A DNA stretch of 64,000 bases. It comes from an uncultured Actinomycetes bacterium (GTDB taxonomy: Bacteria; Actinomycetota; UBA4738; HRBIN12). Shown one piece after another: positions 1 through 64,000 of the stretch (its first letter is position 1; the number at the start of each line of letters is the position of its first letter). Made by a program: the position numbers and the translations under genes. Location of the stretch: the NCBI GenBank assembly GCA_963704885.1, contig CAVPIB010000001.1, positions 922,262 through 986,261 of the forward strand, written 5' to 3'. The notes beneath the pieces were generated by a model. The model was not told the DNA's origin, did no database searches, and was given only the letters and a program-made list of their open reading frames with translations.

Positions 1-340
1 CAAGGGCAACCGCTGTAAGACACAGCACGATGGCGATGCGACGCTGCCTCGGCTTGTGCGCCCTTCGGTGGGTCCGTCTGTCTCGATCGGTGGGGCCAGA
101 CCCAAGGCCGGTCACGGTCGCATCCTCCAGCGGGGAAGCCCGATGATGTGAAGCGGACGATAGTCCTGGTTTCACAAGGTGTGCAGACTCACTGGTCACG
201 TATGGTTAAGAGCGACGACTCTGCCATTTCTGCGACCACGTTGCACCGCCTTTGTCAGCGAATCGCCCTCCAGCGTGAGCATCGTCACAGACATGCGCTT
301 AGCTTGAGCGTAGAGTCGAACATATGTTCGAGGTCCTGGG

Positions 341-1528
341 ATGAGCGAGCTCCGCTCAGCGGTCGATTCGCTGCGCGTCGAGGTGCTTCCGGAACTGCCG
401 GATGCACGGATCGAGGAGGACTTCAGCGAGCTCCAGCGGGTCTCCGAGCTCCTTGAGATAGAACGGCTTCGGCGCCTGGCCGAGCTCGATCGGCGCCGCC
501 TCTACGAACGCGACGGCCATCTGTCTGCGGCCTCGTGGCTCGCCACTGCTCACAGGGTGTCCTGGGGTGCGGCGCGGGATCAGATACGGGTGGCTCGAGC
601 GTTGGACGAGATGCCGCAGACGCGCCGCGCGCTCGAGGCCGGCGACGTATCGATGTCGGTGGTGCGGTTGCTCGTCGACGCCAGTGACGCCGATCCCGAG
701 GCCTTCTCGCGGTCGGAAGCTCAACTGGTGGACGCCGCCAGGATCCACTCCGTGCATGACCTGCAGAAGGTGGCGGCGTACTGGCGCCAAGGCGTCGAGC
801 GCGAACGTGCCAAGGACGGTGAGGACACTCTGCGCGAGCGTCGGAGGCTCCACGCATCGGTCTCGTTCGCTGGCATGGTTCGCGTGGACGGTGACCTGGA
901 TCCCGAGACAGGCGAGACGCTCCTCACGGCGCTTTCCGCTGTGCTCGACTCCGAGTCCCGCTCCCGCACCGACGACGACGTCAGAACGCCCGCCCAACTG
1001 CGGGCAGACGCCCTTGGCGAGATCTGCCGGCAATGGCTCGACCGCAGTGACAGGCCGAGCGTCGCGGGCGAGCGTCCGCACGTAACCGTGACGGTGGGTG
1101 CCGAGGCGCTTCGAGGCGACCTGGGCATGAGTAACGAGCTCGATTACGTCGGCCCCGTTGATCCGGAGACTGCGCGGCGGCTCGCGTGTGACGCCTCGAT
1201 CATGCGAGTGGTGCTCTCAGGGCGTTCCGAACCCCTCGATGTCGGGCGTAGGACCTCGGTCATCCCTGCTGCCATGCGCAGGGCAGTGATCGTGCGTGAT
1301 CGTCACTGCCGGTTCCCTGGGTGCGACCGTCCTCATACATGGTGCGATGCCCACCACGTCGTGCACTGGGCCGACGGAGGACCCACGGCGGTTCCCAACC
1401 TGCTCTTGTTATGCCGACGCCATCATCGGTTGGTGCACCAGGGCCGGTTCGGACTGACGCTTGAGGACGGACGGCCGTTGTTCAGACGACCCGATGCATC
1501 GCCGCTGGAGGATCGAGCACCGCCGTAG
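341..1528 (+). CDS. HNH endonuclease, DUF222/13E12-repeat family
   Basis: 395-aa ORF. C-terminal HNH motif ...RHCRFPGCDRPHTWCDAHHVVHWADGGPTAVPNLLLLCRRHHRLVHQGRFG. N-terminal DUF222-like region typical of multicopy actinobacterial HNH proteins. Confidence 0.85.
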   Translation: MSELRSAVDSLRVEVLPELPDARIEEDFSELQRVSELLEIERLRRLAELDRRRLYERDGHLSAASWLATAHRVSWGAARDQIRVARALDEMPQTRRALEAGDVSMSVVRLLVDASDADPEAFSRSEAQLVDAARIHSVHDLQKVAAYWRQGVERERAKDGEDTLRERRRLHASVSFAGMVRVDGDLDPETGETLLTALSAVLDSESRSRTDDDVRTPAQLRADALGEICRQWLDRSDRPSVAGERPHVTVTVGAEALRGDLGMSNELDYVGPVDPETARRLACDASIMRVVLSGRSEPLDVGRRTSVIPAAMRRAVIVRDRHCRFPGCDRPHTWCDAHHVVHWADGGPTAVPNLLLLCRRHHRLVHQGRFGLTLEDGRPLFRRPDASPLEDRAPP

Positions 1529-1644
1529 GAGCGAGTGTGAGGGCACGACTGCGCGCCGGCGATCAGTCTTCGGCGTGCAGGCGGTGCAGCTCCTGAACCA
1601 GGAGCTGCTCCTCGGACTCGCCCCAGTTCTCGCCCTGTGCGGCC

Positions 1645-4600
1645 TCACCTGCGGGCGGCTCGGCCACGACGATCTGCAGCGTGCCTCCGGAGGGGGCCTC
1701 TTGACCGGAGCCCGCCTCTTCGCCGTCGGCCGGAGGCGCAACAGGCGCCTCGCCACCTGGGCCGCCGTCGGGCAGGAAGACACGGAACGCCGATCCGCCG
1801 CCGTCGCGGCTCTCGATCCGGGTCCAGCCGCCCTTGCATCTCCACGAACCGTTCCACGACGGGACTGAGCGATCCGTCAGACGAGGGCTCGGGGTCTTCG
1901 ACCGAGATCAGAGCGCCTCCATCGAGGTGAGCCAGGCGAACGGTGATGCCCTTGCCCGGGGGCGTGCGGTCGCCGCTCGCCCGCAGCAGGCCCGCCAAGA
2001 CCTGCTCCGCGCGCAGCGCGTCCACGGCCACGATCAGCGACTCGCTATCGATACGGACGTCGTGGTCGGTGCCGACGCCGGACTCCTCCACGACACGCTT
2101 GACCAACGCCTCCAGGTCGGTGCGCTTGATCGTCAGATCGACGACGCCGTGCGCCAACGCGTCGGCGTCGGCCAGGTCGGCCACCGTATGGCCCAGTCGG
2201 CGTGCCGCAGCGGTCAGCTGCTTGATCAACTGTGCCTGCTCCTTGGAGTCCTTCTTGAACTTCATGATCTGCGTGAGGCCCAGGATGTGGGAGAGCGTCT
2301 TGTTCGCGTCGAGCGACAGCTCCTTGGTGAACGGTGAGGCAGCGCGGCGATCCTCGAGAGGCTCGCCGGCTTCGGCATCAGCTCCGGCAGCGGCCGCCGG
2401 TTCCGACGAGGTCTGCAGGTCGTGCAGCGCCTTCTCCATCTGGAGGTGTCGCAGCTCGGCCTCGACCTCTTCCAGTCGCACGATCGTCTCCGCGAACTGC
2501 CGCTCAGCGGAGTGCGCGCGCTCTTCGACCTCGATGAGCTTCTCGGTCTGGCTGGCCAGACGCTCCTGGCTCGCTCGCAGCACCTGCTCCGTGTCCGGGT
2601 CCGGCAGGGTCTGAGCGGCAGCGGCGGCCAGCTCGGCGGCGTGTCGGGCCTCCGACTCGGCCACCGTGCGGGACAACTCATCACGTTCGACGGTGATGCG
2701 CCCCAGGTCCCCGGTCGCTTGGGCGGCCTCCTCGCGCGCGGTTCGGAGTTCTTGCTCGACGCGGTCGGCCCGCTCGGTCAGCTCCACGCCGCGACCGAGC
2801 TCTGTTTGGATCTCCGCGTTGGCAGCAGCCAGCTCCAGGCGGATCTCCTCGCGTTCGCGTGCCGCGAGCTCCTGCTCGCGCTCCGCCTGTTCCCGCAGAC
2901 GGCTCGCGTCCGCCAGCTCTCGCTGGAGGGTTTCGATCTCGGTCCGCGAACGCATCAGCTCTTCGTTCGCCTTCGCGACCTGTTCGTTCCGCGACGAACC
3001 GTGTTGGGTGGCGGCTGCGATCTCGTCGCGCGAGGCCTGCAGGTCCGCGAGCGCCTTCTCGAGTTGCGATCGCGTCTCGCGCAGCTCGACGTTCGCGCTG
3101 TCGGAGGCCGCCGTCACCTCGGCGATCCGGCGAGTCAGCTCTTCATCGCGCTGGCTCAACCGCAGCTCGAGCGAGGATGCCTGTTGCGCCATCTCCTCCT
3201 GAAGCGTGGCCTCGCGCTCGGCCAGACGATGCTGGAGCTCGGCCTCGCGCTCGGCCGCCTCGGCCGTGAGCGTCGCTGCACTTTGTGCTGCCTCCGCCGT
3301 CAGCGCGGCTTCGCGATTCGCGGCTTCCTTGGCGAGCGCTTCTTCGCGCTCGGCCAGCTGGCGCTTCGCCTGCGTTTCCATCTCCACGATCTGCGTCTGG
3401 AACTCCTCGCGGGTCCGACGCACCTGTTCCTCTAGATCGGCCTCGCGCTCCACCAGGTCCGCGCGGTGCGACGCCTTCACGCTGTCGAGCTCCGCACGGG
3501 TCGCCCGGAGCTCCTCGCCCAAGACAGTCGCCTTCTGTTCCTCGGCGCGGAGCACGCGCATCTCGTTGCGCACGTCCTCCAGCTCGGTGTTGGCTCGTGC
3601 CAGCTCTGCCTGTGCCGATTCCAAGGACTCCCGCGTGTGCAGCGCTTCGACGTGAGCGGCGTCCAGATCCTCGTGCATCTCCTGCGCGCGCGCGGCCTGG
3701 GACTTGAGCGTGTCGAGCTCCCGGCGGGTCACGGAGAGCTCGGTGTGAGCCCCCTCGAGCTCGGCCCGCAGGCCGATCGCCTCTTGTTCGACCTGGCGGG
3801 CCCGGTGGTCGAGCGCCGGATCCGGCCTGTTCTTGGCCTGCTCGGCGATGTGGCGAGCGAGCTTGTCACGCTCGGTCCCCATGGCCTTCAGCTGGCCCTC
3901 CAGAAGCCGGACGTGACCTTCGGCCTTCAGGAGGCGTCCCTCCAGCTCGGGATCGAGCGCGCCGGGCTGCGGCCGCTCGTGCACCGACTTCTGCGTGACA
4001 TGCAACTGCTCCAGGGTCTTGCGGTACTGCTCCTGGATCACGGAAAGGCGTTGCTCGGCCGTCTCGGCCCGTTCCTCCGCCTTGCGTCGCGCGTCGCCCT
4101 CTTCGCGCAGGCCGGGGGACGGCAGCTCGATCGGACGCTGCACCGGAGGCATGGCCGCAGCCGCCGCGGCGGCTCGGGCGCTCGAGGGGACGAAGTTGGC
4201 CATAGCCACCGCCGAGGCGGAGAGGCGCATCACCTTGTACAGGAAGACGAACGCGACGACGGCACTGATAGCCATGAAGATGGCGGCGAACTGCCAGGGC
4301 CGGCCGGCCGCGGCGATGGGGCCGTCGGGTCGCGCGAGTTGGACGGCGGCCGCGATGGGCGCGTCCGACCGAAGATGCAGTGGCACGAGCACGGAGAAGG
4401 AGCCGTCGCGCTGGTCCCAGGACACGGTGCCGCGCGTTGTGGCGTCGGTGACGGCACTTCGAGCTTCATCTGGCCGTTGTCCGATGAGTGCCCGGTCCGT
4501 GGCGTAGACGATGGTGCCGTCCGTCGACCAGATGGCGACATCGTCGTAGGGCGTGGGGTCCAACACGACCGGCGTGATCTTGACCGTGATCTGGTCGGCC

Positions 4601-4818
4601 TCCGTGGAGCTCGCCGTGGAGTTCACGTCGGACGGCGACAGTACGAGTGGCAGGGAGTTCTCGACGATGGAGCGCGCCTGGTCAACCGCGTTCGTCTTCG
4701 CCTGGTTGATGGCATTAACGCTCAGCAGGATCGAGGCGATCGCGCCCACGGCTAGGAGCGCTGCCAATACAAGCAGCATCGTCCGAGCGATGCGATAAAC
4801 GCTCCTCGTGCCGGCCAT
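1645..4818 (-). CDS. Membrane-anchored coiled-coil protein with degenerate histidine-kinase-like C-terminal module
   Basis: 1057-aa ORF. N-terminal TM helix (MLLVLAALLAVGAIASILL), a roughly 150-aa extracytoplasmic segment, then a second TM (FAAIFMAISAVVAFVFLY). This is followed by about 650 aa of E/R/A/L/Q-rich heptad-like coiled coil. Next comes a DHp-like segment (ELSLDANKTLSHILGLTQIM) with Leu where the phospho-acceptor His is expected. An HATPase-like N-box (VLAGLLRAS) has both conserved Asn replaced and no G2 box. The Arg-rich last roughly 60 aa may be GC-driven read-through. Confidence 0.6.
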   Translation of the reverse strand: MAGTRSVYRIARTMLLVLAALLAVGAIASILLSVNAINQAKTNAVDQARSIVENSLPLVLSPSDVNSTASSTEADQITVKITPVVLDPTPYDDVAIWSTDGTIVYATDRALIGQRPDEARSAVTDATTRGTVSWDQRDGSFSVLVPLHLRSDAPIAAAVQLARPDGPIAAAGRPWQFAAIFMAISAVVAFVFLYKVMRLSASAVAMANFVPSSARAAAAAAAMPPVQRPIELPSPGLREEGDARRKAEERAETAEQRLSVIQEQYRKTLEQLHVTQKSVHERPQPGALDPELEGRLLKAEGHVRLLEGQLKAMGTERDKLARHIAEQAKNRPDPALDHRARQVEQEAIGLRAELEGAHTELSVTRRELDTLKSQAARAQEMHEDLDAAHVEALHTRESLESAQAELARANTELEDVRNEMRVLRAEEQKATVLGEELRATRAELDSVKASHRADLVEREADLEEQVRRTREEFQTQIVEMETQAKRQLAEREEALAKEAANREAALTAEAAQSAATLTAEAAEREAELQHRLAEREATLQEEMAQQASSLELRLSQRDEELTRRIAEVTAASDSANVELRETRSQLEKALADLQASRDEIAAATQHGSSRNEQVAKANEELMRSRTEIETLQRELADASRLREQAEREQELAAREREEIRLELAAANAEIQTELGRGVELTERADRVEQELRTAREEAAQATGDLGRITVERDELSRTVAESEARHAAELAAAAAQTLPDPDTEQVLRASQERLASQTEKLIEVEERAHSAERQFAETIVRLEEVEAELRHLQMEKALHDLQTSSEPAAAAGADAEAGEPLEDRRAASPFTKELSLDANKTLSHILGLTQIMKFKKDSKEQAQLIKQLTAAARRLGHTVADLADADALAHGVVDLTIKRTDLEALVKRVVEESGVGTDHDVRIDSESLIVAVDALRAEQVLAGLLRASGDRTPPGKGITVRLAHLDGGALISVEDPEPSSDGSLSPVVERFVEMQGRLDPDREPRRRRIGVPCLPARRRPRWRGACCASGRRRRGGLRSRGPLRRHAADRRGRAARR

Positions 4819-4985
4819 CGTTCCCCTTGCGACGTATGGACCCAGCTCAGGTATCGGCTCGCTTAGGGGGGAGCCGTAGTCGGTCAGAGGTGGGATATGG
4901 TCGGAGCCAGGTAGGTCCTAGGGTGTACCCCGCCCAGGGCTCGGCGGGCGCCGAAGGTCGCGGAAGGCCTCGGACGTCGCCGGGG

Positions 4986-7523
4986 CTACGCCGCCGGGCC
5001 GGCTCCCGAGCGGACGATCGTGTCGCCGGTGACCTCGTGCTTGTCCAAGACGATCAGGTCTTCGATCGCCTCGCGCATCTCCGCCACGTGACTCACCAGC
5101 ACGACCAAGCGCCGATCGTCGGCGGAGACCAGGCGGCCGATGCCCTCCATGGCGCGGTCCAGATGATCGGGATCGAGGCTGCCGAACCCCTCATCCAGGA
5201 AGAAGGAATCTAGGCGTCCGCCGCCGCGCGCGACCATCTCCGCCAGCGCGAGCGCGAGTGCGAGGGAGGCCAGGAATGTCTCGCCACCCGAAAGGCTGTC
5301 GGCCTTCCGCTTGGTGCCGGCGGCGTTCAGGTCCAAGATCTCGAACCGGTCGTCGTCGGTGAACCTGTATGCGCTGTCGGTCAGCTGCTCGAAGTGTTCG
5401 CTTCCCAGCTCCGCCAGCTCCGAGCGCTCCTCCTCTAAGAGGAATCCCAGGAAGCGGGAGGGCTGCAGGTCGTCGGCCAGGCGCTTCGCGACCCCTCTGC
5501 GCGACTCGGTCTCCAAGACCCTTCGCTCCAGGTCGCTCGCCGCCGCGATCCGCTCTTCCAGCTCGGTCACCAGCGCAGCCGCCGTGCCGTGCGCCACCCC
5601 CGCGTCGGCCAGCGCCCGTCGGAAGTCGTCTGTGGGAGCCAGGCCGAGCGACTCGAGCAGCGCGCCGCGGGCCGCGATGCCCTCCTGCACCCGGACCGCG
5701 GCTTCGTCCCGCTCCTCTGACGATCGCTCGTGCCGGGCGACGATCGCCTCACGCACGTCGGCGAACGCGGTCTCGATCGTGGCCGGCTCGGCAGGTACGT
5801 CGCGATCCTCGTCGAGCCGGCCCCAGATGCCGGACAGTCGGTTCGCGAGCTTGGCGATCATCGCGCCGGCATCCTCGGCCCGCCGAACCGACTCCTCGTG
5901 GGCCGAACGCGCGCGCTCGACCGCGGTCCGCGCCTGGTCCACCGCGAGCTCCGCGGCGGCGAGCTCCGCCTGCCGGGCTTCGAAGAGCGAGCGGACGTCT
6001 CCCTCCTCGCCCAGCCACTCGACCAGCTGGCTCTTGGTGGCGTCGAGCGCGGAGTCGGCCGCCGTCGTGGCCGCGGTGGCGCGCTCGAGGACGGCCTCCG
6101 CCCTGGCGATGCCGGTGCTCGCCTCGCCGACGGCTGTTCGCGCCGACGCGTCGTCGGCTGCGCACCGCTCCTTCTCGATTCGCGCGCGCGCCTCGTCCCG
6201 CTCGGCCTTGGCCAGGGCCTTCTCGGCGGCCGCGACCTTCGGGGCGGCCCCGGCCTTTGGGATCGTGTGCACGTCCTGTCTGCAGACGGGACAGGGCTCA
6301 CCGGCCTCGAGCGTCCCGCGGAGTTCGTGGGCCATCTCGGCATGCTTCGCGTCCATGAGGGAAACGCGCGCGGTCTCGACGACCTGGAGCACGGCGGTAA
6401 GCGCGCGATCGGCGGCGGCGAGAGCGTCGGTCGCCTCCACCGCAGAGGTCTCTCGCTCCTCGGCCAGGGACCGCTGGGTCGCGAGCTCCACGTCGGCGCG
6501 ATCGGCCTCGGCGCGCGCGGAACGCAGTTCGTCGATCTGGCGTTCGTGCGCTTGCACCAGGTGTTCGAACGAGCGGAACTGCTCGCGGTCTCCATGCCGA
6601 GAGGCCACGTCCGCCAGCTCGGCCTCCCGTTCCTTGCGGAGCTGCTCGACCTGTTCACGCGCGGCCTTCGCGTCCGCGACGCGCGCTTCAGCGTCACGCG
6701 CGGCAGCGATCGCGATCTCCACGTCGGGTGCGGAGGGCAGTGCCGCCACGATCTCCTCAAGAGCAGCGATCCGCGCTGTCGCGGCCTCGGCGTCGCCCGC
6801 CGCCGCGTCCCGCTCCTTCTCCAGGCGCTCGATCTCGGGTCCGGCCTTGTCCAGGGCCGCCAACCGAGCCTGCGAGGCCCCGGCTGTCGCCCTCGCCTGA
6901 TCCAGCCTGCCCCGGGCCTCGGAGACACGCTCGCGTTCCTTCTCGAAAGAGGCCAGCTCCATCTCCACGCGGTCCAGCCGGGACTTCGCCACGCGCAGGG
7001 CGTCGTCGAGCCGTTCGAACCCGAACACGCCCTTCAGAACAGCGTCGCGCTGGGCGGGCGTCGCCTTCAGGAACTCCGCGAAGCGATTCTGCGCCAACAG
7101 CACCGAACGGCAGAACGTCTTGAAGTCCATCCCCAGGAGCTGCTCGATACGCGCGTTCATATCGCGTTCGAGGGTCACGGTCTCCACGATGTCCGCGTCC
7201 GGCTCGTCGGCGGCCAGCAGCTCGAGCTGGTGACCCGACGCACCCTTTCGGCGGAGCGAGCGGACCGCTCGCCACACCTGTCCGTTCACCTGGAACCGCA
7301 GCTCCACGTGCGACTGGTCCGCGAGCTGGTGGATCAGCGTCTTGGTGGCGCCCTCCACCTGTGGCGTCTTGCCGTACAGCGCGAACGAGATCGCGTCGAG
7401 GATCGAGGACTTGCCCGAGCCGATCGGGCCGACGATCCCCACCAGTCGCCGATCGCGCCAGTCGAACGTGGCACGGCCGCGGTAGGAACGGAAGCCCTCA
7501 ACGGTCAGCTCAAGCGGTCGCAT
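4986..7523 (-). CDS. sbcC: SbcC/Rad50-family double-strand-break repair ATPase
   Basis: 845 aa. N-terminal Walker A (GPIGSGKSSILDAISFALYG), a long central coiled coil with a CxxC zinc hook (GEPCPVCRQDV), and a C-terminal signature plus Walker B (SLSGGETFLASLALALALAE...FFLDEGFGSLD). It overlaps the sbcD stop by 14 nt, consistent with an operon. Confidence 0.85.
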   Translation of the reverse strand: MRPLELTVEGFRSYRGRATFDWRDRRLVGIVGPIGSGKSSILDAISFALYGKTPQVEGATKTLIHQLADQSHVELRFQVNGQVWRAVRSLRRKGASGHQLELLAADEPDADIVETVTLERDMNARIEQLLGMDFKTFCRSVLLAQNRFAEFLKATPAQRDAVLKGVFGFERLDDALRVAKSRLDRVEMELASFEKERERVSEARGRLDQARATAGASQARLAALDKAGPEIERLEKERDAAAGDAEAATARIAALEEIVAALPSAPDVEIAIAAARDAEARVADAKAAREQVEQLRKEREAELADVASRHGDREQFRSFEHLVQAHERQIDELRSARAEADRADVELATQRSLAEERETSAVEATDALAAADRALTAVLQVVETARVSLMDAKHAEMAHELRGTLEAGEPCPVCRQDVHTIPKAGAAPKVAAAEKALAKAERDEARARIEKERCAADDASARTAVGEASTGIARAEAVLERATAATTAADSALDATKSQLVEWLGEEGDVRSLFEARQAELAAAELAVDQARTAVERARSAHEESVRRAEDAGAMIAKLANRLSGIWGRLDEDRDVPAEPATIETAFADVREAIVARHERSSEERDEAAVRVQEGIAARGALLESLGLAPTDDFRRALADAGVAHGTAAALVTELEERIAAASDLERRVLETESRRGVAKRLADDLQPSRFLGFLLEEERSELAELGSEHFEQLTDSAYRFTDDDRFEILDLNAAGTKRKADSLSGGETFLASLALALALAEMVARGGGRLDSFFLDEGFGSLDPDHLDRAMEGIGRLVSADDRRLVVLVSHVAEMREAIEDLIVLDKHEVTGDTIVRSGAGPAA

Positions 7524-8676
7524 CGGCCTCCTCCAGCACGTCGCGAAAGAGTGCGAGCAGTTCGTCCGGCGCTTCTTCTTCGTGCTCGCGACGGAAGTAC
7601 TCGGCGTAGAGGTCCTCCCACGAGCGGTGGCCCTTCGCCAGCCGAGCGCGCTGGGCGCCGGCGGGACGCTGGGCCCTCACGTTCACCAGGAACCCGAACG
7701 CCTGGTGAGCGCGCTCGGAGAGCGACACGTCGGTGCCGCTGGCCTTCACGGTCAGATCCAGGAACGCGTCGGCCAGCTCCTCGGCCCGCGCCTCGATCGC
7801 GTCCCACGTGTCGGTCACGCGGACGAGACGCCGGCCGCCGGTGATCGGAACCGTCTCGGCCACGGCCAGCCGGCCGGGCTCGGCATCTACGATCACGACC
7901 CGCTTGTGCTCGCCCGCCTCGCCGAAGTCGAGTGCCAGCAGCGAGCCGGCGTACTCGGCCGGGACGGGCGTGCCGGGGACCGTCTGCGGCGCGTGGATAT
8001 GGCCCATCGCCACGTACTGCGGGCCGGGCGGTATCGCCTGCGCCGTGGCGGCGTAGGCATCGCCCATGTGGAGTTCCCGCTCGCCGCGCGCACCGTCGCG
8101 CCCCACGCGCACACCGTTAACCAGGAAGTGGGCCACCAGGATCGGGACCAGGTCGGCGCCGGCGAGTTCCACGAGCGCCTGGTTGTAACGGCCGGTGATC
8201 GCCGCCACCCGGTCCGCGTAGCCGCGGTACCACTCGCCGGCGTCCTTCATGAAGTCCACGACCTTCCCCTCCCGCAGGAACGGGAAACAGGCCACTACCG
8301 CGGGTAGGCCGCCGAGCTGGTCCGGGCCGATCACCCCCCCCTGATCCGGGCGCTTGATGCCGCCCACCAGGTGGACGCCCTGAGGACCGAGCAGCGGCGC
8401 GAGCGCCTCGAAGAGATCGGGGGAGTCGTGGTTGCCGGCCACCGCGATCACCGGTCGGCGCTCGGCGAGGCGCCGGAGCGTCTGCAGGCCGAGAGCAAGC
8501 GCGTCCATCTGCGGGATCGGCCGGTCCCAGACGTCGCCCGAGACGATCACGAGGTCGACGGCGCGTTCGTCGGCGATCCGTTCGACCTCCGCCAGGACGT
8601 CGCGGAACTCGTCCATGCGGTCGTGGCGGCCGAGCCGTTTGCCGATGTGCCAGTCCGATGTATGGAGGATCCGCAT
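7510..8676 (-). CDS. sbcD: SbcD/Mre11-family nuclease
   Basis: 388 aa. N-terminal calcineurin-like phosphoesterase motifs (MRILHTSDWHIGK ... VIVSGDVWDR ... AVAGNHD ... GHIHAPQ) typical of SbcD. Confidence 0.9.
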   Translation of the reverse strand: MRILHTSDWHIGKRLGRHDRMDEFRDVLAEVERIADERAVDLVIVSGDVWDRPIPQMDALALGLQTLRRLAERRPVIAVAGNHDSPDLFEALAPLLGPQGVHLVGGIKRPDQGGVIGPDQLGGLPAVVACFPFLREGKVVDFMKDAGEWYRGYADRVAAITGRYNQALVELAGADLVPILVAHFLVNGVRVGRDGARGERELHMGDAYAATAQAIPPGPQYVAMGHIHAPQTVPGTPVPAEYAGSLLALDFGEAGEHKRVVIVDAEPGRLAVAETVPITGGRRLVRVTDTWDAIEARAEELADAFLDLTVKASGTDVSLSERAHQAFGFLVNVRAQRPAGAQRARLAKGHRSWEDLYAEYFRREHEEEAPDELLALFRDVLEEADATA

Positions 8677-8699
8677 GTTCCGGGAGGAGGCGTGCCGGG

Positions 8700-10436
8700 C
8701 TAGAGGCCCGCGAACGGGTCGCCGTCGGCGTCGGTCGCCACTTCCTCCTTCCTTGTGGCCCAGGGCGGGAAGGGGAACGTCACGACGAGCGGCACCGGGA
8801 TGGCCGGCTGCGACACGACCATGGTGCCGGGCTTGAGCAGGCGCGCCCTCGCGCGTGTAGACGGCAGCATCCAGCCGTATTCAGCGCGCTCGGCCTCGGC
8901 GGCGTCCAGGCGTCCGCTCACGCGGATCGCGGCATTCTCCAGGACCTCTTGCGCGACCCGCGAGGCCGTCTGCTGCGCGCCGACGAGCAGCACGCCCAGC
9001 GACCGTCCGCGTTGCGCGATGTCGACGAGCATGTCCTTCAAGGGCCCGGTGCCTTCGCGGGGCGCGTACTTGTTGAGCTCATCGAGCACGAGCACCGAAA
9101 GGGGCAGCCGCTGTCCCGACTCCTCCTTCTCGCGGAACGTCTCGTTCAGGAGCGCGCCGACCACGAACCGCTGCGCCTGGTCGTGCAGCGACTGGATCGC
9201 CACGACCGTGACGCTCGCCTTCGAACGATCGATGCGGCGGCTCTCCCCGGCCTTCACCAGCTGGCCCATGCGCGCGGCGCCGGCGTGGAGTCGCCGCATG
9301 AACGCCGAGACGGTTCCGCCCATCACCCGGCCGCTCCATGCCCAGTCCGGCTCGGAGCCGTCAAGCGGCTCCAGGAACTCGCCGAGCGCGTCGACCAGCG
9401 AGGGGATGTCCGTCACCGTTCGCTCACCAGGTTGCGCCTTGACCTGCTGGCCGCGCCAGTTGCCGTCAGGCGCGTCGCGCGGATCGCGGAGCACGACCGC
9501 GCCCGGCATCCCTGCCACATCGACCGCGAAGCGTTTCAGCTGGGCCTGCACGCGTTCGCGGATGAACGGGATCTGGTTGCGCTGGTCGTTCGCATCGGTC
9601 AGTAGGAACTGCAGCAGCTCCTCGTCCACGAACTCGCGCGGCGTCCAGCTGAAGACGTCCACGCCCTCTTGGCGACCGCCCGTGTCGGGGACCACGACGT
9701 CGCCCGAGCGCGGGCGGGGCGGCGCCCAGAACCTGACCGAGGGGAACGGCCCGGGCTCCACGCCGAGCTTGGCCCAGCCGGCCGCGGCGTCCTCGTCGAA
9801 GAACCGGTTCGGCTTGTCCATCCAAAGGAGGTCTTCGCCCTTCACGTTGAAGACGAGCACGCGCAGGTTCGCGGCGCCCTCGCCCAGCAAGGCCGGGTTC
9901 CCGGTGAGCATCCTCAGGAAGAACAACGCGAACGACGTCTTGGTCGCCACGCCGCTGATCCCGCTGATCGACATGTGCCCGCCCTTACGCCCATCGAAGA
10001 AGTCCAGGTCCACGCTCACCGGCTCGCCGTCACGCCCGATGCCGATCGGCAGCGGCCGGCCCATCTCGTCCAGGTAGAGCGCCTTCGCGCGCTCGTCGCC
10101 GGTCGCGCGCTGCACGACCTCGCCTGGATCGGGCGAGACCCACACCTCCGGGTCCACACGTGTGACTGCGACGCGCGCGGAGCGGACCTTGGCCGCCGGC
10201 ATGATCCCGAGCTCGGCGACGCGGTGGGTGTCGGACTCGTACGAGGCTCCTTCGTAGACCGCCTCGGCCTCGGTGACCACGCCGTAGGTCCGGATCTCGC
10301 CCGCCTTGGGCACCTGCGTTCGGACGACCACCAGATCGTCCAGCTGGAGGAAGTCGTCGTCGTCCAGGACCACGCGGAACTCGGCCGTGGAGGCGTGCTC
10401 GGAGCCCAGGACGCGGCCGACGCCGTCGCCGGTCAC
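8700..10436 (-). CDS. herA: HerA-like (DUF87/COG0433) ATPase
   Basis: 578 aa. The N-terminal roughly 110 aa resemble a HerA HAS-barrel. The central P-loop-like region is GISGVATKTSFALFF, a non-canonical Walker A. Walker B is VLVLDELNKYAP, followed by an arginine-finger-like QRGRSLGVLLVGAQQ. The stop is 24 nt upstream of the sbcD start. Confidence 0.7.
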   Translation of the reverse strand: MTGDGVGRVLGSEHASTAEFRVVLDDDDFLQLDDLVVVRTQVPKAGEIRTYGVVTEAEAVYEGASYESDTHRVAELGIMPAAKVRSARVAVTRVDPEVWVSPDPGEVVQRATGDERAKALYLDEMGRPLPIGIGRDGEPVSVDLDFFDGRKGGHMSISGISGVATKTSFALFFLRMLTGNPALLGEGAANLRVLVFNVKGEDLLWMDKPNRFFDEDAAAGWAKLGVEPGPFPSVRFWAPPRPRSGDVVVPDTGGRQEGVDVFSWTPREFVDEELLQFLLTDANDQRNQIPFIRERVQAQLKRFAVDVAGMPGAVVLRDPRDAPDGNWRGQQVKAQPGERTVTDIPSLVDALGEFLEPLDGSEPDWAWSGRVMGGTVSAFMRRLHAGAARMGQLVKAGESRRIDRSKASVTVVAIQSLHDQAQRFVVGALLNETFREKEESGQRLPLSVLVLDELNKYAPREGTGPLKDMLVDIAQRGRSLGVLLVGAQQTASRVAQEVLENAAIRVSGRLDAAEAERAEYGWMLPSTRARARLLKPGTMVVSQPAIPVPLVVTFPFPPWATRKEEVATDADGDPFAGL

Positions 10437-10658
10437 GAGGTCTCTGCGGCCGACGCTGTCATGACGCGTATCGTAGCCGCGCCTTCCGATGGCGGGGGAG
10501 TTTCGAGCCGGCGGGAGCTTGGTCGCCTCAGCCGCCGAGGCTCGCGCATCTTCGCTCGTCAGACAACCATGGGTCGGATGGCCCCACTTGATAGGGCCGG
10601 CGAACCCTCACGGACGCCTTCGGGTATCCCTACGTTGGGTTCCGGGAGGTGTCTAGAG

Positions 10659-10862
10659 ATGAAAGCAAGCGTTGGAGATCGGATAGTCGTTCGCGGGCAC
10701 CACGTTGGCGAATCCGAGCGGGACGGCGAGATCCTGGAGGTGCGCGGCCCTGATGGCGGCCCTCCCTACCTCGTCAAGTGGTCGGCGGACGGACATGTCG
10801 GGTTCGTGTTCCCAGGTCCAGACGTGACGATCGAGCACTTCGAGAGCCACCTGTCCCGGTGA
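10659..10862 (+). CDS. DUF1918 domain small protein
   Basis: 67 aa (MKASVGDRIVVRGHHVGESERDGEILEVRGPDGGPPYLVKWSADGHVGFVFPGPDV...). An RBS (gggaggtg) lies 8 nt upstream of the ATG. The sequence matches the conserved actinobacterial DUF1918 pattern. Confidence 0.7.
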   Translation: MKASVGDRIVVRGHHVGESERDGEILEVRGPDGGPPYLVKWSADGHVGFVFPGPDVTIEHFESHLSR

Positions 10863-10879
10863 TCGCGGTTACGCCGTGG

Positions 10880-11809
10880 CTATGAGGCTTCCGGCTGGCT
10901 GACGGCTTGCCGCAGGGCCCGGTAGACGAGGCCGGGGTCGCCCATGCGATGTCGGAGTTGGCGTTCGAGTGCACCGATGGGCACCAGGTTCTGCGGCGCG
11001 CGGGGATCCATGTGGGCCTCCGAGGCGACGACGGGCAGCACCGCGGCCGTCCGGTCGGCGATCACGCGCACCTCCTCCTTGGGGAGCTGGCCCGACGCCT
11101 CGCAGCGGACGATGCCGGTCCATGAATGGCCGCCTTGGAGCATGGCCAGACGCACGTACCAGGAGTAGCGCCGGTATCCCGCGATCGTGAACAGCGGCGT
11201 GCGCTGCCCGGGAGCGAGTTCGGCGATCACGGCGTTCTGCTCGGGTGGCAGGTAGGTGACGCGATGGCTCTTGATGTAGCCGACGACCGGCTTGGCCTCC
11301 AGCTCGTTCAGCGGCCCGTCGGCGATCACGAACGCATCGGCCGCGAGCACTGAGGCCGCCTCGCCTTCGGCCCGCCTCATCCGGGTGTGGAGCTCCTTCA
11401 CCAGGTGGCCGGGGTCATCCGATGCCGTCGTGGTCGTCAGGTAAGGCGGCTCTAGGTCGACCACAGGCAGCTGCTCGGGTCGACCGCCCGCCAGAACGGC
11501 CCACCGCTCGACACGAACGTTCACGACTTCGGACCAGCGCTCCTCGCGGTCCCAGAGCGCCGCGCCCACGGCGAACGTTCCGCAGATCCCCGGGATCGGG
11601 CCGGCGATCGGATCGTCCAGGAGCAGGCGCGCATCGACGCGCCTCACACCATCAACGAACGCGATCCGGTTCGTGCCGTCGTCGGCGCCCTCGAGCGGCT
11701 CCCAATCCGTTACCTCGACCGTCGCGTCGATCGTCCCCTCGGCCGGGGCGAGCTGCTCGTCGAGCTCGAGGGGCGCGCCGTACTCGGGAGCCCATCCCTC
11801 GACGAACAT
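10880..11809 (-). CDS. Hypothetical protein, candidate NurA-like nuclease
   Basis: 309 aa with no recognizable signal peptide. It has an RIAFVDGV motif near residue 50 that resembles NurA motif I ([IV]DGS). It sits just upstream, on the same strand, of herA-sbcD-sbcC. The assignment rests on context and is weak. Confidence 0.35.
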   Translation of the reverse strand: MFVEGWAPEYGAPLELDEQLAPAEGTIDATVEVTDWEPLEGADDGTNRIAFVDGVRRVDARLLLDDPIAGPIPGICGTFAVGAALWDREERWSEVVNVRVERWAVLAGGRPEQLPVVDLEPPYLTTTTASDDPGHLVKELHTRMRRAEGEAASVLAADAFVIADGPLNELEAKPVVGYIKSHRVTYLPPEQNAVIAELAPGQRTPLFTIAGYRRYSWYVRLAMLQGGHSWTGIVRCEASGQLPKEEVRVIADRTAAVLPVVASEAHMDPRAPQNLVPIGALERQLRHRMGDPGLVYRALRQAVSQPEAS

Positions 11810-11816
11810 CCGCGCC

Positions 11817-12410
11817 TCACCAGCCGAGGACGTCTTCGTCTCCCTCGAGCTGCACGCCTAGACCGTCGGCGAGTCGGTTCACGTAGGCGAAGTAGCAGGT
11901 GATCATGTTCGCATCCAGGATCTCGCGGTCCGTCAGACCCGCCCCTCGCATCGGAGCCAGGTCGGACTCGACCATGTTCCACGGCTCACGCGTGAGCTTG
12001 TCCGCGTAGTCGCAGATCGCCCGCTCGCGCGGTGTCAGCGGTGCCGTCCGATGATCTGCCTCGAGCGCCGCCGCGAATCCCGGCCGGCGCCGATCCGTCA
12101 TGCGGGCCAGACCGGCCGCGTGATGGCGTAGTCAGTAGTGGCACGCGTTCACCGCAGAGACGACGACGCCGATCATCTCCCGTTCGGGCCGGCTGAGATC
12201 GCCCTTGCCGTGCATCAGCGTCCGATAGAGGCGGGAGTGATCGCGCATCGTCTCCGGATGGAGACTGTGGATGGCCAGGATGTGATCCACGGTGCCGGTC
12301 TTGGCCGTTCGCATCTCGTCGTACAGCTCGGCGAGCTCCCCTTCGGCTTCCGCCTCGGGGATCACTTCGATCCAGGCCGGCCGATGCTCGGGCGAGGGGT
12401 CCTCGTTCAT
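11817..12410 (-). CDS. AhpD-like / carboxymuconolactone-decarboxylase-family peroxidase-related protein with in-frame TGA (candidate selenocysteine, CxxU)
   Basis: Track ORFs 12132..12527 (ending ...AVNACHY*) and 11817..12101 (MTDRRRPGF...) are in the same frame. They are separated only by a TGA and 10 sense codons (LRHHAAGLAR). The TGA sits where the second Cys of the AhpD CxxCxxxH motif is expected, giving CHY-U-LRHH. The likely real start is the ATG at about 12410 (MNEDPSPEHRPAWIEV...), which gives about 197 aa, the size of TIGR01926-type proteins. Confidence 0.6.
12094..12131 (-). promoter_or_regulatory. SECIS-like stem-loop downstream of the in-frame UGA
   Basis: The mRNA reads UGA-CUACGCCAUCAC-GCGGCC-GGUCU-GGCC(C)GC-AUGACGG. 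A 6-bp stem with a one-nucleotide bulge starts 12 nt after the UGA. The apical loop is GGUCU, as in the E. coli fdhF SECIS loop. An imperfect lower stem extends the structure (CAUCAC/AUGACGG). Confidence 0.5.
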
Positions 12411-12554
12411 CGGGCGCCATCCTCGCACACCCTTCTTCAGACGGGCTCTTCGATCGACGAGACCACCTTCCAACCCGACGACCCTTCGAAGACGAGGACT
12501 GAGATCCTGGTTGCGCTCGGACAGCAATGGGCATCCCCTTCCGCGAATACGGCT

Positions 12555-13178
12555 TCACGGATCTCCAGACCGATCGGGTCGGTGGACAGGTCGATCGTCG
12601 TGTCGCAGGTCTTCTTCTTGAAGACGGTCGCGTTCGCCGCAAGATCGATCACGCGCCACCTGCCGCACGCCCCGGAACCTCCCGGTGTCCTCGAACGTCA
12701 GTGCATCAGGCGATCCATCCCCGGTCGCGTCGCCGATGATCGCACGGATCTGGATGACCCCGCGCTGCGGCGGGTCGCGCAGTCCGAACAGGGGACGCCA
12801 CGGCGATGACTCTCCGGGGAAGCGTCGCCATACGACGAGGCCGTGCTCCCGTCGGAACGGGTCGGTGCCAGGGTCCACCCAGGCGACCAAGATCGACGAC
12901 CCTGCCGACGTCTCCGCGAACCAGACGTCCGTCACCGACGTACCCCGTGGCACCAACGCCTCGGGCGGGACCTCGGAGGCCTCGACGTCTCGGTCGTAGG
13001 ACGAGGGCGTGCCCGCCGTCACGCCGACCGGTTCAACCGCCGGGCTCGGCGACGAAGAGGAGGTTGGTGTCAACGGTGTCGGCGTCGGGGAGACGAGCAC
13101 CGATGGGGACGGCTCGGCCTCCCCGCTGCACGCGGCGGCCAGCACGACGAGCGCGGTCGCCCATATCACCCTCCGCAT
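12555..13178 (-). CDS. Putative lipoprotein (hypothetical)
   Basis: 207 aa. Signal peptide with lipobox (VVLAAACSG), then Pro/Ser/Thr-rich linker, then a globular part with no recognizable family. Confidence 0.5.
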   Translation of the reverse strand: MRRVIWATALVVLAAACSGEAEPSPSVLVSPTPTPLTPTSSSSPSPAVEPVGVTAGTPSSYDRDVEASEVPPEALVPRGTSVTDVWFAETSAGSSILVAWVDPGTDPFRREHGLVVWRRFPGESSPWRPLFGLRDPPQRGVIQIRAIIGDATGDGSPDALTFEDTGRFRGVRQVARDRSCGERDRLQEEDLRHDDRPVHRPDRSGDP

Positions 13179-13206
13179 CGCCGCAGCCTAACGACGCCGA
13201 CGTAGG

Positions 13207-13731
13207 ATGCCCGCGATGACCGCGCCCGCCCTCACACCGAAACCCGCGTCCCAGTCCCGGGTGACGCTCACACAGATGATGGAGGTCACCGACGCCAACG
13301 TGGCCGGCAACGTCCATGGTGGCGTGATCATGAGGCTCGTCGACACGGCAGCGGCCCTGGCCGCGATCCGTCACGCCGGCGGGTTGGCGGTTACGGTGTC
13401 CCTCGACGAGATGTCATTCCGGGAGCCCGTCCACATCGGTGACGTCGTGACGCTGCACGCCTCAGTGAACGACGTTGGAACGACCTCTATGGAGTGCGGT
13501 GTCCGCGTGGAGGCCGAGAACCCCATCAGCGGCCGTCGCGTGCATGCGGCGAGCGCGTTCCTGGTCTTCGTGGCGATCGACGGGGAAGGCCATCCGCGGC
13601 CCGTTCCGCCCCTGCTGGCCGAGAGCGAGACCGAGAAGCGTCGCCAGCGCGAGGCGAAGCTCCGCCGCCAGACACGCATGGCCCACAAGGAAACACTGAA
13701 AGCCGCGCGCGCCGCCGAACGCTCTGAGTGA
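13207..13731 (+). CDS. Acyl-CoA thioesterase (hotdog fold, YciA-like)
   Basis: 174 aa. Conserved NVHGGVIMRLVDTAAALAA...VTVSLDEMSFREPVHIGDVVTLHASV region typical of acyl-CoA thioester hydrolases. Confidence 0.8.
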   Translation: MPAMTAPALTPKPASQSRVTLTQMMEVTDANVAGNVHGGVIMRLVDTAAALAAIRHAGGLAVTVSLDEMSFREPVHIGDVVTLHASVNDVGTTSMECGVRVEAENPISGRRVHAASAFLVFVAIDGEGHPRPVPPLLAESETEKRRQREAKLRRQTRMAHKETLKAARAAERSE

Positions 13732-13797
13732 CCCGCGGCGACCGGGACCGAAGACCCATGCGGGAGTGCTCTCCCACTGCCAGCGTGACTCTGGGAG

Positions 13798-14091
13798 GTG
13801 ACGACGGTGGATGAGATCACGACCGATGGCGAGGAGCTCCGTCGCCTGGCGATCGAGCGGATCCGCAAGCGCTCGGAGTTCAAGGTGCATCTGCTCGCAT
13901 ACTTCTTGGTGAACTCGTTCCTTGTGGCGATCTGGGCCTTGAACGACGCGAGCTTCTTCTGGCCGATCTTCCCGATCCTCGGCTGGGGGATCGGTGTGGT
14001 GTTCAACGCCTGGGACGTGTACAAGCGGCCGTTCCCGACCGAAGGTCAGATCCAGCACGAGATCGACGCGCTCCGCGAGCCACACCGCTGA
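13798..14091 (+). CDS. 2TM domain protein
   Basis: 97 aa. Charged N-terminal region, then KVHLLAYFLVNSFLVAIWALN...WPIFPILGWGIGVVFNAW, which matches the 2TM (PF13239) pattern. Confidence 0.7.
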   Translation: MTTVDEITTDGEELRRLAIERIRKRSEFKVHLLAYFLVNSFLVAIWALNDASFFWPIFPILGWGIGVVFNAWDVYKRPFPTEGQIQHEIDALREPHR

Positions 14092-14170
14092 GAACGGGTT
14101 CCCGCCCGTAGCTGGGCGCGTTGGCACGCGTGGGAGGATGGAGGTCCGAACCTGAAAGGGATCGATCTCC

Positions 14171-16882
14171 ATGACAGAGGGACCTTCCGAGGCGGGCCGT
14201 GCGCTCGAGACCGCCGATGGCTCCGTCAACATCTATGGACTAGACGCGGTCGCGGCCACCGACCATCTCCCCAAGACCATCAAGATCCTCCTCGAGAACC
14301 TGCTTCGGCGTGCCGGGACGCGCGACGTGTCCGACGGCGACGTCCGGGCGCTCGCCGCCTGGCCCGAACCCGCGCGCGATATCGCGTTCATGCCCTCGCG
14401 GGTCTTGATGCAGGATCTGACCGGCGTCCCGGCGGTCGTCGATCTGGCGGCCATGCGCTCCGCCATCGCGCGCTACGGCGGCGACCCCTCCAAGGTGGAT
14501 CCGCTGGTGCCCGCCGACCTTGTGATCGACCACTCGGTTCAGGTCGACATGTTCCGAACCGAAGGGGCCTACGCCGCCAACATCGAGTGGGAGTACAAGC
14601 GCAACACCGAGCGTTACACGCTGCTCCGCTGGGCGCAGCAGGCGTTCGACGGCCTTCGCGTGGTGCCGCCCGGCGCCGGGATCTGCCACCAGGTGAACCT
14701 GGAGCACCTGGGACAGGTCGTGACCGTGCGCGACGGGGTCGCGTTCCCCGACACGGTGATCGGGACCGATTCGCACACGACCATGATCAACGGCTTGGGC
14801 ATCCTGGGGTGGGGGGTCGGTGGGATCGAAGCCGAGGCGGCGATGCTCGGCCAACCCACGTTCCTGCCGCAGCCGATCGTAACCGGTGTGCGGATCACCG
14901 GCGCGCTGCCGCCAGGCACCACGGCCACCGACCTGGTCCTCACGCTTACCGAGATGCTGCGTATTCACGGCGTCGTAGGCCGGTTCGTCGAGTTCTTCGG
15001 CGACGGCGTTTCTTCGCTCTCGATCGCCGACCGCGCCACGCTCTCCAACATGTGCCCCGAGTACGGCGCCACCTCGTCGTACTTCCCGATCGACGCCGAG
15101 ACGCTCCGGTACCTCGCGTTCACCGGCCGGGGCGATCGCGTCGACCTCGTGGAGCGCTACGCCAAGGAACAGGGGCTGTTCCGCTCCGAGGGCGACCCCG
15201 ATCCGGTGTTCAGCGAGACGCTCGAACTCGACCTATCCGCGATCGAACCCTCCGTCGCCGGTCCGAAGCGCCCACAGGATCGCGTCCCTCTGGCGGGCGT
15301 GTGGGACTCGTTCGTCGGCGCGTTCCGCGATCGCCAGGAACCCGACCCGACGGCGGTGGAGATAGGCCAGTTCATGGCCGAGGGTGGTCCCACTCGCCTC
15401 GACCGTCTGCCGGGCGGCGCCGACCCGCTCGATGTCGCGGCGATTCCTGGCGACGACGCGGCGGTCCGCCACGGCTCCGTCGTGATCGCGGCCATCACCA
15501 GCTGCACCAACACCTCGAACCCCTCGGTGATGCTCGCCGCCGGCCTGCTCGCGAAGAAGGCCGTAGAGGCTGGGCTGCAGACGAAGCCGTGGGTGAAGAC
15601 CAGCCTGGCGCCCGGTTCCCGAGTGGTGACCGAGTACCTGAACCGCGCCGGCCTCACGCCCTACCTCGACAAGCTCGGGTTCAGCCTCGTGGGCTACGGC
15701 TGTACGACGTGCATCGGGAACTCGGGGCCGCTGCCCGAGGCGGTCGCGCAGGCGGTCGACGAAGGCGATCTGAACGTGGTCGCGGTGCTCTCGGGCAATC
15801 GCAACTTCGAGGGGCGGATCCATCCGCAGGTGCGTGCGAGCTACCTGGCGTCGCCGCCGCTCTGTGTCGCGTACGCGCTGGCAGGGACCGTGCGGGTCGA
15901 CCTCACGACGGAACCGATCGGGCAGGGCGCCGGCGGACCGGTCTACCTCAGCGACATCTGGCCGAGCCCCGAAGAGGTCCGCGATGCCATCGCGTCATCG
16001 CTCGAACCAGAGCAGTTCGAACGCGAGTACTCCCGCATCTGGGACGGCGACGACCGATGGAACGCGCTGCCGGCGCCCACGGGTCCGATGTACGAGTGGG
16101 ACGAGGCGTCCACCTACGTCCAGGAGCCGCCGTTCTTCGAGGGGCTCGACGCCGCAGAGGTCGCCGCCGGCGACATCGAGGGAGCGCGCGTCCTGGTCAA
16201 CGTGGGCGACTCGATCACCACCGACCACATCTCGCCTGCGGGCGCGATCAAGGCCAACTCGCCGGCGGGAGAGTTCCTACGCGAGCGAGGCGTCGAGCCA
16301 CCTGCTTTCAACAGCTACGGCGCACGGCGCGGGAACCACCAGGTGATGATGCGCGGCACGTTCGCCAACATCAGGCTGCGCAACGAGATGGCACCCGGTA
16401 CGGAGGGTCCATGGACCACGCACCTGCCCAGCGGCGAGCGGATGACGGTGTTCGCGGCGGCCGAGCGGTACCGGGCACAGGGCGTGCCGCTCGCGGTGCT
16501 AGCCGGCAAGGAGTACGGAAGCGGCTCCAGCCGCGACTGGGCCGCGAAGGGCCCTTCGCTACTTGGTGTGCGGTTCGCGATCGCCGAGAGCTACGAGCGG
16601 ATCCATCGGAGCAACCTCGTGGGGATGGGAGTCCTGCCGCTGCAGTACGCGGAGGGCGACTCCGCGGCGACGCTCGGCCTGTCCGGCCGTGAGACGTTCG
16701 CGGTTCGCGGCCTGGACGGCGGCCTGACGCCGGGCATGGAGGTCACCGTCGAGGCGACTCCCGACGACGGCTCCACCGTAACGTTCCCGGCGACCGTGAG
16801 GATCGACGGAGCCGCGGAGGTCGAGTACTTCGCGAACGGCGGTCTCCTGCGGATGGTTCTTCGCGACACGCTGGCGGGCTGA
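14171..16882 (+). CDS. acnA: Aconitate hydratase A
   Basis: 903 aa. Full-length aconitase/IRP family with Fe-S cluster ligand motifs (ITSCTNTSNP, GCTTCIGNSG) and a swivel-domain C-terminus. Confidence 0.95.
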   Translation: MTEGPSEAGRALETADGSVNIYGLDAVAATDHLPKTIKILLENLLRRAGTRDVSDGDVRALAAWPEPARDIAFMPSRVLMQDLTGVPAVVDLAAMRSAIARYGGDPSKVDPLVPADLVIDHSVQVDMFRTEGAYAANIEWEYKRNTERYTLLRWAQQAFDGLRVVPPGAGICHQVNLEHLGQVVTVRDGVAFPDTVIGTDSHTTMINGLGILGWGVGGIEAEAAMLGQPTFLPQPIVTGVRITGALPPGTTATDLVLTLTEMLRIHGVVGRFVEFFGDGVSSLSIADRATLSNMCPEYGATSSYFPIDAETLRYLAFTGRGDRVDLVERYAKEQGLFRSEGDPDPVFSETLELDLSAIEPSVAGPKRPQDRVPLAGVWDSFVGAFRDRQEPDPTAVEIGQFMAEGGPTRLDRLPGGADPLDVAAIPGDDAAVRHGSVVIAAITSCTNTSNPSVMLAAGLLAKKAVEAGLQTKPWVKTSLAPGSRVVTEYLNRAGLTPYLDKLGFSLVGYGCTTCIGNSGPLPEAVAQAVDEGDLNVVAVLSGNRNFEGRIHPQVRASYLASPPLCVAYALAGTVRVDLTTEPIGQGAGGPVYLSDIWPSPEEVRDAIASSLEPEQFEREYSRIWDGDDRWNALPAPTGPMYEWDEASTYVQEPPFFEGLDAAEVAAGDIEGARVLVNVGDSITTDHISPAGAIKANSPAGEFLRERGVEPPAFNSYGARRGNHQVMMRGTFANIRLRNEMAPGTEGPWTTHLPSGERMTVFAAAERYRAQGVPLAVLAGKEYGSGSSRDWAAKGPSLLGVRFAIAESYERIHRSNLVGMGVLPLQYAEGDSAATLGLSGRETFAVRGLDGGLTPGMEVTVEATPDDGSTVTFPATVRIDGAAEVEYFANGGLLRMVLRDTLAG

Positions 16883-16899
16883 TCGGGTCGCGCAACGCA

Positions 16900-16926
16900 A
16901 GAGCGGGGGCCGTGGCCCCCGCTCTT
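16900..16926. terminator. Bidirectional hairpin terminator between convergent acnA and DoxX-like gene
   Basis: Perfect inverted repeat agagcgggggcc-gtg-gcccccgctct (stem of about 11 bp, GC-rich), 18 nt after the acnA stop. Confidence 0.6.
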
Positions 16927-16943
16927 CGGCCCGTCCGGTCGTG

Positions 16944-17564
16944 TCAGACCAGGATCGGGTGCCTCTTGACCAGCTCGGTCCGCTGCCAGGCCTTTCCGAG
17001 CCCGTAGTAGCGGCCCGCGTTCGCCAGGATGATCCCGACGAGCACGATCGCGTAGACGATGTGGTCGTCCATGAACGGGTTGTTCTCCGGCCAGATCGCG
17101 GTGCCCAGGTAGAACGCCGCCATCCAGAGGATCCCGCCCAAACTGGCGAGCTTGACGCCGATCCCGAGGATCAGGCCCAGTCCGATCAGCAGCATCGACA
17201 CCATGTACACCGCGTCGAACCACCCGGCCACCTGCGGCCCGGTCGCCGTCATCTGGAAGCCGGTGATCGTCTGGAACACATCGGTGAACGGCCCGTGAAC
17301 CGCGAACCCAACCGCGCCTACGGTCGGGGAGCCGCCTGCGAACCAGGCGACGTCCTTCGCGAAGAAGTCGATCGTGCCGTCCTCGAGTCGTCCGGTGTGG
17401 AACCCCAGCGCGAACGCCTTGTCGATGAACGCCCACAGGAACGTCCAGCCAAGCGCTACGCGGAGCAGGCCGAAGACACGCTGCAGGCCCCTGGTGTGGA
17501 TGGGCTCGAGCGCCTCCATCTCGGGGATGTCCACCCCGGCAGTCCTGTCGTATGTCGTTGCCAT
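16944..17564 (-). CDS. DoxX-family membrane protein
   Basis: 206 aa with four predicted TM segments. The LLRVALGWTFLWAFIDK region matches the DoxX/DoxD-like pattern. Confidence 0.55.
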   Translation of the reverse strand: MATTYDRTAGVDIPEMEALEPIHTRGLQRVFGLLRVALGWTFLWAFIDKAFALGFHTGRLEDGTIDFFAKDVAWFAGGSPTVGAVGFAVHGPFTDVFQTITGFQMTATGPQVAGWFDAVYMVSMLLIGLGLILGIGVKLASLGGILWMAAFYLGTAIWPENNPFMDDHIVYAIVLVGIILANAGRYYGLGKAWQRTELVKRHPILV

Positions 17565-17679
17565 GTGTCCACCTCCCTCCGTCTGGGCACAGAATCCCCC
17601 CCGGTCCGAGTGTCCGCATCGGCCGGGAGACCCGGCGTGGGTGGGACCTTCAGGTCCGCGAGGGCGTGGTCCCCGCGAG

Positions 17680-18345
17680 CTACTCGACGCTGCCGGGGGT
17701 GGTGGTGTGGCGGGCCAGGTAGGCGGCGGCCTCCGCTCGACGCGCGACCTCCAGCTTGGACAGGATGCTGGAGACGTAGTTCTTGACGGTCTTCTCGGCC
17801 AGGTTCAGCTCATCGCCGATCTCGCGATTCGTGCGTCCGCCGGCCACCAACGTGAGGATCCTCTCTTCTTGCGGTGACAGGCGGGCCAGCTTCTCGTCCT
17901 TCATCAGGTGCTTCCCTTTGCGGAGACGATCGAGCACCGCGCTCGTGACCGCCGGGTCCAGCAGGCTCTCGCCGGCGCCCACGGCACGGATCGCGCGAAG
18001 GAGATCGTCGGATCGCACCTGCTTCAAGACGTAACCCGATGCGCCGGCCATGATCGAGGCGAACAACGCCTCGTCATCGGCGAACGACGTCAGCATGAGC
18101 ACCTGCGTCTTGGGATGTTTCGCGCGGATCTCACGCGTCGCCTCGATGCCGCTCCCGTCGATCAGCCGGACGTCCATCACGACGACGTCGGGGCGGGTGC
18201 GGTCGGCCTCGTCGATCGCCTCTTGCACCGAGCCTGCCTCGGCGGTCACGACCACGTCGTCCTGCGGCTGGAGCATGGCCCGGATGCCATCGCGCACGAT
18301 CTGGTGGTCATCGACGAGCATGACGCGGAGCGGCGGCTGGGCCAT
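17680..18345 (-). CDS. NarL/LuxR-family response regulator, DosR/DevR-like
   Basis: 221 aa. REC domain (LVDDHQIVRDGI...DVVVMDVRL) plus LuxR HTH. It shares AEAGSVQEA and LAEKTVKNYVSSILSKL with M. tuberculosis DosR (GEAGSVAEA, LAEKTVKNYVSRLLAKL). Confidence 0.85.
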   Translation of the reverse strand: MAQPPLRVMLVDDHQIVRDGIRAMLQPQDDVVVTAEAGSVQEAIDEADRTRPDVVVMDVRLIDGSGIEATREIRAKHPKTQVLMLTSFADDEALFASIMAGASGYVLKQVRSDDLLRAIRAVGAGESLLDPAVTSAVLDRLRKGKHLMKDEKLARLSPQEERILTLVAGGRTNREIGDELNLAEKTVKNYVSSILSKLEVARRAEAAAYLARHTTTPGSVE

Positions 18346-18354
18346 CCACGGATG

Positions 18355-18843
18355 CTACTCGTCTGAAACGGAGATGCTCCGATCGGCGGACGCCTCCGCC
18401 ATCAGCGCCTCGCCGACCCCATCCAGGAAGTCCTTCAGGGTCGCCTCGGCCACGCGGAACATGATCGCTCGGTCTATCACCCGGCCGAGCGAGCCCAACG
18501 GCGGCACGTAGCGGGCGCTCATGGCCAGCTGGGTCCGGTGGGGGCCGAGCGGCGCCACCTCGAGATCTGCCTCCAGGGACGGGAACAAGCCCGCCGCGCC
18601 GGTCGCCGTCCACTTCAAGGGTACGACGGTCTTGGCGGTCATCCGCACGGGGGATCCGAACTCGATCGCCACCTGGCGGGCCACTCGAACGTCGTCGCCG
18701 AACCCCACCTGGGCCAGGAGCGCGTCTCCTCTTCGATTGGCGGCGCTGGCCAGACCCGGAACCCAGTCCTGCGGCGCCGACGTCAGGGCGCGTTCGACCT
18801 GGGCAGGCTCCATAGGCAGTTCCACGAAGTACCTGGCGAACAT
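18355..18843 (-). CDS. Hypothetical protein (possibly SRPBCC-like)
   Basis: 162 aa, no signal peptide. The ORF is 9 nt downstream of the response regulator on the same strand. Confidence 0.4.
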   Translation of the reverse strand: MFARYFVELPMEPAQVERALTSAPQDWVPGLASAANRRGDALLAQVGFGDDVRVARQVAIEFGSPVRMTAKTVVPLKWTATGAAGLFPSLEADLEVAPLGPHRTQLAMSARYVPPLGSLGRVIDRAIMFRVAEATLKDFLDGVGEALMAEASADRSISVSDE

Positions 18844-18990
18844 AGTTGAAGTGTCTCCATCTAGGCCTAGGGTCCAGAGGGGCGGGGGGCCCGAAGGACA
18901 AGGGACCTACGGCACCCTGGGCAGGATCCGGCGCCCCACACACTCGGGCCCATGTGCTCGTCATGTTCTTTCATCGGAAGGGGTAGAGGC

Positions 18991-20385
18991 ATGATGCAAG
19001 GTCATATCCGCAAGGGGGCGGTGATCGCTGCATTGAGCGCCGCAGCGCTGGTTGCAACGGCTTGCACCGGCGGCGACGGCGCGAGCGGCGGCGCCAGCGA
19101 TCAGGCCGCCGTGGCTCCTGCCACGGTCGAGGTCATGCTTGCAGACTTCACGATCACCCCGGTCGCGATCTCGGTGCCGGCGGACCAGCCGGTTCAGTTC
19201 GCGATCATGAACCACGGTCTGGCCCCGCACACGTTCGCGGTGGTGGTGGGTGATCAGACCTACGAATCCGATCTGATCGATCCGAGCGGGCAGGGGACGT
19301 TGGATGTGCCTGCGCTCGAAACTGGCGCCTACGAGGCGTACTGCACGGTGGCAGGGCACAAGGACCTCGGCATGGTGGGCACCGTCAACGCCGGGGTGGA
19401 GGCGAACGGGGACGGGACCGACGCGACCGATGGCGGGACCATGTCGTCGGCCGGGATGACCGCTCAAGAGATGGCCGACATGCACGAGGTCGGCGTCCAG
19501 GCGTTCCTGGCTGGCAAAGAGACCTCCACACGGGGCAACCAACCTCTCGAACCGGTGATGGATGGCACCACGAAGGTGTTCGACATGACGGCGCAGAGCA
19601 TCCAGTGGGAAGTATCGAAGGGCGAGTTCGTTGACGCCATGGCGTTCAACGGACAGGTCCCCGGACCGGAGATCTCGGTCGGCTACGGTGACCACATCCG
19701 GATCGTGCTGCAGAACCAGCTGGATCAACCAACCACGTTGCACTTCCACGGGATGACCGTGCCGAACGCCCAGGACGGCGTCCCTTACGTCACGCAGGAC
19801 GCCATCATGCCGGGGGAGTCATGGACGTATGAGTTCACCGTCAAGGATCCGCCCGGCATGTACGTCTATCACTCGCACTTCAACTCCACCGAGCAGGTTG
19901 GGGGCGGGCTCTACGGCGCGCTCATGGTGCAGCCCGAAGGGGGGGCGTGGCCCTACCGCGGCGCGACGATCGACGATAGGACCGGCGCCATGACGTTCGG
20001 TGCTCCCGTCGCCGTCGACCTCGAGGAGACACTCTTCGTGGGTGACGGACCGCTCGGGTACGTCTTGAACGGCAAATCGTTCCCGGCCACGACGCCCATC
20101 GTCGCGAAGCGGGGCGACTGGGTCCTGATCCACATGGCCAACGACGGCGCCATGCTGCACCCGATGCACCTGCACGGCTATCACTTCCAGGTCGTCGCGC
20201 AAGACGGGTTCCCACTGGAGAATCCTTACATGGCGGACACCCTGGTGATCGCCCCGGGCCAGCGGTTCGACGCGCTGGTTCATGCCGTCTACCCGGGTGC
20301 CTGGGCGTTCCACTGCCACATCCTGCCCCACGTCGAGGGTCCGGATGGGATGTTCGGGATGGTGACGGCATTGGTCGTGCAGTGA
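18991..20385 (+). CDS. Lipoprotein multicopper oxidase: N-terminal cupredoxin domain fused to a two-domain MCO
   Basis: Start ATG at 18991 with RBS ggaaggggtagagg. Lipobox LVATAC. An N-terminal blue-copper site (H...YEAYCTVAGHKDLGM), then four His-pair motifs: LHFHGMT, YVYHSHF, HPMHLHGYHF and WAFHCHILPHVEGPDGMFGM. The portion after the cupredoxin domain is about 330 aa, consistent with a SLAC-like two-domain MCO. Confidence 0.8.
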   Translation: MMQGHIRKGAVIAALSAAALVATACTGGDGASGGASDQAAVAPATVEVMLADFTITPVAISVPADQPVQFAIMNHGLAPHTFAVVVGDQTYESDLIDPSGQGTLDVPALETGAYEAYCTVAGHKDLGMVGTVNAGVEANGDGTDATDGGTMSSAGMTAQEMADMHEVGVQAFLAGKETSTRGNQPLEPVMDGTTKVFDMTAQSIQWEVSKGEFVDAMAFNGQVPGPEISVGYGDHIRIVLQNQLDQPTTLHFHGMTVPNAQDGVPYVTQDAIMPGESWTYEFTVKDPPGMYVYHSHFNSTEQVGGGLYGALMVQPEGGAWPYRGATIDDRTGAMTFGAPVAVDLEETLFVGDGPLGYVLNGKSFPATTPIVAKRGDWVLIHMANDGAMLHPMHLHGYHFQVVAQDGFPLENPYMADTLVIAPGQRFDALVHAVYPGAWAFHCHILPHVEGPDGMFGMVTALVVQ

Positions 20386-20387
20386 TC

Positions 20388-20406
20388 TAGTCTGAGACAG
20401 ACTAGT
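20388..20406. terminator. Hairpin between convergent MCO and GAF-kinase genes
   Basis: ctagtctg-aga-cagactag is a perfect 8-bp inverted repeat immediately after the MCO stop. Confidence 0.45.
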
Positions 20407-20413
20407 ACAGCGC

Positions 20414-21556
20414 CTATAACGGGAGGAGCGCTCGGACGGCGGTGCCTTCGCCTGATCGGCTCTGGATCTCGAAGGATCCGCCGAGCGTCTCGACGCGATC
20501 GGCGAGGTTGGGCAGGCCCATGCCGGTGGACACCCCTCCCGGTTCGAAGCCACGACCATCGTCATCGATCTCAAGTACGGCTCCGTCGGAGCGGCGACGT
20601 AGCGACACCCGACATGTGGTGGCTTCGGCGTGACGCCCGACGTTGGACAGGGCCTCGCGTGTCAGCTGCACCACGTCCGATGCCATCGAGGACAGCTCAG
20701 CCGCCACCGTCGGGTCGATCTCGACCACGGTGATCACACCGGAGCGACTCTCGAACTCCGCTCCCAGCTGACGAAGAGCCTGGTCCAGCTGACGGTCGGC
20801 CAGGATCCCCGGCCGCAGTCCGAAGATGTAGTTGCGGAGATCACGGATGGCTCTGTCGATATCGTCGACGGCGCCCTCGATCCGAGAGGCCACTCCATCG
20901 TCGGCTGCCGCAGCCGCGACCCCTTGTAGGTTCATGCCGACGGCGAATAGCGACTGGATCACGCCGTCGTGGAGCTCCTTCGCGATCCTCTCGCGTTCGT
21001 CTAGGACCTCCAGGCGGCGGAGCTCGCTCTGTGCGTGCTGGGTCTCCTCGTAGAGCCGGGCGTTCTCGATCGCAACGCCCGCCTGGGTCGCGAGCACCTC
21101 GAGCGTCTGCTGGTCCTCGTCGGTGAACGCCGTCGCAGCTCGCTTCTCGGTCAGGTACAGATTGCCGAAGATCTTGCCGCGGGCGATCAGCGGGGCACCC
21201 AGCAGGGAGCGCATCGGTGGGTGGTTGGGTGGGAAGCCGACCGCGCGACGGTCCGCGGCTATGTCGTCGATCCGAAGCGTCCGTCCCTCGGCGACCAGCA
21301 GGCCCAGCAGCCCGTGACCTGTCGGGGGGTCTCCGATCGCCGCGCGCTCCTGCGGCGTAACCCCTTCGGTGATGAAACGCTCGATCCGGCCGTCGTCGCC
21401 CAAGACACTGAGCGCCGCGTATCGAGCGTCCGTTATCTCAACCGCGAGCTCCACGATCCGCGCCAAGACGGAGTCGAGGGACAGCTCCGAGGTGAGCGCC
21501 AGACCGGCCTGGATGAGGAGATCGGCGCGGTCTCGATCGACGACAGGCTCGGGCAC
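20414..21556 (-). CDS. GAF-domain sensor histidine kinase (HisKA_3 type), DevS/DosT-like
   Basis: 380 aa. N-terminal GAF domain, then an H-box (ERERIAKELHDGVIQSLFAV) typical of HisKA_3, then a C-terminal HATPase region (LSNVGRHAEA...EIDDDGRGF...GMGLPNLADRVETLGG). Confidence 0.85.
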   Translation of the reverse strand: MPEPVVDRDRADLLIQAGLALTSELSLDSVLARIVELAVEITDARYAALSVLGDDGRIERFITEGVTPQERAAIGDPPTGHGLLGLLVAEGRTLRIDDIAADRRAVGFPPNHPPMRSLLGAPLIARGKIFGNLYLTEKRAATAFTDEDQQTLEVLATQAGVAIENARLYEETQHAQSELRRLEVLDERERIAKELHDGVIQSLFAVGMNLQGVAAAAADDGVASRIEGAVDDIDRAIRDLRNYIFGLRPGILADRQLDQALRQLGAEFESRSGVITVVEIDPTVAAELSSMASDVVQLTREALSNVGRHAEATTCRVSLRRRSDGAVLEIDDDGRGFEPGGVSTGMGLPNLADRVETLGGSFEIQSRSGEGTAVRALLPL

Positions 21557-21745
21557 ACCCAGAGCCTAACGCGACGAGGGCAGGGGTCTCGCTCCCGATA
21601 GCGTCGCGTTCCTCTCACCTTATGGGGTGCGGGTGCTCCGGGGCCAGGGCCGTTGGTCCGGCAGGCATCGGGACCCCGGTGCCGTGAAGCGGCCGAGTGG
21701 AGGCGTACGGTGAAGGTGCCATCACCGCGAGGGGAGGTGACCACG

Positions 21746-22204
21746 ATGGTCGGCTACTGGGACGAGATGTTCGCGTTGGAGCGCCGCGTCGATGAGTTGA
21801 TGCGGTCCTTCCTTGGTGCCCGGATATCCCCGACCCTCAAGACGTTCAGGCCCACGACGGACGTGTTCGATCGCGAGGGCGATCTGGTGATCCGGGTCGA
21901 GCTGCCGGGGGTCGATGCGACCAAGGACGTGAAGGTGAGCGTCGAGGAAGGTGCCCTGGTTATCGCCGGAGAGAGGCGTCAGCACGGCGAGATCCGGGAT
22001 GATGCCTACTACCGGATGGAAACGTCTTACGGCACATTCACCCGGCGGGTTCCACTGCCGGAGGGTGTCGACGAAGACACGATCACGGCCGAGTACAAGG
22101 ACGGCGTGCTCGAGGTCGTCGTGCCGAAGGCGGCAGCGCGGATCGAGGCTCCTGAGATGAAGGAGATCCCGGTCCGCACCGCGAAGGCTGTCAAGGCAGC
22201 CTAG
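21746..22204 (+). CDS. Hsp20/alpha-crystallin family chaperone
   Basis: 152 aa with strong RBS gaggggaggtga. Alpha-crystallin domain (PTTDVFDREGDLVIRVELPGV...AEYKDGVLEVVVPK). Confidence 0.85.
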   Translation: MVGYWDEMFALERRVDELMRSFLGARISPTLKTFRPTTDVFDREGDLVIRVELPGVDATKDVKVSVEEGALVIAGERRQHGEIRDDAYYRMETSYGTFTRRVPLPEGVDEDTITAEYKDGVLEVVVPKAAARIEAPEMKEIPVRTAKAVKAA

Positions 22205-22281
22205 GAACGCCTCGCATCGTGCGGCCCGGCTCGCCGGTGGCGGCCGGACCGCACGACCGGCGTGAGAGGGAGGTGCGGGAG

Positions 22282-22962
22282 ATGTCACGGACGGTCGGAG
22301 ACCTGATGACCAAGAGCGTGGTGACGGTCCGCGAGGACTCCACCTTCCGCGAGTTGGTCGAGTTGATGCACAAGTGCCGAGTGAGCGCGCTACCGGTGGT
22401 TGATGCCAGCGGGGCGGTCCTGGGCGTCGTCTCCGAAGCCGATCTTCTGGTGAAGGAGGACCCCGACGTATTGGTCCCGCGCTTCTTCGACCGCCGGGTC
22501 CGCCGGATCGAGCGCGGGAAAGCGACCGCCGTCATGGCTCGCGACCTCATGACCGCGCCTGCGGTCACGGTGCCCGAGGATGCAAGCGTGCCCGATGCTG
22601 CACACATGATGCGCAGACGGGGAGTCAAGCGGCTCTTCGTGACCGACGCGGCCGGAAAGGTCGTGGGCGTGGTGTCGCGCGCCGATCTGTTGCTCGCCTT
22701 CCTGCGTCCCGACGCGGATATCGCCGGCGACGTGGAGGAGCTCCTGCGTCACGACGCGTCTGTCGTTCCGGGGACCTTCAAGGTCTACGTCGAAGACGGC
22801 GTCGTGCACGTCGAGGGGAAGGTCGAGCAGCGCACAGCCGAGGCCGAGCTCGCGGCCGAGATCCGCGCGATCGAGGGCGTCGTTAGCGTCGACGCTCACG
22901 TGACCTGGGATCTGGACGACACCGTCGGAGCCGGCTTCGGGCCGGGGTGGATGGGAGTCTGA
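22282..22962 (+). CDS. CBS-pair plus BON domain protein
   Basis: 226 aa with RBS gagggaggtg. Two CBS motifs (LMTKSVVTVREDSTF...; LMTAPAVTVPEDASV...) and a C-terminal BON-like segment (VYVEDGVVHVEGKVEQRTAEAELAAEIRAIEGVVSV). Similar in type to the mycobacterial hypoxic response protein. Confidence 0.8.
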   Translation: MSRTVGDLMTKSVVTVREDSTFRELVELMHKCRVSALPVVDASGAVLGVVSEADLLVKEDPDVLVPRFFDRRVRRIERGKATAVMARDLMTAPAVTVPEDASVPDAAHMMRRRGVKRLFVTDAAGKVVGVVSRADLLLAFLRPDADIAGDVEELLRHDASVVPGTFKVYVEDGVVHVEGKVEQRTAEAELAAEIRAIEGVVSVDAHVTWDLDDTVGAGFGPGWMGV

Positions 22963-23663
22963 GAGCCCGTCAGCCCACCGGCGCGCTGGACCGACGGAGA
23001 TGACTCCGGTTCCTTCGTGCCTTCCGCGCGCTCCGGTCTGGGCGGGCGGTACCCGAACGTGAGGCCTCGAACTATCACCAGGAACAACGTGATGAGTCCC
23101 GTCACCACGTAGACGGCGAACATCCACGGACTCGACGAGTCGGAGCCGGCGAAGACCCCGTGGGCGAGCGCCAGGGTGAAGGTCGGGACGGACAGCAGGT
23201 GGATCGCGCGCCAGGCCTTGGTACCCAACCGTTTACGAGCCCACGAGGACGCGAGGATCACGACCATGCCGTACATCGCCGCGATCCCCAGGGCGACGGC
23301 GAAGGGTCGATAGCTGGTGCGCATCGGCACCAAGAGGTCGATCGCGCCGAACGGCATGAACGTGTCGACGAGCAGGCCGCCCAGGTGGATCAGGAGCAGG
23401 GCCAGCCCGGCGCTCGCCACCACGCCGTGAAACAGCGTCGAGGTCACCTTGGATACCCGCTTCGTGACCAGCGACGTCGAGGCGATCAGCCCCCACGTCA
23501 CCGCGAGCCACAGCGCTACGTACGAGCCGATGCCCGCGGCTCGGAGGAGGACCCAGTTCGTCAAGCTGCCTCCACCGAGAAGTTCGTCCTGAGCTCGCCG
23601 TCGGCCGTCGCTATCGCGCCGGTGATCGTCGCGAGCGCCGAAGGCCCGGTCAGCAGTGCCCAT
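22896..23663 (-). CDS. Ferric-reductase-like transmembrane (bis-heme) protein
   Basis: Five to six TM helices carrying FHGVVASAGLALLLIH (H-x13-H) and AIHLLSVPTFTLALAH (H-x12-H), the classical FRD heme-ligand spacing. The track start at 23663 overlaps the ApbE 3' end by about 100 nt, so the true start is probably internal, near residue 35. Confidence 0.6.
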   Translation of the reverse strand: MGTADRAFGARDDHRRDSDGRRRAQDELLGGGSLTNWVLLRAAGIGSYVALWLAVTWGLIASTSLVTKRVSKVTSTLFHGVVASAGLALLLIHLGGLLVDTFMPFGAIDLLVPMRTSYRPFAVALGIAAMYGMVVILASSWARKRLGTKAWRAIHLLSVPTFTLALAHGVFAGSDSSSPWMFAVYVVTGLITLFLVIVRGLTFGYRPPRPERAEGTKEPESSPSVQRAGGLTGSQTPIHPGPKPAPTVSSRSQVT

Positions 23664-24442
23664 TTGGCCCAGACCTCGGCCTCAGCGCAGGTGGGCGCCC
23701 ATACCGTGGCCTGCAGCACGTGAGCATCCGAGGGGAGCCCCGTTCGAGGATCGATCAGGTGATGTAGATCCGGGCCCCATGCCCTCTTCGTGATCGACGA
23801 CGACGCGAGAGCCCCTGCCCGCAGGAGGACGCGAGCGACCTCGACCTCGCGGTTGACCGGATCCTCGATGACCACTTCGCCCCCCGGCGCGTCACCGGCC
23901 ATCCGGAGGTCGCCTCCTGCGCTGATGAACGTCCAGGGGAGCCCAGTCCGCAGCGCGGCGTCCACCGCCAGATCCACCGTCCATCCCTTCGCCACACCTC
24001 CGAGGTCCAGGCCGACACCGGCCGGCAGCCGCAGCGCTCCGGGGCGGACCTCGATCTCGGCCCATCGACCGCACGGACGCGGAGGTCGCAGCGCTCCGCG
24101 GGCACCGGCCAGCACCTCGTCGAGGTCCCGGTCGTATCCTGCGGCGACCACCGCGTCCAACGCCGCGGGATCGAACAACCCCCCGGTTCGCTCCGCTTGT
24201 TCGAGAGCGAACCGCACCAGACCCTCGAACCCGTGGGAGACCGCGGTCCATCGGCCCGCCGCCGCGTTCACCGATGAGATCTCGCTGTCGCCGCGGAACC
24301 GCGAGAAACGTCGCTCCTGCGAGTGGAAGACCGAGCGGATCTGCGACAGGGCATCCACCCGCTGGCGGAGGTCGGACGTCGAGGGCGTGATGACGAGCAC
24401 CTCCGTGCCCATGGCCCGGAACCGATGGTGTAGGCCTTCCAT
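23561..24442 (-). CDS. apbE: FAD:protein FMN transferase (ApbE family)
   Basis: The likely start is MEGLHHRFRAMGTEV (minus-strand ATG at about 24442). ApbE hallmark regions present (GVAKGWTVD, ISAGGDL, KRAWGPDLHHLIDPRTG). No obvious signal peptide from that start. Confidence 0.75.
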   Translation of the reverse strand: MEGLHHRFRAMGTEVLVITPSTSDLRQRVDALSQIRSVFHSQERRFSRFRGDSEISSVNAAAGRWTAVSHGFEGLVRFALEQAERTGGLFDPAALDAVVAAGYDRDLDEVLAGARGALRPPRPCGRWAEIEVRPGALRLPAGVGLDLGGVAKGWTVDLAVDAALRTGLPWTFISAGGDLRMAGDAPGGEVVIEDPVNREVEVARVLLRAGALASSSITKRAWGPDLHHLIDPRTGLPSDAHVLQATVWAPTCAEAEVWAKWALLTGPSALATITGAIATADGELRTNFSVEAA

Positions 24443-24762
24443 CACGAGCCGCCGGTGGTGGGCGGAGGCGGGGGAGCGGGCGCCGGGCCGCCCGTTGGGG
24501 GAGCCGAGGCCGCACCTCCGGTCGATATCACCTGCACGGGAGCCGGCCCGGCCGGATCCACGATCACGACCTTCTTGATGATGCGCCGGACGATGATCTT
24601 CTGGCGGACCGGCCGGTCCGCGGTGCCTCGGGTGGCCGCCGCCGGCGTGGGAGCGGCGCCGATGGCACCGATCGCCGATATGAACGCCGCACCGGCCGTC
24701 GTCCAAGCCGCGGTTCGAACGAGACGCTTCGACCACCGGCGCTTGGGTGAACGATCAGTCAT
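24442..24762 (-). CDS. Small secreted Pro-rich protein (hypothetical)
   Basis: About 106 aa. Signal-like N-terminus (LVRTAAWTTAGAAFISAIGAIGAAP), a basic beta-strand-like block (KIIVRRIIKKVVIV), and a Pro/Gly-rich tail. It overlaps the upstream gene by 8 nt, consistent with an operon. Confidence 0.4.
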   Translation of the reverse strand: MTDRSPKRRWSKRLVRTAAWTTAGAAFISAIGAIGAAPTPAAATRGTADRPVRQKIIVRRIIKKVVIVDPAGPAPVQVISTGGAASAPPTGGPAPAPPPPPTTGGS

Positions 24763-25150
24763 CTTCGCTCTCGTGCTGCTCCTCGTCGTGGTCGTCCTGC
24801 TCCTCGTGATCGTCACCCTCCTGCCCCTCGTTCTCGTGATCTTCGCCCTCGTCGTCGTCGTACATGCCGTCGTCAGAGCCGCTCTGCTCCGCGGCGGAAG
24901 GAACACCGGACGACGACGATGTGCTTGGTGCCTGCGAGTACACGATCCGCGGGGCGAGGGCGGGGGCCTGCCGGTGCACGACCACCCTCTTGGTGTGGGT
25001 GCGGACGATGGGCTCGGGCCGCGAGGCCCGCTCGCCCGCGTTCGCCACACTCACGCCGGGTCCGGTGAGACCACGCGAGTACGCGAACCCTCCTAGGGCG
25101 AGCACCGCCACCAGTCCCGCCGCAACGACCGCTGCCGAGCGCTTGTTCAT
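24755..25150 (-). CDS. Secreted protein with Asp/Glu/His-rich C-terminal tail (hypothetical)
   Basis: 131 aa. Signal peptide (AAVVAAGLVAVLALGGFAYS), a basic block (KRVVVHRQAP) resembling the one in the downstream protein, then a roughly 45-aa tail DDGMYDDDEGEDHENEGQEGDDHEEQDDHDEEQHESEDD. Confidence 0.5.
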   Translation of the reverse strand: MNKRSAAVVAAGLVAVLALGGFAYSRGLTGPGVSVANAGERASRPEPIVRTHTKRVVVHRQAPALAPRIVYSQAPSTSSSSGVPSAAEQSGSDDGMYDDDEGEDHENEGQEGDDHEEQDDHDEEQHESEDD

Positions 25151-25302
25151 GGCCTTCCTCCTCCTGGTTGGTTCATGGGGACACCGTAGGAGGGTCTCGG
25201 CCAGCGGTCGGGCAAAGCTCGCTTAAGGTACGGATAAGCCTGATCGGAGCGGCCCGCCGGCTCTATGCTTGGCCCCGCCATCCCGGCGAGGAGTTCAACA
25301 CG

Positions 25303-25716
25303 ATGTTCCAACGGATCCTGGTTGCGGTCGACGGTTCCCCGCACAGCAGCAAGACCATCCCTGTTGCCGCCGATCTGGCGGCACGCTACGGCGCCACCGT
25401 GACGGTGGTGCACGTCCGTGAGCACGAGCGCTACGAGGGGCAGGACGTCGACCTGGGCCCCCCGCAGGACGCGGAGTCCCTGGTCGAGGCCACCCTGCAG
25501 CGCTTCCGTGACGCGGGCGTCTCGGTGGCCGGTGAGATCCGCCGCGTCACTCCGGGCAACACGCCCAAGGAGATCGTCGAGGTGGCGAACGATACCGGCG
25601 CCGAGCTCATCGTGATGGGGACACGGGGGATGACCGAGTGGAAGAGCCTGGTGCTGGGGGGCGTCGCGAACAAGGTCGTGCAGCACGCCGGCTGCCCCGT
25701 CCTGCTGGTCCGCTGA
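25303..25716 (+). CDS. Universal stress protein (UspA family)
   Basis: 137 aa (ILVAVDGSPHSSK...VVHV...LIVMGTRGMTEWKSLVLGGVANKVVQHAGCPVLLV), a canonical USP ATP-binding-type fold. Confidence 0.85.
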   Translation: MFQRILVAVDGSPHSSKTIPVAADLAARYGATVTVVHVREHERYEGQDVDLGPPQDAESLVEATLQRFRDAGVSVAGEIRRVTPGNTPKEIVEVANDTGAELIVMGTRGMTEWKSLVLGGVANKVVQHAGCPVLLVR

Positions 25717-25735
25717 GTTCCGCGCTATCCGAACG

Positions 25736-26581
25736 TCATGAGCCGGCGGATCGCTCTGGCGCGACCTGCGCCGCCAGGCGGCGATCGGCGGTCGAGAGGA
25801 TCTGCTCCAGGTCGCTCGGGTGCTCGGGGTCGTACAAGGCGCTCCCCACCGATAGCGAGAGAGAGCGCGGGTGATCCGATCGCGCGTCGTGCACGGCGAT
25901 CGCCTCCACCAGGCGGGAGAGAACCGTAGCCTCGGCGCCGCGCGCCTCTCCGGTGAGCAGCACGCAGAACGTTCCGGGCGTGATCCGCGCCGGCACGTCC
26001 GCGTCGCGAACGGCCTCCAGGAGCACGGAGGCGGCGTCGCGCGCGACGTCCGCGGCATCCCCGGTCGGTGCCGCCTGGTCGAGACCTTCCAGCCGCACGA
26101 ACAGGAACACGACCGGGGTCTTCGCTCGCTCGGCCATCCGGAGGTGATGCTCGGCGATCGGCGCGAAGCCGCGGAGGTTGGGCAGGCCGGTTTCGTCGTC
26201 CTGCGTCGCCAGCTCCCGCCGGAGTCGACGGAGTCCCACGGCGTACCGGATGGCACGGGGCAGCAGGCCGTGAGGGATGGCGCCTCGCACCAGGTGGTCG
26301 TCGGCGCCGGCGTGCAACGCCACGGTCCCGTCGGTGGCGTTCGCCAGGTCCGTGATCACGATCACCGCCGCGTCGGGTGCGTGGGCGCGGAGACCTCCAA
26401 GCGTCTCGAGCGGGGAGTCGCCGGTGAGCGACAGGACCACGGCGTCGACGTCGGCCGAGAGGATCTCGTCGCCGAGCCGCTCCGCGCGATCCACGGTGAA
26501 CCCCTCCTCCTGAGCGAGCTCAAGGCGTAGGTCCTCGTCGCCGTCGCCCACCAGCAGGATCCAGATCGGGTCGTTGGCCAT
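25736..26581 (-). CDS. Response-regulator receiver fused to degenerate GGDEF domain
   Basis: 281 aa. N-terminal REC-like region (WILLVGDGDE...DAVVL), then a GGDEF-family fold (GLPNLRGF...VFLFVRLEGLD). The signature motif position reads RITPGTF, not GG[DE]EF, so the cyclase is probably inactive. Confidence 0.65.
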   Translation of the reverse strand: MANDPIWILLVGDGDEDLRLELAQEEGFTVDRAERLGDEILSADVDAVVLSLTGDSPLETLGGLRAHAPDAAVIVITDLANATDGTVALHAGADDHLVRGAIPHGLLPRAIRYAVGLRRLRRELATQDDETGLPNLRGFAPIAEHHLRMAERAKTPVVFLFVRLEGLDQAAPTGDAADVARDAASVLLEAVRDADVPARITPGTFCVLLTGEARGAEATVLSRLVEAIAVHDARSDHPRSLSLSVGSALYDPEHPSDLEQILSTADRRLAAQVAPERSAGS

Positions 26582-26708
26582 CCATTCCTCCGGTGCGGTC
26601 CGTCCGGTCAGCGGCTCATCCTATCGGCCGAGGTGACCGACCCCCGTCACAGGAACGCCATGCGCGAGGGCGGGCGAGGGCCGATACCTCGCCGGTACGC
26701 TGGACCGG

Positions 26709-28124
26709 ATGGCATCCGATCCCCAACCCACCGAAGCCGTGAGGCCGCACCGTCGTGCTGTCCGGACGCTGATCGGAGTGTCGGCGAGCATCGCGCTCGT
26801 GGTGTCGGCTGCTTCGGCATCCTCATTCGTGGCCTACGTACTGGCTGACCGCGAGATCGGGATCATCCCCCAACCGAGGGGCGGCGGACAGCAGCACGAC
26901 TTCGGGCCCTGCGCGAACGACGTGTGCAACTACCTGATCCTTGGCAGCGACTCGCGCTCGGGGCTCTCGGAGCAGGAGCAGGATCAGTTCGGCACCGATC
27001 AGGACATCGGCGGTTCGACCCGATCCGACGTGATCATGCTGGTCCACACCGATCCCGCCCTGGAGAAGGCGATCATCCTGTCCTTCCCCCGCGATCTGTG
27101 GGTGAACATCCCGGGTCGAGGCGAGGACAAGATCAACGCGGCCTTCGAGGGCGGCCTCGAGCACGGCGGGGCGCAACTAGTCGCGAAGACCGTGCAGCAG
27201 CTGACCGACCTCAAGATCCACCACGTCCTCTACGTGGACCTTGCTGGCTTCCAGGGGATCGTCCGCACCCTAGGCGGCGTCACGATGTGCATACCGGCCG
27301 ATCTGGCCGATCCATCGACCGGCAGGGTCCAAGATCCGCTCACCGGATTGGACGTCGCCCCTGGTTGTCAGGAGCTGGATGCCAAGCAGTCACTCGCCTA
27401 CGTCCGCACGCGCCATCTGCGGTGCGACCTGATCCCCGACTTCTCTCGGATCGGCCGACAGCAGCAGTTCCTGCGCGCCGTCTTGAACCGCCTCCTCTCG
27501 CCGAGTGAGATAGCGAAGGCGCCATCGCTGATCCGACCCATCGCCCACAACCTGGTCGCCGACGAGTCTCTGGATCTGGCCGACATCATCTACCTGGTGA
27601 AGCAACTGGAGGGCATCTCAACCGGTGCGGTCGAATTCCGCGCAGTGCCCGGCACCCCAGGGTTCGAGGGGAGCCTCTCGGTGGTCAAGATGGACCCGGT
27701 TGCCGGGGAGATCTTCGCCCGGATCGGCCAGGGCGAGCCCCTCGGCACCCTGGGGACTCAGTTGACGTCCACACCGACGTCAGAGGCCAACATCGCCGTG
27801 CCGGTGGTGGACAACGGATCGGGAGGGACGGCGCTCGAGGTCGAGCAGGTGCTGGCCGATGCGGGGTTCGACATCACGCCCGGGGTGGTCGACTATGGCG
27901 CCTACGGCGCCGCGATCGAGGGGTCCGCGATCGTGTACAAGCCGGGCCATCTTACGGAGGCGGAGGTCGTGCAGAAGTATTTCCCAAACCTTCGACTGGC
28001 AGAGGCTCCCGCCGGCGCGTTGAAGGGCAGCCCGGTCGCGGTCTTCGTGTCCGGCTCCTTCCGGCTCCAGCCAGTGGGCACAGGTGGTGGCGACACTTCG
28101 GACTGCGTCACGGCGGGGGCCTGA
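26709..28124 (+). CDS. LCP (LytR-CpsA-Psr) family glycopolymer transferase
   Basis: 471 aa. N-terminal TM anchor, LCP core (LILGSDSRSG...RSDVIMLVHTDP...ILSFPRDLWVNIPG...KINAAF) and a C-terminal LytR_C-like domain. Confidence 0.85.
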   Translation: MASDPQPTEAVRPHRRAVRTLIGVSASIALVVSAASASSFVAYVLADREIGIIPQPRGGGQQHDFGPCANDVCNYLILGSDSRSGLSEQEQDQFGTDQDIGGSTRSDVIMLVHTDPALEKAIILSFPRDLWVNIPGRGEDKINAAFEGGLEHGGAQLVAKTVQQLTDLKIHHVLYVDLAGFQGIVRTLGGVTMCIPADLADPSTGRVQDPLTGLDVAPGCQELDAKQSLAYVRTRHLRCDLIPDFSRIGRQQQFLRAVLNRLLSPSEIAKAPSLIRPIAHNLVADESLDLADIIYLVKQLEGISTGAVEFRAVPGTPGFEGSLSVVKMDPVAGEIFARIGQGEPLGTLGTQLTSTPTSEANIAVPVVDNGSGGTALEVEQVLADAGFDITPGVVDYGAYGAAIEGSAIVYKPGHLTEAEVVQKYFPNLRLAEAPAGALKGSPVAVFVSGSFRLQPVGTGGGDTSDCVTAGA

Positions 28125-28125
28125 T

Positions 28126-29184
28126 GTGCGGGCCCTGATCCTGGCCGGTGGCGAGGGGTCGAGGTTGCGCCCGCTGACCCACACGAACGCCAAGCAGTTG
28201 ATCCCCGTTGCGGGCGAACCGATCCTGTTCCACGCTTTGGGGGCGATCCGCGATGCGGGCATAGCCGAGGTCGGGATCGTGATCGGACAGACCGGCGACG
28301 AGATCCGTGCCGCGGTCGGTGACGGCTCTGCCTGGGGTCTGGCCGTCACCTACATCACGCAACCTCAGCCTCTCGGTCTGGCGCACGCGGTCCTCGTGGC
28401 CCGCGACTTCGTCGCGGGCCAGCCCTTCCTCATGTACCTGGGCGACAACGTCCTGCTCGAGGGGCTCGCGCGCTTCGTGGACGAGTTCGAGCGCACGCGT
28501 CCCGACGCTCAGATCTTCCTGGCGCGCGTCCCCGAGCCCGAACGGTTCGGCGTGGCCGTGCTCGAAGGCGACCGCGTGGTGCGGCTGGTCGAGAAACCGA
28601 CGACCCCCGTGAGCGACCTGGCGCTCGTCGGCGTCTACCTGTTCGACGATTCGATCATCGAAGCTGCCGACACGTTGGAGCCGTCGGCTCGCGGCGAGTA
28701 CGAGATCACGGAGGCGATCCAGTGGTTGATCGACCAAGGGAGAACGGTAAGGGCCGAGATGGTCGAGGGGTGGTGGAAGGACACGGGTCGTCCCTCGGAT
28801 CTATTGGAGGCCAACCGAGTCATGCTCTCGGTGCTGGATCCGGGGATCGACGGCGAGATCGACGGGTCGTCCACCCTCACCGGCGCCGTCCGGCTGGCCC
28901 GCGGAGCGAAGGTGGTCCGATCCCAGATCCTGGGCCCGGTGGCGATCGGAGCCGACACCGTGATCGAGGACTCGATCATCGGTCCGAACGTGTCGATCGA
29001 GCGGGATGGCCATGTCGAGCGGAGCACCGTGGAGGACTCCATCGTCATGGCGGGATGCCAGATACTCGACGTGCACTCGTTGTCCGGCTCGATCCTGGGA
29101 CGCAACGTCGAGGTGCGTCATTCGGGCAGCGGCGGCGTGTATCGGTTGGTGGTGGGCGACCAGAGCCGTGTCGAGGTCGACTGA
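28126..29184 (+). CDS. rmlA: Glucose-1-phosphate nucleotidyltransferase, long form (RmlA-like with C-terminal LbH)
   Basis: GTG start 1 nt after the LCP stop. (V)RALILAGGEGSRLRPLTHTNAKQLIPVAG... is the nucleotidyltransferase motif. The C-terminal hexapeptide-repeat region is typical of the roughly 355-aa long-form enzymes. Confidence 0.75.
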   Translation: MRALILAGGEGSRLRPLTHTNAKQLIPVAGEPILFHALGAIRDAGIAEVGIVIGQTGDEIRAAVGDGSAWGLAVTYITQPQPLGLAHAVLVARDFVAGQPFLMYLGDNVLLEGLARFVDEFERTRPDAQIFLARVPEPERFGVAVLEGDRVVRLVEKPTTPVSDLALVGVYLFDDSIIEAADTLEPSARGEYEITEAIQWLIDQGRTVRAEMVEGWWKDTGRPSDLLEANRVMLSVLDPGIDGEIDGSSTLTGAVRLARGAKVVRSQILGPVAIGADTVIEDSIIGPNVSIERDGHVERSTVEDSIVMAGCQILDVHSLSGSILGRNVEVRHSGSGGVYRLVVGDQSRVEVD

Positions 29185-29205
29185 GTCTCGACTAGCCTTT
29201 CCGGC

Positions 29206-30366
29206 GTGCGAGTCGCGATCGATGCCCGCCCGGCGCTAGACCCTCGGCGGACCGGCGTGGGGCAGTATGCGCATCGGCTGATCCGTCACCTCCCGCACGC
29301 CGATCCCCAGAACGAGTACGTCGCCTGGTACCTCCACGCGCGCGGGCTGTTCCGCCCACGCTCGTTCTTCGCCGACGCCAAGGCGCCGAACCTGGTCGAG
29401 AAGGCGTCGCGGTTCCCCGCGCGGATCTTCCAGCCCATGTCGTGGCGCCTCGGGGTGCCCAGGGTCGAGTGGTTGGTGGACTTCGACCTGTTCGTGGCCA
29501 CGAACTTCCTGGCCCCCGCCACGGGACATCCCGGACGGGTCGTGCCGATGGTGCACGACCTGGCGTTCCGCCACTTTCCGGAGACCGCTCCGCACATCGA
29601 CGCGCGATGGCGCCGCCGCTTCGCGGCGGCGCTGCAGGAAGCGCCCGCGATCATGGTCCCCTCGGAGTCGGTGGCACGCGATCTCCGGGAGGCCTACGGC
29701 ATCGGCGAGGAACGGATCCATGTCATCCACCACGGCGTCGACGCCGACGTGTTCGCTCCGGCGCCGCAGGGCGCGATCGCCGCGGTCCGCGAACGGTTCG
29801 GTATCGACGGTCCCTACGTCTTGTTCCTGGGCGGCATCGAGCCTCGCAAGAACCTCGAGACGCTCGTCCGAGCGTTCGCTCGTGCCGACGCGCGCGACGT
29901 CTTCTTGGTTGTCGCCGGTGGACCCGTCCGCTGGTTCCCTCAAGCGCTCGAGCGGCTGAACGCGTCGATCGCCCTCCTGCCCGAAGCGGTCCGTGACCGG
30001 ATCGTGATGACGGGATACGTGAGCGAACGCGACAAGCTTGCCTTGCTCTCAGGTGCTACGGCGCTCGCGTATCCGTCGCTGTACGAGGGGTTCGGGTTCC
30101 CGGTGCTGGAGGCATTCGCGGCGGGCGTTCCGGTCCTGACGTCGAACGTGTCCTCGTTGCCCGAGGTCGCCGGCGACGCCGCGGTCCTGGTCGACCCCGG
30201 GGACGTCGACGCCGTAGCTGCCGCCCTCACCGAGCTGGTCGCCGATGAGGATCTGCGGGCCGTGCTGTCCGCAGCCGGCGTGTCAAGGGCCGCACGCTTC
30301 ACGTGGGAGGCGACGGCGCGGGCCACGGCGTCCGTCATCCACCAGGCAGCGATGAGCGACGAGTAG
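29206..30366 (+). CDS. Glycosyltransferase family 4
   Basis: 386 aa. The C-terminal GT4 EX7E-type region (LFLGGIEPRKN...YPSLYEGFGFPVLEAFAAGVPVLTSN). Confidence 0.8.
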   Translation: MRVAIDARPALDPRRTGVGQYAHRLIRHLPHADPQNEYVAWYLHARGLFRPRSFFADAKAPNLVEKASRFPARIFQPMSWRLGVPRVEWLVDFDLFVATNFLAPATGHPGRVVPMVHDLAFRHFPETAPHIDARWRRRFAAALQEAPAIMVPSESVARDLREAYGIGEERIHVIHHGVDADVFAPAPQGAIAAVRERFGIDGPYVLFLGGIEPRKNLETLVRAFARADARDVFLVVAGGPVRWFPQALERLNASIALLPEAVRDRIVMTGYVSERDKLALLSGATALAYPSLYEGFGFPVLEAFAAGVPVLTSNVSSLPEVAGDAAVLVDPGDVDAVAAALTELVADEDLRAVLSAAGVSRAARFTWEATARATASVIHQAAMSDE

Positions 30367-30401
30367 ACTCGCGACATCCGCTCGCCTCGCCGGGAGCTCC
30401 C

Positions 30402-31406
30402 ATGACCGTCCAGAACCATATCCTCGTAACCGGTGGCGCCGGGTTCATCGGGTCCCACCTGGTGGATGCGCTGCTCGAACGCGATACCCGCGTCACGGTT
30501 CTCGATCGGCTCTCGACAGGCGGGAGCCGCGCGAACCTGGAGCACCACGGTGAGGACCCTCGACTGCGACTGATGATCGGCGACGTGGCCGACGCTCCCT
30601 TGGTGGCTGGGCTCATGGTCGACGTGGACGCCGTGATCCACGCCGCCGCGGAGTCCCACGTGGATCGAAGCATCGAGGATCCGGCCGCGTTCCTGCGGAC
30701 CAACGTCCTGGGCACGCAGTCGGTCCTCGACGCCTGCCGGGCCAGCGGCACCAGGATGCTCATGGTCTCGACCGATGAGGTCTACGGCCCCGGCGAGCCC
30801 GGGGACAGCGTGTTCGACGAGGAGCATCCACTTAGGCCTGCGAGCCCTTACGCGGCCAGCAAGGCCGCCGCCGACCTGCTGTGTAGCTCCTACGTAACCA
30901 CCTACGGCGTTCCGGTCACCATCGTTCGCGGCACGAACGCGTTCGGTCCTCGCCAGATCGAACGCGTGGTCCCTACGTTCGCGATCTGCGCGCTCGAGGG
31001 ACGTGCGGTCCCGGTCTACGCCGAGGGACGTCAGCGCCGCGAGTTCCTGTATGTGTCCGACTGGGTCCAGGCGGCGCTCACGGTCCTCGACGCGGGTGCC
31101 CCCGGCGCCGTGTACAACATCGGCGACGGGCACGAGTTGGAGAACCTGGAGCTAGCCCGCCGGATCTGCGAGCTGGCCGGCGCGCCCGCGTCGCAGGTCG
31201 CTTTCGTGGCGGACCGGCCTGGACACGACTTCCGTTACGGCCTCAGGGCGGAGCGGCTGCGGGCGCTCGGCTGGGCTCCTCAGGTGTCGTTCGAGGAGGG
31301 TCTGTCCCGCACGGTGAGCTGGTACCGGGATCATCTGGCTTGGCTCCGCCGAGCGCACGATGTCCCGGTGATCACCGAACCACGTCCTGCCGAGGCCGGT
31401 CTGTGA
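30402..31406 (+). CDS. rmlB: dTDP-glucose 4,6-dehydratase
   Basis: 334 aa. ILVTGGAGFIGSH Rossmann motif, SDR catalytic YAASKAA, and overall RmlB-like length. Confidence 0.9.
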   Translation: MTVQNHILVTGGAGFIGSHLVDALLERDTRVTVLDRLSTGGSRANLEHHGEDPRLRLMIGDVADAPLVAGLMVDVDAVIHAAAESHVDRSIEDPAAFLRTNVLGTQSVLDACRASGTRMLMVSTDEVYGPGEPGDSVFDEEHPLRPASPYAASKAAADLLCSSYVTTYGVPVTIVRGTNAFGPRQIERVVPTFAICALEGRAVPVYAEGRQRREFLYVSDWVQAALTVLDAGAPGAVYNIGDGHELENLELARRICELAGAPASQVAFVADRPGHDFRYGLRAERLRALGWAPQVSFEEGLSRTVSWYRDHLAWLRRAHDVPVITEPRPAEAGL

Positions 31407-32242
31407 GGCTGGTCCTGACCGGGGCCGGTGGGGGCCTCGGGCGGGCGTTCCTGGCGAGCGCGCCGGCGCATCACCGTATCCACGCGTTCACGCATGACGA
31501 GCTGGACGTCGGTGATCACGACGCCGTCATGCGGACGGTTCCGGCCCTGAGTCCCGATGCCGTCCTGCACCTGGCGGCGTTCACAGACGTGGACGGGTGC
31601 GAGAAGGAACCCGCCCGCGCGTCGCGCGACAACGCGCTCGGTACCCAGCATGTGGCGCTCGCCGCGCGCGCCTGCGGCGCGATCCTGCTCTACGTATCCA
31701 CCGACTACGTGTTCGACGGTTCCAAAGAGGCGCCCTATGACGAGCTGGACGCGCCGAACCCGCTGTCGGTGTACGGGCGGACCAAGCTGGCCGGTGAGCG
31801 GTTCGTGCGTGACCTGGTCCGCGAGCACGTGATCCTGCGCAGCGGTCAACTGTTCGGAGGTGGCGACGACTACGTGACCGGCGCGCTCTCGCGCATGCGG
31901 GCCGGCGAGACGGTGGGGGGGATCACCGATCGCTTGGGATCCCCGACGTTCGTCCCGCACCTGGCCCCGCGGATGCTGCCGTTGCTGCTCACGGGTCGCT
32001 TCGGCACGTACCACCTAGCCGGCCCCGAGGCGACAACCTCGTTTGACGTGCTCGAGAGGGCGCGCGCGATGGGTGAGCTGCCGGGCAGCGTCGAGCCCCA
32101 GCAGGCGGCATCGCTCGGGTTCGCTGCGCCGCGTCCCGCGAACGCCGCACTCGCCAGTGCCTACCTATCGCATCTTGGGATCGAGCCGCTGCCGGTGCTC
32201 GATGCGGCGATCGCCGAGCTGCTCGGCGCGGGTGCCGGTTGA
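31403..32242 (+). CDS. rmlD: dTDP-4-dehydrorhamnose reductase
   Basis: GTG overlaps the rmlB stop (GTGA). (V)RLVLTGAGGGLGRAF...YVSTDYVFDG...YGRTKLAGE is the RmlD pattern. Confidence 0.8.
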   Translation: MRLVLTGAGGGLGRAFLASAPAHHRIHAFTHDELDVGDHDAVMRTVPALSPDAVLHLAAFTDVDGCEKEPARASRDNALGTQHVALAARACGAILLYVSTDYVFDGSKEAPYDELDAPNPLSVYGRTKLAGERFVRDLVREHVILRSGQLFGGGDDYVTGALSRMRAGETVGGITDRLGSPTFVPHLAPRMLPLLLTGRFGTYHLAGPEATTSFDVLERARAMGELPGSVEPQQAASLGFAAPRPANAALASAYLSHLGIEPLPVLDAAIAELLGAGAG

Positions 32243-32298
32243 AGCGGGTGCCGGTTGAACGGGTGCCGCCCGGCCCGGTGCTACGCTGACCTGCGCTT

Positions 32299-32688
32299 AT
32301 GGCCGCACCGACCGAGCACGATCCCGCGTTCGACGACCTCTCCCGCGAGCTCTACTGGGCCCAGGAGCGCGCGTCGCGCGCCCGCATGGATACGGCGGAG
32401 GTCCGTGACCGACTGCACGACCTATCCATGCAGCTGCGCGCCGACGAGAAGGTGATCATCCCGCAGGGCGAGGGCAACCTGGCCTCCACGTCTCGGTGGC
32501 GGCGCCAGCTCAAGTACCGGCTGTTCCGCGTGATGCGCCCGATCTCGTGGCGCTACGACAGGCTGATCGCCGATCACGCGGAGCTCTCGACCAGCCTGGC
32601 CGAACGGTTGATGGCCGCCGAGGCCGAGATCGCGCGGCTGCGCGCGGAGCTCGGGCACGAACGCGACGACGAGGGACCGCCGGCGTGA
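32299..32688 (+). CDS. Hypothetical coiled-coil protein
   Basis: 129 aa, no recognizable domain. Located between rmlD and a GT4 gene, translationally coupled to the next gene (GTGA overlap). Confidence 0.4.
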   Translation: MAAPTEHDPAFDDLSRELYWAQERASRARMDTAEVRDRLHDLSMQLRADEKVIIPQGEGNLASTSRWRRQLKYRLFRVMRPISWRYDRLIADHAELSTSLAERLMAAEAEIARLRAELGHERDDEGPPA

Positions 32689-33734
32689 GGGTCGCGGTCC
32701 TGCATCCACAGACGGCTTTCGTGCGCGGCGGCGCCGAGACGCACGCGGAGGGACTGGTCCGCGCCCTGCGGGCCGCCGGCCACGAGGCCGACCTGGTCCA
32801 GATCGCCGGGAAGTGGTACCCGGCAGCGCAGCTCGCGCATCAGATGGCGGTGTGGCGGAGCTTCGACATCACCGAGTCGAACGGTTTGAACGTGGATGCA
32901 GTGATCGGCCTGAAGTTCCCGGCGTACCTGGTTGAGCATGAGCGCAAGATCGTGTGGCTGATGCATCAGCACCGCACCGCGTACGAGTTGTGGGATCACC
33001 CCGTGTACGCCGACCTCTCCCGCCAGGAAGACGGTGCCGCCGTCAGAGACATGGTCTGGAACGCCGACCGTCTGGCGCTGAACGAGGCGAAGCGTGTCTT
33101 CACGAACTCGCGGAACGTGAAGGATCGGCTGTGGAGCTCGCTGCGGATCGCGTCCGACGTGCTGTACCACCCGTCGCCAGCGATGGAGCACCTGCTGGAT
33201 CTGCCGACGGGCCCGCTGGGCGACGCCATCGTCTTCCCCAGCCGGATGGAGAGCCTGAAGCGTCAGTCGCTCGTCATCGACGCCATGGCGCACGTGAAGA
33301 CCGACGTGACGCTCCTCCTGATCGGCAAGGGACCCGATGAGCCGGCGCTCCGCGATCAGGTGGAACGGCTCGGCGTGGGCGACCGGGTGCGGTTCGAGAT
33401 CGGGGTGAGCGATGAGCGGTTGTACCAGCTATACGAGAGCGCGCTGGGCGTCTACTACGGGCCGTTCGATGAGGATTACGGCTACGTGACACTCGAGGGG
33501 TTCGCGGCCGGCCGGCCGGTCGTGACGCTCAGCGACAGCGGCGGCCCTCTCGAATTCGTGGTCGACGGCCAGACGGGGCTGGTCGCAGAGCCCGAGCCCA
33601 AGGCGATCGCCGAGGCCTTCGATCGGCTCTATCGCGATCGCGATCTGGCGGCCCGGCTGGGCGCGGCCGGCGACGCGCTGGTCCGCACCGAAGTGCCCCG
33701 CTGGCCCGACGTCGTGGCGCGACTGCTCGACTGA
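32685..33734 (+). CDS. Glycosyltransferase family 4
   Basis: About 349 aa from the GTG. GT4 C-terminal motif (LLLIGKGPDEPAL...YYGPFDEDYGYVTLEGFAAGRPVVT). Confidence 0.75.
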   Translation: MRVAVLHPQTAFVRGGAETHAEGLVRALRAAGHEADLVQIAGKWYPAAQLAHQMAVWRSFDITESNGLNVDAVIGLKFPAYLVEHERKIVWLMHQHRTAYELWDHPVYADLSRQEDGAAVRDMVWNADRLALNEAKRVFTNSRNVKDRLWSSLRIASDVLYHPSPAMEHLLDLPTGPLGDAIVFPSRMESLKRQSLVIDAMAHVKTDVTLLLIGKGPDEPALRDQVERLGVGDRVRFEIGVSDERLYQLYESALGVYYGPFDEDYGYVTLEGFAAGRPVVTLSDSGGPLEFVVDGQTGLVAEPEPKAIAEAFDRLYRDRDLAARLGAAGDALVRTEVPRWPDVVARLLD

Positions 33735-35071
33735 TGGCGCGCTCCTTGGTCCGAAGGGTCATGCGAGTGACCTCGCCGGCAGCGCCCGGCTCGGTCGGCG
33801 AGCTGGTCTTCTCCGGTCCCATGCCTCCGGCGCCGACCGGCATCGCGAGCTACGACCGGGCCGTCTTGGACGGTTTGCGACGCATCGGCTTCTTCGACAG
33901 GCACCGCATGGACGTCCTGTCGCCGATCCAACCGAAGGACACTCCGCGCCTGCCCGGGTTCCGACTTGGGGTCTTCCAGCTGGGGAACAACGTCGAGTTC
34001 CACCTGGAGGCCTACCGGGCAGCGTTCCTCACGCAGGCGGCGCTCGTTGTGCTGCACGACCTGGCGCTCGACGACTTCGTCCGCGGCCTCCGCACGCTGG
34101 GCGATCCGCTCGGGTTCATGGCCACGCGGGAGGCCGCGTCGCTCCGTCGGAACCTGAGATCGCCGGACGTGATGCGCAACGAGCCGTTGCGCGAGCCCTG
34201 GTGCGCGCACGTCGCTCGCCGTGCTCGAGGGATCGTGGTCCACGCCGAGTTCTGCAAGCGGTACCTGGAAGAGCTCGGCTGCAGGACGCCGGTGTTCGTG
34301 GTCCCGCATCCGGTGATGGAGTCCGAGAGCGACATGCGCAGAGCGACCGGCCGCGTTCGCGAGTTCCGGATGGGACCGGAGGCGAGGGGGATGCGTTCGC
34401 TCGTGGTCGTCCCCGGCGACCTCAACCAGGCGAAGCGGATCGACGCCGTCCTCGCTTCCGTCCACCTCGTGGATCCGTCCGTCCATGTGGCGCTCGTGGG
34501 CCGCAGGATCGAGGGCTACGACATCGAGCGCGTCGTCGAGGAGGCCCGGCTGGGGCAGCGGGTGACCCTTGCGACCGACGTGTCCGATGACGACTTCCGC
34601 GCATGGCTCGCGGCCGCCGACGCGGTGGTGGATCTGCGCTTCCCGCACCGCGGTGAGGTGAGCGGATCGCTGATGCGCGCGATGCAGGTCGGCAAGCCTG
34701 CCGTCGTCTCCGCCACGGGCACCTACCTGGACGCGCCGGACGACGCCGTCCTGCGCGTGGCGCCGGGTCCGCCTGATCCCTCAGAGCTGTCCGCGCGCCT
34801 GCGAATGTTGCTCGAGGACGATGCCCTCCGGTCGAGGATGGGCCAGGCGGGTCGTGCCTATGTCGAGGCTCTTCGCACCTCTGAGGCCACGGCGAGGGGG
34901 TATGAACTTGCGATCGAGGCGACCCTCACCCTCGTCCGCGACCCGGCGCACAAGGCGCTCGGGATCTGGGGCAAGGCCTTGGCCGACATGGGGGCAGACG
35001 AGGCCGACCTGCGCGAGGGTCTCGGCCTGGACTACGCCCGCGCCCTGGCCACGTTCCAGGGAACGCCATAG
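33734..35071 (+). CDS. Glycosyltransferase (GT4-like)
   Basis: 445 aa. ATGA overlap with the upstream gene. The C-terminal region (VVPGDLNQAKRID...RFPHRGEVSGSLMRAMQVGKPAVVS) resembles the GT4 donor-binding half. Confidence 0.65.
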   Translation: MARSLVRRVMRVTSPAAPGSVGELVFSGPMPPAPTGIASYDRAVLDGLRRIGFFDRHRMDVLSPIQPKDTPRLPGFRLGVFQLGNNVEFHLEAYRAAFLTQAALVVLHDLALDDFVRGLRTLGDPLGFMATREAASLRRNLRSPDVMRNEPLREPWCAHVARRARGIVVHAEFCKRYLEELGCRTPVFVVPHPVMESESDMRRATGRVREFRMGPEARGMRSLVVVPGDLNQAKRIDAVLASVHLVDPSVHVALVGRRIEGYDIERVVEEARLGQRVTLATDVSDDDFRAWLAAADAVVDLRFPHRGEVSGSLMRAMQVGKPAVVSATGTYLDAPDDAVLRVAPGPPDPSELSARLRMLLEDDALRSRMGQAGRAYVEALRTSEATARGYELAIEATLTLVRDPAHKALGIWGKALADMGADEADLREGLGLDYARALATFQGTP

Positions 35072-35298
35072 AACCTTCGAAGGTCGCGTGGTGACCCGTT
35101 GCTAGACTCGGACGCACCGCGCCTGGCCAGCGCATCTATCCGAGGAGCCACGTCATCACCGCTACCCTGAACATCACCGAGCGCACGTCGGAGTCCCTGC
35201 ATCTGCATCCGGGACACCGGATCCGCGAGCTGTTCGCACATCGGGAGATCCTGCTCAACCTGGTTCGCAAGGAGCTGAAGGTCAAGTACACGGCGTCG

Positions 35299-36069
35299 GT
35301 GCTCGGCGCGATCTGGTCGATCCTCAACCCGATCGTCTTCCTGGCGGTCTTCACGTTCGTGGTGAAGATCCTCGGTAACGAGACGCCGCACTACCCGGTG
35401 TTCCTGCTCTCCGGTCTGCTCGCGTGGAACCTCTTCTCGGTCGCGGTGGGCAACGGAACCAGGTCGGTGATCGACAACGGCAACCTGGTGAAGAAGGTGG
35501 CCTTCCCACGCGAGATCTTGCCTCTGTCCGTGGTCGGCGTGGCGATCGTCGACTTCGTGTTGCAGTCGGGCGTCCTGCTGCTCTTCATGCTGGTGAGCGG
35601 CTACGGGTTCCACCTGGCGGCGTTGGTGCTCTACCCGCTGTCGTTCGTGACGCTCCTGGTGTTCACGACCGCGCTCGTCTTCTGGGTGTCGGCTCTCAAC
35701 GTCCGTTACCGCGACGTGCAGCACCTGATAGGCCTGGCCCTCCTGGTGTGGTTCTGGATGACGCCGATCGTCTATCAGGCCGGCCTGGTCCACGACAAGC
35801 TCACCGATCCGAGCGCTCCGTGGTCACCACATCTGTGGACCGTCTACATGTTGAACCCGCTCACCCCGATCGTGTCGGGGTTCCAGCGCGCCTTGTACGC
35901 GGCGGTGTCGCCGGTGGTGGATGGCCAGGCGGTCGCCGTCTTACCCCAAGTGAGCGTCTCCTGGCTGGTCGGGGTGATCGCCCTGTTCCTGCTGGGATCT
36001 CTCGTACTCCTCCTCGGCACCTGGCGGCTCTTCTTCCGCCTCTCGGCAGACTTCGCGGAGGAGCTTTGA
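35299..36069 (+). CDS. ABC-2 type polysaccharide export permease (Wzm-like)
   Basis: Track ORF of 256 aa with six TM segments. The family-conserved N-terminal region (HRIRELFAHREILLNLVRKELKVKYTASVLGAIW) lies in frame upstream (about 35150..35298) with no canonical start in the displayed frame, so the true start is uncertain. Confidence 0.75.
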   Translation: MLGAIWSILNPIVFLAVFTFVVKILGNETPHYPVFLLSGLLAWNLFSVAVGNGTRSVIDNGNLVKKVAFPREILPLSVVGVAIVDFVLQSGVLLLFMLVSGYGFHLAALVLYPLSFVTLLVFTTALVFWVSALNVRYRDVQHLIGLALLVWFWMTPIVYQAGLVHDKLTDPSAPWSPHLWTVYMLNPLTPIVSGFQRALYAAVSPVVDGQAVAVLPQVSVSWLVGVIALFLLGSLVLLLGTWRLFFRLSADFAEEL

Positions 36070-37247
36070 GTACGGCGATCGACGTCGACGGCATCTCGAA
36101 GGTCTTCCGGCTGTTTCGCGAACGCCCTAGCTCCATCAAGCAGCGGATGCTCTCGGGCAGGATGCGCGCCGAGGACTTCTGGGCCCTGCGCGACATCGCG
36201 TTCGAGGTCGAGGAGGGATCTTCGCTCGGGCTGATCGGACACAACGGGTCGGGCAAGACCACGCTCCTCAAGTGCATAGCGGGGATCCTGCGGCCGACGT
36301 CCGGTGTGATCCGGTACCGCGGCCGCGTCGCCGCTCTCCTCGAGCTTGGTGCCGGCTTCCACCCGGAGCTGACGGGCCGCGAGAACGTCTACCTGAACGC
36401 CTCGTTCCTGGGGCTCTCGCGCAAGGAGACCGACCGGGTCTTCGACGACATCGTGGCGTTCGCCGAGCTCCAGGACTTCATGGACAACCAGGTCAAGTTC
36501 TACTCCTCGGGGATGCTCGTGCGCCTCGGCTTCGCGGTCGCCGTTCACGTCGACCCGGACATCCTGCTGATCGACGAGGTACTCGCGGTGGGCGACGAGG
36601 CCTTCCAAGCGAAGTGCCTGGACCGCGTCAGGAGCTTTCAGGCCGAAGGTCGCACCATCGTGTTGGTGACCCACGCGCTGGACACCGTGCGCGACGTGTG
36701 CGACCGAGCGGTGATGCTCGATCACGGACGGGTCCACGCAAGAGGGTTGCCCGACGACGTGGTGCGAGAGATGCGCTACGTGCTGCTGGGGGTGACCGAC
36801 CCGGGGTTCGTGCCCGAGGAGGGGACCCGTGAGGCCGAGATCTCCTCTGTGGAGCTGATCCGCGCCTCAGGCAAGAGCGACGGACCCGTGCTCCGCGACG
36901 ACCCGCTCACCATCCAGGTCGACGTTCACGCGAACCAGCCCGTGGCCGACCTGGACGTGGATTTCGCGATCATGGACGGGGCCACCAATCACCCGATCAT
37001 GGCCGAGCGAACCTCCGCGCACGGGATCGAGGTGGACCGTTTCGACGGCAAGAAGCGCGTTCGGTTCCGGATCCCGGCGTTCCCCTACGCGGCGGGCAAG
37101 TACTGGGTCACGATCGGCCTCTCGTCGTGCGAGAACGGCCACCTGTATCACGTGCAGACGCAGCGTTACCTGTTCGAGGTGATCGAGGTTCCGCGCGTGC
37201 AGGAGCCGATCGACATCGCGGTCCAGGCTGAGGTCGAGGACCTGTGA
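36066..37247 (+). CDS. ABC transporter ATP-binding protein with C-terminal glycan-binding domain (Wzt-like)
   Basis: TTG start overlaps the permease stop. Walker A GHNGSGKTT, signature YSSGMLVRLGFA, Walker B ILLIDEVLAVGD. The roughly 150-aa C-terminal extension (IQVDVHAN...YWVTIGLSS) is typical of Wzt O-antigen-binding domains. Confidence 0.85.
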   Translation: MSTAIDVDGISKVFRLFRERPSSIKQRMLSGRMRAEDFWALRDIAFEVEEGSSLGLIGHNGSGKTTLLKCIAGILRPTSGVIRYRGRVAALLELGAGFHPELTGRENVYLNASFLGLSRKETDRVFDDIVAFAELQDFMDNQVKFYSSGMLVRLGFAVAVHVDPDILLIDEVLAVGDEAFQAKCLDRVRSFQAEGRTIVLVTHALDTVRDVCDRAVMLDHGRVHARGLPDDVVREMRYVLLGVTDPGFVPEEGTREAEISSVELIRASGKSDGPVLRDDPLTIQVDVHANQPVADLDVDFAIMDGATNHPIMAERTSAHGIEVDRFDGKKRVRFRIPAFPYAAGKYWVTIGLSSCENGHLYHVQTQRYLFEVIEVPRVQEPIDIAVQAEVEDL

Positions 37248-37300
37248 GCACCTCCGCTCCCACTCAGGTTCCCACATCGGATGAAGGGAAAGGCCACGCC

Positions 37301-37672
37301 ATGCTCATAGGACTCATCCTCGTCTCGGTATCGCTCGCGGCACTGGCCCAGCTCACCTTGAAACACGGGGTGAACCAGGCGACGGCCGAATCGGGGGCCC
37401 TTCAGCTCACGAGCGCCTCTATCAGGAACGTCGTTTCCACGCCGGCCGTGTGGGGTGGTCTGTTCCTGTTCGGCCTGTCCGCGGTCGTCTGGCTCGCGGT
37501 CCTGTCGCGGACGTCGCTCTCCTTCGCCTATCCGTTCGCCTCGCTCACGTACGTGTTGATCCTGTTGGCGGACCGGTTCGTGCTGCATGAGACGATCCCA
37601 CCCCTGCGGTGGGCGGGGGTGGCGTTCATCATGCTCGGCATCGTCTTCGTAGCCCAGACGCGCCACGCATGA
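37301..37672 (+). CDS. Small four-TM membrane protein (EamA/SMR-like, ArnE/GtrA-type candidate)
   Basis: 123 aa with four hydrophobic helices and RBS gaagggaaagg. Typical accessory small transporter of polysaccharide loci. Confidence 0.5.
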   Translation: MLIGLILVSVSLAALAQLTLKHGVNQATAESGALQLTSASIRNVVSTPAVWGGLFLFGLSAVVWLAVLSRTSLSFAYPFASLTYVLILLADRFVLHETIPPLRWAGVAFIMLGIVFVAQTRHA

Positions 37673-38538
37673 GCGAAGCGCCCCCAGCCGAGCTCGCGGT
37701 GGTGATCGTCAACTTCAACGCCGCCGACTACCTGGAGCGTTGCCTCGAGTCGCTCGAGACCCGCCGGGGCGACCTCGCCCTCGACGTCTTGGTGATCGAC
37801 AACGCTTCCCACGACGGCAGCCACGTGAGGGCGCTGGCTGCCCACCCGTGGGCCCGGCTGATCGAGAACGACCGGAACGTCTATCTCTCGCCCGCCTGGA
37901 ATCAGGGGATCAAGGCGACATCGGCGCCGTTCGTGCTGCTCCTCAACCCGGACACCGAGTGGTGGAAGGGAACCCTGGCCGACTACGTCGAGGTCGCGCG
38001 CTCCCATCCGCGCGCCGGGATAGTGGGGCCGATGGTGCGTAACACCGACGGGTCCATGTATCCGAGCGGACGGCCCTTCCCGAGCGTCGCGGACGCCGTG
38101 GGCCACGCGTTCCTCGGACCGATCTCACCGCGGAACCGGTTCACGCGCCGATACCACCTGGATGGATGGGATCGCACTGCCGAACGCCGCGTCGACTGGG
38201 TCTCGGGCTGCTGCATGCTGATCCCGCGCGCGGCGTTCGACGACGTCGGGCTCTTCGACGAGTCCTTCCTGCTTTACGGCGAGGAGCTCGACTTCGCCTC
38301 ACGGCTGCAGGACGCCGGATGGACCGTGCTCTTCACGCCGGTAGTGGAGATCCTGCACGAGCTCGGCGTGTCGACGGGTCGCTCGCGCGGCATGACGATC
38401 AGGCACTCGCAGAGCGTATATCGCTACTACCGCAAGCATCGCGCGCGAGGATGGCGGAGACTAACTCTGCCGCTCGCGTGGATCACCCTCCGACTGCGCG
38501 CGGAGTTGGCTTGGCTGATGGGGAGGTCCGCGCGATGA
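37669..38538 (+). CDS. Glycosyltransferase family 2 (WbbL-like rhamnosyltransferase candidate)
   Basis: 289 aa. LAVVIVNFNAADYLERCLESL...DNASHDGS...DTEW is the GT2 DxD-region pattern. ATGA overlap with the upstream gene. Its position next to manC and rmlD matches the mycobacterial wbbL1-manB-rmlD neighbourhood. Confidence 0.75.
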   Translation: MSEAPPAELAVVIVNFNAADYLERCLESLETRRGDLALDVLVIDNASHDGSHVRALAAHPWARLIENDRNVYLSPAWNQGIKATSAPFVLLLNPDTEWWKGTLADYVEVARSHPRAGIVGPMVRNTDGSMYPSGRPFPSVADAVGHAFLGPISPRNRFTRRYHLDGWDRTAERRVDWVSGCCMLIPRAAFDDVGLFDESFLLYGEELDFASRLQDAGWTVLFTPVVEILHELGVSTGRSRGMTIRHSQSVYRYYRKHRARGWRRLTLPLAWITLRLRAELAWLMGRSAR

Positions 38539-39557
38539 AGGCCGTCGTACTCGTCGGTGGTGAGGGAACGCGGCTCCGCCCGCTCACCGAGACCATGCCC
38601 AAGCCGCTCGTGCCGCTGATGGATCGACCGTCCCTCGACCACGTTTTGGATCACCTGGCCCGCCATGGCGTGCACGAGGTTGTGCTTTCGTCGCCGTACC
38701 TCGAGGAGACCTTCGAACCGTTCATCGATTCCCGCCATGGGGACCCTGCCATCACCTGGATCACGGAGGCGTCGCCACTCGGAACGGGCGGAGCGATCGT
38801 GAACGCGCTGGGTGCTCTCGGATCGGATGAGGCCTTCTTCGCGTTGAACGGCGACATCCTGACCGACCTGGACCTGTCGGCGATGCGCGCGTTCCACCTG
38901 GAGCGAGGCGCCGCCGTTACGATCGCCCTGCATCACGTGGAGGACACGCGGGCATTCGGTGTGGTCGCCACCCAGGACGATGGACGGGTCCTCGAGTTCC
39001 GCGAGAAGCCTCGGGAAGCCGCGTCCGGTGACATCAACGCGGGCACGTACCTGCTAGATCCGTCGGTGCTCGCGGGATGGACGAGGGGTGAGCAGATCTC
39101 CATCGAACGCGACGTCTTCCCGGAGGTGATCGGGTCAGGACACCCCGTGTTCGGGTTCCGAAACCAGGCGTACTGGCTCGACCTTGGCACACCGGCCCAG
39201 TACCTGCAGGCACACTTCGATCTGTTCGAGGGCAAGGTTCAAGGCGTCACCTACCCGTCGCCGTGGGTTGAGCCGAGCGCCGGCTTGGACCTACAGGCTC
39301 ACGTAGGACGGTGGGTCGCGATCGGCGCAGGCGTCGTGGTTGGCCCCGAGGCGCAGATCGACGACTCCGTCCTGCACGCGGGCGCGATCGTCGGCGCGGG
39401 GGCGCGCATCGTGGCATCGGTCCTGGGCCGCGGCGCGAGCGTTGGAGCCGAGGCGACGCTCATGGGTTGTGTGCTCGGCGAGGGTTCGACGGTGCCCGAG
39501 GGGTTCGCGCTCGACGGCGCGAGGGTGCCTGCCGGCACGACGGCCGTCGCGGAGTGA
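38535..39557 (+). CDS. manC: Mannose-1-phosphate guanylyltransferase-like NDP-sugar pyrophosphorylase
   Basis: 340 aa. MKAVVLVGGEGTRLRPLTETMPKPLVPL... plus a C-terminal left-handed beta-helix. Confidence 0.8.
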   Translation: MKAVVLVGGEGTRLRPLTETMPKPLVPLMDRPSLDHVLDHLARHGVHEVVLSSPYLEETFEPFIDSRHGDPAITWITEASPLGTGGAIVNALGALGSDEAFFALNGDILTDLDLSAMRAFHLERGAAVTIALHHVEDTRAFGVVATQDDGRVLEFREKPREAASGDINAGTYLLDPSVLAGWTRGEQISIERDVFPEVIGSGHPVFGFRNQAYWLDLGTPAQYLQAHFDLFEGKVQGVTYPSPWVEPSAGLDLQAHVGRWVAIGAGVVVGPEAQIDDSVLHAGAIVGAGARIVASVLGRGASVGAEATLMGCVLGEGSTVPEGFALDGARVPAGTTAVAE

Positions 39558-39616
39558 ATAACCGGTCCGGCCGTGCCGATGTGTTACGGTGCCGGCTCCT
39601 ACCGGGTACACATCCG

Positions 39617-41341
39617 ATGCGACGTATACGTTCTCTCGCAATCATCGTGGCCGTCTCGGCGGCCTTCCTCCCCGCAGGCTCCGCGTCTGCGGGCGGTTCG
39701 TTCACCCTCTACGGGTCCGGCTGGGGTCACGGGCTCGGGCTCTCGCAGTGGGGGGCGTACGGCCTGGCGAAACAGGGATGGAACGCGCGGCAGATCCTCA
39801 CCCACTTCTACAGCGGCACCAAGGTGGAGGAGGCCCAGCAGCCGCCGAAGGAGATCCGAGTCGCGCTCGCGACGGGTGTGAAGCGGATCCATCTCAAGGC
39901 GACCGGTGGTCCTGCGCGCCTGTGGGCGAAGGCCCCGGGCGGCAAACCGATCGGGACGATCGCTGAGGGGACGACCTGGACGGTGAGGGCGGTCGCCGGC
40001 TCGTATCGGGTGCTCGACGCCGCCGGGGCCGTCGTGGGCGACGATGATTGGGGCTCGCCCACGACGAACCTCTACGTGACCTACGCGGACGATGACGCTC
40101 GCGTCACCTCACCGGAGGGCGGCGCCACCTACAACCGGGGCCATCTGGAGTTCAACCTCACCGGATGTCCCGACGGATGCTCGTTGCGGTTGATCGTGCA
40201 GGTTCCGTTCGAGGAGTACCTCTTCGGCATCGGCGAGGTCCCGAGCAGCTGGCCGAAGGAATCCTTGCGGGCTCAGGCGATCGCGGCACGGAGCTTCGCT
40301 CTCTACAAGATCCGCAAGTACGGCGTGCAGGAGTCGTGCAACTGTCACGTGTACGACGGTTCGAACGACCAGGTCTACGTCGGCTGGGACAAGGAGGGTG
40401 GCACCGACGGCCACCGCTGGCGCAAGGCGGCAACCTCCACCGCGAACAAGATCGTGACGTACAAGGGCACGGTCGCGCTCACCGTGTTCACGGCCTCCGA
40501 CGGAGGTCATACCGAGGATCTGAACGTGCAGTGGGGAACCCCTTTGGCGTCGTATCCGTACCTGGCGGGCGTCTGCGATCCAGGAGAGAACACGTCGGCC
40601 AACCCGTGGACCTATTGGAGCCGTACCTTCTCGGCCGGCGCCCTTACCTCGGCGCTCTCGCCGTACACGGGCGATATCGGCACCGTGTCTGGGTTCGGCA
40701 AGGTCCGGCGCGGCGTCTCGGGCAGGATCGTTGACGCCGTGGTGCGCGGCGACTCCGGCGACGGCTCGGTCACCGGCAGCGAGCTCCGTTCGGCGCTCTC
40801 GCTCCCGGACGATCGCGTGTGGATAAACAGCGACCGGAACGTGCTCGGCGCTATCCGGACGAAGTACGACTCCGTCATGTGCGAGCCGGGACTCCCAACG
40901 TCGACCACCAAGGCATTGCCCGGCGGGAGCCGTCAGGTGTTCGCCACCGGGGCCATCTACCGCAACGTCGACTCGGATGTGACCGTGTGGCTGAAGGGCC
41001 CCACCTACCACGAGTACCTGCAGGTGGGTGGAGCGCCCGGCACCCTGGGCCTGCCCATCGGGGACCCGGTGAACCTGGCCACCGTTCGAGGGCTCTCGTG
41101 CCCGAACGGCTGTTCCCGCGTCGATTTCGCCCACGGACGGGTTCTCTGGAAGTCGGGCATCGGGGCGCACGCCTTGTGGGGAGACGTGCTCCAGGCATAC
41201 CTGGCTCGCGGCGGCGCCTCCGGCGTGCTGGGGTTCCCTACGTCACGGGTTCGGCTGGATGACGACGGAGGAGCATCGGCGACGTTCGAGCACGGAACCA
41301 TCTCGTGCTCCGGCGACACGTGTCACGCCAGGTCGAGCTGA
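39617..41341 (+). CDS. SpoIID/LytB-domain protein with C-terminal LGFP repeats
   Basis: About 575 aa. Signal peptide (LAIIVAVSAAFLPAGSASA), SpoIID/LytB core (GWGHGLGLSQWGAYG...CNCHVYDGSNDQVYVG...FTASDGGHTE) and C-terminal repeats ending GVLGFPTSRV. Confidence 0.75.
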   Translation: MRRIRSLAIIVAVSAAFLPAGSASAGGSFTLYGSGWGHGLGLSQWGAYGLAKQGWNARQILTHFYSGTKVEEAQQPPKEIRVALATGVKRIHLKATGGPARLWAKAPGGKPIGTIAEGTTWTVRAVAGSYRVLDAAGAVVGDDDWGSPTTNLYVTYADDDARVTSPEGGATYNRGHLEFNLTGCPDGCSLRLIVQVPFEEYLFGIGEVPSSWPKESLRAQAIAARSFALYKIRKYGVQESCNCHVYDGSNDQVYVGWDKEGGTDGHRWRKAATSTANKIVTYKGTVALTVFTASDGGHTEDLNVQWGTPLASYPYLAGVCDPGENTSANPWTYWSRTFSAGALTSALSPYTGDIGTVSGFGKVRRGVSGRIVDAVVRGDSGDGSVTGSELRSALSLPDDRVWINSDRNVLGAIRTKYDSVMCEPGLPTSTTKALPGGSRQVFATGAIYRNVDSDVTVWLKGPTYHEYLQVGGAPGTLGLPIGDPVNLATVRGLSCPNGCSRVDFAHGRVLWKSGIGAHALWGDVLQAYLARGGASGVLGFPTSRVRLDDDGGASATFEHGTISCSGDTCHARSS

Positions 41342-41359
41342 TCACCTTCCGCCCTCAGG

Positions 41360-42133
41360 TCAGCAGCCCGGACCCAAGTTCCCTTCGGGGGCGTTGGACG
41401 TGCAGACGAATCCCTCGATGAACCCGCGAGCGATCGTAGTTGTCTGAGGACCCGACACGGCAGCCGGACAGGTCTGCAGCTTGTTCCACGCAGTGAGCGC
41501 CAGCGCGGCGCCATCGGGCAAACCCTCGTATGGCGCCAGGATCACGTTGTCCGTGGCGTTCGCGATCGTAGTGAGCCGGGCGACCTTCGCGGCGGAGAGC
41601 GCTCCGTCACCGGATCCGCGGTAGTACATGATCACAGCCCCGTGCTCCAGGTTATGGACGGCCTTCGTCTCGAGGAGCGGCGCGTCGTAGACGTGGGGAG
41701 GGATGGGCATGGGCGACGTGTCGTGGAAGCCTGATGTGGCCGGGTGTTGGTCGTACGTGTAGCTGGCGCCGGCTTCGAGGTGCTGGTTACCCGGGGCGCT
41801 TGACACCGGGGAGTCGATGGTGCTGCAAGCCGCAGCCTCTGCCGCCTGGATCGCAGCCTCGGGGATCTCACGCGGGCTCGCGGCCCGCTGAAAGAAGAAC
41901 ACGATCCCGATGGCCACCACCGTGACCCCCGCGAAGTAGACGCCCCGCCGCAGGAGCGAGGCGCGCCTCGCTCGCTTGCGCTCGTACTCCCTCGCTCGGC
42001 GGGCCTGTTCCTTGCGTTCCCGTCGTTCGGTGCTCGCACCCGACGCACGCTGAGCTGGGACAGTGGCGCCACGCTGACCAGCGCCGCTCGATCCCGCGGC
42101 GCGGCGCGGCCTCCGCTTCTTCCTGGTCGTCAT
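41360..42133 (-). CDS. DUF3105 domain protein
   Basis: N-terminal basic segment and TM anchor, then a DUF3105-like core (HNLEHGAVIMYY...LTAWNKLQTC). Confidence 0.65.
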   Translation of the reverse strand: MTTRKKRRPRRAAGSSGAGQRGATVPAQRASGASTERRERKEQARRAREYERKRARRASLLRRGVYFAGVTVVAIGIVFFFQRAASPREIPEAAIQAAEAAACSTIDSPVSSAPGNQHLEAGASYTYDQHPATSGFHDTSPMPIPPHVYDAPLLETKAVHNLEHGAVIMYYRGSGDGALSAAKVARLTTIANATDNVILAPYEGLPDGAALALTAWNKLQTCPAAVSGPQTTTIARGFIEGFVCTSNAPEGNLGPGC

Positions 42134-42137
42134 AGCG

Positions 42138-42977
42138 CTACATCGCCGCGCCCGGCTCGCGGGCGACGCCCTCGTAGGTCCTGCCGTCGTAGACGGGGAA
42201 CTCGTACTGCGAGGTGAAATCGAAGGCAACGGCCAGATCGACGGCCGTGCAGGTCTGCAGCCGATGCCAGCTCACGAGGGCCATCTGCACGCCGGCGGGG
42301 AGCTGACCGGCCGCGCCCTCTTCCGGGTAGTCGTAGGGCGCCACGATCACTCGATCTTGACCCACGCTCGCGTCGGACGGCCGTTGACCGTAGAACGCCT
42401 TCAGGTCGGCTACCGCCTGGGGATCCGCGTCCGGGGAGTACCAGACGACGACGCCGCCGTGCTCCATGGAATGGAGCGTCTGCAGGAGTGCCGGGGGTGA
42501 CTCGTAGATCCCGTCGGGGAGCGGGTTAGCCTCGTGCGGACCTGAGGCCGGGGGGATGGTCGCGTACGTGGAAAGGGCGGGAGCGGTCGTGAACTCACCG
42601 GTTGCGCCGATGTGCGTGTGGTCGATGTCGGGGTCGTCGCCTGGGACGTCGTTGTAGTTGGCGGTCGCCTGCACCGTGTCGCACCCGGCGGACGTCTGGG
42701 CGGCCGAGGCTTGCGCAAGCAACTCGTCCGCCGAGGGGATCGATCCGCTGCCCGAACCCCCTGAGGACCCCGAGTTCGTCATGAACACGGCCACGACGGC
42801 GACCGCCACTGCGAGGACCACGAACACCAGGCCCACTCGGCGGTTCCGGCGGCGCCGTCCCATCGCCCGTTGGATCTCCTCGCGCTTTAGGCGTGCCTCC
42901 TCGCGGCGCTCGGCTTTGGTTGGGCGTCGATCTGGGTTGTCGCTCGGGCCCGATCCACCCCGGTTGGTTCCTGCCAC
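42138..42977 (-). CDS. DUF3105 domain protein (tandem paralog)
   Basis: 279 aa with the same architecture (HSMEHGGVVVWY...LVSWHRLQTC). Located 5 nt upstream of the previous paralog. Confidence 0.65.
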   Translation of the reverse strand: MAGTNRGGSGPSDNPDRRPTKAERREEARLKREEIQRAMGRRRRNRRVGLVFVVLAVAVAVVAVFMTNSGSSGGSGSGSIPSADELLAQASAAQTSAGCDTVQATANYNDVPGDDPDIDHTHIGATGEFTTAPALSTYATIPPASGPHEANPLPDGIYESPPALLQTLHSMEHGGVVVWYSPDADPQAVADLKAFYGQRPSDASVGQDRVIVAPYDYPEEGAAGQLPAGVQMALVSWHRLQTCTAVDLAVAFDFTSQYEFPVYDGRTYEGVAREPGAAM

Positions 42978-43120
42978 GTCTTGATACCTACCCTCGCTCG
43001 GCGGTGCGCAAGCTTACCGGCCCAAGCTCGCGTTGCGTCCTCGACCCTGGCTCCTTATGCTCTTGCCGCCTTCCCCGCAGGTTCGTCGGCGCGCGCCGCC
43101 GGCGCGGAAAGGGGGAGGCG

Positions 43121-44536
43121 ATGGCCACCACCGACCAGGACCGGCTGATCCACGTGGGCGAACCGGGGGACAGCGGCATAGATCGGTTCTTCCACATCAC
43201 GGAGCGCGGTTCGACGCCGCGCGCGGAGATCGTGGCCGGGTTCGCCACCTGGCTGACCATGGCCTACATCCTGTTCGTGAACCCGGCCATCCTCGGCGCG
43301 GTCACGGACAGCGCGGGAACCACGCTCGCGTTCCCACAGGTGCTGACCGTCACGGCACTCGCCGCTGGTGTGATGACCCTCGCCATGGGCCTGTACGGGA
43401 AGTATCCGTTCGCGATCGCGGCGGGTCTGGGGCTGAACGCGTTCGTCGCGTTCACGCTGGTCGGGACGCTGGGGCTCACGTGGCCGCAGGCCATGGGTGT
43501 CATCGTGGCCGAGGGCGCCATCATCGCGATCCTGGTGCTCACCGGCTTCCGTGAGGCAGTGATGAACGCCATCCCCATGGACCTGAAACGGTCGATCGGG
43601 ATCGGGATCGGACTGTTCCTGGCCATCATCGGCCTGGTCAACGGCGGAATCGTCGTCGACAGCCCCGCCACGCTGATCACCTTGAACCCCAACCTGTCGA
43701 ACCTGCACGTGCTGACGTTCGTGGTGGGCCTGGCGATCACGTCGGCCTTGGTCGCCCGGAAGATGAAGGGCGCGCTCCTGATCGGCATCCTCTCGACCAC
43801 GGTCTTCGCGATCGTGCTGAACCAGGGCTTCGGCGACTCGGCGATCTGGCAGAACGGCATCGCAAAGATCCCCTCGAAGATCGTCGAGACCCCGGACTTC
43901 TCGCTGCTCGGCAACGTCAGCTTCAGCTTCTTCGACGTGCTGGGGCTGGCGACGACCGCGGCCGTCATCCTCGCCGTCATGTTGTCGGACTTCTTCGACA
44001 CCATGGGAACGGTGGTCGGCCTGGCCGACGAGGCCGGGATGCTGGACGACGAGGGCAAGCTCCCCGGGATGAAGCGGGTGCTGTTCGTGGACTCGGTCGG
44101 TGCGGTGGCCGGTGGGCTCAGTTCTTCCTCCTCCAACACCACCTACATCGAAAGCGCCGCGGGCATCAGCGAGGGCGGCCGGACCGGTCTGACGTCGGTG
44201 GTGGTCGGTGCGCTCTTCCTGTTGGCGATCTTCTTCTCCCCGATCGCGGGAGTTATCCCTCCGGAGGCGACCGCTCCGGTGCTCGTCATCGTGGGGTACT
44301 TCATGATGCAGATGGTGGGCGAGATCAACTGGCGTGATCCCGCGATCGGCATCCCTGCGCTCCTCACGATCGTGATGATGCCGTTCACGTACTCCATCAC
44401 GAACGGCGTCGGCGCCGGGTTCCTGGCCTACGTCGTGATCAAGGTCCTGCAGGGCAAGTTCCGCGAGGTCCATCCGCTGCTCTACCTCGTGAGCGCGGTC
44501 TTCGCCTGGTACTTCTTCCACGGGTTGCTCGCTTAG
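43121..44536 (+). CDS. NCS2-family nucleobase permease (AzgA-like purine permease)
   Basis: 471 aa with RBS gggggagg, about 12 TM segments and conserved AzgA-type blocks (FHITERGSTPRAEIVAGFATWLTMAYILFVNP...). Confidence 0.85.
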   Translation: MATTDQDRLIHVGEPGDSGIDRFFHITERGSTPRAEIVAGFATWLTMAYILFVNPAILGAVTDSAGTTLAFPQVLTVTALAAGVMTLAMGLYGKYPFAIAAGLGLNAFVAFTLVGTLGLTWPQAMGVIVAEGAIIAILVLTGFREAVMNAIPMDLKRSIGIGIGLFLAIIGLVNGGIVVDSPATLITLNPNLSNLHVLTFVVGLAITSALVARKMKGALLIGILSTTVFAIVLNQGFGDSAIWQNGIAKIPSKIVETPDFSLLGNVSFSFFDVLGLATTAAVILAVMLSDFFDTMGTVVGLADEAGMLDDEGKLPGMKRVLFVDSVGAVAGGLSSSSSNTTYIESAAGISEGGRTGLTSVVVGALFLLAIFFSPIAGVIPPEATAPVLVIVGYFMMQMVGEINWRDPAIGIPALLTIVMMPFTYSITNGVGAGFLAYVVIKVLQGKFREVHPLLYLVSAVFAWYFFHGLLA

Positions 44537-44592
44537 GCAGGAGCCGAGGCAGGACCTGAGGGCGGGGCGCAGGCGCCCCGCCCTCGTTCGTG

Positions 44593-45324
44593 TCACGGCT
44601 CGATCGTGCCCGTTCGGAACAGATCCTCACCGGCGGAGCGGACCAGGTCGCGGGCTCGACCCGGAGGCGCTTCCCCTCGATCCACTCCCCGGAGCAAGGC
44701 GGCGGGAACGCCCGCGGACTTGCCCATAACCAAGCCGCTCGCCGCCGCGACCTCGTCCGCGAGCGCCACCACGGTCACCTCCAGCTCGCGCCCGAGCCGA
44801 TCCACGTCACCGCGGAGATCCATGATCGCCGGCATCCCCGCGCACCCGATCGCCACGTTGACCAAGCCGTTGCGCCACGGCCGGCCGAACGTGTCCGTCA
44901 CCACTACGCCGAGGCCCTTGACCCCCAGCCGAGCCTCGAGCGCGGAACGGATAGCCTCCGCGGAGGCGTCGGGATCTTCGGGCAGGAGCGACACGAACCC
45001 GTCCTCTACGTTCGAGGCGTCCACGCCGGCGTTGGCACAGATGAAGCCGTGCCGTGTCTCGGCGATCAAGAGGTCCCCGCGTCGCGCCACCACGCGGACG
45101 GTCTCGCGCTCGACCCACGCCGCCCGGCCGATGCCCTCGTCCGACACCACCCGGCCTTCGGCCTTCGATACGACCTTCTGGGTCACGGCCAGGACATCGC
45201 CCCTACGAGCGCCCAGCGTTCGCAACGGCTCGGCGAGCATCGAAGCCAGGTCGTCCCCTGCGGCGATCTCGGGAAGGCCCTCGACGGGCCAGATCTGGAT
45301 CGTCACGACGCCAGCTCGATGCAC
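44593..45324 (-). CDS. cofE: Coenzyme F420-0:L-glutamate ligase (single-domain CofE type)
   Basis: 243 aa ([12 protein letters not shown]...[12 protein letters not shown]...[14 protein letters not shown]). It has no C-terminal nitroreductase-like FbiB domain. Confidence 0.85.
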
Positions 45325-46253
45325 GCGCGGGCGACCGCGGCCGCCACGCTATCGTCGCGCATCACGGTGTCGACAGCCGCCACCCGGACTCCGACCTCGT
45401 CTCGGATCCTCCCTGCGAGTCCTCGATCGCGCTCGTCGATCACCCAACCGCTCAACAGATCCGAGTAGGCCTTGGCGGCTCCGATCGACGAGACCTCCAT
45501 ACCGGCGACCGGCATCAGCTTGTCGGCCATCCCGGCGAGCGGCGCTCCGCCGACGATCGGGGAGACGCCCACGACGGGGCCCATCCGAGCTGCGACCGCT
45601 TGACGCAACCCCGGCAGAGCTAGGATCGGTCCGATCGAGACCACTGGGTTCGACGGACAGATCAGGAGGACGTCGCTCCGGCTGATCGCATCCAGGATCC
45701 CGGGCGCCGGACGAGCTTGCTCGATGCCCACCAAACGGACCGCCTTCACGTGATCGGCGGCGTGGCGCTTCACCCAGTACTCCTGGAAGTGGAGGTCCAG
45801 GGCCTCACCACGTCCGTCGACGGCATCGATGCGGGTGGTAACCGGGTCGTCGGTCATGGGACGGACATCGACCTCTAGGCCGAAGAGCTCCGAGCGGATC
45901 GACACGGTGGCTTGCGACAAGGTCCTGCCTTCCCGCAGGAGTCGGGTGCGGAGGATATGTGTAGCGAGGTCGCGGTCGCCCAGGTTGAACCACGCGTCCA
46001 CCGCGCCCGTTGCGCGCATCGCCTCCATCGCGTGGAACGTTTCGCCGGCACGACCCCAGCCGCGCTCGCGGTCCATGAGGTCCGCCAACCAGTAGCAGAC
46101 CGAGTCGACGTCCGGTGAGACGTGCAATCCGTGGACGACGATGTCGTCGCCGGTGTTGACCACGACCATCGCCGTCTGGCCGGGGAACGCGAGCTGGACG
46201 CCACGGAGGAACTTCCCCGCCCCGATCCCACCAGCCAGCGCGACGATCTCCAT
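45303..46253 (-). CDS. cofD: 2-phospho-L-lactate transferase
   Basis: About 317 aa from the [18 protein letters not shown] start. CofD-family conserved blocks ([17 protein letters not shown]). Confidence 0.85.
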
Positions 46254-46281
46254 GTCCCGATAGCGTAGTAGTCTCGCCGAG

Positions 46282-48768
46282 ATGCCTGAGGCGACCCCGC
46301 AGTCCCTCCGTCGGGCGCTCGCCCGCGCCGGTTCGGGCAAGGCCATCTCTCTCCCCGAGGCCGAGGTTCTGCTTCACGCGCGCGGCGATGGTTTGCAGCA
46401 ACTCATGAGGGTCTCGTCCGGGCTGCGCCAGGTCGGGCACGCTCGAACGATCACGTACTCGCGCAAGGTGTTCGTGCCGCTGACGATGCTCTGCCGCGAT
46501 CACTGTCACTACTGCACGTTCGCGAAACCTCCGGCCAAGCTCGATCGCCCATTCCTGTCACCAGACGAGGTCGTGGCGATCGCCGAGGCCGGTCGGAGGA
46601 TGGGCTGCAAGGAAGCGCTCTTCACGCTCGGCGATCGCCCCGAGGAGCGGTACCCCGTCGCGCGCGAATGGCTCGCGGAGCGCGGATACGCGAGCACGCT
46701 CGAGTACCTGCGAGCCGTGGCCATCCAGGTTATCGAGGCCACCGGCCTGCTCCCGCACCTGAACCCGGGCGTGATGTCGTACGAGGAACTCGCCCGGCTG
46801 AAGCAGGTGAGCGCGTCCATGGGTCTCATGCTCGAGTCCTCTTCCGACAGACTGACAGAGCGCGGCGGTCCGCACTTCGGCTCGCCGGACAAGATGCCGG
46901 CCGTGCGTCTGCGAACGATCGAGGATGCAGGCCGCTTGGCGATCCCCTTCACCACGGGGATCCTCGTGGGCATCGGCGAGACGCATCGCGAGCGCGCCGA
47001 ATCGCTCTTCGCGATCAGCGGCCTTCATCGACGCTACCGCCACGTACAGGAGATCATCGTCCAGAACTTCCGCGCCAAGCCGGGTACGGCGATGCAGCAC
47101 GCCGCAGAGCCGGTGGATGAGGAGTTCCTGGCCGCTGTCGCGACCGCCCGCGTGATCTTCGGGCCATACATGAGTGTGCAGGCGCCCCCGAACCTGTCGG
47201 ACCCCGACCAGCAGCTTCGGCTACTGGACGCCGGGATCAACGATTGGGGAGGTGTCTCGCCGCTCACGCCCGACCACGTGAACCCCGAGAAGCCGTGGCC
47301 GACCTTGGAAGCGCTCTCCGCCACGACCGCCTCGCGCGACCTCACCCTTCGCGAACGTCTCACGATCTACCCGCGGTTCGCCGCCAGCCCTGACCCGTAC
47401 TTGACCTCTAAGATGCGGGCGCCCGTGAACGCTCTGCTCGGACCGGAGGGCCTGGCCGTCGAAGGTCAGGTCCCCGAGCCGACCCCATGGCAGGACCCCG
47501 ATGTCCGATGGAAGCCGCGCGGGATCTCGCTCATGTTCGCGAAGGCGGCCGATGCGGGCCTGCGGGAGGACGCGCTCGCCGTCTACGGGGACTTCGACGC
47601 CCTCCCCGTGACGCGCGCGTGGGGCTCGCATGAGGTACAGCCGGAAAGGCTGGATGCGGAGATCAAGCGAGCACTTGCCAAAGCGCAGGATCACCGGGCG
47701 ATCACGGACGACGATGCCCTCGCGCTCTTCCGCGCCGAAGGCCCGGCTCTGGACGCACTCTGCCGGGTCGCAGACGACCTGCGGGCCGAGGCGGTGGGCG
47801 ACGACGTCACCTACGTCATCAACAGGAACATCAATTTCACGAACGTCTGCTACGTGGGGTGTCGTTTCTGCGCGTTCGCGCAGCGAGAGATCGACGCCGA
47901 GTCCTACACGCTCACGCTGACCGAGGTGGCCGATCGCGCCGAAGAGGCGTGGGCCTGCGGTGCGAGCGAGGTGTGCATGCAAGGAGGGATCCACCCGGAC
48001 CTGCCGGGTACCTTCTACATGGACCTATTGGATGCCGTGAAGGCTCGCACCCCAGACATGCACATCCATGCCTTCAGCCCCATGGAGATCTTGAACGGTG
48101 CGACGCACCTGGGGATATCGTTCAGAGAGTTCCTGCAGGGGTGTCGCGATCACGGACTGGGGACGATCCCCGGCACGGCCGCCGAGATCTTGGATGACGA
48201 CGTTCGCTGGCTCTTGACGAAAGGGAAGCTCCCCGCGGATACATGGGAGGAGATCGTCCGCACCGCACATGATCTGGGGATCCGAAGTAGTTCGACCATC
48301 ATGTTCGGCCATGTCGACGCCCCTCCCCACTGGGTAGCTCATATCAGGCGGATCGGGAGGATCCAGGCCGACACCGGGGGGTTCACCGAGTTCGTCCCGC
48401 TGCCGTTCGTGCATCAGAACGCGCCGATCTACCTCGCCGGGAAGGCTCGCCCGGGTGCCACCTTCGAGGAGAACCTACGGATGCACGCACTGGCCCGCAT
48501 CCTTCTCGATGGGCTCATCCCCAACATCCAGGTGTCGTGGGTCAAGCTCGGCATCGACGCCTGCCAAGCCATCTTGCGATCGGGCGCGAACGACTTCGGT
48601 GGAACGCTCATGGAAGAGACGATCAGTCGCATGGCAGGCGCCGATCATGGGATCGCCATGATGCCGGATCAGTTCGACCGAGCGATCCGCGACATCGGGC
48701 GGGTGCCGGCGGTGCGGACGACTACCTACGATCGTGTCGTTCCTGCCGATAGTAGTCAATCAGCTTGA
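46282..48768 (+). CDS. fbiC: Bifunctional FO synthase (CofG/CofH fusion)
   Basis: 828 aa with two radical-SAM CxxxCxxC motifs (CRDHCHYCTF and CYVGCRFCAF). Confidence 0.9.
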   Translation: MPEATPQSLRRALARAGSGKAISLPEAEVLLHARGDGLQQLMRVSSGLRQVGHARTITYSRKVFVPLTMLCRDHCHYCTFAKPPAKLDRPFLSPDEVVAIAEAGRRMGCKEALFTLGDRPEERYPVAREWLAERGYASTLEYLRAVAIQVIEATGLLPHLNPGVMSYEELARLKQVSASMGLMLESSSDRLTERGGPHFGSPDKMPAVRLRTIEDAGRLAIPFTTGILVGIGETHRERAESLFAISGLHRRYRHVQEIIVQNFRAKPGTAMQHAAEPVDEEFLAAVATARVIFGPYMSVQAPPNLSDPDQQLRLLDAGINDWGGVSPLTPDHVNPEKPWPTLEALSATTASRDLTLRERLTIYPRFAASPDPYLTSKMRAPVNALLGPEGLAVEGQVPEPTPWQDPDVRWKPRGISLMFAKAADAGLREDALAVYGDFDALPVTRAWGSHEVQPERLDAEIKRALAKAQDHRAITDDDALALFRAEGPALDALCRVADDLRAEAVGDDVTYVINRNINFTNVCYVGCRFCAFAQREIDAESYTLTLTEVADRAEEAWACGASEVCMQGGIHPDLPGTFYMDLLDAVKARTPDMHIHAFSPMEILNGATHLGISFREFLQGCRDHGLGTIPGTAAEILDDDVRWLLTKGKLPADTWEEIVRTAHDLGIRSSSTIMFGHVDAPPHWVAHIRRIGRIQADTGGFTEFVPLPFVHQNAPIYLAGKARPGATFEENLRMHALARILLDGLIPNIQVSWVKLGIDACQAILRSGANDFGGTLMEETISRMAGADHGIAMMPDQFDRAIRDIGRVPAVRTTTYDRVVPADSSQSA

Positions 48769-48785
48769 CCAGAGTGGTCAAGCTG
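48745..48785. terminator. Hairpin terminator overlapping the fbiC stop codon
   Basis: Perfect 16-bp inverted repeat gtcaatcagcttgacc-agagt-ggtcaagctgattgac, followed by gttcgtatttct. Confidence 0.55.
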
Positions 48786-48928
48786 ATTGACGTTCGTATT
48801 TCTCGACGGAGGCACTTGCACCGGGCCCTTCGTCCGGACACGATGGGTTCTGACAAGGAATGAGGGATGTGAGGCAGGGAACTTTCTTGGGATTTCCTCT
48901 TGTCACCGAGGACGTTCTTCCCTCAGAA

Positions 48929-48942
48929 TCACATGGATGTGA
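48929..48942. promoter_or_regulatory. Palindromic candidate operator TCACATggATGTGA upstream of whiB
   Basis: Perfect inverted repeat 18 nt upstream of the whiB GTG. An almost identical site, gaTCACATccATGTGAtc, occurs at 55368..55385 upstream of the DUF3499 gene. Confidence 0.35.
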
Positions 48943-48960
48943 TTTCGGGGGGAGACGAGC

Positions 48961-49188
48961 GTGCATCACTACATCCCTTGGCAAGAACGAGCGCGGTGTC
49001 GCGAATATGACCCTGAGGTCTTCTTCCCCGAGAAGGGAGGCTCATCGAGGGAGGCCAAGCGGATCTGCAGTGAGTGCCCCGTTCGGATCGAATGCCTCAA
49101 CTACGCGCTCCGCCGCGACGAGCGTTACGGCGTCTGGGGCGGCATGAGCGAACGGGAGCGTCGACGTCTGAAGCGCATGGCGTCGTAG
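48961..49188 (+). CDS. whiB: WhiB-family transcription factor (WhiB2/WhmD-like by synteny)
   Basis: 75 aa with four Cys (C..C..C..C: ARCREYDPEVFF...ICSECPVRIECLNYAL) and the C-terminal GVWGG...RRR motif. Confidence 0.9.
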   Translation: MHHYIPWQERARCREYDPEVFFPEKGGSSREAKRICSECPVRIECLNYALRRDERYGVWGGMSERERRRLKRMAS

Positions 49189-49219
49189 AACCACCTCAGG
49201 AACGGTGAAAGGGGGCAGC

Positions 49220-49627
49220 ATGGCAGTCGCCAGGAAGACCGCGGCACGCAAGAAGACCGCGGCTCGAAAGCCCGCCAGGAAGAAGACGGCAGCTCGCAAG
49301 CCTGCGGCACGTAAGAAGACCGCGGCGAGGAAGCCGGCAGCACGTAGGAAGACGGCAGCGCGCAAGCCCGCCGCTCGCAAGAAGACCGCAGCGAGGAAGC
49401 CGGCTCGCAAGAAGACGGCAGCTCGCAAGCCTGCGGCACGTAAGAAGACGGCAGCTCGCAAGCCCGCCGCTCGCAAGAAGACGGCAGCGAGGAAGCCGGC
49501 TCGCAAGAAGACGGCAGCTCGCAAGCCTGCGGCACGTAAGAAGACGGCAGCTCGCAAGCCCGCCGCTCGCAAGAAGACGGCAGCGAGGAAGCCGGCTCGC
49601 AAGAAGACGGCAGCTCGCAAGCGCTGA
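49220..49627 (+). CDS. Lys/Ala-rich histone H1-like repeat protein (KTAARKPAARK repeats)
   Basis: 135 aa with RBS gaaaggggg. Almost entirely tandem 11-aa (33-nt) repeats of AARKKTAARKP, like the basic tails of HupB/Hlp/HC1-type nucleoid proteins. Confidence 0.7.
   Translation: MAVARKTAARKKTAARKPARKKTAARKPAARKKTAARKPAARRKTAARKPAARKKTAARKPARKKTAARKPAARKKTAARKPAARKKTAARKPARKKTAARKPAARKKTAARKPAARKKTAARKPARKKTAARKR
49230..49620 (+). repeat. Tandem 33-nt coding repeats with a perfect 99-nt higher-order unit
   Basis: Segments 49399..49497 and 49498..49596 are identical 99-mers. The flanking copies are diverged 33-mers. Confidence 0.8.
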
Positions 49628-49648
49628 GCGATCCGTGTATCGGCGTTC

Positions 49649-49672
49649 GAAGGGGGGCTAGTGCCCCCCTTC
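49649..49672. terminator. Hairpin terminator after the KA-repeat gene
   Basis: gaaggggggc-tagt-gccccccttc is a perfect 10-bp stem, followed by cgcttcttctgg. Confidence 0.5.
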
Positions 49673-49727
49673 CGCTTCTTCTGGCACGGCCCGTGCTAGG
49701 CTCCGCGCCGCGCAAGGTGCGCATCGC

Positions 49728-52700
49728 ATGACAGAACCCTCTACCGACTCCGCCTCTCTGCGCGCGCCCTCCGTCCTGGTGATCCTCGTCGTTCGGGAGG
49801 CGGCGGCATGGCTCCGCGGGTGCCTCGCTGCCCTGGGGGCTCAGACCTATCCGAGGGTCGGCGTGCTCGCCGTCGACAACGCCTCGAGCGATGGTTCGGC
49901 GCAGATGCTCGCTCAGGCCTTGGGTGAACGTCGCGTCATCGCCTCGAAGGAGGATCGGGGCCTGGCGGGATCCGTGCGGGCCGCGCTCGAGCTCCCGGTC
50001 GCACAGGAGGCGGACTACCTCCTCGTGCTGCACGACGACATCGCCCTCGACCCCGACGCAGTCACGCGGCTGGTGGATGCGGCCACAGGGATGGGGGTCG
50101 ACGATGTCGGTGTCGTCGGCCCGAAGGTGGTCGATTGGGAGGAGCCGCGACTGCTCCTCGACGTCGGCCGGTCCGCGGACCGGTTCGGGCATCCTTACAC
50201 GCCCTTGCAGCCCGGGGAGATCGACCAGGGCCAGTTCGATCGAGTCGTGGAAGTCCTGTGTGTGTCGACCGCGGCCATGCTCATCTCGCGCGAGGCATGG
50301 CAACGCGCTGGCCTCTTCGACGAGCGACTGGATGCGCGTCATGAGGATCTCGACTTCTGTTGGCGGGCGCGGCTCGCGGGCTTCCGGGTCCTCGTGACCC
50401 CGCTCGCTCGCGCGCGGCACCGCGACGCTTCGGTGCGTGGGGAGCGGCCCGCGGGGCATCGTCGGAGCGATCGCTACTACGAGGATCGAGCGGCGATCGC
50501 CGCCATGCTCAAGAACTACGGATTGCTGTCGCTCCTGTGGCTCCTGCCGCTGGATCTGGCGCTGGGGTTGGTTCGTCTGGTGTTCCTGGTCTTGTCGCGA
50601 CGGTTCGACGGAGCCCTCGATCTTGTGTCGGCTTGGGGGTGGAACCTCGTTCATCTGCCCGGGACGCTTTCACGCCGGGTGCGGGCGCAATCGGTGCGCA
50701 AGGTCAGCGACCGTCAGCTCCGCCGATTCATGGGATCGGCAGGGCTCCGTCTGCCGCGATGGTTCGAGACGGCCGGACAGATCCTCGCGGAGCAGCAAGA
50801 GATCCAGGTGGAGGAAGAAGGGGCGTCGGCCGGCAGGCGGCTCCGCGACCGGACCGCATCGCTCGTAGGGTCGCACCCCGTCGTCGTGACGTGCTTCTTC
50901 GGGATCGTCGTGGCCGCCGTCGCGTTCCGTGGACTACTGGGTCCCGAGTCGCTACACGGGGGAGCGTTGCCGGCCTTCCCGGCATCCTGGGGCGGGTTCT
51001 TCGGTGAGTTGACCTCCGGGTACCGCACGACGCCGCTCGGCGGGTCGTTCGCTGCCAGCCCTGCGCTCGGAGCCCTAGGGACAACCTCGTGGTTCACCTT
51101 CGGTAGCACTGCCATCGCGCAGAAGCTGCTGCTCGCAGGAGGTCCGGTGCTGGCGTCCGTCATGTTGTATCGAGCGCTCGCCAGGCTGACCGGCCGACCC
51201 GGCGCAGCTGTGCTCGGCGCCGTGGCATACGCCTTGTCGGCGCTGGTGCTTTGGTCGTTCTCCGAGGGTCGGATCGATCTGCTGGTCGCCCTCGCGGTCG
51301 TCCCGGCGATCGCCGAGCGTTTGGAGGCGGCATCCGGGCGGGAGCCTCCATCCGACGGTCGGTGGCGATTCATCATCGGCCTGGGTGTGACCATCGCGGT
51401 GGGTGTGGCGTTCCTGCCGGGCGTGATGCTTGTGCTCGGAGTGCTCACCGTCGTGCAGGCGATGTTCGGCTCATCCCGACGCCGTGGGGTGGGGTTGACC
51501 CTCGCGAGCACCGCGGTCGCCGCTGCCCTGCTCCTCGTGTTCGTCGCCACGATCGTATCGGGGGACGGCGCGGCGATGGGCTCCCGTATCGGCACGACCG
51601 ACCTCGGCGAGCTGTTGAGGCTTGCGCTCGGCGGCGGCCCCGGCACCTGGGTGATCGCTGCGTTCTTGCCGGTATCGGCCGTGTTGGCTCTGGCGCTCAT
51701 CGGACCGCAGTTCCGAAGCGTCGGTTTCCGTGCAGCCTTCACCGCCACGGCGGGACTGGCGCTGGCGTGGTTCGCCTCGGCCGGCTACCTGCCTGGGTGG
51801 GCCGCGAACGCTGAGGCATACCTGGTCCTGGCCGCCGTGTCGGAGGCCTTCATCGTTGGCTTCGGGCTCGCTTCGGTCCTGGGAGGACTGGGCCGGGAAT
51901 CGTTCGGGCTCCGTCAGGTCGGTACGGCGCTTCTCGCGATCGTCCTGGGCGGAGGCCTTCTTCTGCAGTCCGCCGCGGCAATGGTAGGGGGGTGGTCGGT
52001 GGGTGGTCCCGAGGCGCTCCCGCCGGCGTGGGCTCTCATCACGAGCAGCGCGAAGGGGGACTTTCGGGTCCTGTGGGTTGGCGGAGACACAGGACGGCGT
52101 TTCGTGGCGCCGGGCGGAGACCCGGTGGATGTGGCGACAGGCCGCACGACGTCTCTCCGTTATGGCCTCACGGATAGAACCGGCATCTCGGCGCTCGACG
52201 TCGGTCGGACCATCAGCGGGGGCGGCGCCGACTACCTGCGCTCCGCGGTCGACCAGATCCTGTCCGGGACGACGGTGCACGGCGGCGCGCTGCTGGCGCC
52301 GTTAGGCGTGCGCTTCGTGGTGGCCGGACGCGGGGACCTCCCCCAGGCAGCACAGGCCCTCCTGGACGCACAGGTCGATCTCGATCTGGTCGGAACGTCT
52401 GGGCTCACGATCTTCCGCAACGCCGCGCCATTGCCTCCGGCCGGCATCCTTCCCGCGACCGAGCAGTTGGCCCAAGCCGTTGGTTCGGAAGACCTCGGCC
52501 AGATCGCTCGGCTGCCCGGCGCTCGAGCTGTGCCATTGACGCCGGTCGAGGGGGGCTGGGCGGGTGTTTCACCGATTGTGGGGCTCGCCGTCGTCTCCAC
52601 GCAGTTCAGCTCCGAGTGGCGAGCCGAGATCCCCGGAGGCAACACCGTAGGCCCTCGAGAGTCCTTCGGGTGGGCGACGTCGTTCGACGTGCCGCAGGGC

Positions 52701-52811
52701 CCGGTCCGGATCCGCTTCATGGACCAATGGGCGCGCACGCTCGAGACGATCGCGCTGGGCCTTCTCTGGGCTGTTGCGCTGTGGGTGACCAGGAAGCCAG
52801 TGGCGCGATGA
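49728..52811 (+). CDS. Family-2 glycosyltransferase fused to large polytopic membrane domain
   Basis: 1027 aa. The N-terminal roughly 300 aa form a GT2 domain (VLAVDNASSDGS...LVLHDDIALDPDA...DEDLDFCWRARLAGF). The remainder has at least 12 predicted TM helices and loops. Confidence 0.75.
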   Translation: MTEPSTDSASLRAPSVLVILVVREAAAWLRGCLAALGAQTYPRVGVLAVDNASSDGSAQMLAQALGERRVIASKEDRGLAGSVRAALELPVAQEADYLLVLHDDIALDPDAVTRLVDAATGMGVDDVGVVGPKVVDWEEPRLLLDVGRSADRFGHPYTPLQPGEIDQGQFDRVVEVLCVSTAAMLISREAWQRAGLFDERLDARHEDLDFCWRARLAGFRVLVTPLARARHRDASVRGERPAGHRRSDRYYEDRAAIAAMLKNYGLLSLLWLLPLDLALGLVRLVFLVLSRRFDGALDLVSAWGWNLVHLPGTLSRRVRAQSVRKVSDRQLRRFMGSAGLRLPRWFETAGQILAEQQEIQVEEEGASAGRRLRDRTASLVGSHPVVVTCFFGIVVAAVAFRGLLGPESLHGGALPAFPASWGGFFGELTSGYRTTPLGGSFAASPALGALGTTSWFTFGSTAIAQKLLLAGGPVLASVMLYRALARLTGRPGAAVLGAVAYALSALVLWSFSEGRIDLLVALAVVPAIAERLEAASGREPPSDGRWRFIIGLGVTIAVGVAFLPGVMLVLGVLTVVQAMFGSSRRRGVGLTLASTAVAAALLLVFVATIVSGDGAAMGSRIGTTDLGELLRLALGGGPGTWVIAAFLPVSAVLALALIGPQFRSVGFRAAFTATAGLALAWFASAGYLPGWAANAEAYLVLAAVSEAFIVGFGLASVLGGLGRESFGLRQVGTALLAIVLGGGLLLQSAAAMVGGWSVGGPEALPPAWALITSSAKGDFRVLWVGGDTGRRFVAPGGDPVDVATGRTTSLRYGLTDRTGISALDVGRTISGGGADYLRSAVDQILSGTTVHGGALLAPLGVRFVVAGRGDLPQAAQALLDAQVDLDLVGTSGLTIFRNAAPLPPAGILPATEQLAQAVGSEDLGQIARLPGARAVPLTPVEGGWAGVSPIVGLAVVSTQFSSEWRAEIPGGNTVGPRESFGWATSFDVPQGPVRIRFMDQWARTLETIALGLLWAVALWVTRKPVAR

Positions 52812-54202
52812 GGGCCGAGCGACATACCGGGCGCAGTCGCGGCCAGGGGCTGGTGGCGATGGCGTTCTTGGTCGTCGTGGTCGGCGGCGCGTTCGCGTTG
52901 GATCGGGTCGTCGGACCTCTGACCCCATCGCCCCCGTCGGCCGCCGCGACCGGATCGGGCGCGTGGCTCTGCCCGCACGGCGGGGGCCCGGAGGCGTGGA
53001 AGGCCACGCTATACCTCGCGAACCCTGGCACCGGTGATGTGACCGCGCGCATCACTTCGATGTCCTCGCGCCGCCCGGCGGCCCCGTTCGACGTGGACGT
53101 TCCGGCGCAAACCACGGTGGGCGTGGAGGTTCCCGCCGCCGGGAGGGAGGCGTCCACCTTCGTCGAGTACTTCGGCGGCTGGATCGGTGCGGGGTGGGTC
53201 ACCCAAGGCGGCGGGGGGGAGATCGGTGTCGGGGCCGAACCGTGCGCTCCCGATGCTGAACGTTCTTGGTTCCTGCCGGACGGGACCACGGAGAAGGGCG
53301 AGGACGCCTACATCGTGGTCATGAACCCGTTCGCCGAAGACGCAGTGTTCGACGTGGTCCTGCTTACCCCGAAGCGGGCGCCGATCCGTAGCTCGGAGCT
53401 GTCCGAGGTGGTGCTTCGCCCGGGGAAGAGCTTGGCGTTCCGGGTCAACGCGTTCGCCGAGGGCGAGCCGGCGGTCGGCGCCGAGGTCGACGTCACGTTG
53501 GGTCGGGTGGCGGTCTCCTCACTGGGTGTCTCGCGCGACGCCGGGATCCGAAGCGTCATCGGCGGGACCGATGTCGCTTCGCAGGCGTTCCTACCGGCAG
53601 GAGCTGGTTCGGGACAGTCGACGCTCGTTCTGATGGTTCCGGGTGAGGATCAGATCTCGTTCGGCGCCACGCTCCTTTCTGCCGATCCTCCGGCGCCAGC
53701 GGGCGGGCTCACCGAGGCAACGCAGAACCCGACATCTGCGCGGCCGTACCCCGTGACCGCCTCCGGCGCGTCCTCCGTCGACGTGGTATCCCAAGGGTCG
53801 ATTCCGTTCGTGGCGACCGAACGCGCGATCGGGGTGGGGAACGACTATGCGGCCACGGGTGGCGCGACCCAGGCTGGATCGGATTGGCTGGTCCTGCCTG
53901 CCATAGCCGGCGAGCCCTCTCACTCCGGTCTCGTGATCGTGAACCCGGGGAACACGGCGGTCACGGTTACCTTGCACGCTCTGGCACCCGAAGGCGTCAC
54001 ACCTCCGCCGGATATCACTCTCGTGATCCCCGCCGGCTCCGTGCGGTCGGCTCCTCCGGACTTCCTGAACGAGGATCCTCGATCGGCGATCGAGGTTCGT
54101 TCTGATGGCGGAGCCGTGATCGCGATGGCGGCCTCCACTTCGCTCGGCAACGAAGGCTTGTCCACGTATGCCCTGGCCATGGGGGTCGCGGTCGTCGGAT
54201 GA
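52808..54202 (+). CDS. Membrane-anchored secreted repeat protein (hypothetical)
   Basis: 464 aa with an ATGA overlap with the GT2 fusion gene. N-terminal TM anchor (LVAMAFLVVVVGGAFAL), then three internal repeats built around [LVM]NPG...V.V.L (TLYLANPGTGDVTARIT; YIVVMNPFAEDAVFDVVLL; LVIVNPGNTAVTVTLHAL). Confidence 0.55.
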   Translation: MRAERHTGRSRGQGLVAMAFLVVVVGGAFALDRVVGPLTPSPPSAAATGSGAWLCPHGGGPEAWKATLYLANPGTGDVTARITSMSSRRPAAPFDVDVPAQTTVGVEVPAAGREASTFVEYFGGWIGAGWVTQGGGGEIGVGAEPCAPDAERSWFLPDGTTEKGEDAYIVVMNPFAEDAVFDVVLLTPKRAPIRSSELSEVVLRPGKSLAFRVNAFAEGEPAVGAEVDVTLGRVAVSSLGVSRDAGIRSVIGGTDVASQAFLPAGAGSGQSTLVLMVPGEDQISFGATLLSADPPAPAGGLTEATQNPTSARPYPVTASGASSVDVVSQGSIPFVATERAIGVGNDYAATGGATQAGSDWLVLPAIAGEPSHSGLVIVNPGNTAVTVTLHALAPEGVTPPPDITLVIPAGSVRSAPPDFLNEDPRSAIEVRSDGGAVIAMAASTSLGNEGLSTYALAMGVAVVG

Positions 54203-54265
54203 TAGCCGCGAAAGGCCGCTATCATCGTTGGGTTCGTACCCTTTTCGCCGACCGTGGGACACCGC

Positions 54266-55328
54266 CATGACCCGAGGACGACACGTCAAACGCACGGTAG
54301 GCAGTGCGGTCGTCGTAATGGCGATCGCCGTCGGGATCGTGCTCCTCGCGCTCGGGGGGGTGGCCTTCGCCGCGTATCGATACGACCTAGCCACGGCTGA
54401 CACGATCCTCCCCGGCGTTACCGTTGCTGGGGTCGACGTCGGGGGAATGACCAGGGCCGAAGCCGTCGAGGTCATCGACACGGTCGCGGCGCAACGCCTG
54501 GACGCGCCGATCTCCATGTCGGCCTTGGACGACTCCTGGACGACGAGTGCGGCGGAGCTCGGTCAGTCCGCCGACGTTGAGGCGGCCGTAGATCGTGCGA
54601 TCGCCGCGTCGGAGTCGACCGCGTTCCTGACGCGTGTCTGGCATCGCCTGCGAGACGAGCCGGTCGATATCGCGGTCGACCTCGAGTTCACCATATCCGG
54701 TACGTCGGCGCAGACACTGGTTGCCTCCATAGCGAGCGAGATCGCCTCGGACCCCCGGGACGCATCGGTATCCGTAGTGGACGGTGAGACGGTCTTCGTG
54801 CACTCGCGACGCGGCCGTGCCCTTGGAACGAACGTATCGCTGAAGAGGCTCCTCGCGACCCTCGATGAAGGGGCGACATACCTTCGTCTCCCCGTTACAA
54901 GAGTGAAGCCGGCGATCCCGGACTCGAAGCTGGGCAAGACGATCATCGTCGATCGAACCACGAACGAGCTGTACTTCTACAACAGGTTCGACCTATCGAA
55001 GACCTACCACGTCGCAACGGCGGCAGCGGGCTACGTTACCCCCGCCGGCGACTGGACCATCGTCGACAAACAGGAGTATCCGACCTGGTATAACCCGGCG
55101 CTCGATACGTGGGGGGCCGACCTGCCCGCCTCGATCCCTCCCGGCCCCGGGAACCCGTTGGGGACACGTGCCCTATACATGGACGCCCCGGGCATCAGGA
55201 TCCACGGCACCTACGATGTCGGGTCGATCGGGACCTATGCCTCGCACGGATGCATCCGCATGCTGATCTCCGATGTCGAGCAGCTCTACCCGCTCGTGCC
55301 GATCGGTACCCGGGTCATCGTCTTCTGA
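54266..55328 (+). CDS. L,D-transpeptidase (YkuD domain) with N-terminal anchor
   Basis: 354 aa. TM anchor, then a C-terminal YkuD catalytic region (YHVATAAAGYVTPAGDWTI...HGTYDVGSIGTYASHGCIRM). Confidence 0.85.
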
Positions 55329-55369
55329 GGTCCTGGCGGGCCCCGGAAACCGGTTGAGATGCTTGAAGA

Positions 55370-55383
55370 TCACATCCATGTGA
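55370..55383. promoter_or_regulatory. Palindromic candidate operator TCACATccATGTGA upstream of DUF3499-manB operon
   Basis: Second copy of the whiB-upstream palindrome, 12 nt upstream of the GTG start at 55398. Confidence 0.35.
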
Positions 55384-55397
55384 TCTAGCCTCCGCCC

Positions 55398-55610
55398 GTG
55401 CGAACATGCGCCAAGATCCGGTGCACGGCGGAGCCGGCAGTCACCATCTCGCTCGGGTACGCCGATCGTGAGGTCGTCATCAGAGATCTGTTGACCGAGC
55501 GGGACCCGAACCTGCTGGATCTCTGCGACGAGCATGTGTCGCGGATGACGCCCCCGGTTGCCTGGACCGTTCGCGACGAGCGAGCCAGCGTGCCGGCCGT
55601 CGTCGCTTGA
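55398..55610 (+). CDS. DUF3499 domain protein
   Basis: 70 aa (CAKIRCTAEPAVTISLGYADREVVIRDL...LCDEHV). A conserved actinobacterial small protein found upstream of phosphomannomutase. Confidence 0.75.
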   Translation: MRTCAKIRCTAEPAVTISLGYADREVVIRDLLTERDPNLLDLCDEHVSRMTPPVAWTVRDERASVPAVVA

Positions 55611-55789
55611 CCCCCGGATGACCCCCGCCGTTCGACCGAGTCAGGGTCGGGGTCGGGTGGATCTTCAGTCCCCCGAGGTCCTTGGAGCACGGGCCCGTGG
55701 CCGACGCCGGGGACCGCCCGCACGACCCAGCGAAATGACAGCAGGGTGCTATGGCCGTCGGACGAGCCGTGCGGCACTCTTGACCGACC

Positions 55790-55972
55790 ATGGCTGATAC
55801 GAACGGAACCTGCCCAACCTGCCGATCGGGCGACCTCATCTCGATCACCATGACCGTCGCCGGGCGCGAGCTGGCGTTCTCCACCTGTCACCTCTGCGAG
55901 GCGAAGTGGTGGTATCGGGAAGGCAAGCAGGTCCCGCTGCAGTCGGTGATCGGTCTCGTCGTTCAGCAGTAG
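55790..55972 (+). CDS. Small zinc-ribbon-like protein (hypothetical)
   Basis: 60 aa with CPTC...CHLC Cys pairs. Confidence 0.4.
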   Translation: MADTNGTCPTCRSGDLISITMTVAGRELAFSTCHLCEAKWWYREGKQVPLQSVIGLVVQQ

Positions 55973-56013
55973 CTCGGCGGGCCCGCCTGACGGTCGGCGA
56001 GCGCCTCCGTAGG

Positions 56014-57375
56014 ATGCCGCTCGTGAGCGCCACCGATCTGAGTCGCATCTTCAAGGCGTACGACGTACGAGGCGTGGTGCCCGACGAGCTAGACGAGGAG
56101 CTCGCGCGCCGTATCGGAGCCGCGTTCGCCGGATGGACGGGCGCACCCCGGATCCTGATCGGTCGCGACTGCCGGCTGTCGTCGCCCGCGATCGCCTCCG
56201 CGCTCGCTGGGGGCATGACCGCTCGGGGTGCCGACGTCGTCGACCTCGGTTTGGCCTCCACGGATCTCCTCTACTACGCGGCCGGCTCGCTGGATATGCC
56301 CGGCGTGATGATCACAGCCAGCCACAATCCGAAGCAGTACAACGGACTCAAGTTCTGCCTCAGCGGCGCCAGGCCTGTTGGGGAAGAGAGCGGTCTCCAC
56401 GAGATCCGGGCCCTAACCGAGGCAGGTTTCACGCCCGTCGCCGACCCGGGGACCGTGGAGAGACAGGATCTCCTGCCGGCCTTCGTCGAGCACGTGTTGG
56501 GATTCGTCGGATCGGAGATGCGACCGCTCGTCGTGGTGATCGACACCGCGAACGGCATGGGTGGATTGGTGGCGCCGGCCGTCTTCGATCGGCTACCGAT
56601 CACCTTGCACCACCTCTACCCCGAGCTCGACGGCACGTTCCCCAACCATCCCGCCGACCCGATCGATCCGGAGAACCAGCGCGACCTCCGGGCGGCTGTG
56701 CTGGAGCACGGGGCGGACATCGGCCTGGCCTTCGACGGCGACGCGGATCGCGTGTTCCTTGTCGACGAACGAGCCCAGGACGTTAGTGGCTCGCTGGTGA
56801 CGGCCCTCGTAGCTCAGGCGATGCTTCGGCGCGAGCCCGGCGCGGCGATCATCTACAACCTGATCTGCTCGTGGACGGTCCCCGAGGTGATCCGCGAGAA
56901 CGGGGGCACTCCCATCCGCACGCGTGTCGGCCATTCGTTCATCAAGCAGGAGATGGCCGAGACGGGGGCGATCTTCGGCGGAGAGCATTCGGGCCACTAC
57001 TACTTCCGCGAGAACTACCGAGCGGACTCCGGACTGATCGCGGCCGTGCTGGTTCTGGCCCAACTCTCGGAGGCCTCGGTTCCGCTCTCGCAGCTCCTGG
57101 CGCCGTTCCGGCGCTACGTCGCCTCCGGCGAGATCAATTCGAGGGTGGACGACCAGGAGGCGCGCATCGAGGGCGTGGCCGCGGCGCTCGCCGACGGTCT
57201 CCAGGACCGCCTGGACGGCCTGACGGTAGAGTTCGACGACTGGTGGTGCAACGTCCGGGCTTCCAACACCGAGCCGCTGCTCCGCCTGAACGTGGAGGCC
57301 AGGACCGAGGACCTGCTCAGGGAGAAGACGGCCATGGTCCTTGGAGCCATCCGAGGAGAAGGAGAGGACGCGTGA
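56014..57375 (+). CDS. manB: Phosphomannomutase/phosphoglucomutase
   Basis: About 453 aa. Active-site TASHNP, Mg-binding FDGDADR, and GEHSGH sugar-binding loop. Confidence 0.9.
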   Translation: MPLVSATDLSRIFKAYDVRGVVPDELDEELARRIGAAFAGWTGAPRILIGRDCRLSSPAIASALAGGMTARGADVVDLGLASTDLLYYAAGSLDMPGVMITASHNPKQYNGLKFCLSGARPVGEESGLHEIRALTEAGFTPVADPGTVERQDLLPAFVEHVLGFVGSEMRPLVVVIDTANGMGGLVAPAVFDRLPITLHHLYPELDGTFPNHPADPIDPENQRDLRAAVLEHGADIGLAFDGDADRVFLVDERAQDVSGSLVTALVAQAMLRREPGAAIIYNLICSWTVPEVIRENGGTPIRTRVGHSFIKQEMAETGAIFGGEHSGHYYFRENYRADSGLIAAVLVLAQLSEASVPLSQLLAPFRRYVASGEINSRVDDQEARIEGVAAALADGLQDRLDGLTVEFDDWWCNVRASNTEPLLRLNVEARTEDLLREKTAMVLGAIRGEGEDA

Positions 57376-57551
57376 CGCTCGACGCCGAGTTGCTTGAGAT
57401 CTTGGTGTGCCCGAACGATCGAGGCGAGGTGGACTACCTCGAGGACGAGCAGGTGATCGTCTGTCGAACCTGTGGCTACCGGTACCCGGTACGTGACGAC
57501 ATCCCGGTCATGTTGATCGACGAGGCCGAGAAGCCAGCCGTCGGCAGATGA
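57372..57551 (+). CDS. Trm112-family small protein (DUF343)
   Basis: 59 aa. LEILVCPNDRGEVDY...VCRTCGYRYPVRDDIPVML is the Trm112/YcaR pattern. GTGA overlap with manB. Confidence 0.7.
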   Translation: MTLDAELLEILVCPNDRGEVDYLEDEQVIVCRTCGYRYPVRDDIPVMLIDEAEKPAVGR

Positions 57552-58606
57552 CCGACCTCGACGATCCGCACGCGCTCCGACTGGCGGACCCACAAGGGAT
57601 GCTCGACGCCGTCTTGGGGCTCCCGCGTGACTGTCGCTCGGCCTACGACTCCGCCCGCCTTGCCGAGGGGTTGCCGTCGACGCGCGACGTTTCCTCGGTG
57701 ACGTTCTGCGGCATGGGCGGGTCCGCCGTCTCGGGCGACGTGGTGCGCTCGGTCTTCTTGGAGCGTTTGGGTATGCCGGTCGAGGTGAACCGCTCACCTG
57801 TGCTTCCCGAGCACTGCAACTCGCGATCACTCGTCGTGTGCTCGTCGTACTCGGGGAACACCACCGAGACGTTGGCCTCGTTCCGGACCGCGCTCGCTCG
57901 AGGGTGCCGCGTGCTGGTCGTCACCTCGGGGGGGACGATCGGCTATGAGGCCGAGGAGGCGGGCGTCGGGATCGTTCGCGTGCCCCCGGGGTATCAGCCA
58001 CGTGCGGCCCTGGGGCATCTGGGGTTCGCGTCGCTCGGGGCGCTCGAAGCTATGGGGCTCCTGCCGTCGCTCGCGGACGATGTAGCAGAGGCTGTCGGCG
58101 AGATCGAGGCGTTGTTCGCGACGAGCGCCTCCGATGTCCCCTCAGCGATGGATCCCACGAAGGCTCTGGCGATCCGCATAGACGATCGCATCCCTGTCTT
58201 CTGGGGCGCGGACGGCATCGGATCGGTCGCAGCCGCACGATGGAAGACCCAGGTGAACGAGAACGCGAAGCGACCCGCCTTCTGGTCGTCGATGTCCGAG
58301 CTCGATCACAACGAGGTCGTGGGATGGTCGGCGCCGTTCGGAGAGAGGTTCGTGGTGGTCGGACTGCGGCACGAGGGGGAGCATGCGGAGATCCCGGCGC
58401 GCTTCCCGCTCTCGTTCGCTATCGCGCGAGCATCCGGAGCCGCTGTCGAGGAGGTCCACGCCCGCGGCACGTCTGCGCTATCGCGGCTCATGACCCTGAT
58501 CGCTATGGGAGACGTCATGAGCGTCTACCTGGCGCTCGCGAACGACGTGGATCCGACCCCCGTCGCCGTGATCGAGCGCCTGAAGGCGGCGCTGGCGGGA
58601 TCGTGA
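57548..58606 (+). CDS. Bifunctional phosphoglucose/phosphomannose isomerase (SIS domain)
   Basis: 352 aa (FCGMGGSAVSGDVV...VCSSYSGNTTET...). PGI/PMI family, in its usual position downstream of manB. Confidence 0.8.
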   Translation: MTDLDDPHALRLADPQGMLDAVLGLPRDCRSAYDSARLAEGLPSTRDVSSVTFCGMGGSAVSGDVVRSVFLERLGMPVEVNRSPVLPEHCNSRSLVVCSSYSGNTTETLASFRTALARGCRVLVVTSGGTIGYEAEEAGVGIVRVPPGYQPRAALGHLGFASLGALEAMGLLPSLADDVAEAVGEIEALFATSASDVPSAMDPTKALAIRIDDRIPVFWGADGIGSVAAARWKTQVNENAKRPAFWSSMSELDHNEVVGWSAPFGERFVVVGLRHEGEHAEIPARFPLSFAIARASGAAVEEVHARGTSALSRLMTLIAMGDVMSVYLALANDVDPTPVAVIERLKAALAGS

Positions 58607-58610
58607 CCTG

Positions 58611-59453
58611 GTGAGCCCGAACGGTCTTCCCGGTCCCGGAGACGATCTGCCGCAGCGAGCGGCGGGGGTCGTTCGATCCCGCACGGCGATGATCCCTCGG
58701 ATCGGCCTGATCCTGGGATCGGGGCTCGGCCCCGCGCTCGGTCCGTCCTTCGAGGAGGAGGCCTCGTTCGCGTTCGACGAGCTGCCCGGGTTCCCGCCCC
58801 CGGGGGTGCCCGGCCACGCAGGCAGGCTGGCCCTCGGCAGGCTCGCGGGCGTGCCCGTCGCCGCTTACTCAGGCCGCGTGCACTTCTACGAGGGGCACGG
58901 GATGGACGTCCCGGCGCTCCTGCCTCGGCTGGCGCGTGAGTTGGGTGCAGGCACGATGGTGTTGACGGCGGCGGCGGGTGGGGTCGAGCCCGGCCTGGCG
59001 GCCGGAACGGTGGTGGTCTTGACCGATCACCTGAACATGATGGGAACGGCTCCGCTCCGTGCGTGGCGATACCCGGATGGGATGCCGGCGTTTGTTCCCA
59101 TGGGCGATGCGTACGACGAGAACCTGGTGGCGCTGGCGCTCGAGAGAGCCGTGGCGCTCGACGTTGTCGCGGTACCGGGCGTCTACGCGGCGATGTCGGG
59201 ACCGGCGTACGAGACGCGCGCGGAGCTGACGCTCGTGCGACAGGCAGGGGCGACGATCGTGGGCATGTCCGTGGTGCCGGAGGCGCTCCCGGCCCGGGCG
59301 CTGGGCATGCGTGTGCTCGGGCTGAGTATGGTGACGAACGCGTTGGGCGAACCCGTAAGCCACGAAGAAGTAGTGCGCGTCTCGAATGAGACCGCGGTCG
59401 CGGTGGGCAGGCTGTTGGTGGACCTGCTCCCGCGCATCGACGAAGGAGCGTGA
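58611..59453 (+). CDS. punA: Purine nucleoside phosphorylase (PNP/MTAP family I)
   Basis: 280 aa (PRIGLILGSGLG...VVLTDHLN...GMSVVPEA...MVTNA). Confidence 0.85.
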   Translation: MSPNGLPGPGDDLPQRAAGVVRSRTAMIPRIGLILGSGLGPALGPSFEEEASFAFDELPGFPPPGVPGHAGRLALGRLAGVPVAAYSGRVHFYEGHGMDVPALLPRLARELGAGTMVLTAAAGGVEPGLAAGTVVVLTDHLNMMGTAPLRAWRYPDGMPAFVPMGDAYDENLVALALERAVALDVVAVPGVYAAMSGPAYETRAELTLVRQAGATIVGMSVVPEALPARALGMRVLGLSMVTNALGEPVSHEEVVRVSNETAVAVGRLLVDLLPRIDEGA

Positions 59454-59456
59454 ATC

Positions 59457-60713
59457 ATGGGATGCGACGTGAAGGATATGGGGTTGGCGACCACCGGGCG
59501 TGAGCGGATCGAATGGGCGGCGGGCGAGATGCCGGTGCTCGCCCTGATCCGCGAGCGGTTCGAGAAGGAACGTCCGCTGGACGGGATCAGGATCGCCGCC
59601 TGCCTCCACGTCACCACCGAGACCGCGAACCTGATGGAGACGCTCGCGGCCGGGGGCGCGGAGGTGGCGCTCTGCGCCTCGAACCCGCTCTCGACCCAGG
59701 ATGATGTAGCGGCCGCGCTCTGCGAGCAGAGCGGGATCGCCACCTTCGCGGTGAAGGGTGAGGACACAGAGACGTTCTTCCGCCATATCAACGAGGTGCT
59801 GGACACGCACCCGCACATCACCATGGATGACGGCGCCGACATGGTGAGCGTCCTTCACAAGGAGCGCGCGGATCAGATCGCCGAGATCATCGGCGGGACC
59901 GAGGAGACGACCACCGGCGTGATCCGCCTGCGGGCGATGGCCGCCGACGGCGCCTTGAAGTACGCGATCGTCTCCGTGAACGATGCCGATACGAAGCATC
60001 TGTTCGACAACCGGTTCGGCACGGGGCAGTCCACCATCGACGCCATCATGCGCTCGACCAACAGGTTGCTGGCCGGGCGAACCTTGGTCGTGTGCGGCTA
60101 CGGGATGTGCGGGCGCGGGGTGGCCTCGCGGGCGAGCGGGATGGGTGCGCACGTCGTGGTCACCGAGGTCGATCCCACCAGCGCGCTCGAGGCGGTCATG
60201 GAGGGGTACCGCGTGATGCCGATTCGCGACGCCGCCCGCGTGGGGGACGTGTTCGTGACGGTGACCGGCGACACCAGCGTGATCCGAGGCGAGCACATGG
60301 AGCTGATGAAGGACGGCGCCATCCTGGCGAACTCCGGGCACTTCGACGTGGAGATCGACAAGGCAGCTCTGGCGGGGCTGGCCGTCCGTACACGACGGAT
60401 CCGGGAGTTCGTCGACGAGTACACCATGGCGGACGGGCGACGCCTGCATCTGTTGGGTGAGGGACGTTTGGTGAACCTCTCCGCCGCGGAGGGTCATCCG
60501 GCGGCGGTGATGGACATGTCGTTCGCGAATCAGGCTCTTGCCGTCGAGTGGGTCGTGAAGCAACATGAGGAGCTGGGACCTGAGGTCTATCCGGTGCCGG
60601 TCGAGATCGACAAGGATGTTGCCCGGCTGAAGTTGCGCGCGATGGGCGTCGAGATAGACACGCTCACGGCGGAGCAGGACTCCTACCTGCACTCGTGGCA
60701 GCAGGGGACGTGA
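59457..60713 (+). CDS. ahcY: Adenosylhomocysteinase
   Basis: 418 aa with an NAD-binding region ([13 protein letters not shown]) and catalytic blocks (HFDVEID, GRLVNL). Confidence 0.95.
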
Positions 60714-60727
60714 GCGAGACCGGATCC

Positions 60728-61363
60728 ATGGAAGAGCGGGTATCCATCCGAGCGCATTTCGAGCGGTTCCCCGCCACCATCAAGGGTGCGTTCGTCTTGC
60801 GTGGGGCCGATCGCGATCCTCACCAGGTCCGGATCGACTCCGCAAGGGTGCGCGAGATCTCGGGCCGAGGAGGTCTGCCGATCGACCTGGATACCGTAAC
60901 GCTGGACGTGGCGCCCAACCTCGACCTGTTCGTCCCGTTCGAGTTCGCGATCACGGAGCTCAAGGCTGGGTGGTACGGGCTGGAGTGCGATGTGGCGATC
61001 GACGGCGTGCCGACCAACGTTCGGCCGCCCAAGCGGTTCGCCGTGCCTTGGCCCCGCGGTTCGGTGCGGCGGGGCAACGTGAGCGTGAACCGGTCGGTAC
61101 AGGTGGAAGGCGGGCCGAAGGTCCGCGTGGAACAGGTGGAATGTGGCGGCGATTCCATCCGGATGTCGTACTCGGTCACTCCGGCGGAGCCGGTCGTGAT
61201 CCGATTGAGCGGCGACGGAGCTCCCGTTCCGGTCCTGGAGACGGAGCTCCAGGAGGAGGACGGACGCGGACGCCTGACCGCCTACCCCCTGCTCCGCACG
61301 CAGTCTCGTCTGGAGATAGACGTGAAGGGCGCCCCCGCACCGCTGGACGTTCGTCTGCCCTAG
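60728..61363 (+). CDS. Hypothetical protein
   Basis: About 211 aa from MEERVSIRAHF, no recognizable domain. It sits between ahcY and comF. Confidence 0.45.
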   Translation: MEERVSIRAHFERFPATIKGAFVLRGADRDPHQVRIDSARVREISGRGGLPIDLDTVTLDVAPNLDLFVPFEFAITELKAGWYGLECDVAIDGVPTNVRPPKRFAVPWPRGSVRRGNVSVNRSVQVEGGPKVRVEQVECGGDSIRMSYSVTPAEPVVIRLSGDGAPVPVLETELQEEDGRGRLTAYPLLRTQSRLEIDVKGAPAPLDVRLP

Positions 61364-61400
61364 CTCAGGCGGTGTCGTTACCTGGCGCTAGCGTCGTCTG

Positions 61401-62135
61401 GTGGTGGCCAGGGCGCTCGACGTGGTCTTCCCGCCTCGATGCGCCGGCTGCGCGCGGGGCGCCTGGCCGTTCTGTCGACCCTGCAACTCCGCGCTCGTGC
61501 CGCTGTTGCCGCCGTGGTGTGGGCGATGCGGCCGTCCGCGTCCGGATGAAGTGGAGAGCTGTCGCGAGTGCCCACCCTCGCCTCTGGCGGGGGCCCGTGC
61601 CCCGTTCCTGTACGCCGGTCCCGCTCGCGCGGCGATCATCCGCCTGAAGTTCTCCGGATGGCGGAGCGTGGCAGCTGCGCTGGCCGACGCGATGGTCGCC
61701 GTCGGGCCGCCACCGGCCGACGCCGTCACCTGGGTTCCGCTCGCGCGTCGGCGACTGGCCGAACGCGGGTACGACCAGGCTCGAGCCCTCGCAGTGGCGG
61801 TTGGCGCGCGACTCCACCTGCCGGTCGTTCGCCTCGCGCGCCGAGTGCTTGCCACAGACCCGCAGGCCATGCGCACCGGAGGGCAACGACGGGTTGCCAT
61901 GAAGGGGGCCTTCCGACCCACGCGCCTCCCGGCGCCCGAGACGGTGCTCCTGATCGACGACGTGCTCACCACCGGCGCCACCGCTGCCGCTTGCGCTGAA
62001 GCCATGGTCGGAGCGGGTGCGCGCCGGGTGACGTTGCTTACCGCGGCGCGCGCGTTCGCCCGTCCCGAGGGGTCTGGCTATACTCGGCTGGGCTCTCAAC
62101 CGGGTCTGTGGTTGCCCGGGGATCTTCCCCGGTAG
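61401..62135 (+). CDS. comF: ComF-family protein (phosphoribosyltransferase domain)
   Basis: 244 aa. N-terminal Cys-rich zinc-finger-like segment (PPRCAGC...CGRCGRP...CREC) and a C-terminal PRTase motif (VLLIDDVLTTGAT). Confidence 0.8.
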   Translation: MVARALDVVFPPRCAGCARGAWPFCRPCNSALVPLLPPWCGRCGRPRPDEVESCRECPPSPLAGARAPFLYAGPARAAIIRLKFSGWRSVAAALADAMVAVGPPPADAVTWVPLARRRLAERGYDQARALAVAVGARLHLPVVRLARRVLATDPQAMRTGGQRRVAMKGAFRPTRLPAPETVLLIDDVLTTGATAAACAEAMVGAGARRVTLLTAARAFARPEGSGYTRLGSQPGLWLPGDLPR

Positions 62136-62361
62136 TCGACGCCAGCCGCGGGCGAAACGACCCACGTAAGGCGACCATTGGTCGGCCGAGCATGGCGCGG
62201 TTTAGATGTAAGTCCTGCCTCGGGCCGGGTGACCGGACCGGGAGAAGGTGCTAAGCCGTTCCTTCGGGGGCGGCGACCCCCTCCGCAGGCGGGTGTGGGG
62301 GCAAAGACCAGGTCAGCCGGGAGGGAGCCCACCCGGAGCGAAAGGGGGCGAAGCTACAGGG

Positions 62362-62757
62362 ATGGATCTGACCTTCACGGGCCGCGGGCTCGCGCTCACC
62401 GACGAGGTTCGGGAGATCGCCGAGCACAAGCTCTCGCACCTCGCCCGGCTAGAGCCGCGGACGACGCGGGTGGATCTGGAGTTCATCGCCGAACATCACC
62501 CGAGGATCGACGGGACCACGCGCGTGGAGGCCGCACTCTTCGTGCCTCGCAAGACGTTCCGGGCCGAGGCCGAGGCCGAGGACGTCCCGACCGCGCTCGA
62601 CCGGGTAGCTGAGCGCCTCGACCGGCAGATCAGGGATTACCACGGCCGCCGCAAGAAGCGGGCGGCCCGCAAGGATGCACTAGAATCCGCGCGCCCGAGG
62701 CCCCAGACTGCCGATACAACGGGGGAGCAGACCGGAGAGGATCTGGGGGGACAGTGA
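62362..62757 (+). CDS. hpf: Ribosome hibernation promoting factor (short HPF/RaiA)
   Basis: 131 aa with RBS aaaggggg. MDLTFTGRGLALTDEVREIAEHKL...IDGTTRVEAALFV is the S30AE family pattern. Confidence 0.85.
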   Translation: MDLTFTGRGLALTDEVREIAEHKLSHLARLEPRTTRVDLEFIAEHHPRIDGTTRVEAALFVPRKTFRAEAEAEDVPTALDRVAERLDRQIRDYHGRRKKRAARKDALESARPRPQTADTTGEQTGEDLGGQ

Positions 62758-63443
62758 CGTCCAAGGGCGAGAATGGAACGGCTGAGCGGCTCCGAGTGAT
62801 GGTGGTGGACGATCACGCCTTGTTCCGAAGGGGCCTGGAGATGGTCCTTCAGGGAGAGGAAGACCTGGAGCTGGTCGGTGAAGCCTCCGACGGAGCCGAG
62901 GCGGTCGACAGGGCCACCGAGCTGATGCCCGACGTGGTGCTCATGGACGTACGGATGCCCAAGCGCTCCGGTATCGAGGCCGCAGGTCAGATCAAGGACC
63001 TGCTGCCGCATGTGAAGATCCTGATGCTCACGATCAGCGACGAGGAGGCGGACCTCTACGACGCGATCAAAGCGGGGGCCTCGGGATACCTCCTCAAGGA
63101 GATCCCGATCGAGGAGGTAGCCGACGCCATCCGCTCCGTCTGGGCGGGGCAATCGCGGATCTCACCCTCGATGGCCTCCAAGCTCCTGACCGAGTTCGCC
63201 GCCATGTCCAAGGCTTCCGACGAACGCCCGCAGATGCCGGCGCCGCGGCTCACGGATCGCGAGATGGAGGTCCTGCGACTCGTCGCGCAGGGCCTGAACA
63301 ACCGCGACATCGCCAAGGAGCTGTTCATCTCAGAGAACACGGTCAAGAACCACATCCGCAACATCCTGGAGAAGCTCCACCTGCACTCGCGGATGGAGGC
63401 GGTCGTCTACGCCGTCCGCGAGAAGATGATCGAGATCAGCTGA
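62754..63443 (+). CDS. NarL/LuxR-family response regulator
   Basis: 229 aa with REC (VMVVDDHALFRRGL...VVLMDVRMP) plus a LuxR HTH (LTDREMEVLRLVAQGLNNRDIAKELFISENTVKNHIRNIL). Overlaps the hpf stop. Confidence 0.85.
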   Translation: MTSKGENGTAERLRVMVVDDHALFRRGLEMVLQGEEDLELVGEASDGAEAVDRATELMPDVVLMDVRMPKRSGIEAAGQIKDLLPHVKILMLTISDEEADLYDAIKAGASGYLLKEIPIEEVADAIRSVWAGQSRISPSMASKLLTEFAAMSKASDERPQMPAPRLTDREMEVLRLVAQGLNNRDIAKELFISENTVKNHIRNILEKLHLHSRMEAVVYAVREKMIEIS

Positions 63444-63465
63444 ACGTGTTGGAGGCGGGGGATAG

Positions 63466-63924
63466 GTGACTGTGAGCGATCCCACGCTCGAAGCCGCACG
63501 CAGCATCGTGGACGAGTCGTTGGACGCGATGCGCGCCGCGATAACCGGAGCGTCGGCCGACGCATTGAACGGTCGCCCTGCCGGCGACGACTCGAACCCC
63601 ATCGCGGTGTTGGTCGTGCACGCGCTGAGCAGCACGCGCTGGTGGTTGAGCGTGGCCTTGGGTCAGCCGGTCCCCGAGCGGGACCGCCCGGCCGAGTTCC
63701 TCACGACGGTGGCTAGCGCCGATGAGCTGCTCGGATCGTTCGATCCGATCGCCGCCGACTGCCGGGCGTTGTTGAGCACCGATGTTGCGTTCGACCCAGG
63801 AGCGATCCGCGAGGACCCACGCGACGGCGACAAGGTGACGGCGGCGTGGGCGCTCATCCACGCGGTGGAGCACCTACGCGAGCACGTCGGTCACGCGGAG
63901 CTCACCCGTCAGCTGCTCGGATGA
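63466..63924 (+). CDS. DinB/YfiT-like family protein
   Basis: 152 aa. Spaced His residues (VVHAL...HAVEHLREHVGH) fit the DinB_2 metal-binding four-helix-bundle pattern. Confidence 0.55.
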   Translation: MTVSDPTLEAARSIVDESLDAMRAAITGASADALNGRPAGDDSNPIAVLVVHALSSTRWWLSVALGQPVPERDRPAEFLTTVASADELLGSFDPIAADCRALLSTDVAFDPGAIREDPRDGDKVTAAWALIHAVEHLREHVGHAELTRQLLG

Positions 63925-64000
63925 CCGGGGCCGCTCCGAGGCTTGAACCGCTCGGCCGATAGAATCGAAGGACCCACTGACCCGAACCTCCCCTTGGAAA

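Follow-up and report, generated by a model that had tools for sequence, protein, structure and literature searches.

The locus raises the question of what kind of protein is encoded directly downstream of sbcC in the genome of an uncultured Actinomycetes bacterium, and whether this protein belongs with the DNA-end-processing genes beside it. The window, by which we mean the whole 64,000-nucleotide stretch of DNA that was analyzed, carries an open reading frame at 1645..4818 on the minus strand, the strand that also holds every feature of the gene, its upstream region, and the cassette and lipoprotein genes positioned below. The first-pass annotation described this frame as encoding a 1057-aa membrane-anchored, SMC-like protein ending in a dead histidine kinase (HK) module. 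The frame comprises 1057 codons with a coding-type GC3 of 0.84, and relatives share it up to approximately 1833-1836. The gene itself is real.

The C-terminal end of this open reading frame required correction. At 1833..1836, the coding strand of the window reads CAAGGGCGG, whereas nine relatives and the 93.5%-identical contig L165 read CAGGGCGG, revealing a single-base insertion in the window. A tblastn search with P0002 aligned in frame -2 over 4818 to 1831 and then in frame -3 over 1862 to 1566, and the last ~62 codons of the 1057-aa frame (Arg-rich, RLDPDREPRRRR...) are an out-of-frame translation. The conserved frame leads to a stop at 1563-1565 and a product of 1084 aa ending ...EMQGGWTRIESRDGGGSAFRVFLP...LLVQELHRLHAED. 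The reconstructed gene occupies 1563..4818 (1084 codons and a stop) and includes the extra base at ~1833-1836; the mechanical frame at 1645-4818 represents this gene with its tail out of frame. The intact close relative P0265, encoded on contig L165, gives the same corrected reading, and all other relatives read through the site as well. The frameshift shows that the C-terminal end of the deposited 1057-aa protein, P0001, was translated incorrectly. The first-pass annotation had allowed that the frame might resolve into smaller genes once frameshifts were corrected; a frameshift is indeed present, but its correction lengthens and completes the gene instead of splitting it.

An assembly error in a short homopolymer most likely accounts for the one-base frameshift in the window copy, given that a conserved lipoprotein gene 11 kb distant likewise has a broken frame (at 12681/12682, tblastn frames -3 then -1), at a site with G runs. 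It could instead be a real strain-specific mutation. The extra base is present in the window sequence as given, and the gene might on this account be read as a true pseudogene killed in this genome. We consider such a reading improbable, because the frame 3' of the insertion remains open for 90 codons and ends in a fully conserved motif identical to that of P0265, the insertion is the sole frame-breaking indel relative to L165 over the 3.2 kb of coding sequence, and the second conserved gene is frameshifted likewise. Many of the relatives on megabase contigs are Nanopore metagenome-assembled genomes (MAGs; PMC12313526), a point that concerns the relatives and not the window's own record.

The corrected protein consists, in order, of a transmembrane helix (TM1), a PDC/Cache sensor domain, a second transmembrane helix (TM2), a coiled-coil rod, a DHp hairpin, a lid-less HATPase domain, an acidic linker, and a terminal helix. 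A hydropathy scan placed TM1 at residues 13-35 (4714..4782), within an AlphaFold helix of residues 3-54, and the basic N-terminus preceding it, MAGTRSVYRIAR, is predicted to be cytoplasmic; hydropathy and AlphaFold placed TM2 at residues 175-197 (4228..4296). The two segments and the ~140-aa domain between them agree with the TM-loop-TM layout proposed earlier. The extracytoplasmic region is not a mere loop, however, but a folded PDC/Cache-type sensor domain (residues ~36-174; 4297..4713; AlphaFold pLDDT 85), the model of which shows the characteristic long N-terminal helix followed by a central antiparallel sheet flanked by helices, between two TMs. The best Foldseek match of the domain was the extracellular domain of WalK/YycG (8e-6), and CitA, KinD, DcuS, and DctB were also matched, with a probability of 1.00. 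By sequence alone the domain remains below threshold (sCache_3_2, E=4e-4, in the homologue P0048).

The rod comprises ~570 aa (residues 236-810; 2389..4113) and was recognized by its heptad a/d score (z=7.6 against shuffles) and a local periodicity of 3.4-3.7 residues; its composition is helical, poor in Pro, and rich in E/A/R/L. A long coiled coil had been anticipated, but it is shorter than the ~650 aa first estimated and is not continuous, being interrupted by three Pro-containing breaks (~281-290, 329-337, and 736-742). The longest Pro-free stretch, 341-738, would span roughly 60 nm if it formed one continuous helix (~0.15 nm per residue). Residues 236-280, 341-360, 421-480, and 741-800 are conserved, and the center of the rod (481-600) is repeat-like and variable in length. 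No significant homologue of the rod was found in the PDB. The label SMC-like could not be retained. The protein resembles SMC, Rad50, and SbcC only in its long charged coiled coil; these proteins have an ABC ATPase head, Walker A/B motifs, and a signature motif, all of which the present protein lacks, and it is a membrane protein. No Pfam match to SMC_N, AAA_23, or SbcC_Walker_B was obtained at E up to 1; its sequence shows neither a CxxC (zinc) hook nor a hinge domain, the points at which the antiparallel coiled coil of these proteins folds back; and TIGR02168 scored 21 bits against a cut-off of 567, with the weak similarity falling inside the rod; the adjacent true SbcC, by contrast, matches SMC_N and AAA_23.

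The C-terminal module has the fold of an HK core. HMM alignment to HK853 and AlphaFold delimited a DHp-like two-helix hairpin (residues 821-890; 2149..2358), and profile, AlphaFold, and Foldseek results delimited a degenerate lid-less HATPase_c (CA) domain (residues 891-1017; 1767..2148). Profile searches against the PDB returned HK853 at E=3e-13 and also matched RetS and DivL (chain 4q20). The AlphaFold runs, which are monomeric models of single domains, gave a pLDDT of 80 for the module (>90 over much of the CA domain), with helices at module positions 9-34 and 38-69 and an alpha/beta domain at 72-197; Foldseek matched this model to HK853 (1e-12, probability 1.00), DivL, RetS, and many other HKs. 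The DHp and Bergerat folds, for which a structural check had been proposed, are thus present. The corrected frame restores the C-terminal CA strands GGW..E...GGSaFrVfLP. The corrected window protein scored 19.8 bits for Pfam HATPase_c, below the cut-off of 26.4, and produced no Pfam HisKA match.

The catalytic motifs of this module have all been lost. Leu836 (2311-2313) aligns with the phospho-accepting H260 of HK853, and this column reads L56/H12/V12/S3 across 96 family members, with 11 different residues among 71 species. In the N-box EQVLAGLLRAS (1975-2007), G943 and A947 align with N376 and N380 of HK853; the Mg-binding Asn column is A36/F24/S16/T10 across the family. The G1 remnant VEDPEPSSD retains its Asp (D975-P-E-P-S) and has lost both Gly residues, the family form being DPEPS. 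The ATP lid (F box and G2) is deleted family-wide, leaving residues 182-216 of HK853 without a counterpart. The Leu substitution, the replacement of both N-box Asn residues, and the description of a membrane-anchored pseudokinase joined to a very long coiled coil had all been noted at first reading and were corroborated here. The absence of a G2 box was also noted correctly, but that reading arose in part because the frameshift hid the C-terminal CA strands, which are missing only through the frameshift. Residual phospho-chemistry in some lineages is possible on the basis of these alignments, because 12 of the 96 members keep the His, a few (P0085 and P0082) keep the N-box Asn, and some reach Pfam thresholds (HisKA in P0048, 29.9 bits versus 26.9; HATPase_c in P0085 and P0082). 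The module is the best-conserved region of the protein, at 3.1-3.6 bits per column versus 0.8-2.5 in the mid-rod, and this conservation indicates that it is a functional pseudokinase under purifying selection and not a decaying kinase.

The module is followed by an acidic linker (residues 1018-1062; 1632..1766) that is predicted to be disordered (pLDDT below 50) and is poorly conserved, except for an internal L-x-I-V-V element. The protein then ends in a conserved helix, W..sEEQLLVQELHRLhAED (residues 1063-1084; 1566..1631; window frame -3).

The family, found in uncultured soil Actinomycetota, extends to at least 97 GTDB species. The relatives are all either MAG proteins without a name or proteins with a generic source label, such as "hypothetical protein," "chromosome segregation ATPase," or "signal transduction histidine kinase"; the earlier statement that no characterized family matches thus holds, and the pseudokinase defines an uncharacterized family in these organisms. 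The order TM, PDC, TM, helical linker, DHp, CA is that of WalK/YycG, CitA, and DcuS, and the sensor and core folds match as well. Unlike these kinases, the pseudokinase has lost all of the tested catalytic motifs, carries a coiled coil of ~570 residues in place of the short linker, and has no cognate response regulator in its conserved neighborhood. DivL of Caulobacter crescentus (chain 4q20) ranked among the best matches in both the profile and the fold search. It too is anchored in the membrane, combines a DHp and CA fold with loss of the phospho-acceptor His, and works by contacting other proteins instead of by catalysis, as we propose for the pseudokinase. DivL has a Tyr at the His position, PAS domains instead of an extracytoplasmic PDC domain, and no rod of ~570 residues; the pseudokinase, for its part, has no ATP lid and has a conserved terminal helix. 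TipN and PodJ of Caulobacter likewise combine a TM anchor with a large cytoplasmic coiled coil and recruit signaling proteins; the likeness is functional only. Neither has an HK-derived module, and no homology is expected. PsmA, of the SCO4009 family, is a hybrid HK-like protein restricted to Streptomycetaceae that lacks the His, has a variable residue in its place and nonconserved ATP motifs, carries a lid incompatible with ATP, shows no autokinase activity, and serves as a polarisome scaffold in Streptomyces (PMC12963549). Compared with PsmA by description, the pseudokinase lacks a receiver domain and has two TM helices, a PDC sensor, and a giant rod.

Taken together, these features suggest that the protein descends from a WalK/PhoR-type transmembrane sensor HK, has lost catalysis, and probably acts as an envelope-anchored scaffold or receptor. 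Such a protein would form a parallel homodimer through the DHp hairpin and the rod, as other HK-derived proteins do, and, judging from the missing motifs, would neither bind ATP nor autophosphorylate. Its outside domain would read or bind an envelope component, possibly the neighboring conserved lipoprotein, and the strongly conserved DHp/CA surface and the C-terminal helix would bind partner proteins tens of nanometers from the membrane.

The gene lies on the same strand as sbcC and just downstream of it, as first described, with the end of sbcC 167 nt upstream (168 in the earlier account), and a DUF222-HNH gene is convergent with it downstream, as also reported. The sbcC gene (845 aa; 4986..7523; Pfam AAA_23, SMC_N, and SbcC_Walker_B) is the last in a cassette with sbcD (388 aa; 7510..8676; Pfam Metallophos), herA (578 aa; 8700..10436; PDB 7f6d_B, deposited as HerA, E=1.4e-118), and a nurA-like gene (309 aa; 10880..11809) that matches Pfam NurA weakly (E=0.018) and holds the same place upstream of herA in 50+ loci. 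PADLOC models did not match the pseudokinase, and SbcC and HerA gave generic ATPase-level matches alone. On its far side, the cassette slot is bounded by the lipoprotein gene (~250 aa; 12443..13031), which tblastn located and the homologues of which have a lipobox and a Cys-rich C-terminal domain and no recognizable family or solved relative. This gene stands at the slot edge, co-oriented with the pseudokinase gene, in 42 distinct related loci representing all cassette types (44 rows, two of which were duplicate contigs).

The pseudokinase gene adjoins the nurA-herA-sbcD-sbcC cassette in 73 of 75 evaluable species-level loci. Three distant types of the cassette occur, in two orientations: type A is colinear, whereas types B and C are divergent. 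The slot between the lipoprotein and pseudokinase genes is constant. HerA identity is 76-95% within a type and 44-47% between A and B, and type C was undetectable with A queries. The cassette types interleave on the pseudokinase tree, where the "MIASLKGYG" clade includes both A and C hosts; the terminal helix is found in hosts of all three types, and the C-terminal tail does not covary with cassette type. The gene is not invariably linked to herA-sbcDC: loci L074 and L013 keep it without an adjacent cassette (in L074 the lipoprotein gene is directly beside it), and the more distant lid-less relatives have no such cassette nearby in 30 evaluable loci. The entire block is syntenic and runs from aconitase through the lipoprotein, the slot, and the pseudokinase gene to thiolase/ACAD and FtsH.

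Locus comparison also revealed a conserved block upstream of the gene with a bipartite promoter-like motif (4852..4931), comprising a -35-like element, CCGACTACGG (4874-4883), and a -10-like element, CCGATA (4852-4857). The family consensus is cgaCTGAAyc-N16-TGCCGATAA; in the window's clade, CCGACTACGG replaces CTGAAC at the -35 position. CCGATA occurs upstream of the pseudokinase gene in 75 of 76 loci, against a background of 0.026 per 240 nt. The complete motif appears 41 times in 1.39 Mb, and 38 of these copies lie upstream of the pseudokinase gene. The block showed no covarying RNA structure. The motif exhibits the AAC at -35 and CGA at -10 that are hallmarks of ECF promoters (PMC5758882), and the best reading of this resemblance is that the gene is transcribed from its own conserved ECF-sigma-like promoter.

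What the pseudokinase does at this locus can be read in several ways. A remaining role in phosphotransfer, through a trans-phosphorylated His, a response-regulator phosphatase activity, or a RetS-like heterodimer with an active kinase, would accord with the canonical His and HisKA score in the minority of members described above, the nearly invariant acidic residue at His+1 (D in 95 of 96), and the profile matches to RetS and DivL. We regard it as very improbable, given that most of the family, including the window protein, has Leu, Val, Ser, Thr, or Asn in place of the His. The phosphatase motif E/D-x-x-T/N (as defined in PMC12963549) is absent from the family columns following the His position, because His+4 is Lys or Arg (K77/R17 of 96; D-A-K/R-K/R) and not Thr or Asn. 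Moreover, no receiver-domain gene was found in the conserved neighborhood of three distant loci or beside the gene in the window, where the nearest response regulator (17680-18345) lies 13 kb from it, close to a GAF-HisKA_3 kinase of its own. Alternatively, the pseudokinase and the slot-edge lipoprotein may form an envelope-sensing pair under an envelope-stress ECF sigma factor, with the cassette as an unrelated insert. MtrB-LpqB and WalK-YycH/YycI provide analogies for such a pair, and the co-orientation of the lipoprotein gene across all cassette types, its adjoining position in L074, the WalK-like sensor fold, and the ECF-like promoter motif are consistent with it. Synteny is, however, the whole evidence for the pairing and comes from a generally syntenic region, the lipoprotein has no family or structure to inform its role, and no sigma or anti-sigma gene was identified near the pseudokinase gene; we consider this reading rather unlikely.

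A link to DNA-end processing is plausible. The pseudokinase might be a membrane tether or regulator of the NurA-HerA-SbcD-SbcC machine that positions or gates the complex through its pseudokinase head and C-terminal helix. The near-constant adjacency, its persistence across three mutually distant cassette types, and the interleaving of these types on the pseudokinase tree all point in this direction. Nevertheless, the adjacency may be merely inherited because the whole neighborhood is syntenic, and recombination in the conserved flanks can account for the exchange of cassettes. The promoter motif of the pseudokinase gene was not found upstream of the cassette, and neither a LexA box nor a PafBC-type motif was found upstream of the pseudokinase gene. 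The two loci without a cassette, the unlinked distant relatives, and a tail that is indifferent to cassette type also argue against this role, which we hold as a tentative possibility. The idea may be extended to an envelope-anchored partner of the NurA-HerA-SbcCD resection machine, in which the dead head, at the tip of a rod measuring tens of nanometers, would dock or gate the complex and the PDC domain, possibly with the lipoprotein, would couple it to the state of the envelope; this extended version is rather unlikely. If true, it would constitute a physical link between envelope sensing and the processing of DNA double-strand breaks and would explain why three distant versions of the cassette are kept in one slot beside the pseudokinase gene.

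To our knowledge, few bacterial histidine pseudokinases have been described, namely DivL, PsmA, and, in part, RetS, and each has revealed a noncatalytic, scaffold-type use of the two-component fold. The present family adds an extreme architecture to this group, with a full outside sensor, a rod of ~570 residues, and a lid-less, His-less core that is the best-conserved part of the protein. A fixed slot filled by three distant nurA-herA-sbcD-sbcC cassettes is, in addition, an unusual locus. If the adjacency is functional, it would tie envelope sensing to DNA-end processing in bacteria; if it is not, the locus cleanly illustrates how cassettes are exchanged at a conserved site.

The ORF listing places the pseudokinase gene at 1645..4818 on the minus strand (1057 aa, ATG start), and its GC3 of 0.84 is typical for genes in the window. 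The 1057-aa translation terminates with an Arg-rich low-complexity tail (RLDPDREPRRRRIGVPCLPARRRPRW...), which looks like an out-of-frame translation of G+C-rich DNA. Three-frame translation of the 3' end revealed that the neighbouring frame runs on as GGWTRIESRDGGGSAFRVFLPDGG...LLVQELHRLHAED to a stop codon at 1563-1565, and the removal of one base at about 1833-1836 yields a protein of 1084 aa (1563-4818, minus strand). A tblastn search using an 86%-identical homologue (P0002) as the query matched frame -2 over 4818-1831 and then frame -3 over 1862-1566. At the frameshift site, nine relatives carry CAGGGCGG, compared with CAAGGGCGG in the window. The homologue P0265, which shares one 90%-identity cluster with the deposited protein of the window (P0001), has an intact C-terminus; over 8.5 kb, its contig (L165) and the window share 93.5% identity, and this base is the sole frame-breaking difference inside the pseudokinase gene. 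Programmed frameshifting was rejected because the nine relatives and L165 are in frame at this site. An assembly error is the likelier source of the extra base, because the window has another frameshift, at a site with G runs, in a second conserved gene (the lipoprotein gene, 12443-13031), and because many related MAGs with megabase contigs derive from the Nanopore-based Microflora Danica project (PMC12313526), from which we infer the sequencing technology of the window itself. The gene proposed in the first-pass annotation is real; its main error was the frameshifted C-terminal tail, which is hard to spot by eye. Similar garbled Arg/Pro-rich C-terminal stretches were observed in several deposited homologues (P0046, an NCBI MAG protein of 1115 aa, and P0160, P0161, and P0168), and frameshift-corrupted translations of this G+C-rich gene therefore seem common in public MAG annotations.

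We analyzed the C-terminal DHp and CA (HATPase-like) module by using a profile (A1) built from 24 family modules. The profile matched Thermotoga HK853 (E=3e-13) over both DHp and CA, and the pseudokinases DivL and RetS also matched. In the profile alignment, H260 of HK853 aligns with Leu836, and N376 and N380 align with G943 and A947; nothing aligns with approximately 35 HK853 residues (182-216), which form the ATP lid and include the F and G2 boxes. The Pfam HATPase_c score (19.8 bits) was below the cut-off of 26.4. In the AlphaFold model of the module (pLDDT 80; 135 residues above 90), a DHp hairpin is followed by a compact alpha/beta domain, and a disordered acidic linker leads to a terminal helix. 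Foldseek matched the model to HK853, DivL, WalK, RetS, and other histidine kinase cores with a probability of 1.00, which bears out the earlier reading of the C-terminus as a kinase fold.

Column statistics from a 96-sequence alignment of the module revealed that the His position is occupied mainly by Leu (L56/H12/V12/S3; 11 different residues over 71 species) and the key Asn position mostly by A/F/S/T. G1 is a conserved EDPEPSSD, and the lid is absent in all sequences. Residual phosphotransfer by the window protein is very improbable. The His+4 residue is Lys or Arg, and the E/DxxT/N phosphatase motif, as defined in the PsmA study (PMC12963549), is therefore missing too. The same alignment contains the near-invariant motifs EDRRxxPFxKEL, KxKKDxKxQxQLIxQLT, RRLDH, DH[DE]V, and GGWxxVExRxGGSxFRVFLPDG. 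According to the per-column profile, the module is the most conserved region of the protein (3.1-3.6 bits), followed by the juxtamembrane coil (236-280) and then residues 341-360, 421-480, and 741-800, and the centre of the rod (481-600) is of variable length.

Hydrophobic segments were located at residues 13-35 and 175-197, with a domain of approximately 140 residues between them. In the AlphaFold model of residues 1-215, which was built from a 24-sequence alignment (pLDDT 85), a long helix is followed by a five-stranded sheet flanked by helices and by the second TM helix. In Foldseek, the domain between the TM segments matched extracellular PDC/Cache domains, namely those of WalK/YycG (8e-6), CitA, KinD, DcuS, and DctB, and one homologue has a sub-threshold sCache_3_2 match. 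Residues 236-810 form the rod, which is rich in Glu (18%), Ala (17%), Arg (12%), and Leu (11.5%), lacks Pro over residues 341-738, and has a local periodicity of 3.4-3.7 residues. A register-free sliding heptad a/d score over 236-810 was 7.6 SD above composition-matched shuffles. A global Fourier test, which assumes one fixed heptad phase across the whole rod, was not significant, and Pro-containing breaks occur near residues 281-290, 329-337, and 736-742. No significant match to the rod was found in the PDB. The TM segments, the heptad score, and the HK853 match without catalytic residues agree with the description of a membrane-anchored coiled-coil pseudokinase in the first-pass annotation, which was mostly right. 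Its label "SMC-like" does not hold, because the sole SMC signal in the protein was TIGR02168 at 21 bits versus a cut-off of 567, and the protein has no head, no hinge visible in its sequence, no SMC-type Pfam match, and a rod without a PDB homologue.

A word-indexed search retrieved full-length relatives of 980-1274 aa with identities down to 36%, all of which come from metagenomes or MAGs with an Actinomycetota or Actinomycetes label. None carried a characterised name, in line with the initial view that the protein belongs to no characterised family. A scan of GTDB species genomes identified a relative in 97 species. When 1.84 billion representatives were searched exhaustively with HMMER, about 45 clusters (50% identity) matched in a single stretch at more than 190 bits. 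After these clusters the scores dropped to roughly 160 bits and lower, and many proteins matched in two stretches, as expected where an ATP lid breaks up the profile. The matches at or below approximately 160 bits also included more distant single-stretch proteins, His-less and of a TM-sensor-TM-coil layout, some of which keep a partial lid. PADLOC yielded no match for the pseudokinase protein, and membership in a defence system was not borne out.

Upstream of the pseudokinase gene on the minus strand lie sbcC (4986-7523), the last gene before it, sbcD (7510-8676), herA (8700-10436; PDB chain 7f6d_B, named HerA, E=1e-118), and a nurA-like gene (10880-11809). This cassette occupies a slot between the pseudokinase gene and the lipoprotein gene. 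Among 81 distinct related loci, 58 carry a colinear cassette as in the window (type A), 3 carry a cassette 38-47% identical that is divergent from the pseudokinase gene (type B), and 12 carry a divergent cassette with a DUF87 HerA and a PF09376 NurA (type C), which is too distant for detection by type-A queries; 6 loci were too short for judgement. Adjacency to herA-sbcDC is thus seen in most loci, although not in two of them, L074 and L013, which have no adjacent cassette. HerA identity is 76-95% inside type A and 73-95% inside type C, and module divergence is about equal between hosts of the same and of different cassette types; therefore, the cassettes are not simply fast-evolving orthologues. 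Types A, B, and C interleave in a neighbour-joining tree built from the module, and N-terminal signatures concur, the MIASLKGYG clade comprising both A and C hosts. The slot holds three mutually distant cassettes in two orientations (L017, L026, L058, L074, and 70+ other loci) and is empty in L074, a pattern suggestive of the exchange of cassettes at one fixed site. The nurA-herA spacer (10437-10879, minus strand) is unusually long in the window at 443 nt, as in some close relatives (e.g., L010 and L011), and so is the spacer between the lipoprotein gene and nurA (11810-12442, minus strand; ~630 nt), which contains a 94-aa ORF (11817-12101) whose GC3 is coding-like; in most other loci (e.g., L002 and L004) the lipoprotein gene, nurA, and herA abut.

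The spacer between sbcC and the pseudokinase gene is unusually conserved. RNAalifold (-11.8 kcal/mol, no covariation) and Rfam (no match) revealed no structured RNA in it, and we read the conservation as DNA-level, that is, as a promoter or operator. Anchoring 76 loci on an invariant CCGATA produced the consensus cgaCTGAAyc-N16-TGCCGATAA, with CCGACTACGG at the -35 position in the clade of the window. In 75 of the 76 loci, CCGATA is present no more than 240 nt upstream of the start (background, 0.026 per 240 nt). The full bipartite pattern occurs 41 times in the 1.39 Mb of DNA fetched, and 38 of these sites are upstream of the pseudokinase gene; they belong to hosts of types A, B, and C and to the cassette-less L074. 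Hallmarks of ECF-sigma promoters are AAC in the -35 element, CG[AT] in the -10 element, and a 16-17-nt spacer (PMC5758882). No bipartite motif was found ahead of the cassette, and a sigma-70 and terminator scan of 1300-5300 returned nothing above chance. In many loci (L019, L026, L043, L058, L064, and others), although not in the clade of the window, CCGATAA is followed at a distance of 10-25 nt by another conserved element, AACC(A)C-N4-6-GGAGACCAG, which would fall within the 5' leader of the pseudokinase transcript.

Neither a LexA box nor a motif of the PafBC type was found upstream of the pseudokinase gene; PafBC-type matches were at chance level. DNA-damage regulation was rejected, as the only perfect LexA box of the window fronts the HNH gene. 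This palindromic SOS box (TCGAACATATGTTCGA, 316-331), the sole zero-mismatch match in 64 kb, precedes the start of the convergent DUF222/HNH gene (341-1528, plus strand) by 10 nt; this gene is common only to the window and its closest relative, L165. Elsewhere in the window, a raiA RNA motif (Rfam RF03072; 141.9 bits versus a gathering score of 101.3) lies at 62095-62325 (plus strand), in a gap between called genes. The genes in 17680-23000 resemble a DosR/DevS-like dormancy set unrelated to the pseudokinase finding: a NarL-type response regulator (17680-18345), a multicopper oxidase (18952-20385), a GAF-HisKA_3 kinase (20414-21556), Hsp20 (21653-22204), and a CBS-BON protein (22219-22962).

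The neighbouring DNA-end-processing machine is a possible, if doubtful, partner of the pseudokinase. The whole region is syntenic in the lineage, with aconitase, a 4HBT thioesterase, a thiolase or acyl-CoA dehydrogenase, and FtsH recurring further out, a synteny that makes adjacency weaker evidence of function. The next-closest lid-less or His-less proteins, collected with a further profile (A4) that retrieved 80 metagenome loci, had no nurA, herA, sbcD, or sbcC nearby in any of the 30 loci with enough flank; any link would therefore be specific to the pseudokinase family proper. No herA-nurA-sbcCD partner of this kind was found described in the literature. Somewhat less probable still is a partnership on the outside with the lipoprotein, the cassette being an unrelated insert. 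The lipoprotein gene (12443-13031, minus strand; frameshift at 12681/12682) is conserved and co-oriented with the pseudokinase gene, and it bounds the slot on the far side in 42 distinct related loci, which include all cassette types. Its product of ~250 aa, which has a lipobox, a Pro/Ser linker, and a Cys-rich C-terminal domain, has no Pfam or PDB relative. The two readings are not mutually exclusive.

The protein combines a WalK-like receptor topology and a giant rod with a conserved, catalytically stripped kinase core. Judging from this architecture, it probably dimerises and may serve as a scaffold or receptor through protein contacts, a mode of action for which DivL and Streptomyces PsmA (the latter from PMC12963549) provide models. 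Among the bacterial histidine pseudokinases it represents a new architectural variant, and it is not an SMC relative; the most intriguing lead is the cassette slot beside its gene.

Follow-up and report, generated by a model that had tools for sequence, protein, structure and literature searches.

To our knowledge, the biochemistry of bacterial HerA-NurA has been described only for Deinococcus radiodurans, where the pair is not linked to SbcCD. The archaeal counterpart is a four-gene cluster that is co-transcribed, and its Mre11 binds HerA directly (PMC2288612). In D. radiodurans HerA, the Walker A and Walker B residues (K175/T176 and D487/E488), the catalytic aspartate (D220), and the translocation arginines (R495 and R552) are essential (PMC9960219). 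The layout nurA-herA-sbcD-sbcC was previously noted in Oceanithermus profundus (PMC5448004).

The locus analysed here lies in a 64,000-nucleotide stretch of DNA from an uncultured Actinomycetes bacterium, referred to as the window. Genes for NurA, HerA, SbcD, and SbcC are clustered on the minus strand of the window and are flanked by housekeeping genes, e.g., those for an aconitase and a thioesterase. The gene set claimed in a preliminary description of this DNA was recovered complete and in place.

The four proteins

The herA gene (8700–10436, minus strand) begins with a GTG start codon and encodes 578 aa. The protein aligns with D. radiodurans HerA (PDB 7F6D_B) at E 1.4e-118, residues 3–567 of the query matching residues 12–602 of the chain, and a profile version of the query reaches 5.9e-232. 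Functional residues were transferred from the D. radiodurans paper (PMC9960219). They place Walker A at GVATKTS (K166/T167), Walker B at D452/E453, the catalytic acidic residue at D202, and the DNA-contact arginines at R460 and R517. The alignment of HerA relatives shows no variation at K166/T167, D452/E453, D202, or R460, and a conservation of at least 90% at R517. No recorded protein is identical in sequence to the window HerA. The nearest database cluster is 92% identical to it, and the protein of locus L001, from an uncultured Actinomycetota, is 91% identical. By alignment, the 578-aa protein is a full-length HerA homologue of the D. radiodurans clade (FtsK-HerA superfamily), as first proposed, and the 7F6D_B alignment rules out the non-HerA DUF87 ATPase (TraD/VirB4-type) named as an alternative. 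Its predicted activity is that of a hexameric-ring, DNA-dependent ATPase and translocase.

The Pfam HerA_C and HAS-barrel search that had been suggested for this protein gives a false negative for the bacterial HerA clade. No Pfam or NCBIfam model matches the 578-aa protein at any threshold, HAS-barrel, DUF87, and HerA_C included, and only 1–2 of 16 clade members reach E ~0.05 with these three Pfam models. The missing HAS-barrel match is a gap in the model and not an absent domain, because the N-terminus of the window HerA aligns with the HAS-barrel region of the D. radiodurans crystal structure. The silence of Pfam and NCBIfam was considered as an argument against HerA and dropped, given the PDB match at E 1e-118.

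The nurA gene (10880–11809, minus strand) encodes a putative NurA-family RNase-H-like nuclease of 309 aa, which the preliminary description had put forward as a NurA candidate with FVDGV as motif I. Sequence searches match it to D. radiodurans NurA (7F6D_H, E 2.8e-23) and to Thermotoga TM1739 (1ZUP, 6.7e-10), and profile searches strengthen both matches to 5.4e-60 and 4.2e-22. Archaeal NurA structures were not recovered by sequence or profile search with the window NurA. The FVDGV codons were located by sequence and alignment at 11645–11659 (minus strand, aa 51–55). D53 of this motif, E148, and D164 (in DGP) are invariant across 14 NurA sequences down to 38% identity, and by analogy with the NurA family these three residues would act as metal ligands. 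A RAPQNL motif is found at aa 270–275. An AlphaFold model (pLDDT 78, pTM 0.77) superimposes on 7F6D_G (TM 0.73/0.68, E 3e-19) and on 1ZUP, whose fold is described as a "ribonuclease H-like motif fold" (TM 0.67/0.70). Homology and the predicted structure thus agree with the suggested RNase-H-like fold, and the 309-aa protein is assigned as NurA. The proposed Pfam route failed for this protein as well. Pfam NurA (PF09376) reaches 15 bits where 21 are required (E 0.018, C-terminal half only), and it matches 12 of 14 relatives at E ≤ 0.1, with a best value of 5.4e-07.

The sbcD gene (7510–8676, minus strand) encodes a 388-aa Mre11-type phosphoesterase. SbcD matches Metallophos (E 1.2e-14) and TIGR00619 (139.4 bits against a cut-off of 77.65) and carries the motifs HTSDWH, GDVWD, and GNHD. 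The sbcC gene (4986–7523, minus strand) encodes an 845-aa Rad50-type ABC/SMC ATPase that exceeds the Pfam cut-offs for AAA_23, SMC_N, and SbcC_Walker_B. SbcC has the Rad50 architecture of a split ABC head, a long coiled coil, and a CxxC hook, with a Walker A GPIGSGKS from aa 32, an LSGGE signature at aa 744, and a Walker B FFLDEGF at aa 774. It falls below the NCBIfam SbcC equivalog and subfamily (TIGR00618) cut-offs, at 210 bits against 478.5. The CPVC zinc hook noted earlier was located by translation and motif position at aa 411–414 (codons 6282–6293, minus strand), at the apex of the coiled coil. The best PDB matches are E. coli SbcD (E 1.2e-24) and E. coli SbcC (E 1.1e-27), whereas archaeal Mre11 and Rad50 reach only ~1e-10 and 5e-19 at best. 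Judged by these scores, the SbcCD of the window is of the bacterial type.

Gene order, conservation, and the DUF1918 insertion

The genes are tightly packed. The gap between the herA stop and the sbcD ATG is 23 nt, which bears out the close packing described earlier and corrects its figure of 24 nt. The sbcD stop and the sbcC start overlap by 14 nt, in agreement with the overlap claimed, and GGAGGAGG precedes the sbcC ATG.

Conservation of the arrangement was surveyed, as the preliminary description proposed, in 83 related loci. In the testable loci, sbcD lies within 300 nt after herA (71 of 76) and sbcC follows sbcD (67 of 68), frequencies that are valid for this HerA clade and not for all bacterial HerA, because the 80 genome loci represent the query's closest matches. 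The nurA gene immediately precedes herA in 66 loci; in 8 it follows sbcC, which is the archaeal order. Linkage of herA and sbcD persists down to 46% HerA identity and across the two gene orders. The herA-sbcD-sbcC linkage is far beyond chance. Overlapping stop and start codons are frequent in the surveyed loci and suggest translational coupling, which is typical of functionally interacting products.

The cluster is found in Actinomycetota, Chloroflexota, Gemmatimonadota, and Acidobacteriota. Cultured carriers in the survey are Actinomadura, Micromonospora, and a linear plasmid of Streptomyces, the last with the order herA-sbcD-sbcC-nurA. The ancestral order appears to be nurA-herA-sbcD-sbcC, in a chromosomal and vertically conserved cluster.

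A DUF1918 gene (10662–10862, plus strand, 66 aa, Pfam E 1.3e-27) lies between herA and nurA, as had been reported. It is present only in the nearest relatives (L001, L081, L082, and L084) and absent from L083 and ~66 other loci. From this distribution, it is recognised as an insertion between nurA and herA that stands outside the ancestral cluster. The "displaced" position given to nurA in the preliminary description therefore reflects a recent, variable, lineage-specific insertion confined to the closest relatives.

The inserted gene is on the opposite strand and separates nurA from herA, so a single four-gene transcript is implausible in the window. The herA-sbcD-sbcC genes consequently need a promoter of their own, which we infer must sit in the 225-bp stretch that separates herA from the divergently oriented DUF1918 gene (10437–10661). 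The nurA gene would share a transcript with the AhpD-like gene upstream or be transcribed directly after it. A promoter scan of the cluster detected no sigma-70 consensus or recognisable promoter, and a terminator scan gave no excess over chance expectation. No LexA box was found near the cluster. The sole perfect LexA box in the window is at 316–331, ahead of an HNH gene. No SECIS family was detected in Rfam for an in-frame TGA upstream.

Proposed function and alternatives

The locus is best read as a chromosomal, vertically conserved bacterial cluster for processing the ends of double-strand breaks, ancestrally ordered nurA-herA-sbcD-sbcC, and we give this reading a probability of roughly 75%. 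The mechanism is drawn from characterised homologues. SbcCD would bind DNA ends by means of its ATP-driven head and of coiled coils joined through the zinc hook, and would clip hairpin or blocked ends. A HerA hexamer, using ATP, would thread the duplex through its ring into a NurA dimer seated on the HAS-barrel face. NurA would then unwind the duplex and degrade its 5′ strand, which would leave RecA with a 3′ tail. That the four proteins cooperate physically, that resection has this polarity, and that the cluster serves homologous recombination are expectations by analogy. Against this reading stand the split of nurA from herA by an opposite-strand gene, the lack of a LexA box or recognisable promoter at the cluster, and reports on mutants from two genera. 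D. radiodurans nurA and herA mutants indicate little contribution to damage resistance (PMC4663267), and a title cited in PMC8708640 links inactivation of nurA/herA in Thermus to raised UV resistance.

The four proteins might instead mainly degrade linear or foreign DNA, in defence or clearance comparable to a destructive RecBCD, and not carry out recombination-initiating resection. We regard this as unlikely. Pairs of HerA-like and NurA-like proteins are known in defence systems, and a protective role has been speculated for archaeal HerA-NurA (PMC3326311). The window HerA matches defence HerAs weakly in the PDB (8xau and others) and in PADLOC (mad8 and HerA models), SbcC weakly matches mad3 and LmuB, and the fold of the NurA model weakly resembles TdpAB chain G (TM 0.44). 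However, these PADLOC matches are generic, partial similarities of the ATPase core (mad8 33, HerA 26, mad3 96, and LmuB 82 bits). PADLOC gave no match for NurA. The Streptomyces plasmid copy adjoins TIGR02678, TIGR02680, and DUF2397 genes, but the HerA family is almost missing from mobile elements (6 plasmid and 2 phage records), a scarcity that speaks against an origin in mobile elements or defence. Chromosomal synteny beside housekeeping genes is also kept across phyla, and the cluster has no methyltransferase, sensor, or toxin partner. The window gene annotation shows neither a Sir2 nor a DUF4297 nor a methyltransferase gene near the cluster. The HerA-based anti-phage systems Sir2-HerA, DUF4297-HerA, MADS, TdpAB, and Lamassu were considered and rejected; the locus has neither a full-length model match nor a cognate partner for any of them.

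It is improbable that the genes are neighbours by descent whose products work separately, with SbcCD acting alone on hairpins and protein-blocked ends, HerA-NurA acting with partners like RecJ, and no four-protein machine being formed. D. radiodurans HerA does interact with RecJ (PMC4663267), and both D. radiodurans and Thermus retain nurA-herA without linked sbcCD. In the window, nurA is transcriptionally split from herA-sbcDC with no gene apparently lost. Against separate work, herA and sbcD have stayed together in 71 of 76 loci, over the identity range and the two gene orders given above, the stop/start overlaps suggest coupled translation, and archaeal Mre11 binds HerA directly (PMC2288612).

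A recent horizontal acquisition of an archaeal herA-mre11-rad50-nurA operon is barely credible: although the gene content is identical, eight related loci and the Streptomyces plasmid have the order herA-sbcD-sbcC-nurA, and Thermus HerA has been described as archaeal in origin (PMC5448004), the top scores of SbcD and SbcC are to proteins of E. coli and Thermotoga (archaeal Mre11 and Rad50 only ~1e-10 and 5e-19), neither sequence nor profile searches with the window HerA detect an archaeal HerA structure, the GC content (0.69–0.71) and GC3 of the cluster are like those of the remainder of the window, and the cluster is common to several bacterial phyla.

HerA genes of the window clade sit closely packed against sbcD-sbcC and nurA in at least ~70 genomes, counted at species level and drawn from no fewer than four phyla, which supports a functional link between HerA-NurA and SbcCD in bacteria. 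The cultured carriers make the four-protein question testable. The locus also exposes a gap in annotation. This HerA clade is invisible to Pfam and NCBIfam models and the NurA clade is under the Pfam threshold, so HerA is labelled "ATP-binding protein" and NurA "hypothetical protein" in databases. More tentatively, nurA-herA-sbcD-sbcC may be ancestral for the whole bacterial HerA-NurA clade, with the linkage lost in Deinococcus and Thermus. Its products may form one physically integrated machine of four proteins, with HerA in direct contact with SbcD, as in Sulfolobus. This machine could be the main route of break resection in large lineages of Actinomycetota and Chloroflexota that are mostly uncultured, replacing or working beside RecBCD, AddAB, or AdnAB. 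We hold this wider proposal as a whole to be possible and rather doubtful.

Comparison with known systems

The D. radiodurans NurA-HerA system (7F6D, 7WRW, and 7WRX; PMC9960219) is related by protein sequence. Its HerA is ~44% identical to the window HerA and has in common with it the unusual Walker A motif (GISGVATKTS), the Walker B motif (DELNKYAPREG), the catalytic aspartate, and the arginines that contact DNA. Its NurA is homologous to the window NurA (E 2.8e-23, fold TM 0.73), which is shorter at 309 aa against 349–369 aa. The D. radiodurans genes form a two-gene operon unlinked to sbcCD, whereas the window herA is followed at once by sbcD-sbcC. The E. coli sbcDC operon shares with the window its sbcD-sbcC order, its gene overlap, and the best PDB matches. 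E. coli SbcC has 1048 aa against 845 aa in the window, where the coiled coil is shorter, and herA, ancestrally together with nurA, stands ahead of the window operon.

The archaeal operon of Sulfolobus and Pyrococcus (PMC2288612, PMC3326311) encodes the same four functions on one strand. Its order is herA-mre11-rad50-nurA, shared by eight of the bacterial loci, whereas the predominant bacterial order is nurA-herA-sbcD-sbcC. The window SbcCD is bacterial in type, and the HerA clade of the window has diverged beyond the reach of the Pfam HerA, DUF87, and HAS-barrel models and of sequence matching to archaeal HerA structures. The term "archaeal-style" used in the preliminary description thus holds for the herA-mre11-rad50 layout and not for the type of protein. 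It refers to layout and not to origin, because SbcD and SbcC match E. coli best and the other two proteins, HerA and NurA, fall within the Deinococcus/Thermotoga clade.

Oceanithermus profundus (Ocepr_1235 region; PMC5448004) has the same bacterial layout. As described in that paper, NurA precedes hepA(herA), and SbcD and SbcC homologues lie downstream. Oceanithermus belongs to another phylum, Deinococcota, and the window differs by the DUF1918 gene between nurA and herA. Since Actinomycetota, Chloroflexota, and other bacteria widely carry the cluster, the window locus is not rare; it is an ordinary representative of a widespread cluster type that has already been reported.

The four minus-strand genes and their products

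Four long open reading frames were called on the minus strand between positions 4986 and 11809: sbcC (4986–7523, 845 aa), sbcD (7510–8676, 388 aa), herA (8700–10436, 578 aa, GTG start), and nurA (10880–11809, 309 aa). A 66-aa DUF1918 gene lies on the plus strand between herA and nurA (10662–10862). sbcD and sbcC overlap by 14 nt, with GGAGGAGG preceding the sbcC ATG, and the herA stop is 23 nt from the sbcD ATG. The preliminary description of the locus was accurate except for this last gap, given as 24 nt.

The 845-aa protein matches Pfam AAA_23, SMC_N, and SbcC_Walker_B, and contains Walker A (GPIGSGKS), signature (LSGGE), and Walker B (FFLDEGF) motifs. The CPVC zinc hook reported for it is present at residues 411–414, mid coiled coil. 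This short SbcC scores under the NCBIfam SbcC cut-offs. The 388-aa product, a calcineurin-like phosphoesterase, exceeds the cut-off for the SbcD subfamily (TIGR00619, 139 bits versus 77.65). The best solved-structure matches are E. coli SbcD (E = 1.2e-24) and E. coli SbcC (E = 1.1e-27), followed by Thermotoga Mre11 and Rad50, with archaeal proteins clearly weaker. By these comparisons the pair is a bacterial-type SbcCD.

Pfam and NCBIfam searches of the 578-aa protein, the former proposed as a check of its identity, returned zero matches, and the assignment came from PDB sequences instead. It aligns end to end with HerA of the D. radiodurans NurA-HerA crystal structure (7F6D chain B; query 3–567 versus chain 12–602; E = 1.4e-118), and a 16-member profile of its clade matches the same HerA at 5.9e-232. 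According to PMC9960219, D. radiodurans HerA consists of HAS-barrel (N-terminal), RecA-like ATPase, and helix-bundle domains, and its functional residues are K175/T176 in Walker A, D487/E488 in Walker B, D220 in catalysis, and R495 and R552 in DNA translocation. The equivalents here are K166/T167, D452/E453, D202, R460, and R517, all invariant or at least 90% conserved in relatives down to 43% identity. Other PDB matches, to defence-type HerAs and EssC/FtsK-like proteins, are weak and cover the ATPase core only. A TraD/VirB4-type ATPase is ruled out because the HerA match is full length and the others are weak; the HerA originally proposed is borne out, as a member of the bacterial clade. Pfam HAS-barrel and DUF87 models fail to reach this clade, matching 1–2 of 16 members at E about 0.05.

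The 309-aa protein, singled out earlier as a NurA-like candidate by its FVDGV motif, is NurA. Although it scores 15 bits against the Pfam NurA cut-off of 21, the model matches 12 of 14 relatives (best 5.4e-07). It aligns nearly full length with D. radiodurans NurA (7F6D chain H, E = 2.8e-23) and also matches Thermotoga TM1739 (1ZUP, E = 6.7e-10); a 14-sequence profile gives 5.4e-60 and 4.2e-22, respectively. Structure prediction, likewise proposed, recovered the RNase-H-like fold: the AlphaFold model (pLDDT 78, pTM 0.77) matches 7F6D_G at TM 0.73 and 1ZUP, a "ribonuclease H-like motif fold," at TM 0.67–0.70. Relatives down to 38% identity all retain D53 (within FVDGV), E148, D164, and a C-terminal RAPQNL motif.

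Conservation and local rearrangement

Scanning the genome collection with HerA motifs identified a relative in at least 564 species-level genomes. The best 80 of these (HerA identity 91% down to 46%) and three metagenome contigs formed a comparison set of 83 loci. The 80 genome loci include Actinomycetota (Acidimicrobiia, Thermoleophilia, and Actinomycetes such as Actinomadura and Micromonospora), Chloroflexota, Gemmatimonadota, and Acidobacteriota. Complete MAG chromosomes were among the genomes recovered, for instance OY970200.1, OZ243930.1, OZ242304.1, and OY969782.1, and cultured organisms with all genes adjacent include Actinomadura darangshiensis, Micromonospora solifontis, and Streptomyces sp. 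BB1-1-1. The gene order is conserved: in 71 of 76 testable loci, sbcD starts <300 nt past the herA stop (it is displaced in three and absent in two), and sbcC follows sbcD in 67 of 68. Within the 83-locus set, nurA is directly upstream of herA in 66 loci, with a gap of <150 nt and often a 4-nt overlap, and follows sbcC in eight.

The herA-sbcD-sbcC-nurA order is also found on the Streptomyces sp. BB1-1-1 linear plasmid NZ_CP134205.1 (locus L085, 1–4382). RefSeq names these genes, in order, "ATP-binding protein," "exonuclease SbcCD subunit D," "SMC family ATPase," and "hypothetical protein," the last of which is NurA (E = 4e-46). The HerA family is otherwise almost absent from plasmid and phage collections. 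Next to the plasmid cluster are an ImmA/IrrE peptidase and genes of the TIGR02680, TIGR02678, and DUF2397 families, a context that differs from the chromosomal loci and is possibly defence-island-like.

nurA had been described as displaced. It is separated from herA by DUF1918; however, contiguous nurA-herA is ancestral and the insertion is recent and local, because only the nearest relatives carry insertions, which differ in content. In the window and L001 the insert consists of DUF1918 by itself. DUF1918 is joined by other small genes in L081 (7238–7751), and by an RtcB ligase, a ribosome-hibernation-factor C-terminal fragment, and an archease in L084 (10999–14152), content partly shared by L082 (6721–7894). 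L054 carries an HNH/DUF222 gene. L083, which shares an identical HerA with L081 and L082, has no insertion. An RtcB-archease end-healing/ligation pair sits within a DNA-end-processing cluster in close relatives, which may be coincidence but is noteworthy. As a consequence of the insertion, we infer that herA-sbcD-sbcC transcription must start in the 225-bp spacer shared with DUF1918, and that nurA, which starts 7 nt past the stop of an upstream AhpD-like gene, is probably co-transcribed with that gene.

The protein collection holds at least 7995 HerA-clade and at least 5296 NurA-clade clusters. None of the 240 clusters listed (P0001–P0240) has a precomputed Pfam domain, and their names are "ATP-binding protein," "DNA helicase HerA-like ATPase," or "hypothetical protein," exposing an annotation gap for both bacterial clades.

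Neighboring features

The AhpD/CMD-like "peroxidase-related enzyme" gene (11817–12527, minus strand; both halves match TIGR01926) is interrupted by one in-frame TGA (12132–12134) at the expected second Cys of CxxC (VNACHY*LRHH). In L084 this codon is also TGA (VNACNY*LRHH), with the frame conserved downstream. A 26-nt hairpin-forming stretch right after the TGA (about 12098–12123) is identical in both while flanking codons vary. This pattern suggests a CxxU selenoprotein, served by a SECIS element, rather than a pseudogene. The window has no tRNA-Sec or sel genes, and an Rfam search at the TGA and hairpin gave no match. The only Rfam match in the window is a raiA RNA motif (RF03072; 62095–62325, plus strand; 141.9 bits versus a gathering score of 101.3).

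A 1057-aa protein is encoded 168 nt downstream of sbcC (1645–4818, minus strand). It has two predicted transmembrane helices, a coiled coil of ~600 residues with weak SMC and LmuB similarity, and a C-terminal region resembling a histidine-kinase dimerisation/ATPase module (…KTLSHILGLTQ…); a Pfam search gave no match. Its position after sbcC is shared only by the closest clade (L001–L011, L014, L040, L054, and L081–L083). Alignment with relatives stops at residue 996, and roughly the final 60 residues, rich in Arg, seem to be out of frame. The window contains just one perfect SOS box, the actinobacterial LexA box TCGAACATATGTTCGA (316–331), 10 nt ahead of a 395-aa DUF222/HNH-endonuclease-like gene (341–1528, plus strand); a gene of this type splits nurA from herA in L054.

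Proposed function and known systems

The cluster most likely functions in DNA-end processing, judging from the homologous complex of D. radiodurans (PMC9960219) and its archaeal counterpart (PMC3326311, PMC2288612). SbcCD would recognise and open DNA ends; a HerA hexamer would then translocate the duplex into a NurA dimer attached to the HerA HAS-barrel face, and NurA would resect the 5′ strand. Tight, phylum-spanning linkage supports cooperation of the two complexes, a question left open for D. radiodurans (PMC4663267). Two points call for caution: the bacterial nurA/herA mutant phenotypes described in PMC8708640 and PMC4663267 are mild or paradoxical, and a promoter scan and LexA-box search of the cluster detected no damage-responsive operator. 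A role in defence is a minor alternative: PADLOC detects similarity, but this is generic to ATPases, and the genomic context is housekeeping genes. A recent archaeal origin is unlikely because the proteins are bacterial-type and the base composition is native to the window (GC 0.64–0.71 throughout; GC3 0.86–0.92 for the four genes).

Reviews acknowledge bacterial NurA-HerA homologues in Actinobacteria and other phyla (PMC8708640). No description of the extent of the four-gene cluster's spread was found in the literature searched, whose coverage was incomplete. The useful output is the breadth of conservation and the annotation gap, not the window instance itself. The nurA-herA-sbcD-sbcC layout was already described in Oceanithermus profundus (PMC5448004).

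Follow-up and report, generated by a model that had tools for sequence, protein, structure and literature searches.

AhpD-like proteins (COG2128) in which the second Cys of a CxxC motif is replaced by selenocysteine (Sec), giving CxxU, entered the literature in 2005, when 27 sequences from the Sargasso Sea were described as a new selenoprotein family under the name 'AhpD-like protein' (PMC1088965). In the GOS selenoproteome, 'AhpD-like 1' was the fourth most abundant selenoprotein family, with 299 sequences (PMC2398784), and Sec forms of COG2128 are also found in finished genomes, e.g. that of the clostridial Alkaliphilus metalliredigenes (PMC1794560). In the table of a 2026 review, the family appears as 'AhpD-like protein, TIGR01926, CxxU' (PMC13188914), and BSepDB holds a page for it (PMC13326102). 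The statement in an earlier, sequence-only reading of the present DNA (the first-pass annotation) that Sec forms of AhpD-like families have been reported is thus borne out (PMC1088965, PMC2398784, PMC13188914). As to function, a knockout of Deinococcus radiodurans DR1765 is H2O2-sensitive and the CxxC cysteines of this protein matter (PMC8945050); even in the Cys homologs, peroxidase/peroxiredoxin-reductase activity is only weakly supported (PMC3141380, PMC8945050).

Here we describe a gene from an uncultured actinobacterium which, with a probability that we put at roughly 0.9, is a genuine Sec-encoding gene for an AhpD-like antioxidant enzyme. The gene is located on the minus strand of a 64-kb stretch of DNA (64,000 nucleotides), referred to here as the window. 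The list of open reading frames contains a 131-aa ORF at 12132–12527 (TTG start at 12527) and a 94-aa ORF at 11817–12101 (ATG start at 12101), which share one frame and are separated by a TGA at 12134–12132 and 10 sense codons (LRHHAAGLAR). That two same-frame ORFs of 131 and 94 aa are split in this way had been claimed in the first-pass annotation, and they were found as described. Translation around the TGA reads ...PEREMIGVVVSAVNACHY*LRHHAAGLARM..., whereby the motif AVNACHY-TGA-LRHHAAGL corresponds to C90-H-Y-U93-x-x-x-H97. Because the N termini of homologs lie about 10 residues before AWIEVIPE, the ATG at 12410 is likely to be the true start, with a product of 197 residues. No frameshifts or extra stops were found in the gene, and when the window was scanned for further same-frame coding pairs split by a TGA, this locus alone was returned. 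The features of the gene are as follows.

11817 to 12410, minus strand: predicted full-length AhpD-like (TIGR01926) selenoprotein gene, with ATG at 12410, 197 codons including Sec93, and terminal stop TGA at 11819–11817.
12420 to 12424, minus strand: possible ribosome-binding site GAGGA, 9 nt before the ATG at 12410, as judged from the sequence.
12177 to 12179, minus strand: Glu78 codon GAG, predicted proton-relay Glu, 12 residues before Cys90; the REM motif is invariant, and the spacing equals Glu118–Cys130 of MtAhpD and Glu36–Cys48 of PA0269 (PMC3141380).
12141 to 12143, minus strand: Cys90 codon TGC, with which the CxxU redox motif begins; invariant in the alignment and, by spacing, the counterpart of MtAhpD Cys130 and PA0269 Cys48 (PMC3141380).
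12132 to 12134, minus strand: in-frame UGA, codon 93, predicted Sec (CHYU); 83 of 88 loci have TGA here, and the site aligns with the second CxxC cysteine of solved structures.
12120 to 12122, minus strand: His97 codon CAC, predicted proton-relay His, 4 residues after Sec93; invariant, with spacing equal to Cys133–His137 of MtAhpD and Cys51–His55 of PA0269 (PMC3141380).

For profile searches, a Cys was put in at the TGA to give the readthrough protein. This protein scored 142.9 bits against TIGR01926 (NCBIfam 'peroxidase-related enzyme'; cutoff 81.8), residues 12–187 covering positions 1–174 of the 178 in the profile, and 44.4 bits against Pfam CMD (cutoff 23). Spanning TIGR01926 from end to end, it upholds the earlier proposal that both ORFs form one AhpD-like protein of about 197 aa. 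Homologs of known structure (3c1l, 6k40, 2pfx, 2oyo, and 2prr) aligned across both halves with E values from 1e-19 to 1e-27, the best being 3c1l, 6k40, and 2pfx (E ~1e-27), in which the TGA stood opposite the second Cys of CYYC, CVYC, and CFYC, respectively. An alignment of CMD/AhpD-like homologs had been suggested as a means of confirming that Cys or Sec aligns with the TGA; in the solved and the Cys-form relatives alike, the TGA fell on the second CxxC cysteine, which is invariant. In the ortholog alignment the positions of E78, C90, Y92, U93, and H97 were all invariant, with either Cys or Sec at 93. Against NF041238 (AhpD_rel_CFYUT) the protein reached 54.7 bits, below the cutoff of 175, and it gave no match to NF041047 ('distant AhpD homolog'); the search of solved homologs did not bring up MtAhpD at E < 0.01. 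Judged by sequence, the window gene is a predicted member of the TIGR01926/COG2128 CxxU family, and the locus adds one member to this catalogued family; neither the selenoprotein family nor its motif nor the decoding mechanism is new.

Orthologous loci were collected by a genome scan, which yielded six loci, and a metagenome scan, which yielded eighty, and counts were made over the window plus 87 loci. The search patterns did not include the TGA site itself, and the query set was Sec-type, which tilts the sample to the Sec clade. Within this sample of 88 phylogenetically non-independent loci, the codon at the site was TGA in 83 and TGC or TGT in 5, with no TAA or TAG, which places the TGA position far beyond chance. 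Represented among the loci are Actinomycetota, Deltaproteobacteria, and SAR324, along with metagenomes; the closest named relatives of the window are Actinomycetota MAGs with 81% and 70% identity. Cys forms include P0001 (CYYCLRHH), L007, L051, L069, L081, and L084. Full-length Cys forms are also present in the protein database, e.g. P0001 and P0003 (CAYCREHH), the former being the closest full-length database relative of the window protein, at 65% identity.

Given that one base separates TGA from TGC and that the family has Cys forms, it could be argued that the real codon is TGC or TGT (Cys) and that the TGA arose by an error in sequencing or assembly. The same TGA was, however, found in independent assemblies, namely L008 (89% identity) and the named MAGs L002 and L003, and in a Logan contig from run ERR12037370 an identical 94-aa downstream ORF is called as a gene of its own. 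Because L008, a separate metagenome contig, carries both the same TGA and the same hairpin (see below), such an error can be excluded with near certainty.

Many entries of the protein database with 60–77% identity are fragments that stop exactly at ...VNRCHY or start at xHHAAGL, and some entries of relatives carry W, G, or L at the UGA site. Such broken or substituted entries are typical marks of a miscalled UGA-Sec codon. Gene callers splitting the gene, with entries of relatives ending in ...CHY or starting at xHHAAGL, would also be expected if an AhpD-like gene had been killed by a nonsense mutation, leaving a 92-residue fragment or nothing functional, and the lack of Sec machinery in the 64-kb window could be read in the same way. 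Such a pseudogene is at odds with the recurrence of the same TGA in 83 of 88 loci from several phyla, never as TAA or TAG, with the absence of frameshifts and further stops, and with a hairpin at the right place that is specific to Sec forms. It is also at odds with the coding pattern beyond the TGA. Over the 104 codons that follow it, the window differed from L008 by 20 synonymous and 7 nonsynonymous codons, and from L002, downstream of the TGA, by 35 and 18, respectively. Since synonymous differences outnumber nonsynonymous ones in both comparisons, the downstream half is under purifying selection, with no pseudogene decay. The cross-phylum conservation of the TGA effectively refutes the pseudogene, to which we would assign very little probability.

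The ATG at 12101 in the window, 11 codons after the TGA, might alternatively mark a split gene, in which two polypeptides (residues 1–92 and 103–197) assemble into one AhpD-like fold. Met103, though, is not conserved, relatives having Leu or other residues at this point (RLTERT, RLTKRR); the 10 codons between TGA and ATG encode the invariant HH and the active-site His97, and the catalytic residue itself would be lost. Because this ATG is unconserved and the ten codons preceding it encode invariant active-site residues, a two-subunit gene is excluded for all practical purposes. A single protein translated through the UGA is the reading followed from here on.

Immediately downstream of the UGA, the window sequence can form a hairpin with the following parts.

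12102 to 12119, minus strand: core SECIS-like stem-loop GCGGCC-GGUCU-GGCC(C)GC, starting 12 nt past the UGA, with −7.8 kcal/mol for the pairing as drawn.
12109 to 12113, minus strand: apical loop GGUCU (Gly-Leu codons GGU CUG), with the loop starting 18 nt after the UGA.
12095 to 12126, minus strand: extended hairpin around the core, RNA positions 9–40 counted from the U of the UGA; −13.4 kcal/mol for the 40-nt fold and −14.5 kcal/mol for a slightly longer one.

The core stem-loop had been drawn in the first-pass annotation, and it is present with this pairing, 12 nt after the UGA (12119–12102). Constraints in use for bSECIS elements are an apical loop of 3–9 nt, an upper stem 4 bp or longer, a G among the first two loop positions, a distance of 16–37 nt from the UGA, and an MFE of −7.5 kcal/mol or lower (PMC13188914). 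The window hairpin satisfies these, with a 5-nt loop (GGUCU) that begins with GG, a spacing of 18 nt, and −7.7 to −14.5 kcal/mol. Shuffle z-scores for the 40 and 60 nt after the UGA were −0.77 and −1.11, neither of them significant; 13 of 152 other 27-nt windows around the gene folded as stably as the hairpin window, as did about 20% of its synonymous recodings, and in GC-rich relatives a loose bSECIS filter was passed by about 30% of control positions. An Rfam scan at gathering thresholds gave nothing at the locus, with raiA found elsewhere in the window. The hairpin of the window by itself is therefore weak evidence in a 68% GC genome. Folding of the region downstream of the UGA had been proposed as a check: the bSECIS constraints are respected, but the specificity of the filter is low and z is about −1. 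Likewise, of the earlier argument that a nonsense mutation or an error would not be expected to hit this very codon next to a SECIS-like fold, the part that concerns the TGA position stands (83 of 88 loci, no other stop), while the hairpin, taken alone, is unremarkable.

Support for a SECIS comes instead from the family, in the form of an energy minimum specific to Sec forms and a GGU codon bias. Across 78 distinct Sec-type loci, the mean 27-nt MFE reached its gene-wide minimum of −8.3 kcal/mol at +6 to +12 after the UGA, compared with about −4 kcal/mol elsewhere. No other part of the gene folds as stably as this hairpin, whose centre lies some 18 nt past the UGA; the five Cys-type loci gave −3.6 kcal/mol at the same place, with no hairpin signal. 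The bSECIS-model filter was passed by 60 of 82 Sec loci (the window included) and by 1 of 5 Cys loci, as well as by 20–30% of control positions. Where the loop codon encodes Gly, GGU was used in 47 of 78 Sec loci (60%), compared with 16% for the other Gly codons of the same genes (Fisher p about 2e-16, uncorrected for relatedness); this bias is synonymous-site selection for a GGU loop. In a synonymous recoding test of the loci, the mean z was −0.95, and 26% of loci fell in the 5% tail. Stems differed by lineage, being GCGGCC/GGCCGC in the actinobacterial clade and CGGAG/CUCCG, GGAGCA/UGCUCC, or GCGGAG/CUCCGC elsewhere. By inspection, the apex stays fixed on the same Gly-Leu codons across lineages while the stem register slides (i+j = 44, 46, 47, or 49). 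It is because of this sliding register that RNAalifold, run on a gapless alignment of 82 sequences, returned no single consensus structure.

The decoding machinery was then sought within reach of the gene. A Pfam scan of 54 window ORFs gave no SelA, SelB, or SelD, and tblastn with the E. coli SelA, SelB, and SelD sequences found no matches over 488 kb (window plus 87 loci). ARAGORN predicted no tRNA in the 64-kb window, and no tRNA-Sec in either the window or loci L001–L007. From the gene itself we infer that a full Sec machinery is encoded elsewhere in the genome of this uncultured actinobacterium, outside the 64-kb window. TGA ends 33 of the 44 predicted genes in the window, this gene included, and is thus an ordinary stop; a reassigned code, and with it a global reassignment of TGA, is ruled out on these grounds.

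That the Sec machinery is not among the genes of the 64-kb window would also suit readthrough of the UGA without selenium, whereby a near-cognate or specialised tRNA inserts Cys or Trp, e.g. in a lineage that has lost Sec synthesis and kept the gene. Cys and Sec forms do interchange in the family, with the 65%-identical P0001 being a Cys form. On the other hand, TGA is the main genuine stop in the window, and SelB makes use of the features seen here, namely a conserved hairpin, a loop biased to GGU, and a spacing of 18 nt. Loss of Sec decoding, moreover, is normally accompanied by a codon change to Cys or by loss of the gene (PMC1794560). We consider selenium-free readthrough improbable, although it is the alternative to which we give the most weight, and favour Sec insertion.

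Sec insertion at this locus would proceed as follows. During translation, the UGA at 12134–12132 would be decoded as Sec, with Sec-tRNA(Sec) brought by SelB, itself recruited by the hairpin 12 nt downstream, whose GGUCU loop lies 18 nt after the UGA; the ribosome would then continue to the true stop at 11819–11817. The predicted product is an AhpD-like thiol/selenol oxidoreductase with C90-H-Y-U93 as its redox centre, in which a proton relay of Glu78, Tyr92, and His97, together with water, may activate an exposed Sec93. Sec93 would attack a peroxide or the oxidised Cys of a partner peroxiredoxin; the resulting intermediate would be resolved by Cys90, giving a selenenylsulfide, which a cellular reductant would recycle. 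Sec93 is placed at the attacking position because in M. tuberculosis AhpD it is the second Cys (Cys133) that is exposed and attacks the partner, the first being partly buried (PMC6626918). The first-pass annotation, which had put the TGA at the resolving Cys of CxxCxxxH, is accordingly right as to the second Cys of CxxC, but by the M. tuberculosis model this residue is attacking and not resolving. For Burkholderia AhpD, it is the first Cys that carries more weight, and the assignment of attacking and resolving residues is for this reason not universal.

The window otherwise carries housekeeping and cell-wall genes of the kind usual in Actinomycetota, such as those for aconitase, CofE, CofD, and FbiC (F420), and glycosyltransferases; a mycothiol-S-transferase-like protein is also encoded. 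No ahpC neighbour was found in the window. A conserved operon was considered and rejected, as the downstream gene is common only to the 89%-identical relative L008. A gap of 8 nt separates the gene from a possible NurA-HerA-Mre11-Rad50-like cluster; on a more speculative note, peroxide defence could be co-expressed with DNA-break repair.

The immediate value of the assignment lies in annotation, in that without it the locus would be taken for a pseudogene or called in two pieces, and entries of relatives have already been mishandled at the UGA. The actinobacterial branch comprising the window, L001–L003, and L008–L011 could mark a GC-rich Actinomycetota lineage, with genes for F420 biosynthesis and mycothiol-transferase-like proteins, that keeps Sec decoding for peroxide defence. 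We offer this only tentatively and think it rather unlikely to hold as a whole; the GC-rich Actinomycetota of this branch are presumed to be aerobic. Because the SECIS apex, GGUCUG at 18 nt, equals that of fdhF, the gene of this branch might be decoded by unengineered E. coli SelB; a natural CxxU/CxxC pair would then be at hand for testing what selenium contributes to AhpD chemistry.

When compared with known systems, the gene is closest to the AhpD-like CxxU family, with which it shares the HMM family, Sec as the second residue of the CxxU motif, a SECIS hairpin just downstream, and widespread Cys homologs. No structural difference from this family was seen; the window copy resides in a 68% GC genome of Actinomycetota type, and the stem in its actinobacterial clade is GCGGCC/GGCCGC, as against the CGGAG/CUCCG common elsewhere in the family. 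The NF041238 and NF041047 selenoproteins are, like the window protein, CxxU proteins of the CMD/AhpD superfamily, although it is a member of neither group. Among solved structures, DR1765 of D. radiodurans (6k40), Mlr4105 (3c1l), 2pfx, 2oyo, and 2prr belong to the same fold family over the full length and share the REM...CxxC...H helix pair; they have Cys at both positions of the motif, whereas the window protein has a predicted Sec at the second.

The spacing of the relay residues Glu78/Cys90/Tyr92/Sec93/His97 is identical to that of Glu118/Cys130/His132/Cys133/His137 in MtAhpD (Rv2429) and of Glu36/Cys48/Tyr50/Cys51/His55 in P. aeruginosa PA0269 (PMC3141380). Overall identity to these two proteins is very low, and the window, as stated, is without an ahpC neighbour. 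For the decoding signal, the nearest comparison is E. coli fdhF, in which a hairpin likewise follows right after the UGA, at codon 140. The fdhF SECIS has a bulged U17 on the 5′ side, while the bulge in the window is a C on the 3′ arm, and the stem sequences of the two are unrelated. The apical loop, by contrast, is shared, as the first-pass annotation had recognised: in both genes GGUCUG, encoding Gly-Leu, lies exactly 18 nt after the UGA.

Comparison of the motif across the Sec-type and Cys-type loci (orthologous loci with TGA, or with TGC/TGT, at the codon 93 site) and the database relatives of the AhpD-like protein showed that Sec forms carry C-H-Y-U followed by xxHH nearly without exception, whereas most Cys forms carry C-[A/T/D]-Y-C. 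The His that follows the first Cys seems to go together with Sec.

It was also noted that Sec-type members of the family are subject to systematic errors in public protein predictions. Among the protein-database matches to the readthrough protein, fragmentary entries either end in ...CHY or begin with xHHAAGL, and in some full-length entries the UGA codon has been rendered as W, G or L, with one cluster of the latter containing 141 member sequences. The entries concerned are P0022, P0024, P0025, P0028, P0040, P0042, P0043, P0050, P0002 and P0092-P0115, and these mispredictions presumably result from gene calling under alternative codes.

Directly 3' of the selenoprotein gene, the genes at 1648-11809 (-) look like a NurA-HerA-Mre11-Rad50-type DNA-end-processing cluster:

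10880-11809, -, 309-aa ORF; sub-threshold NurA match only (E 0.018)
8703-10436, -, 578-aa ORF; weak HerA/mad8 matches
7513-8676, -, SbcD/Metallophos gene, part of the putative cluster
4989-7523, -, SbcC/Rad50-like ATPase gene, part of the putative cluster
1648-4818, -, 1057-aa ORF, possibly a coiled-coil protein; sole match SMC-like, weak and far sub-threshold (21 bits)

The 309-aa ORF begins 8 nt past the stop of the AhpD-like gene, and when the neighbourhoods of related loci were compared it was shared only with L008, an independent metagenome contig that is 89% identical.

Elsewhere in the window, genes consistent with an Actinomycetota host could be found:

44596-48765, F420 biosynthesis genes (cofE-like, cofD and fused fbiC)
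63466-63921, mycothiol-S-transferase/DinB-like gene

Stop codons of the 44 predicted genes were TGA (33) and TAG (11), with TAA at 0.

Separately, a ribosome hibernation factor gene was observed immediately 3' of a raiA motif RNA, for which a position 5' of this gene is the customary setting:

62095-62325, +, raiA motif RNA (Rfam RF03072, 141.9 bits, full length)
62248-62754, +, ribosome hibernation factor gene, longest ORF (PF02482, Pfam match from residue 42)

Downstream of the UGA, a strong synonymous codon bias was seen in the loop of the SECIS-like stem-loop:

12108-12113, -, hairpin-apex Gly-Leu codons (columns 22-27 of A2, the alignment of the region from the UGA onwards)

The apex Gly codon is GGU in 47 of the 78 loci having Gly there, against a background GGU frequency of 16%, and GGC is almost missing. 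This bias yields a GGUCU/GGUCUC loop that resembles the one in E. coli fdhF, which lies at an equal distance of 18 nt from its UGA.
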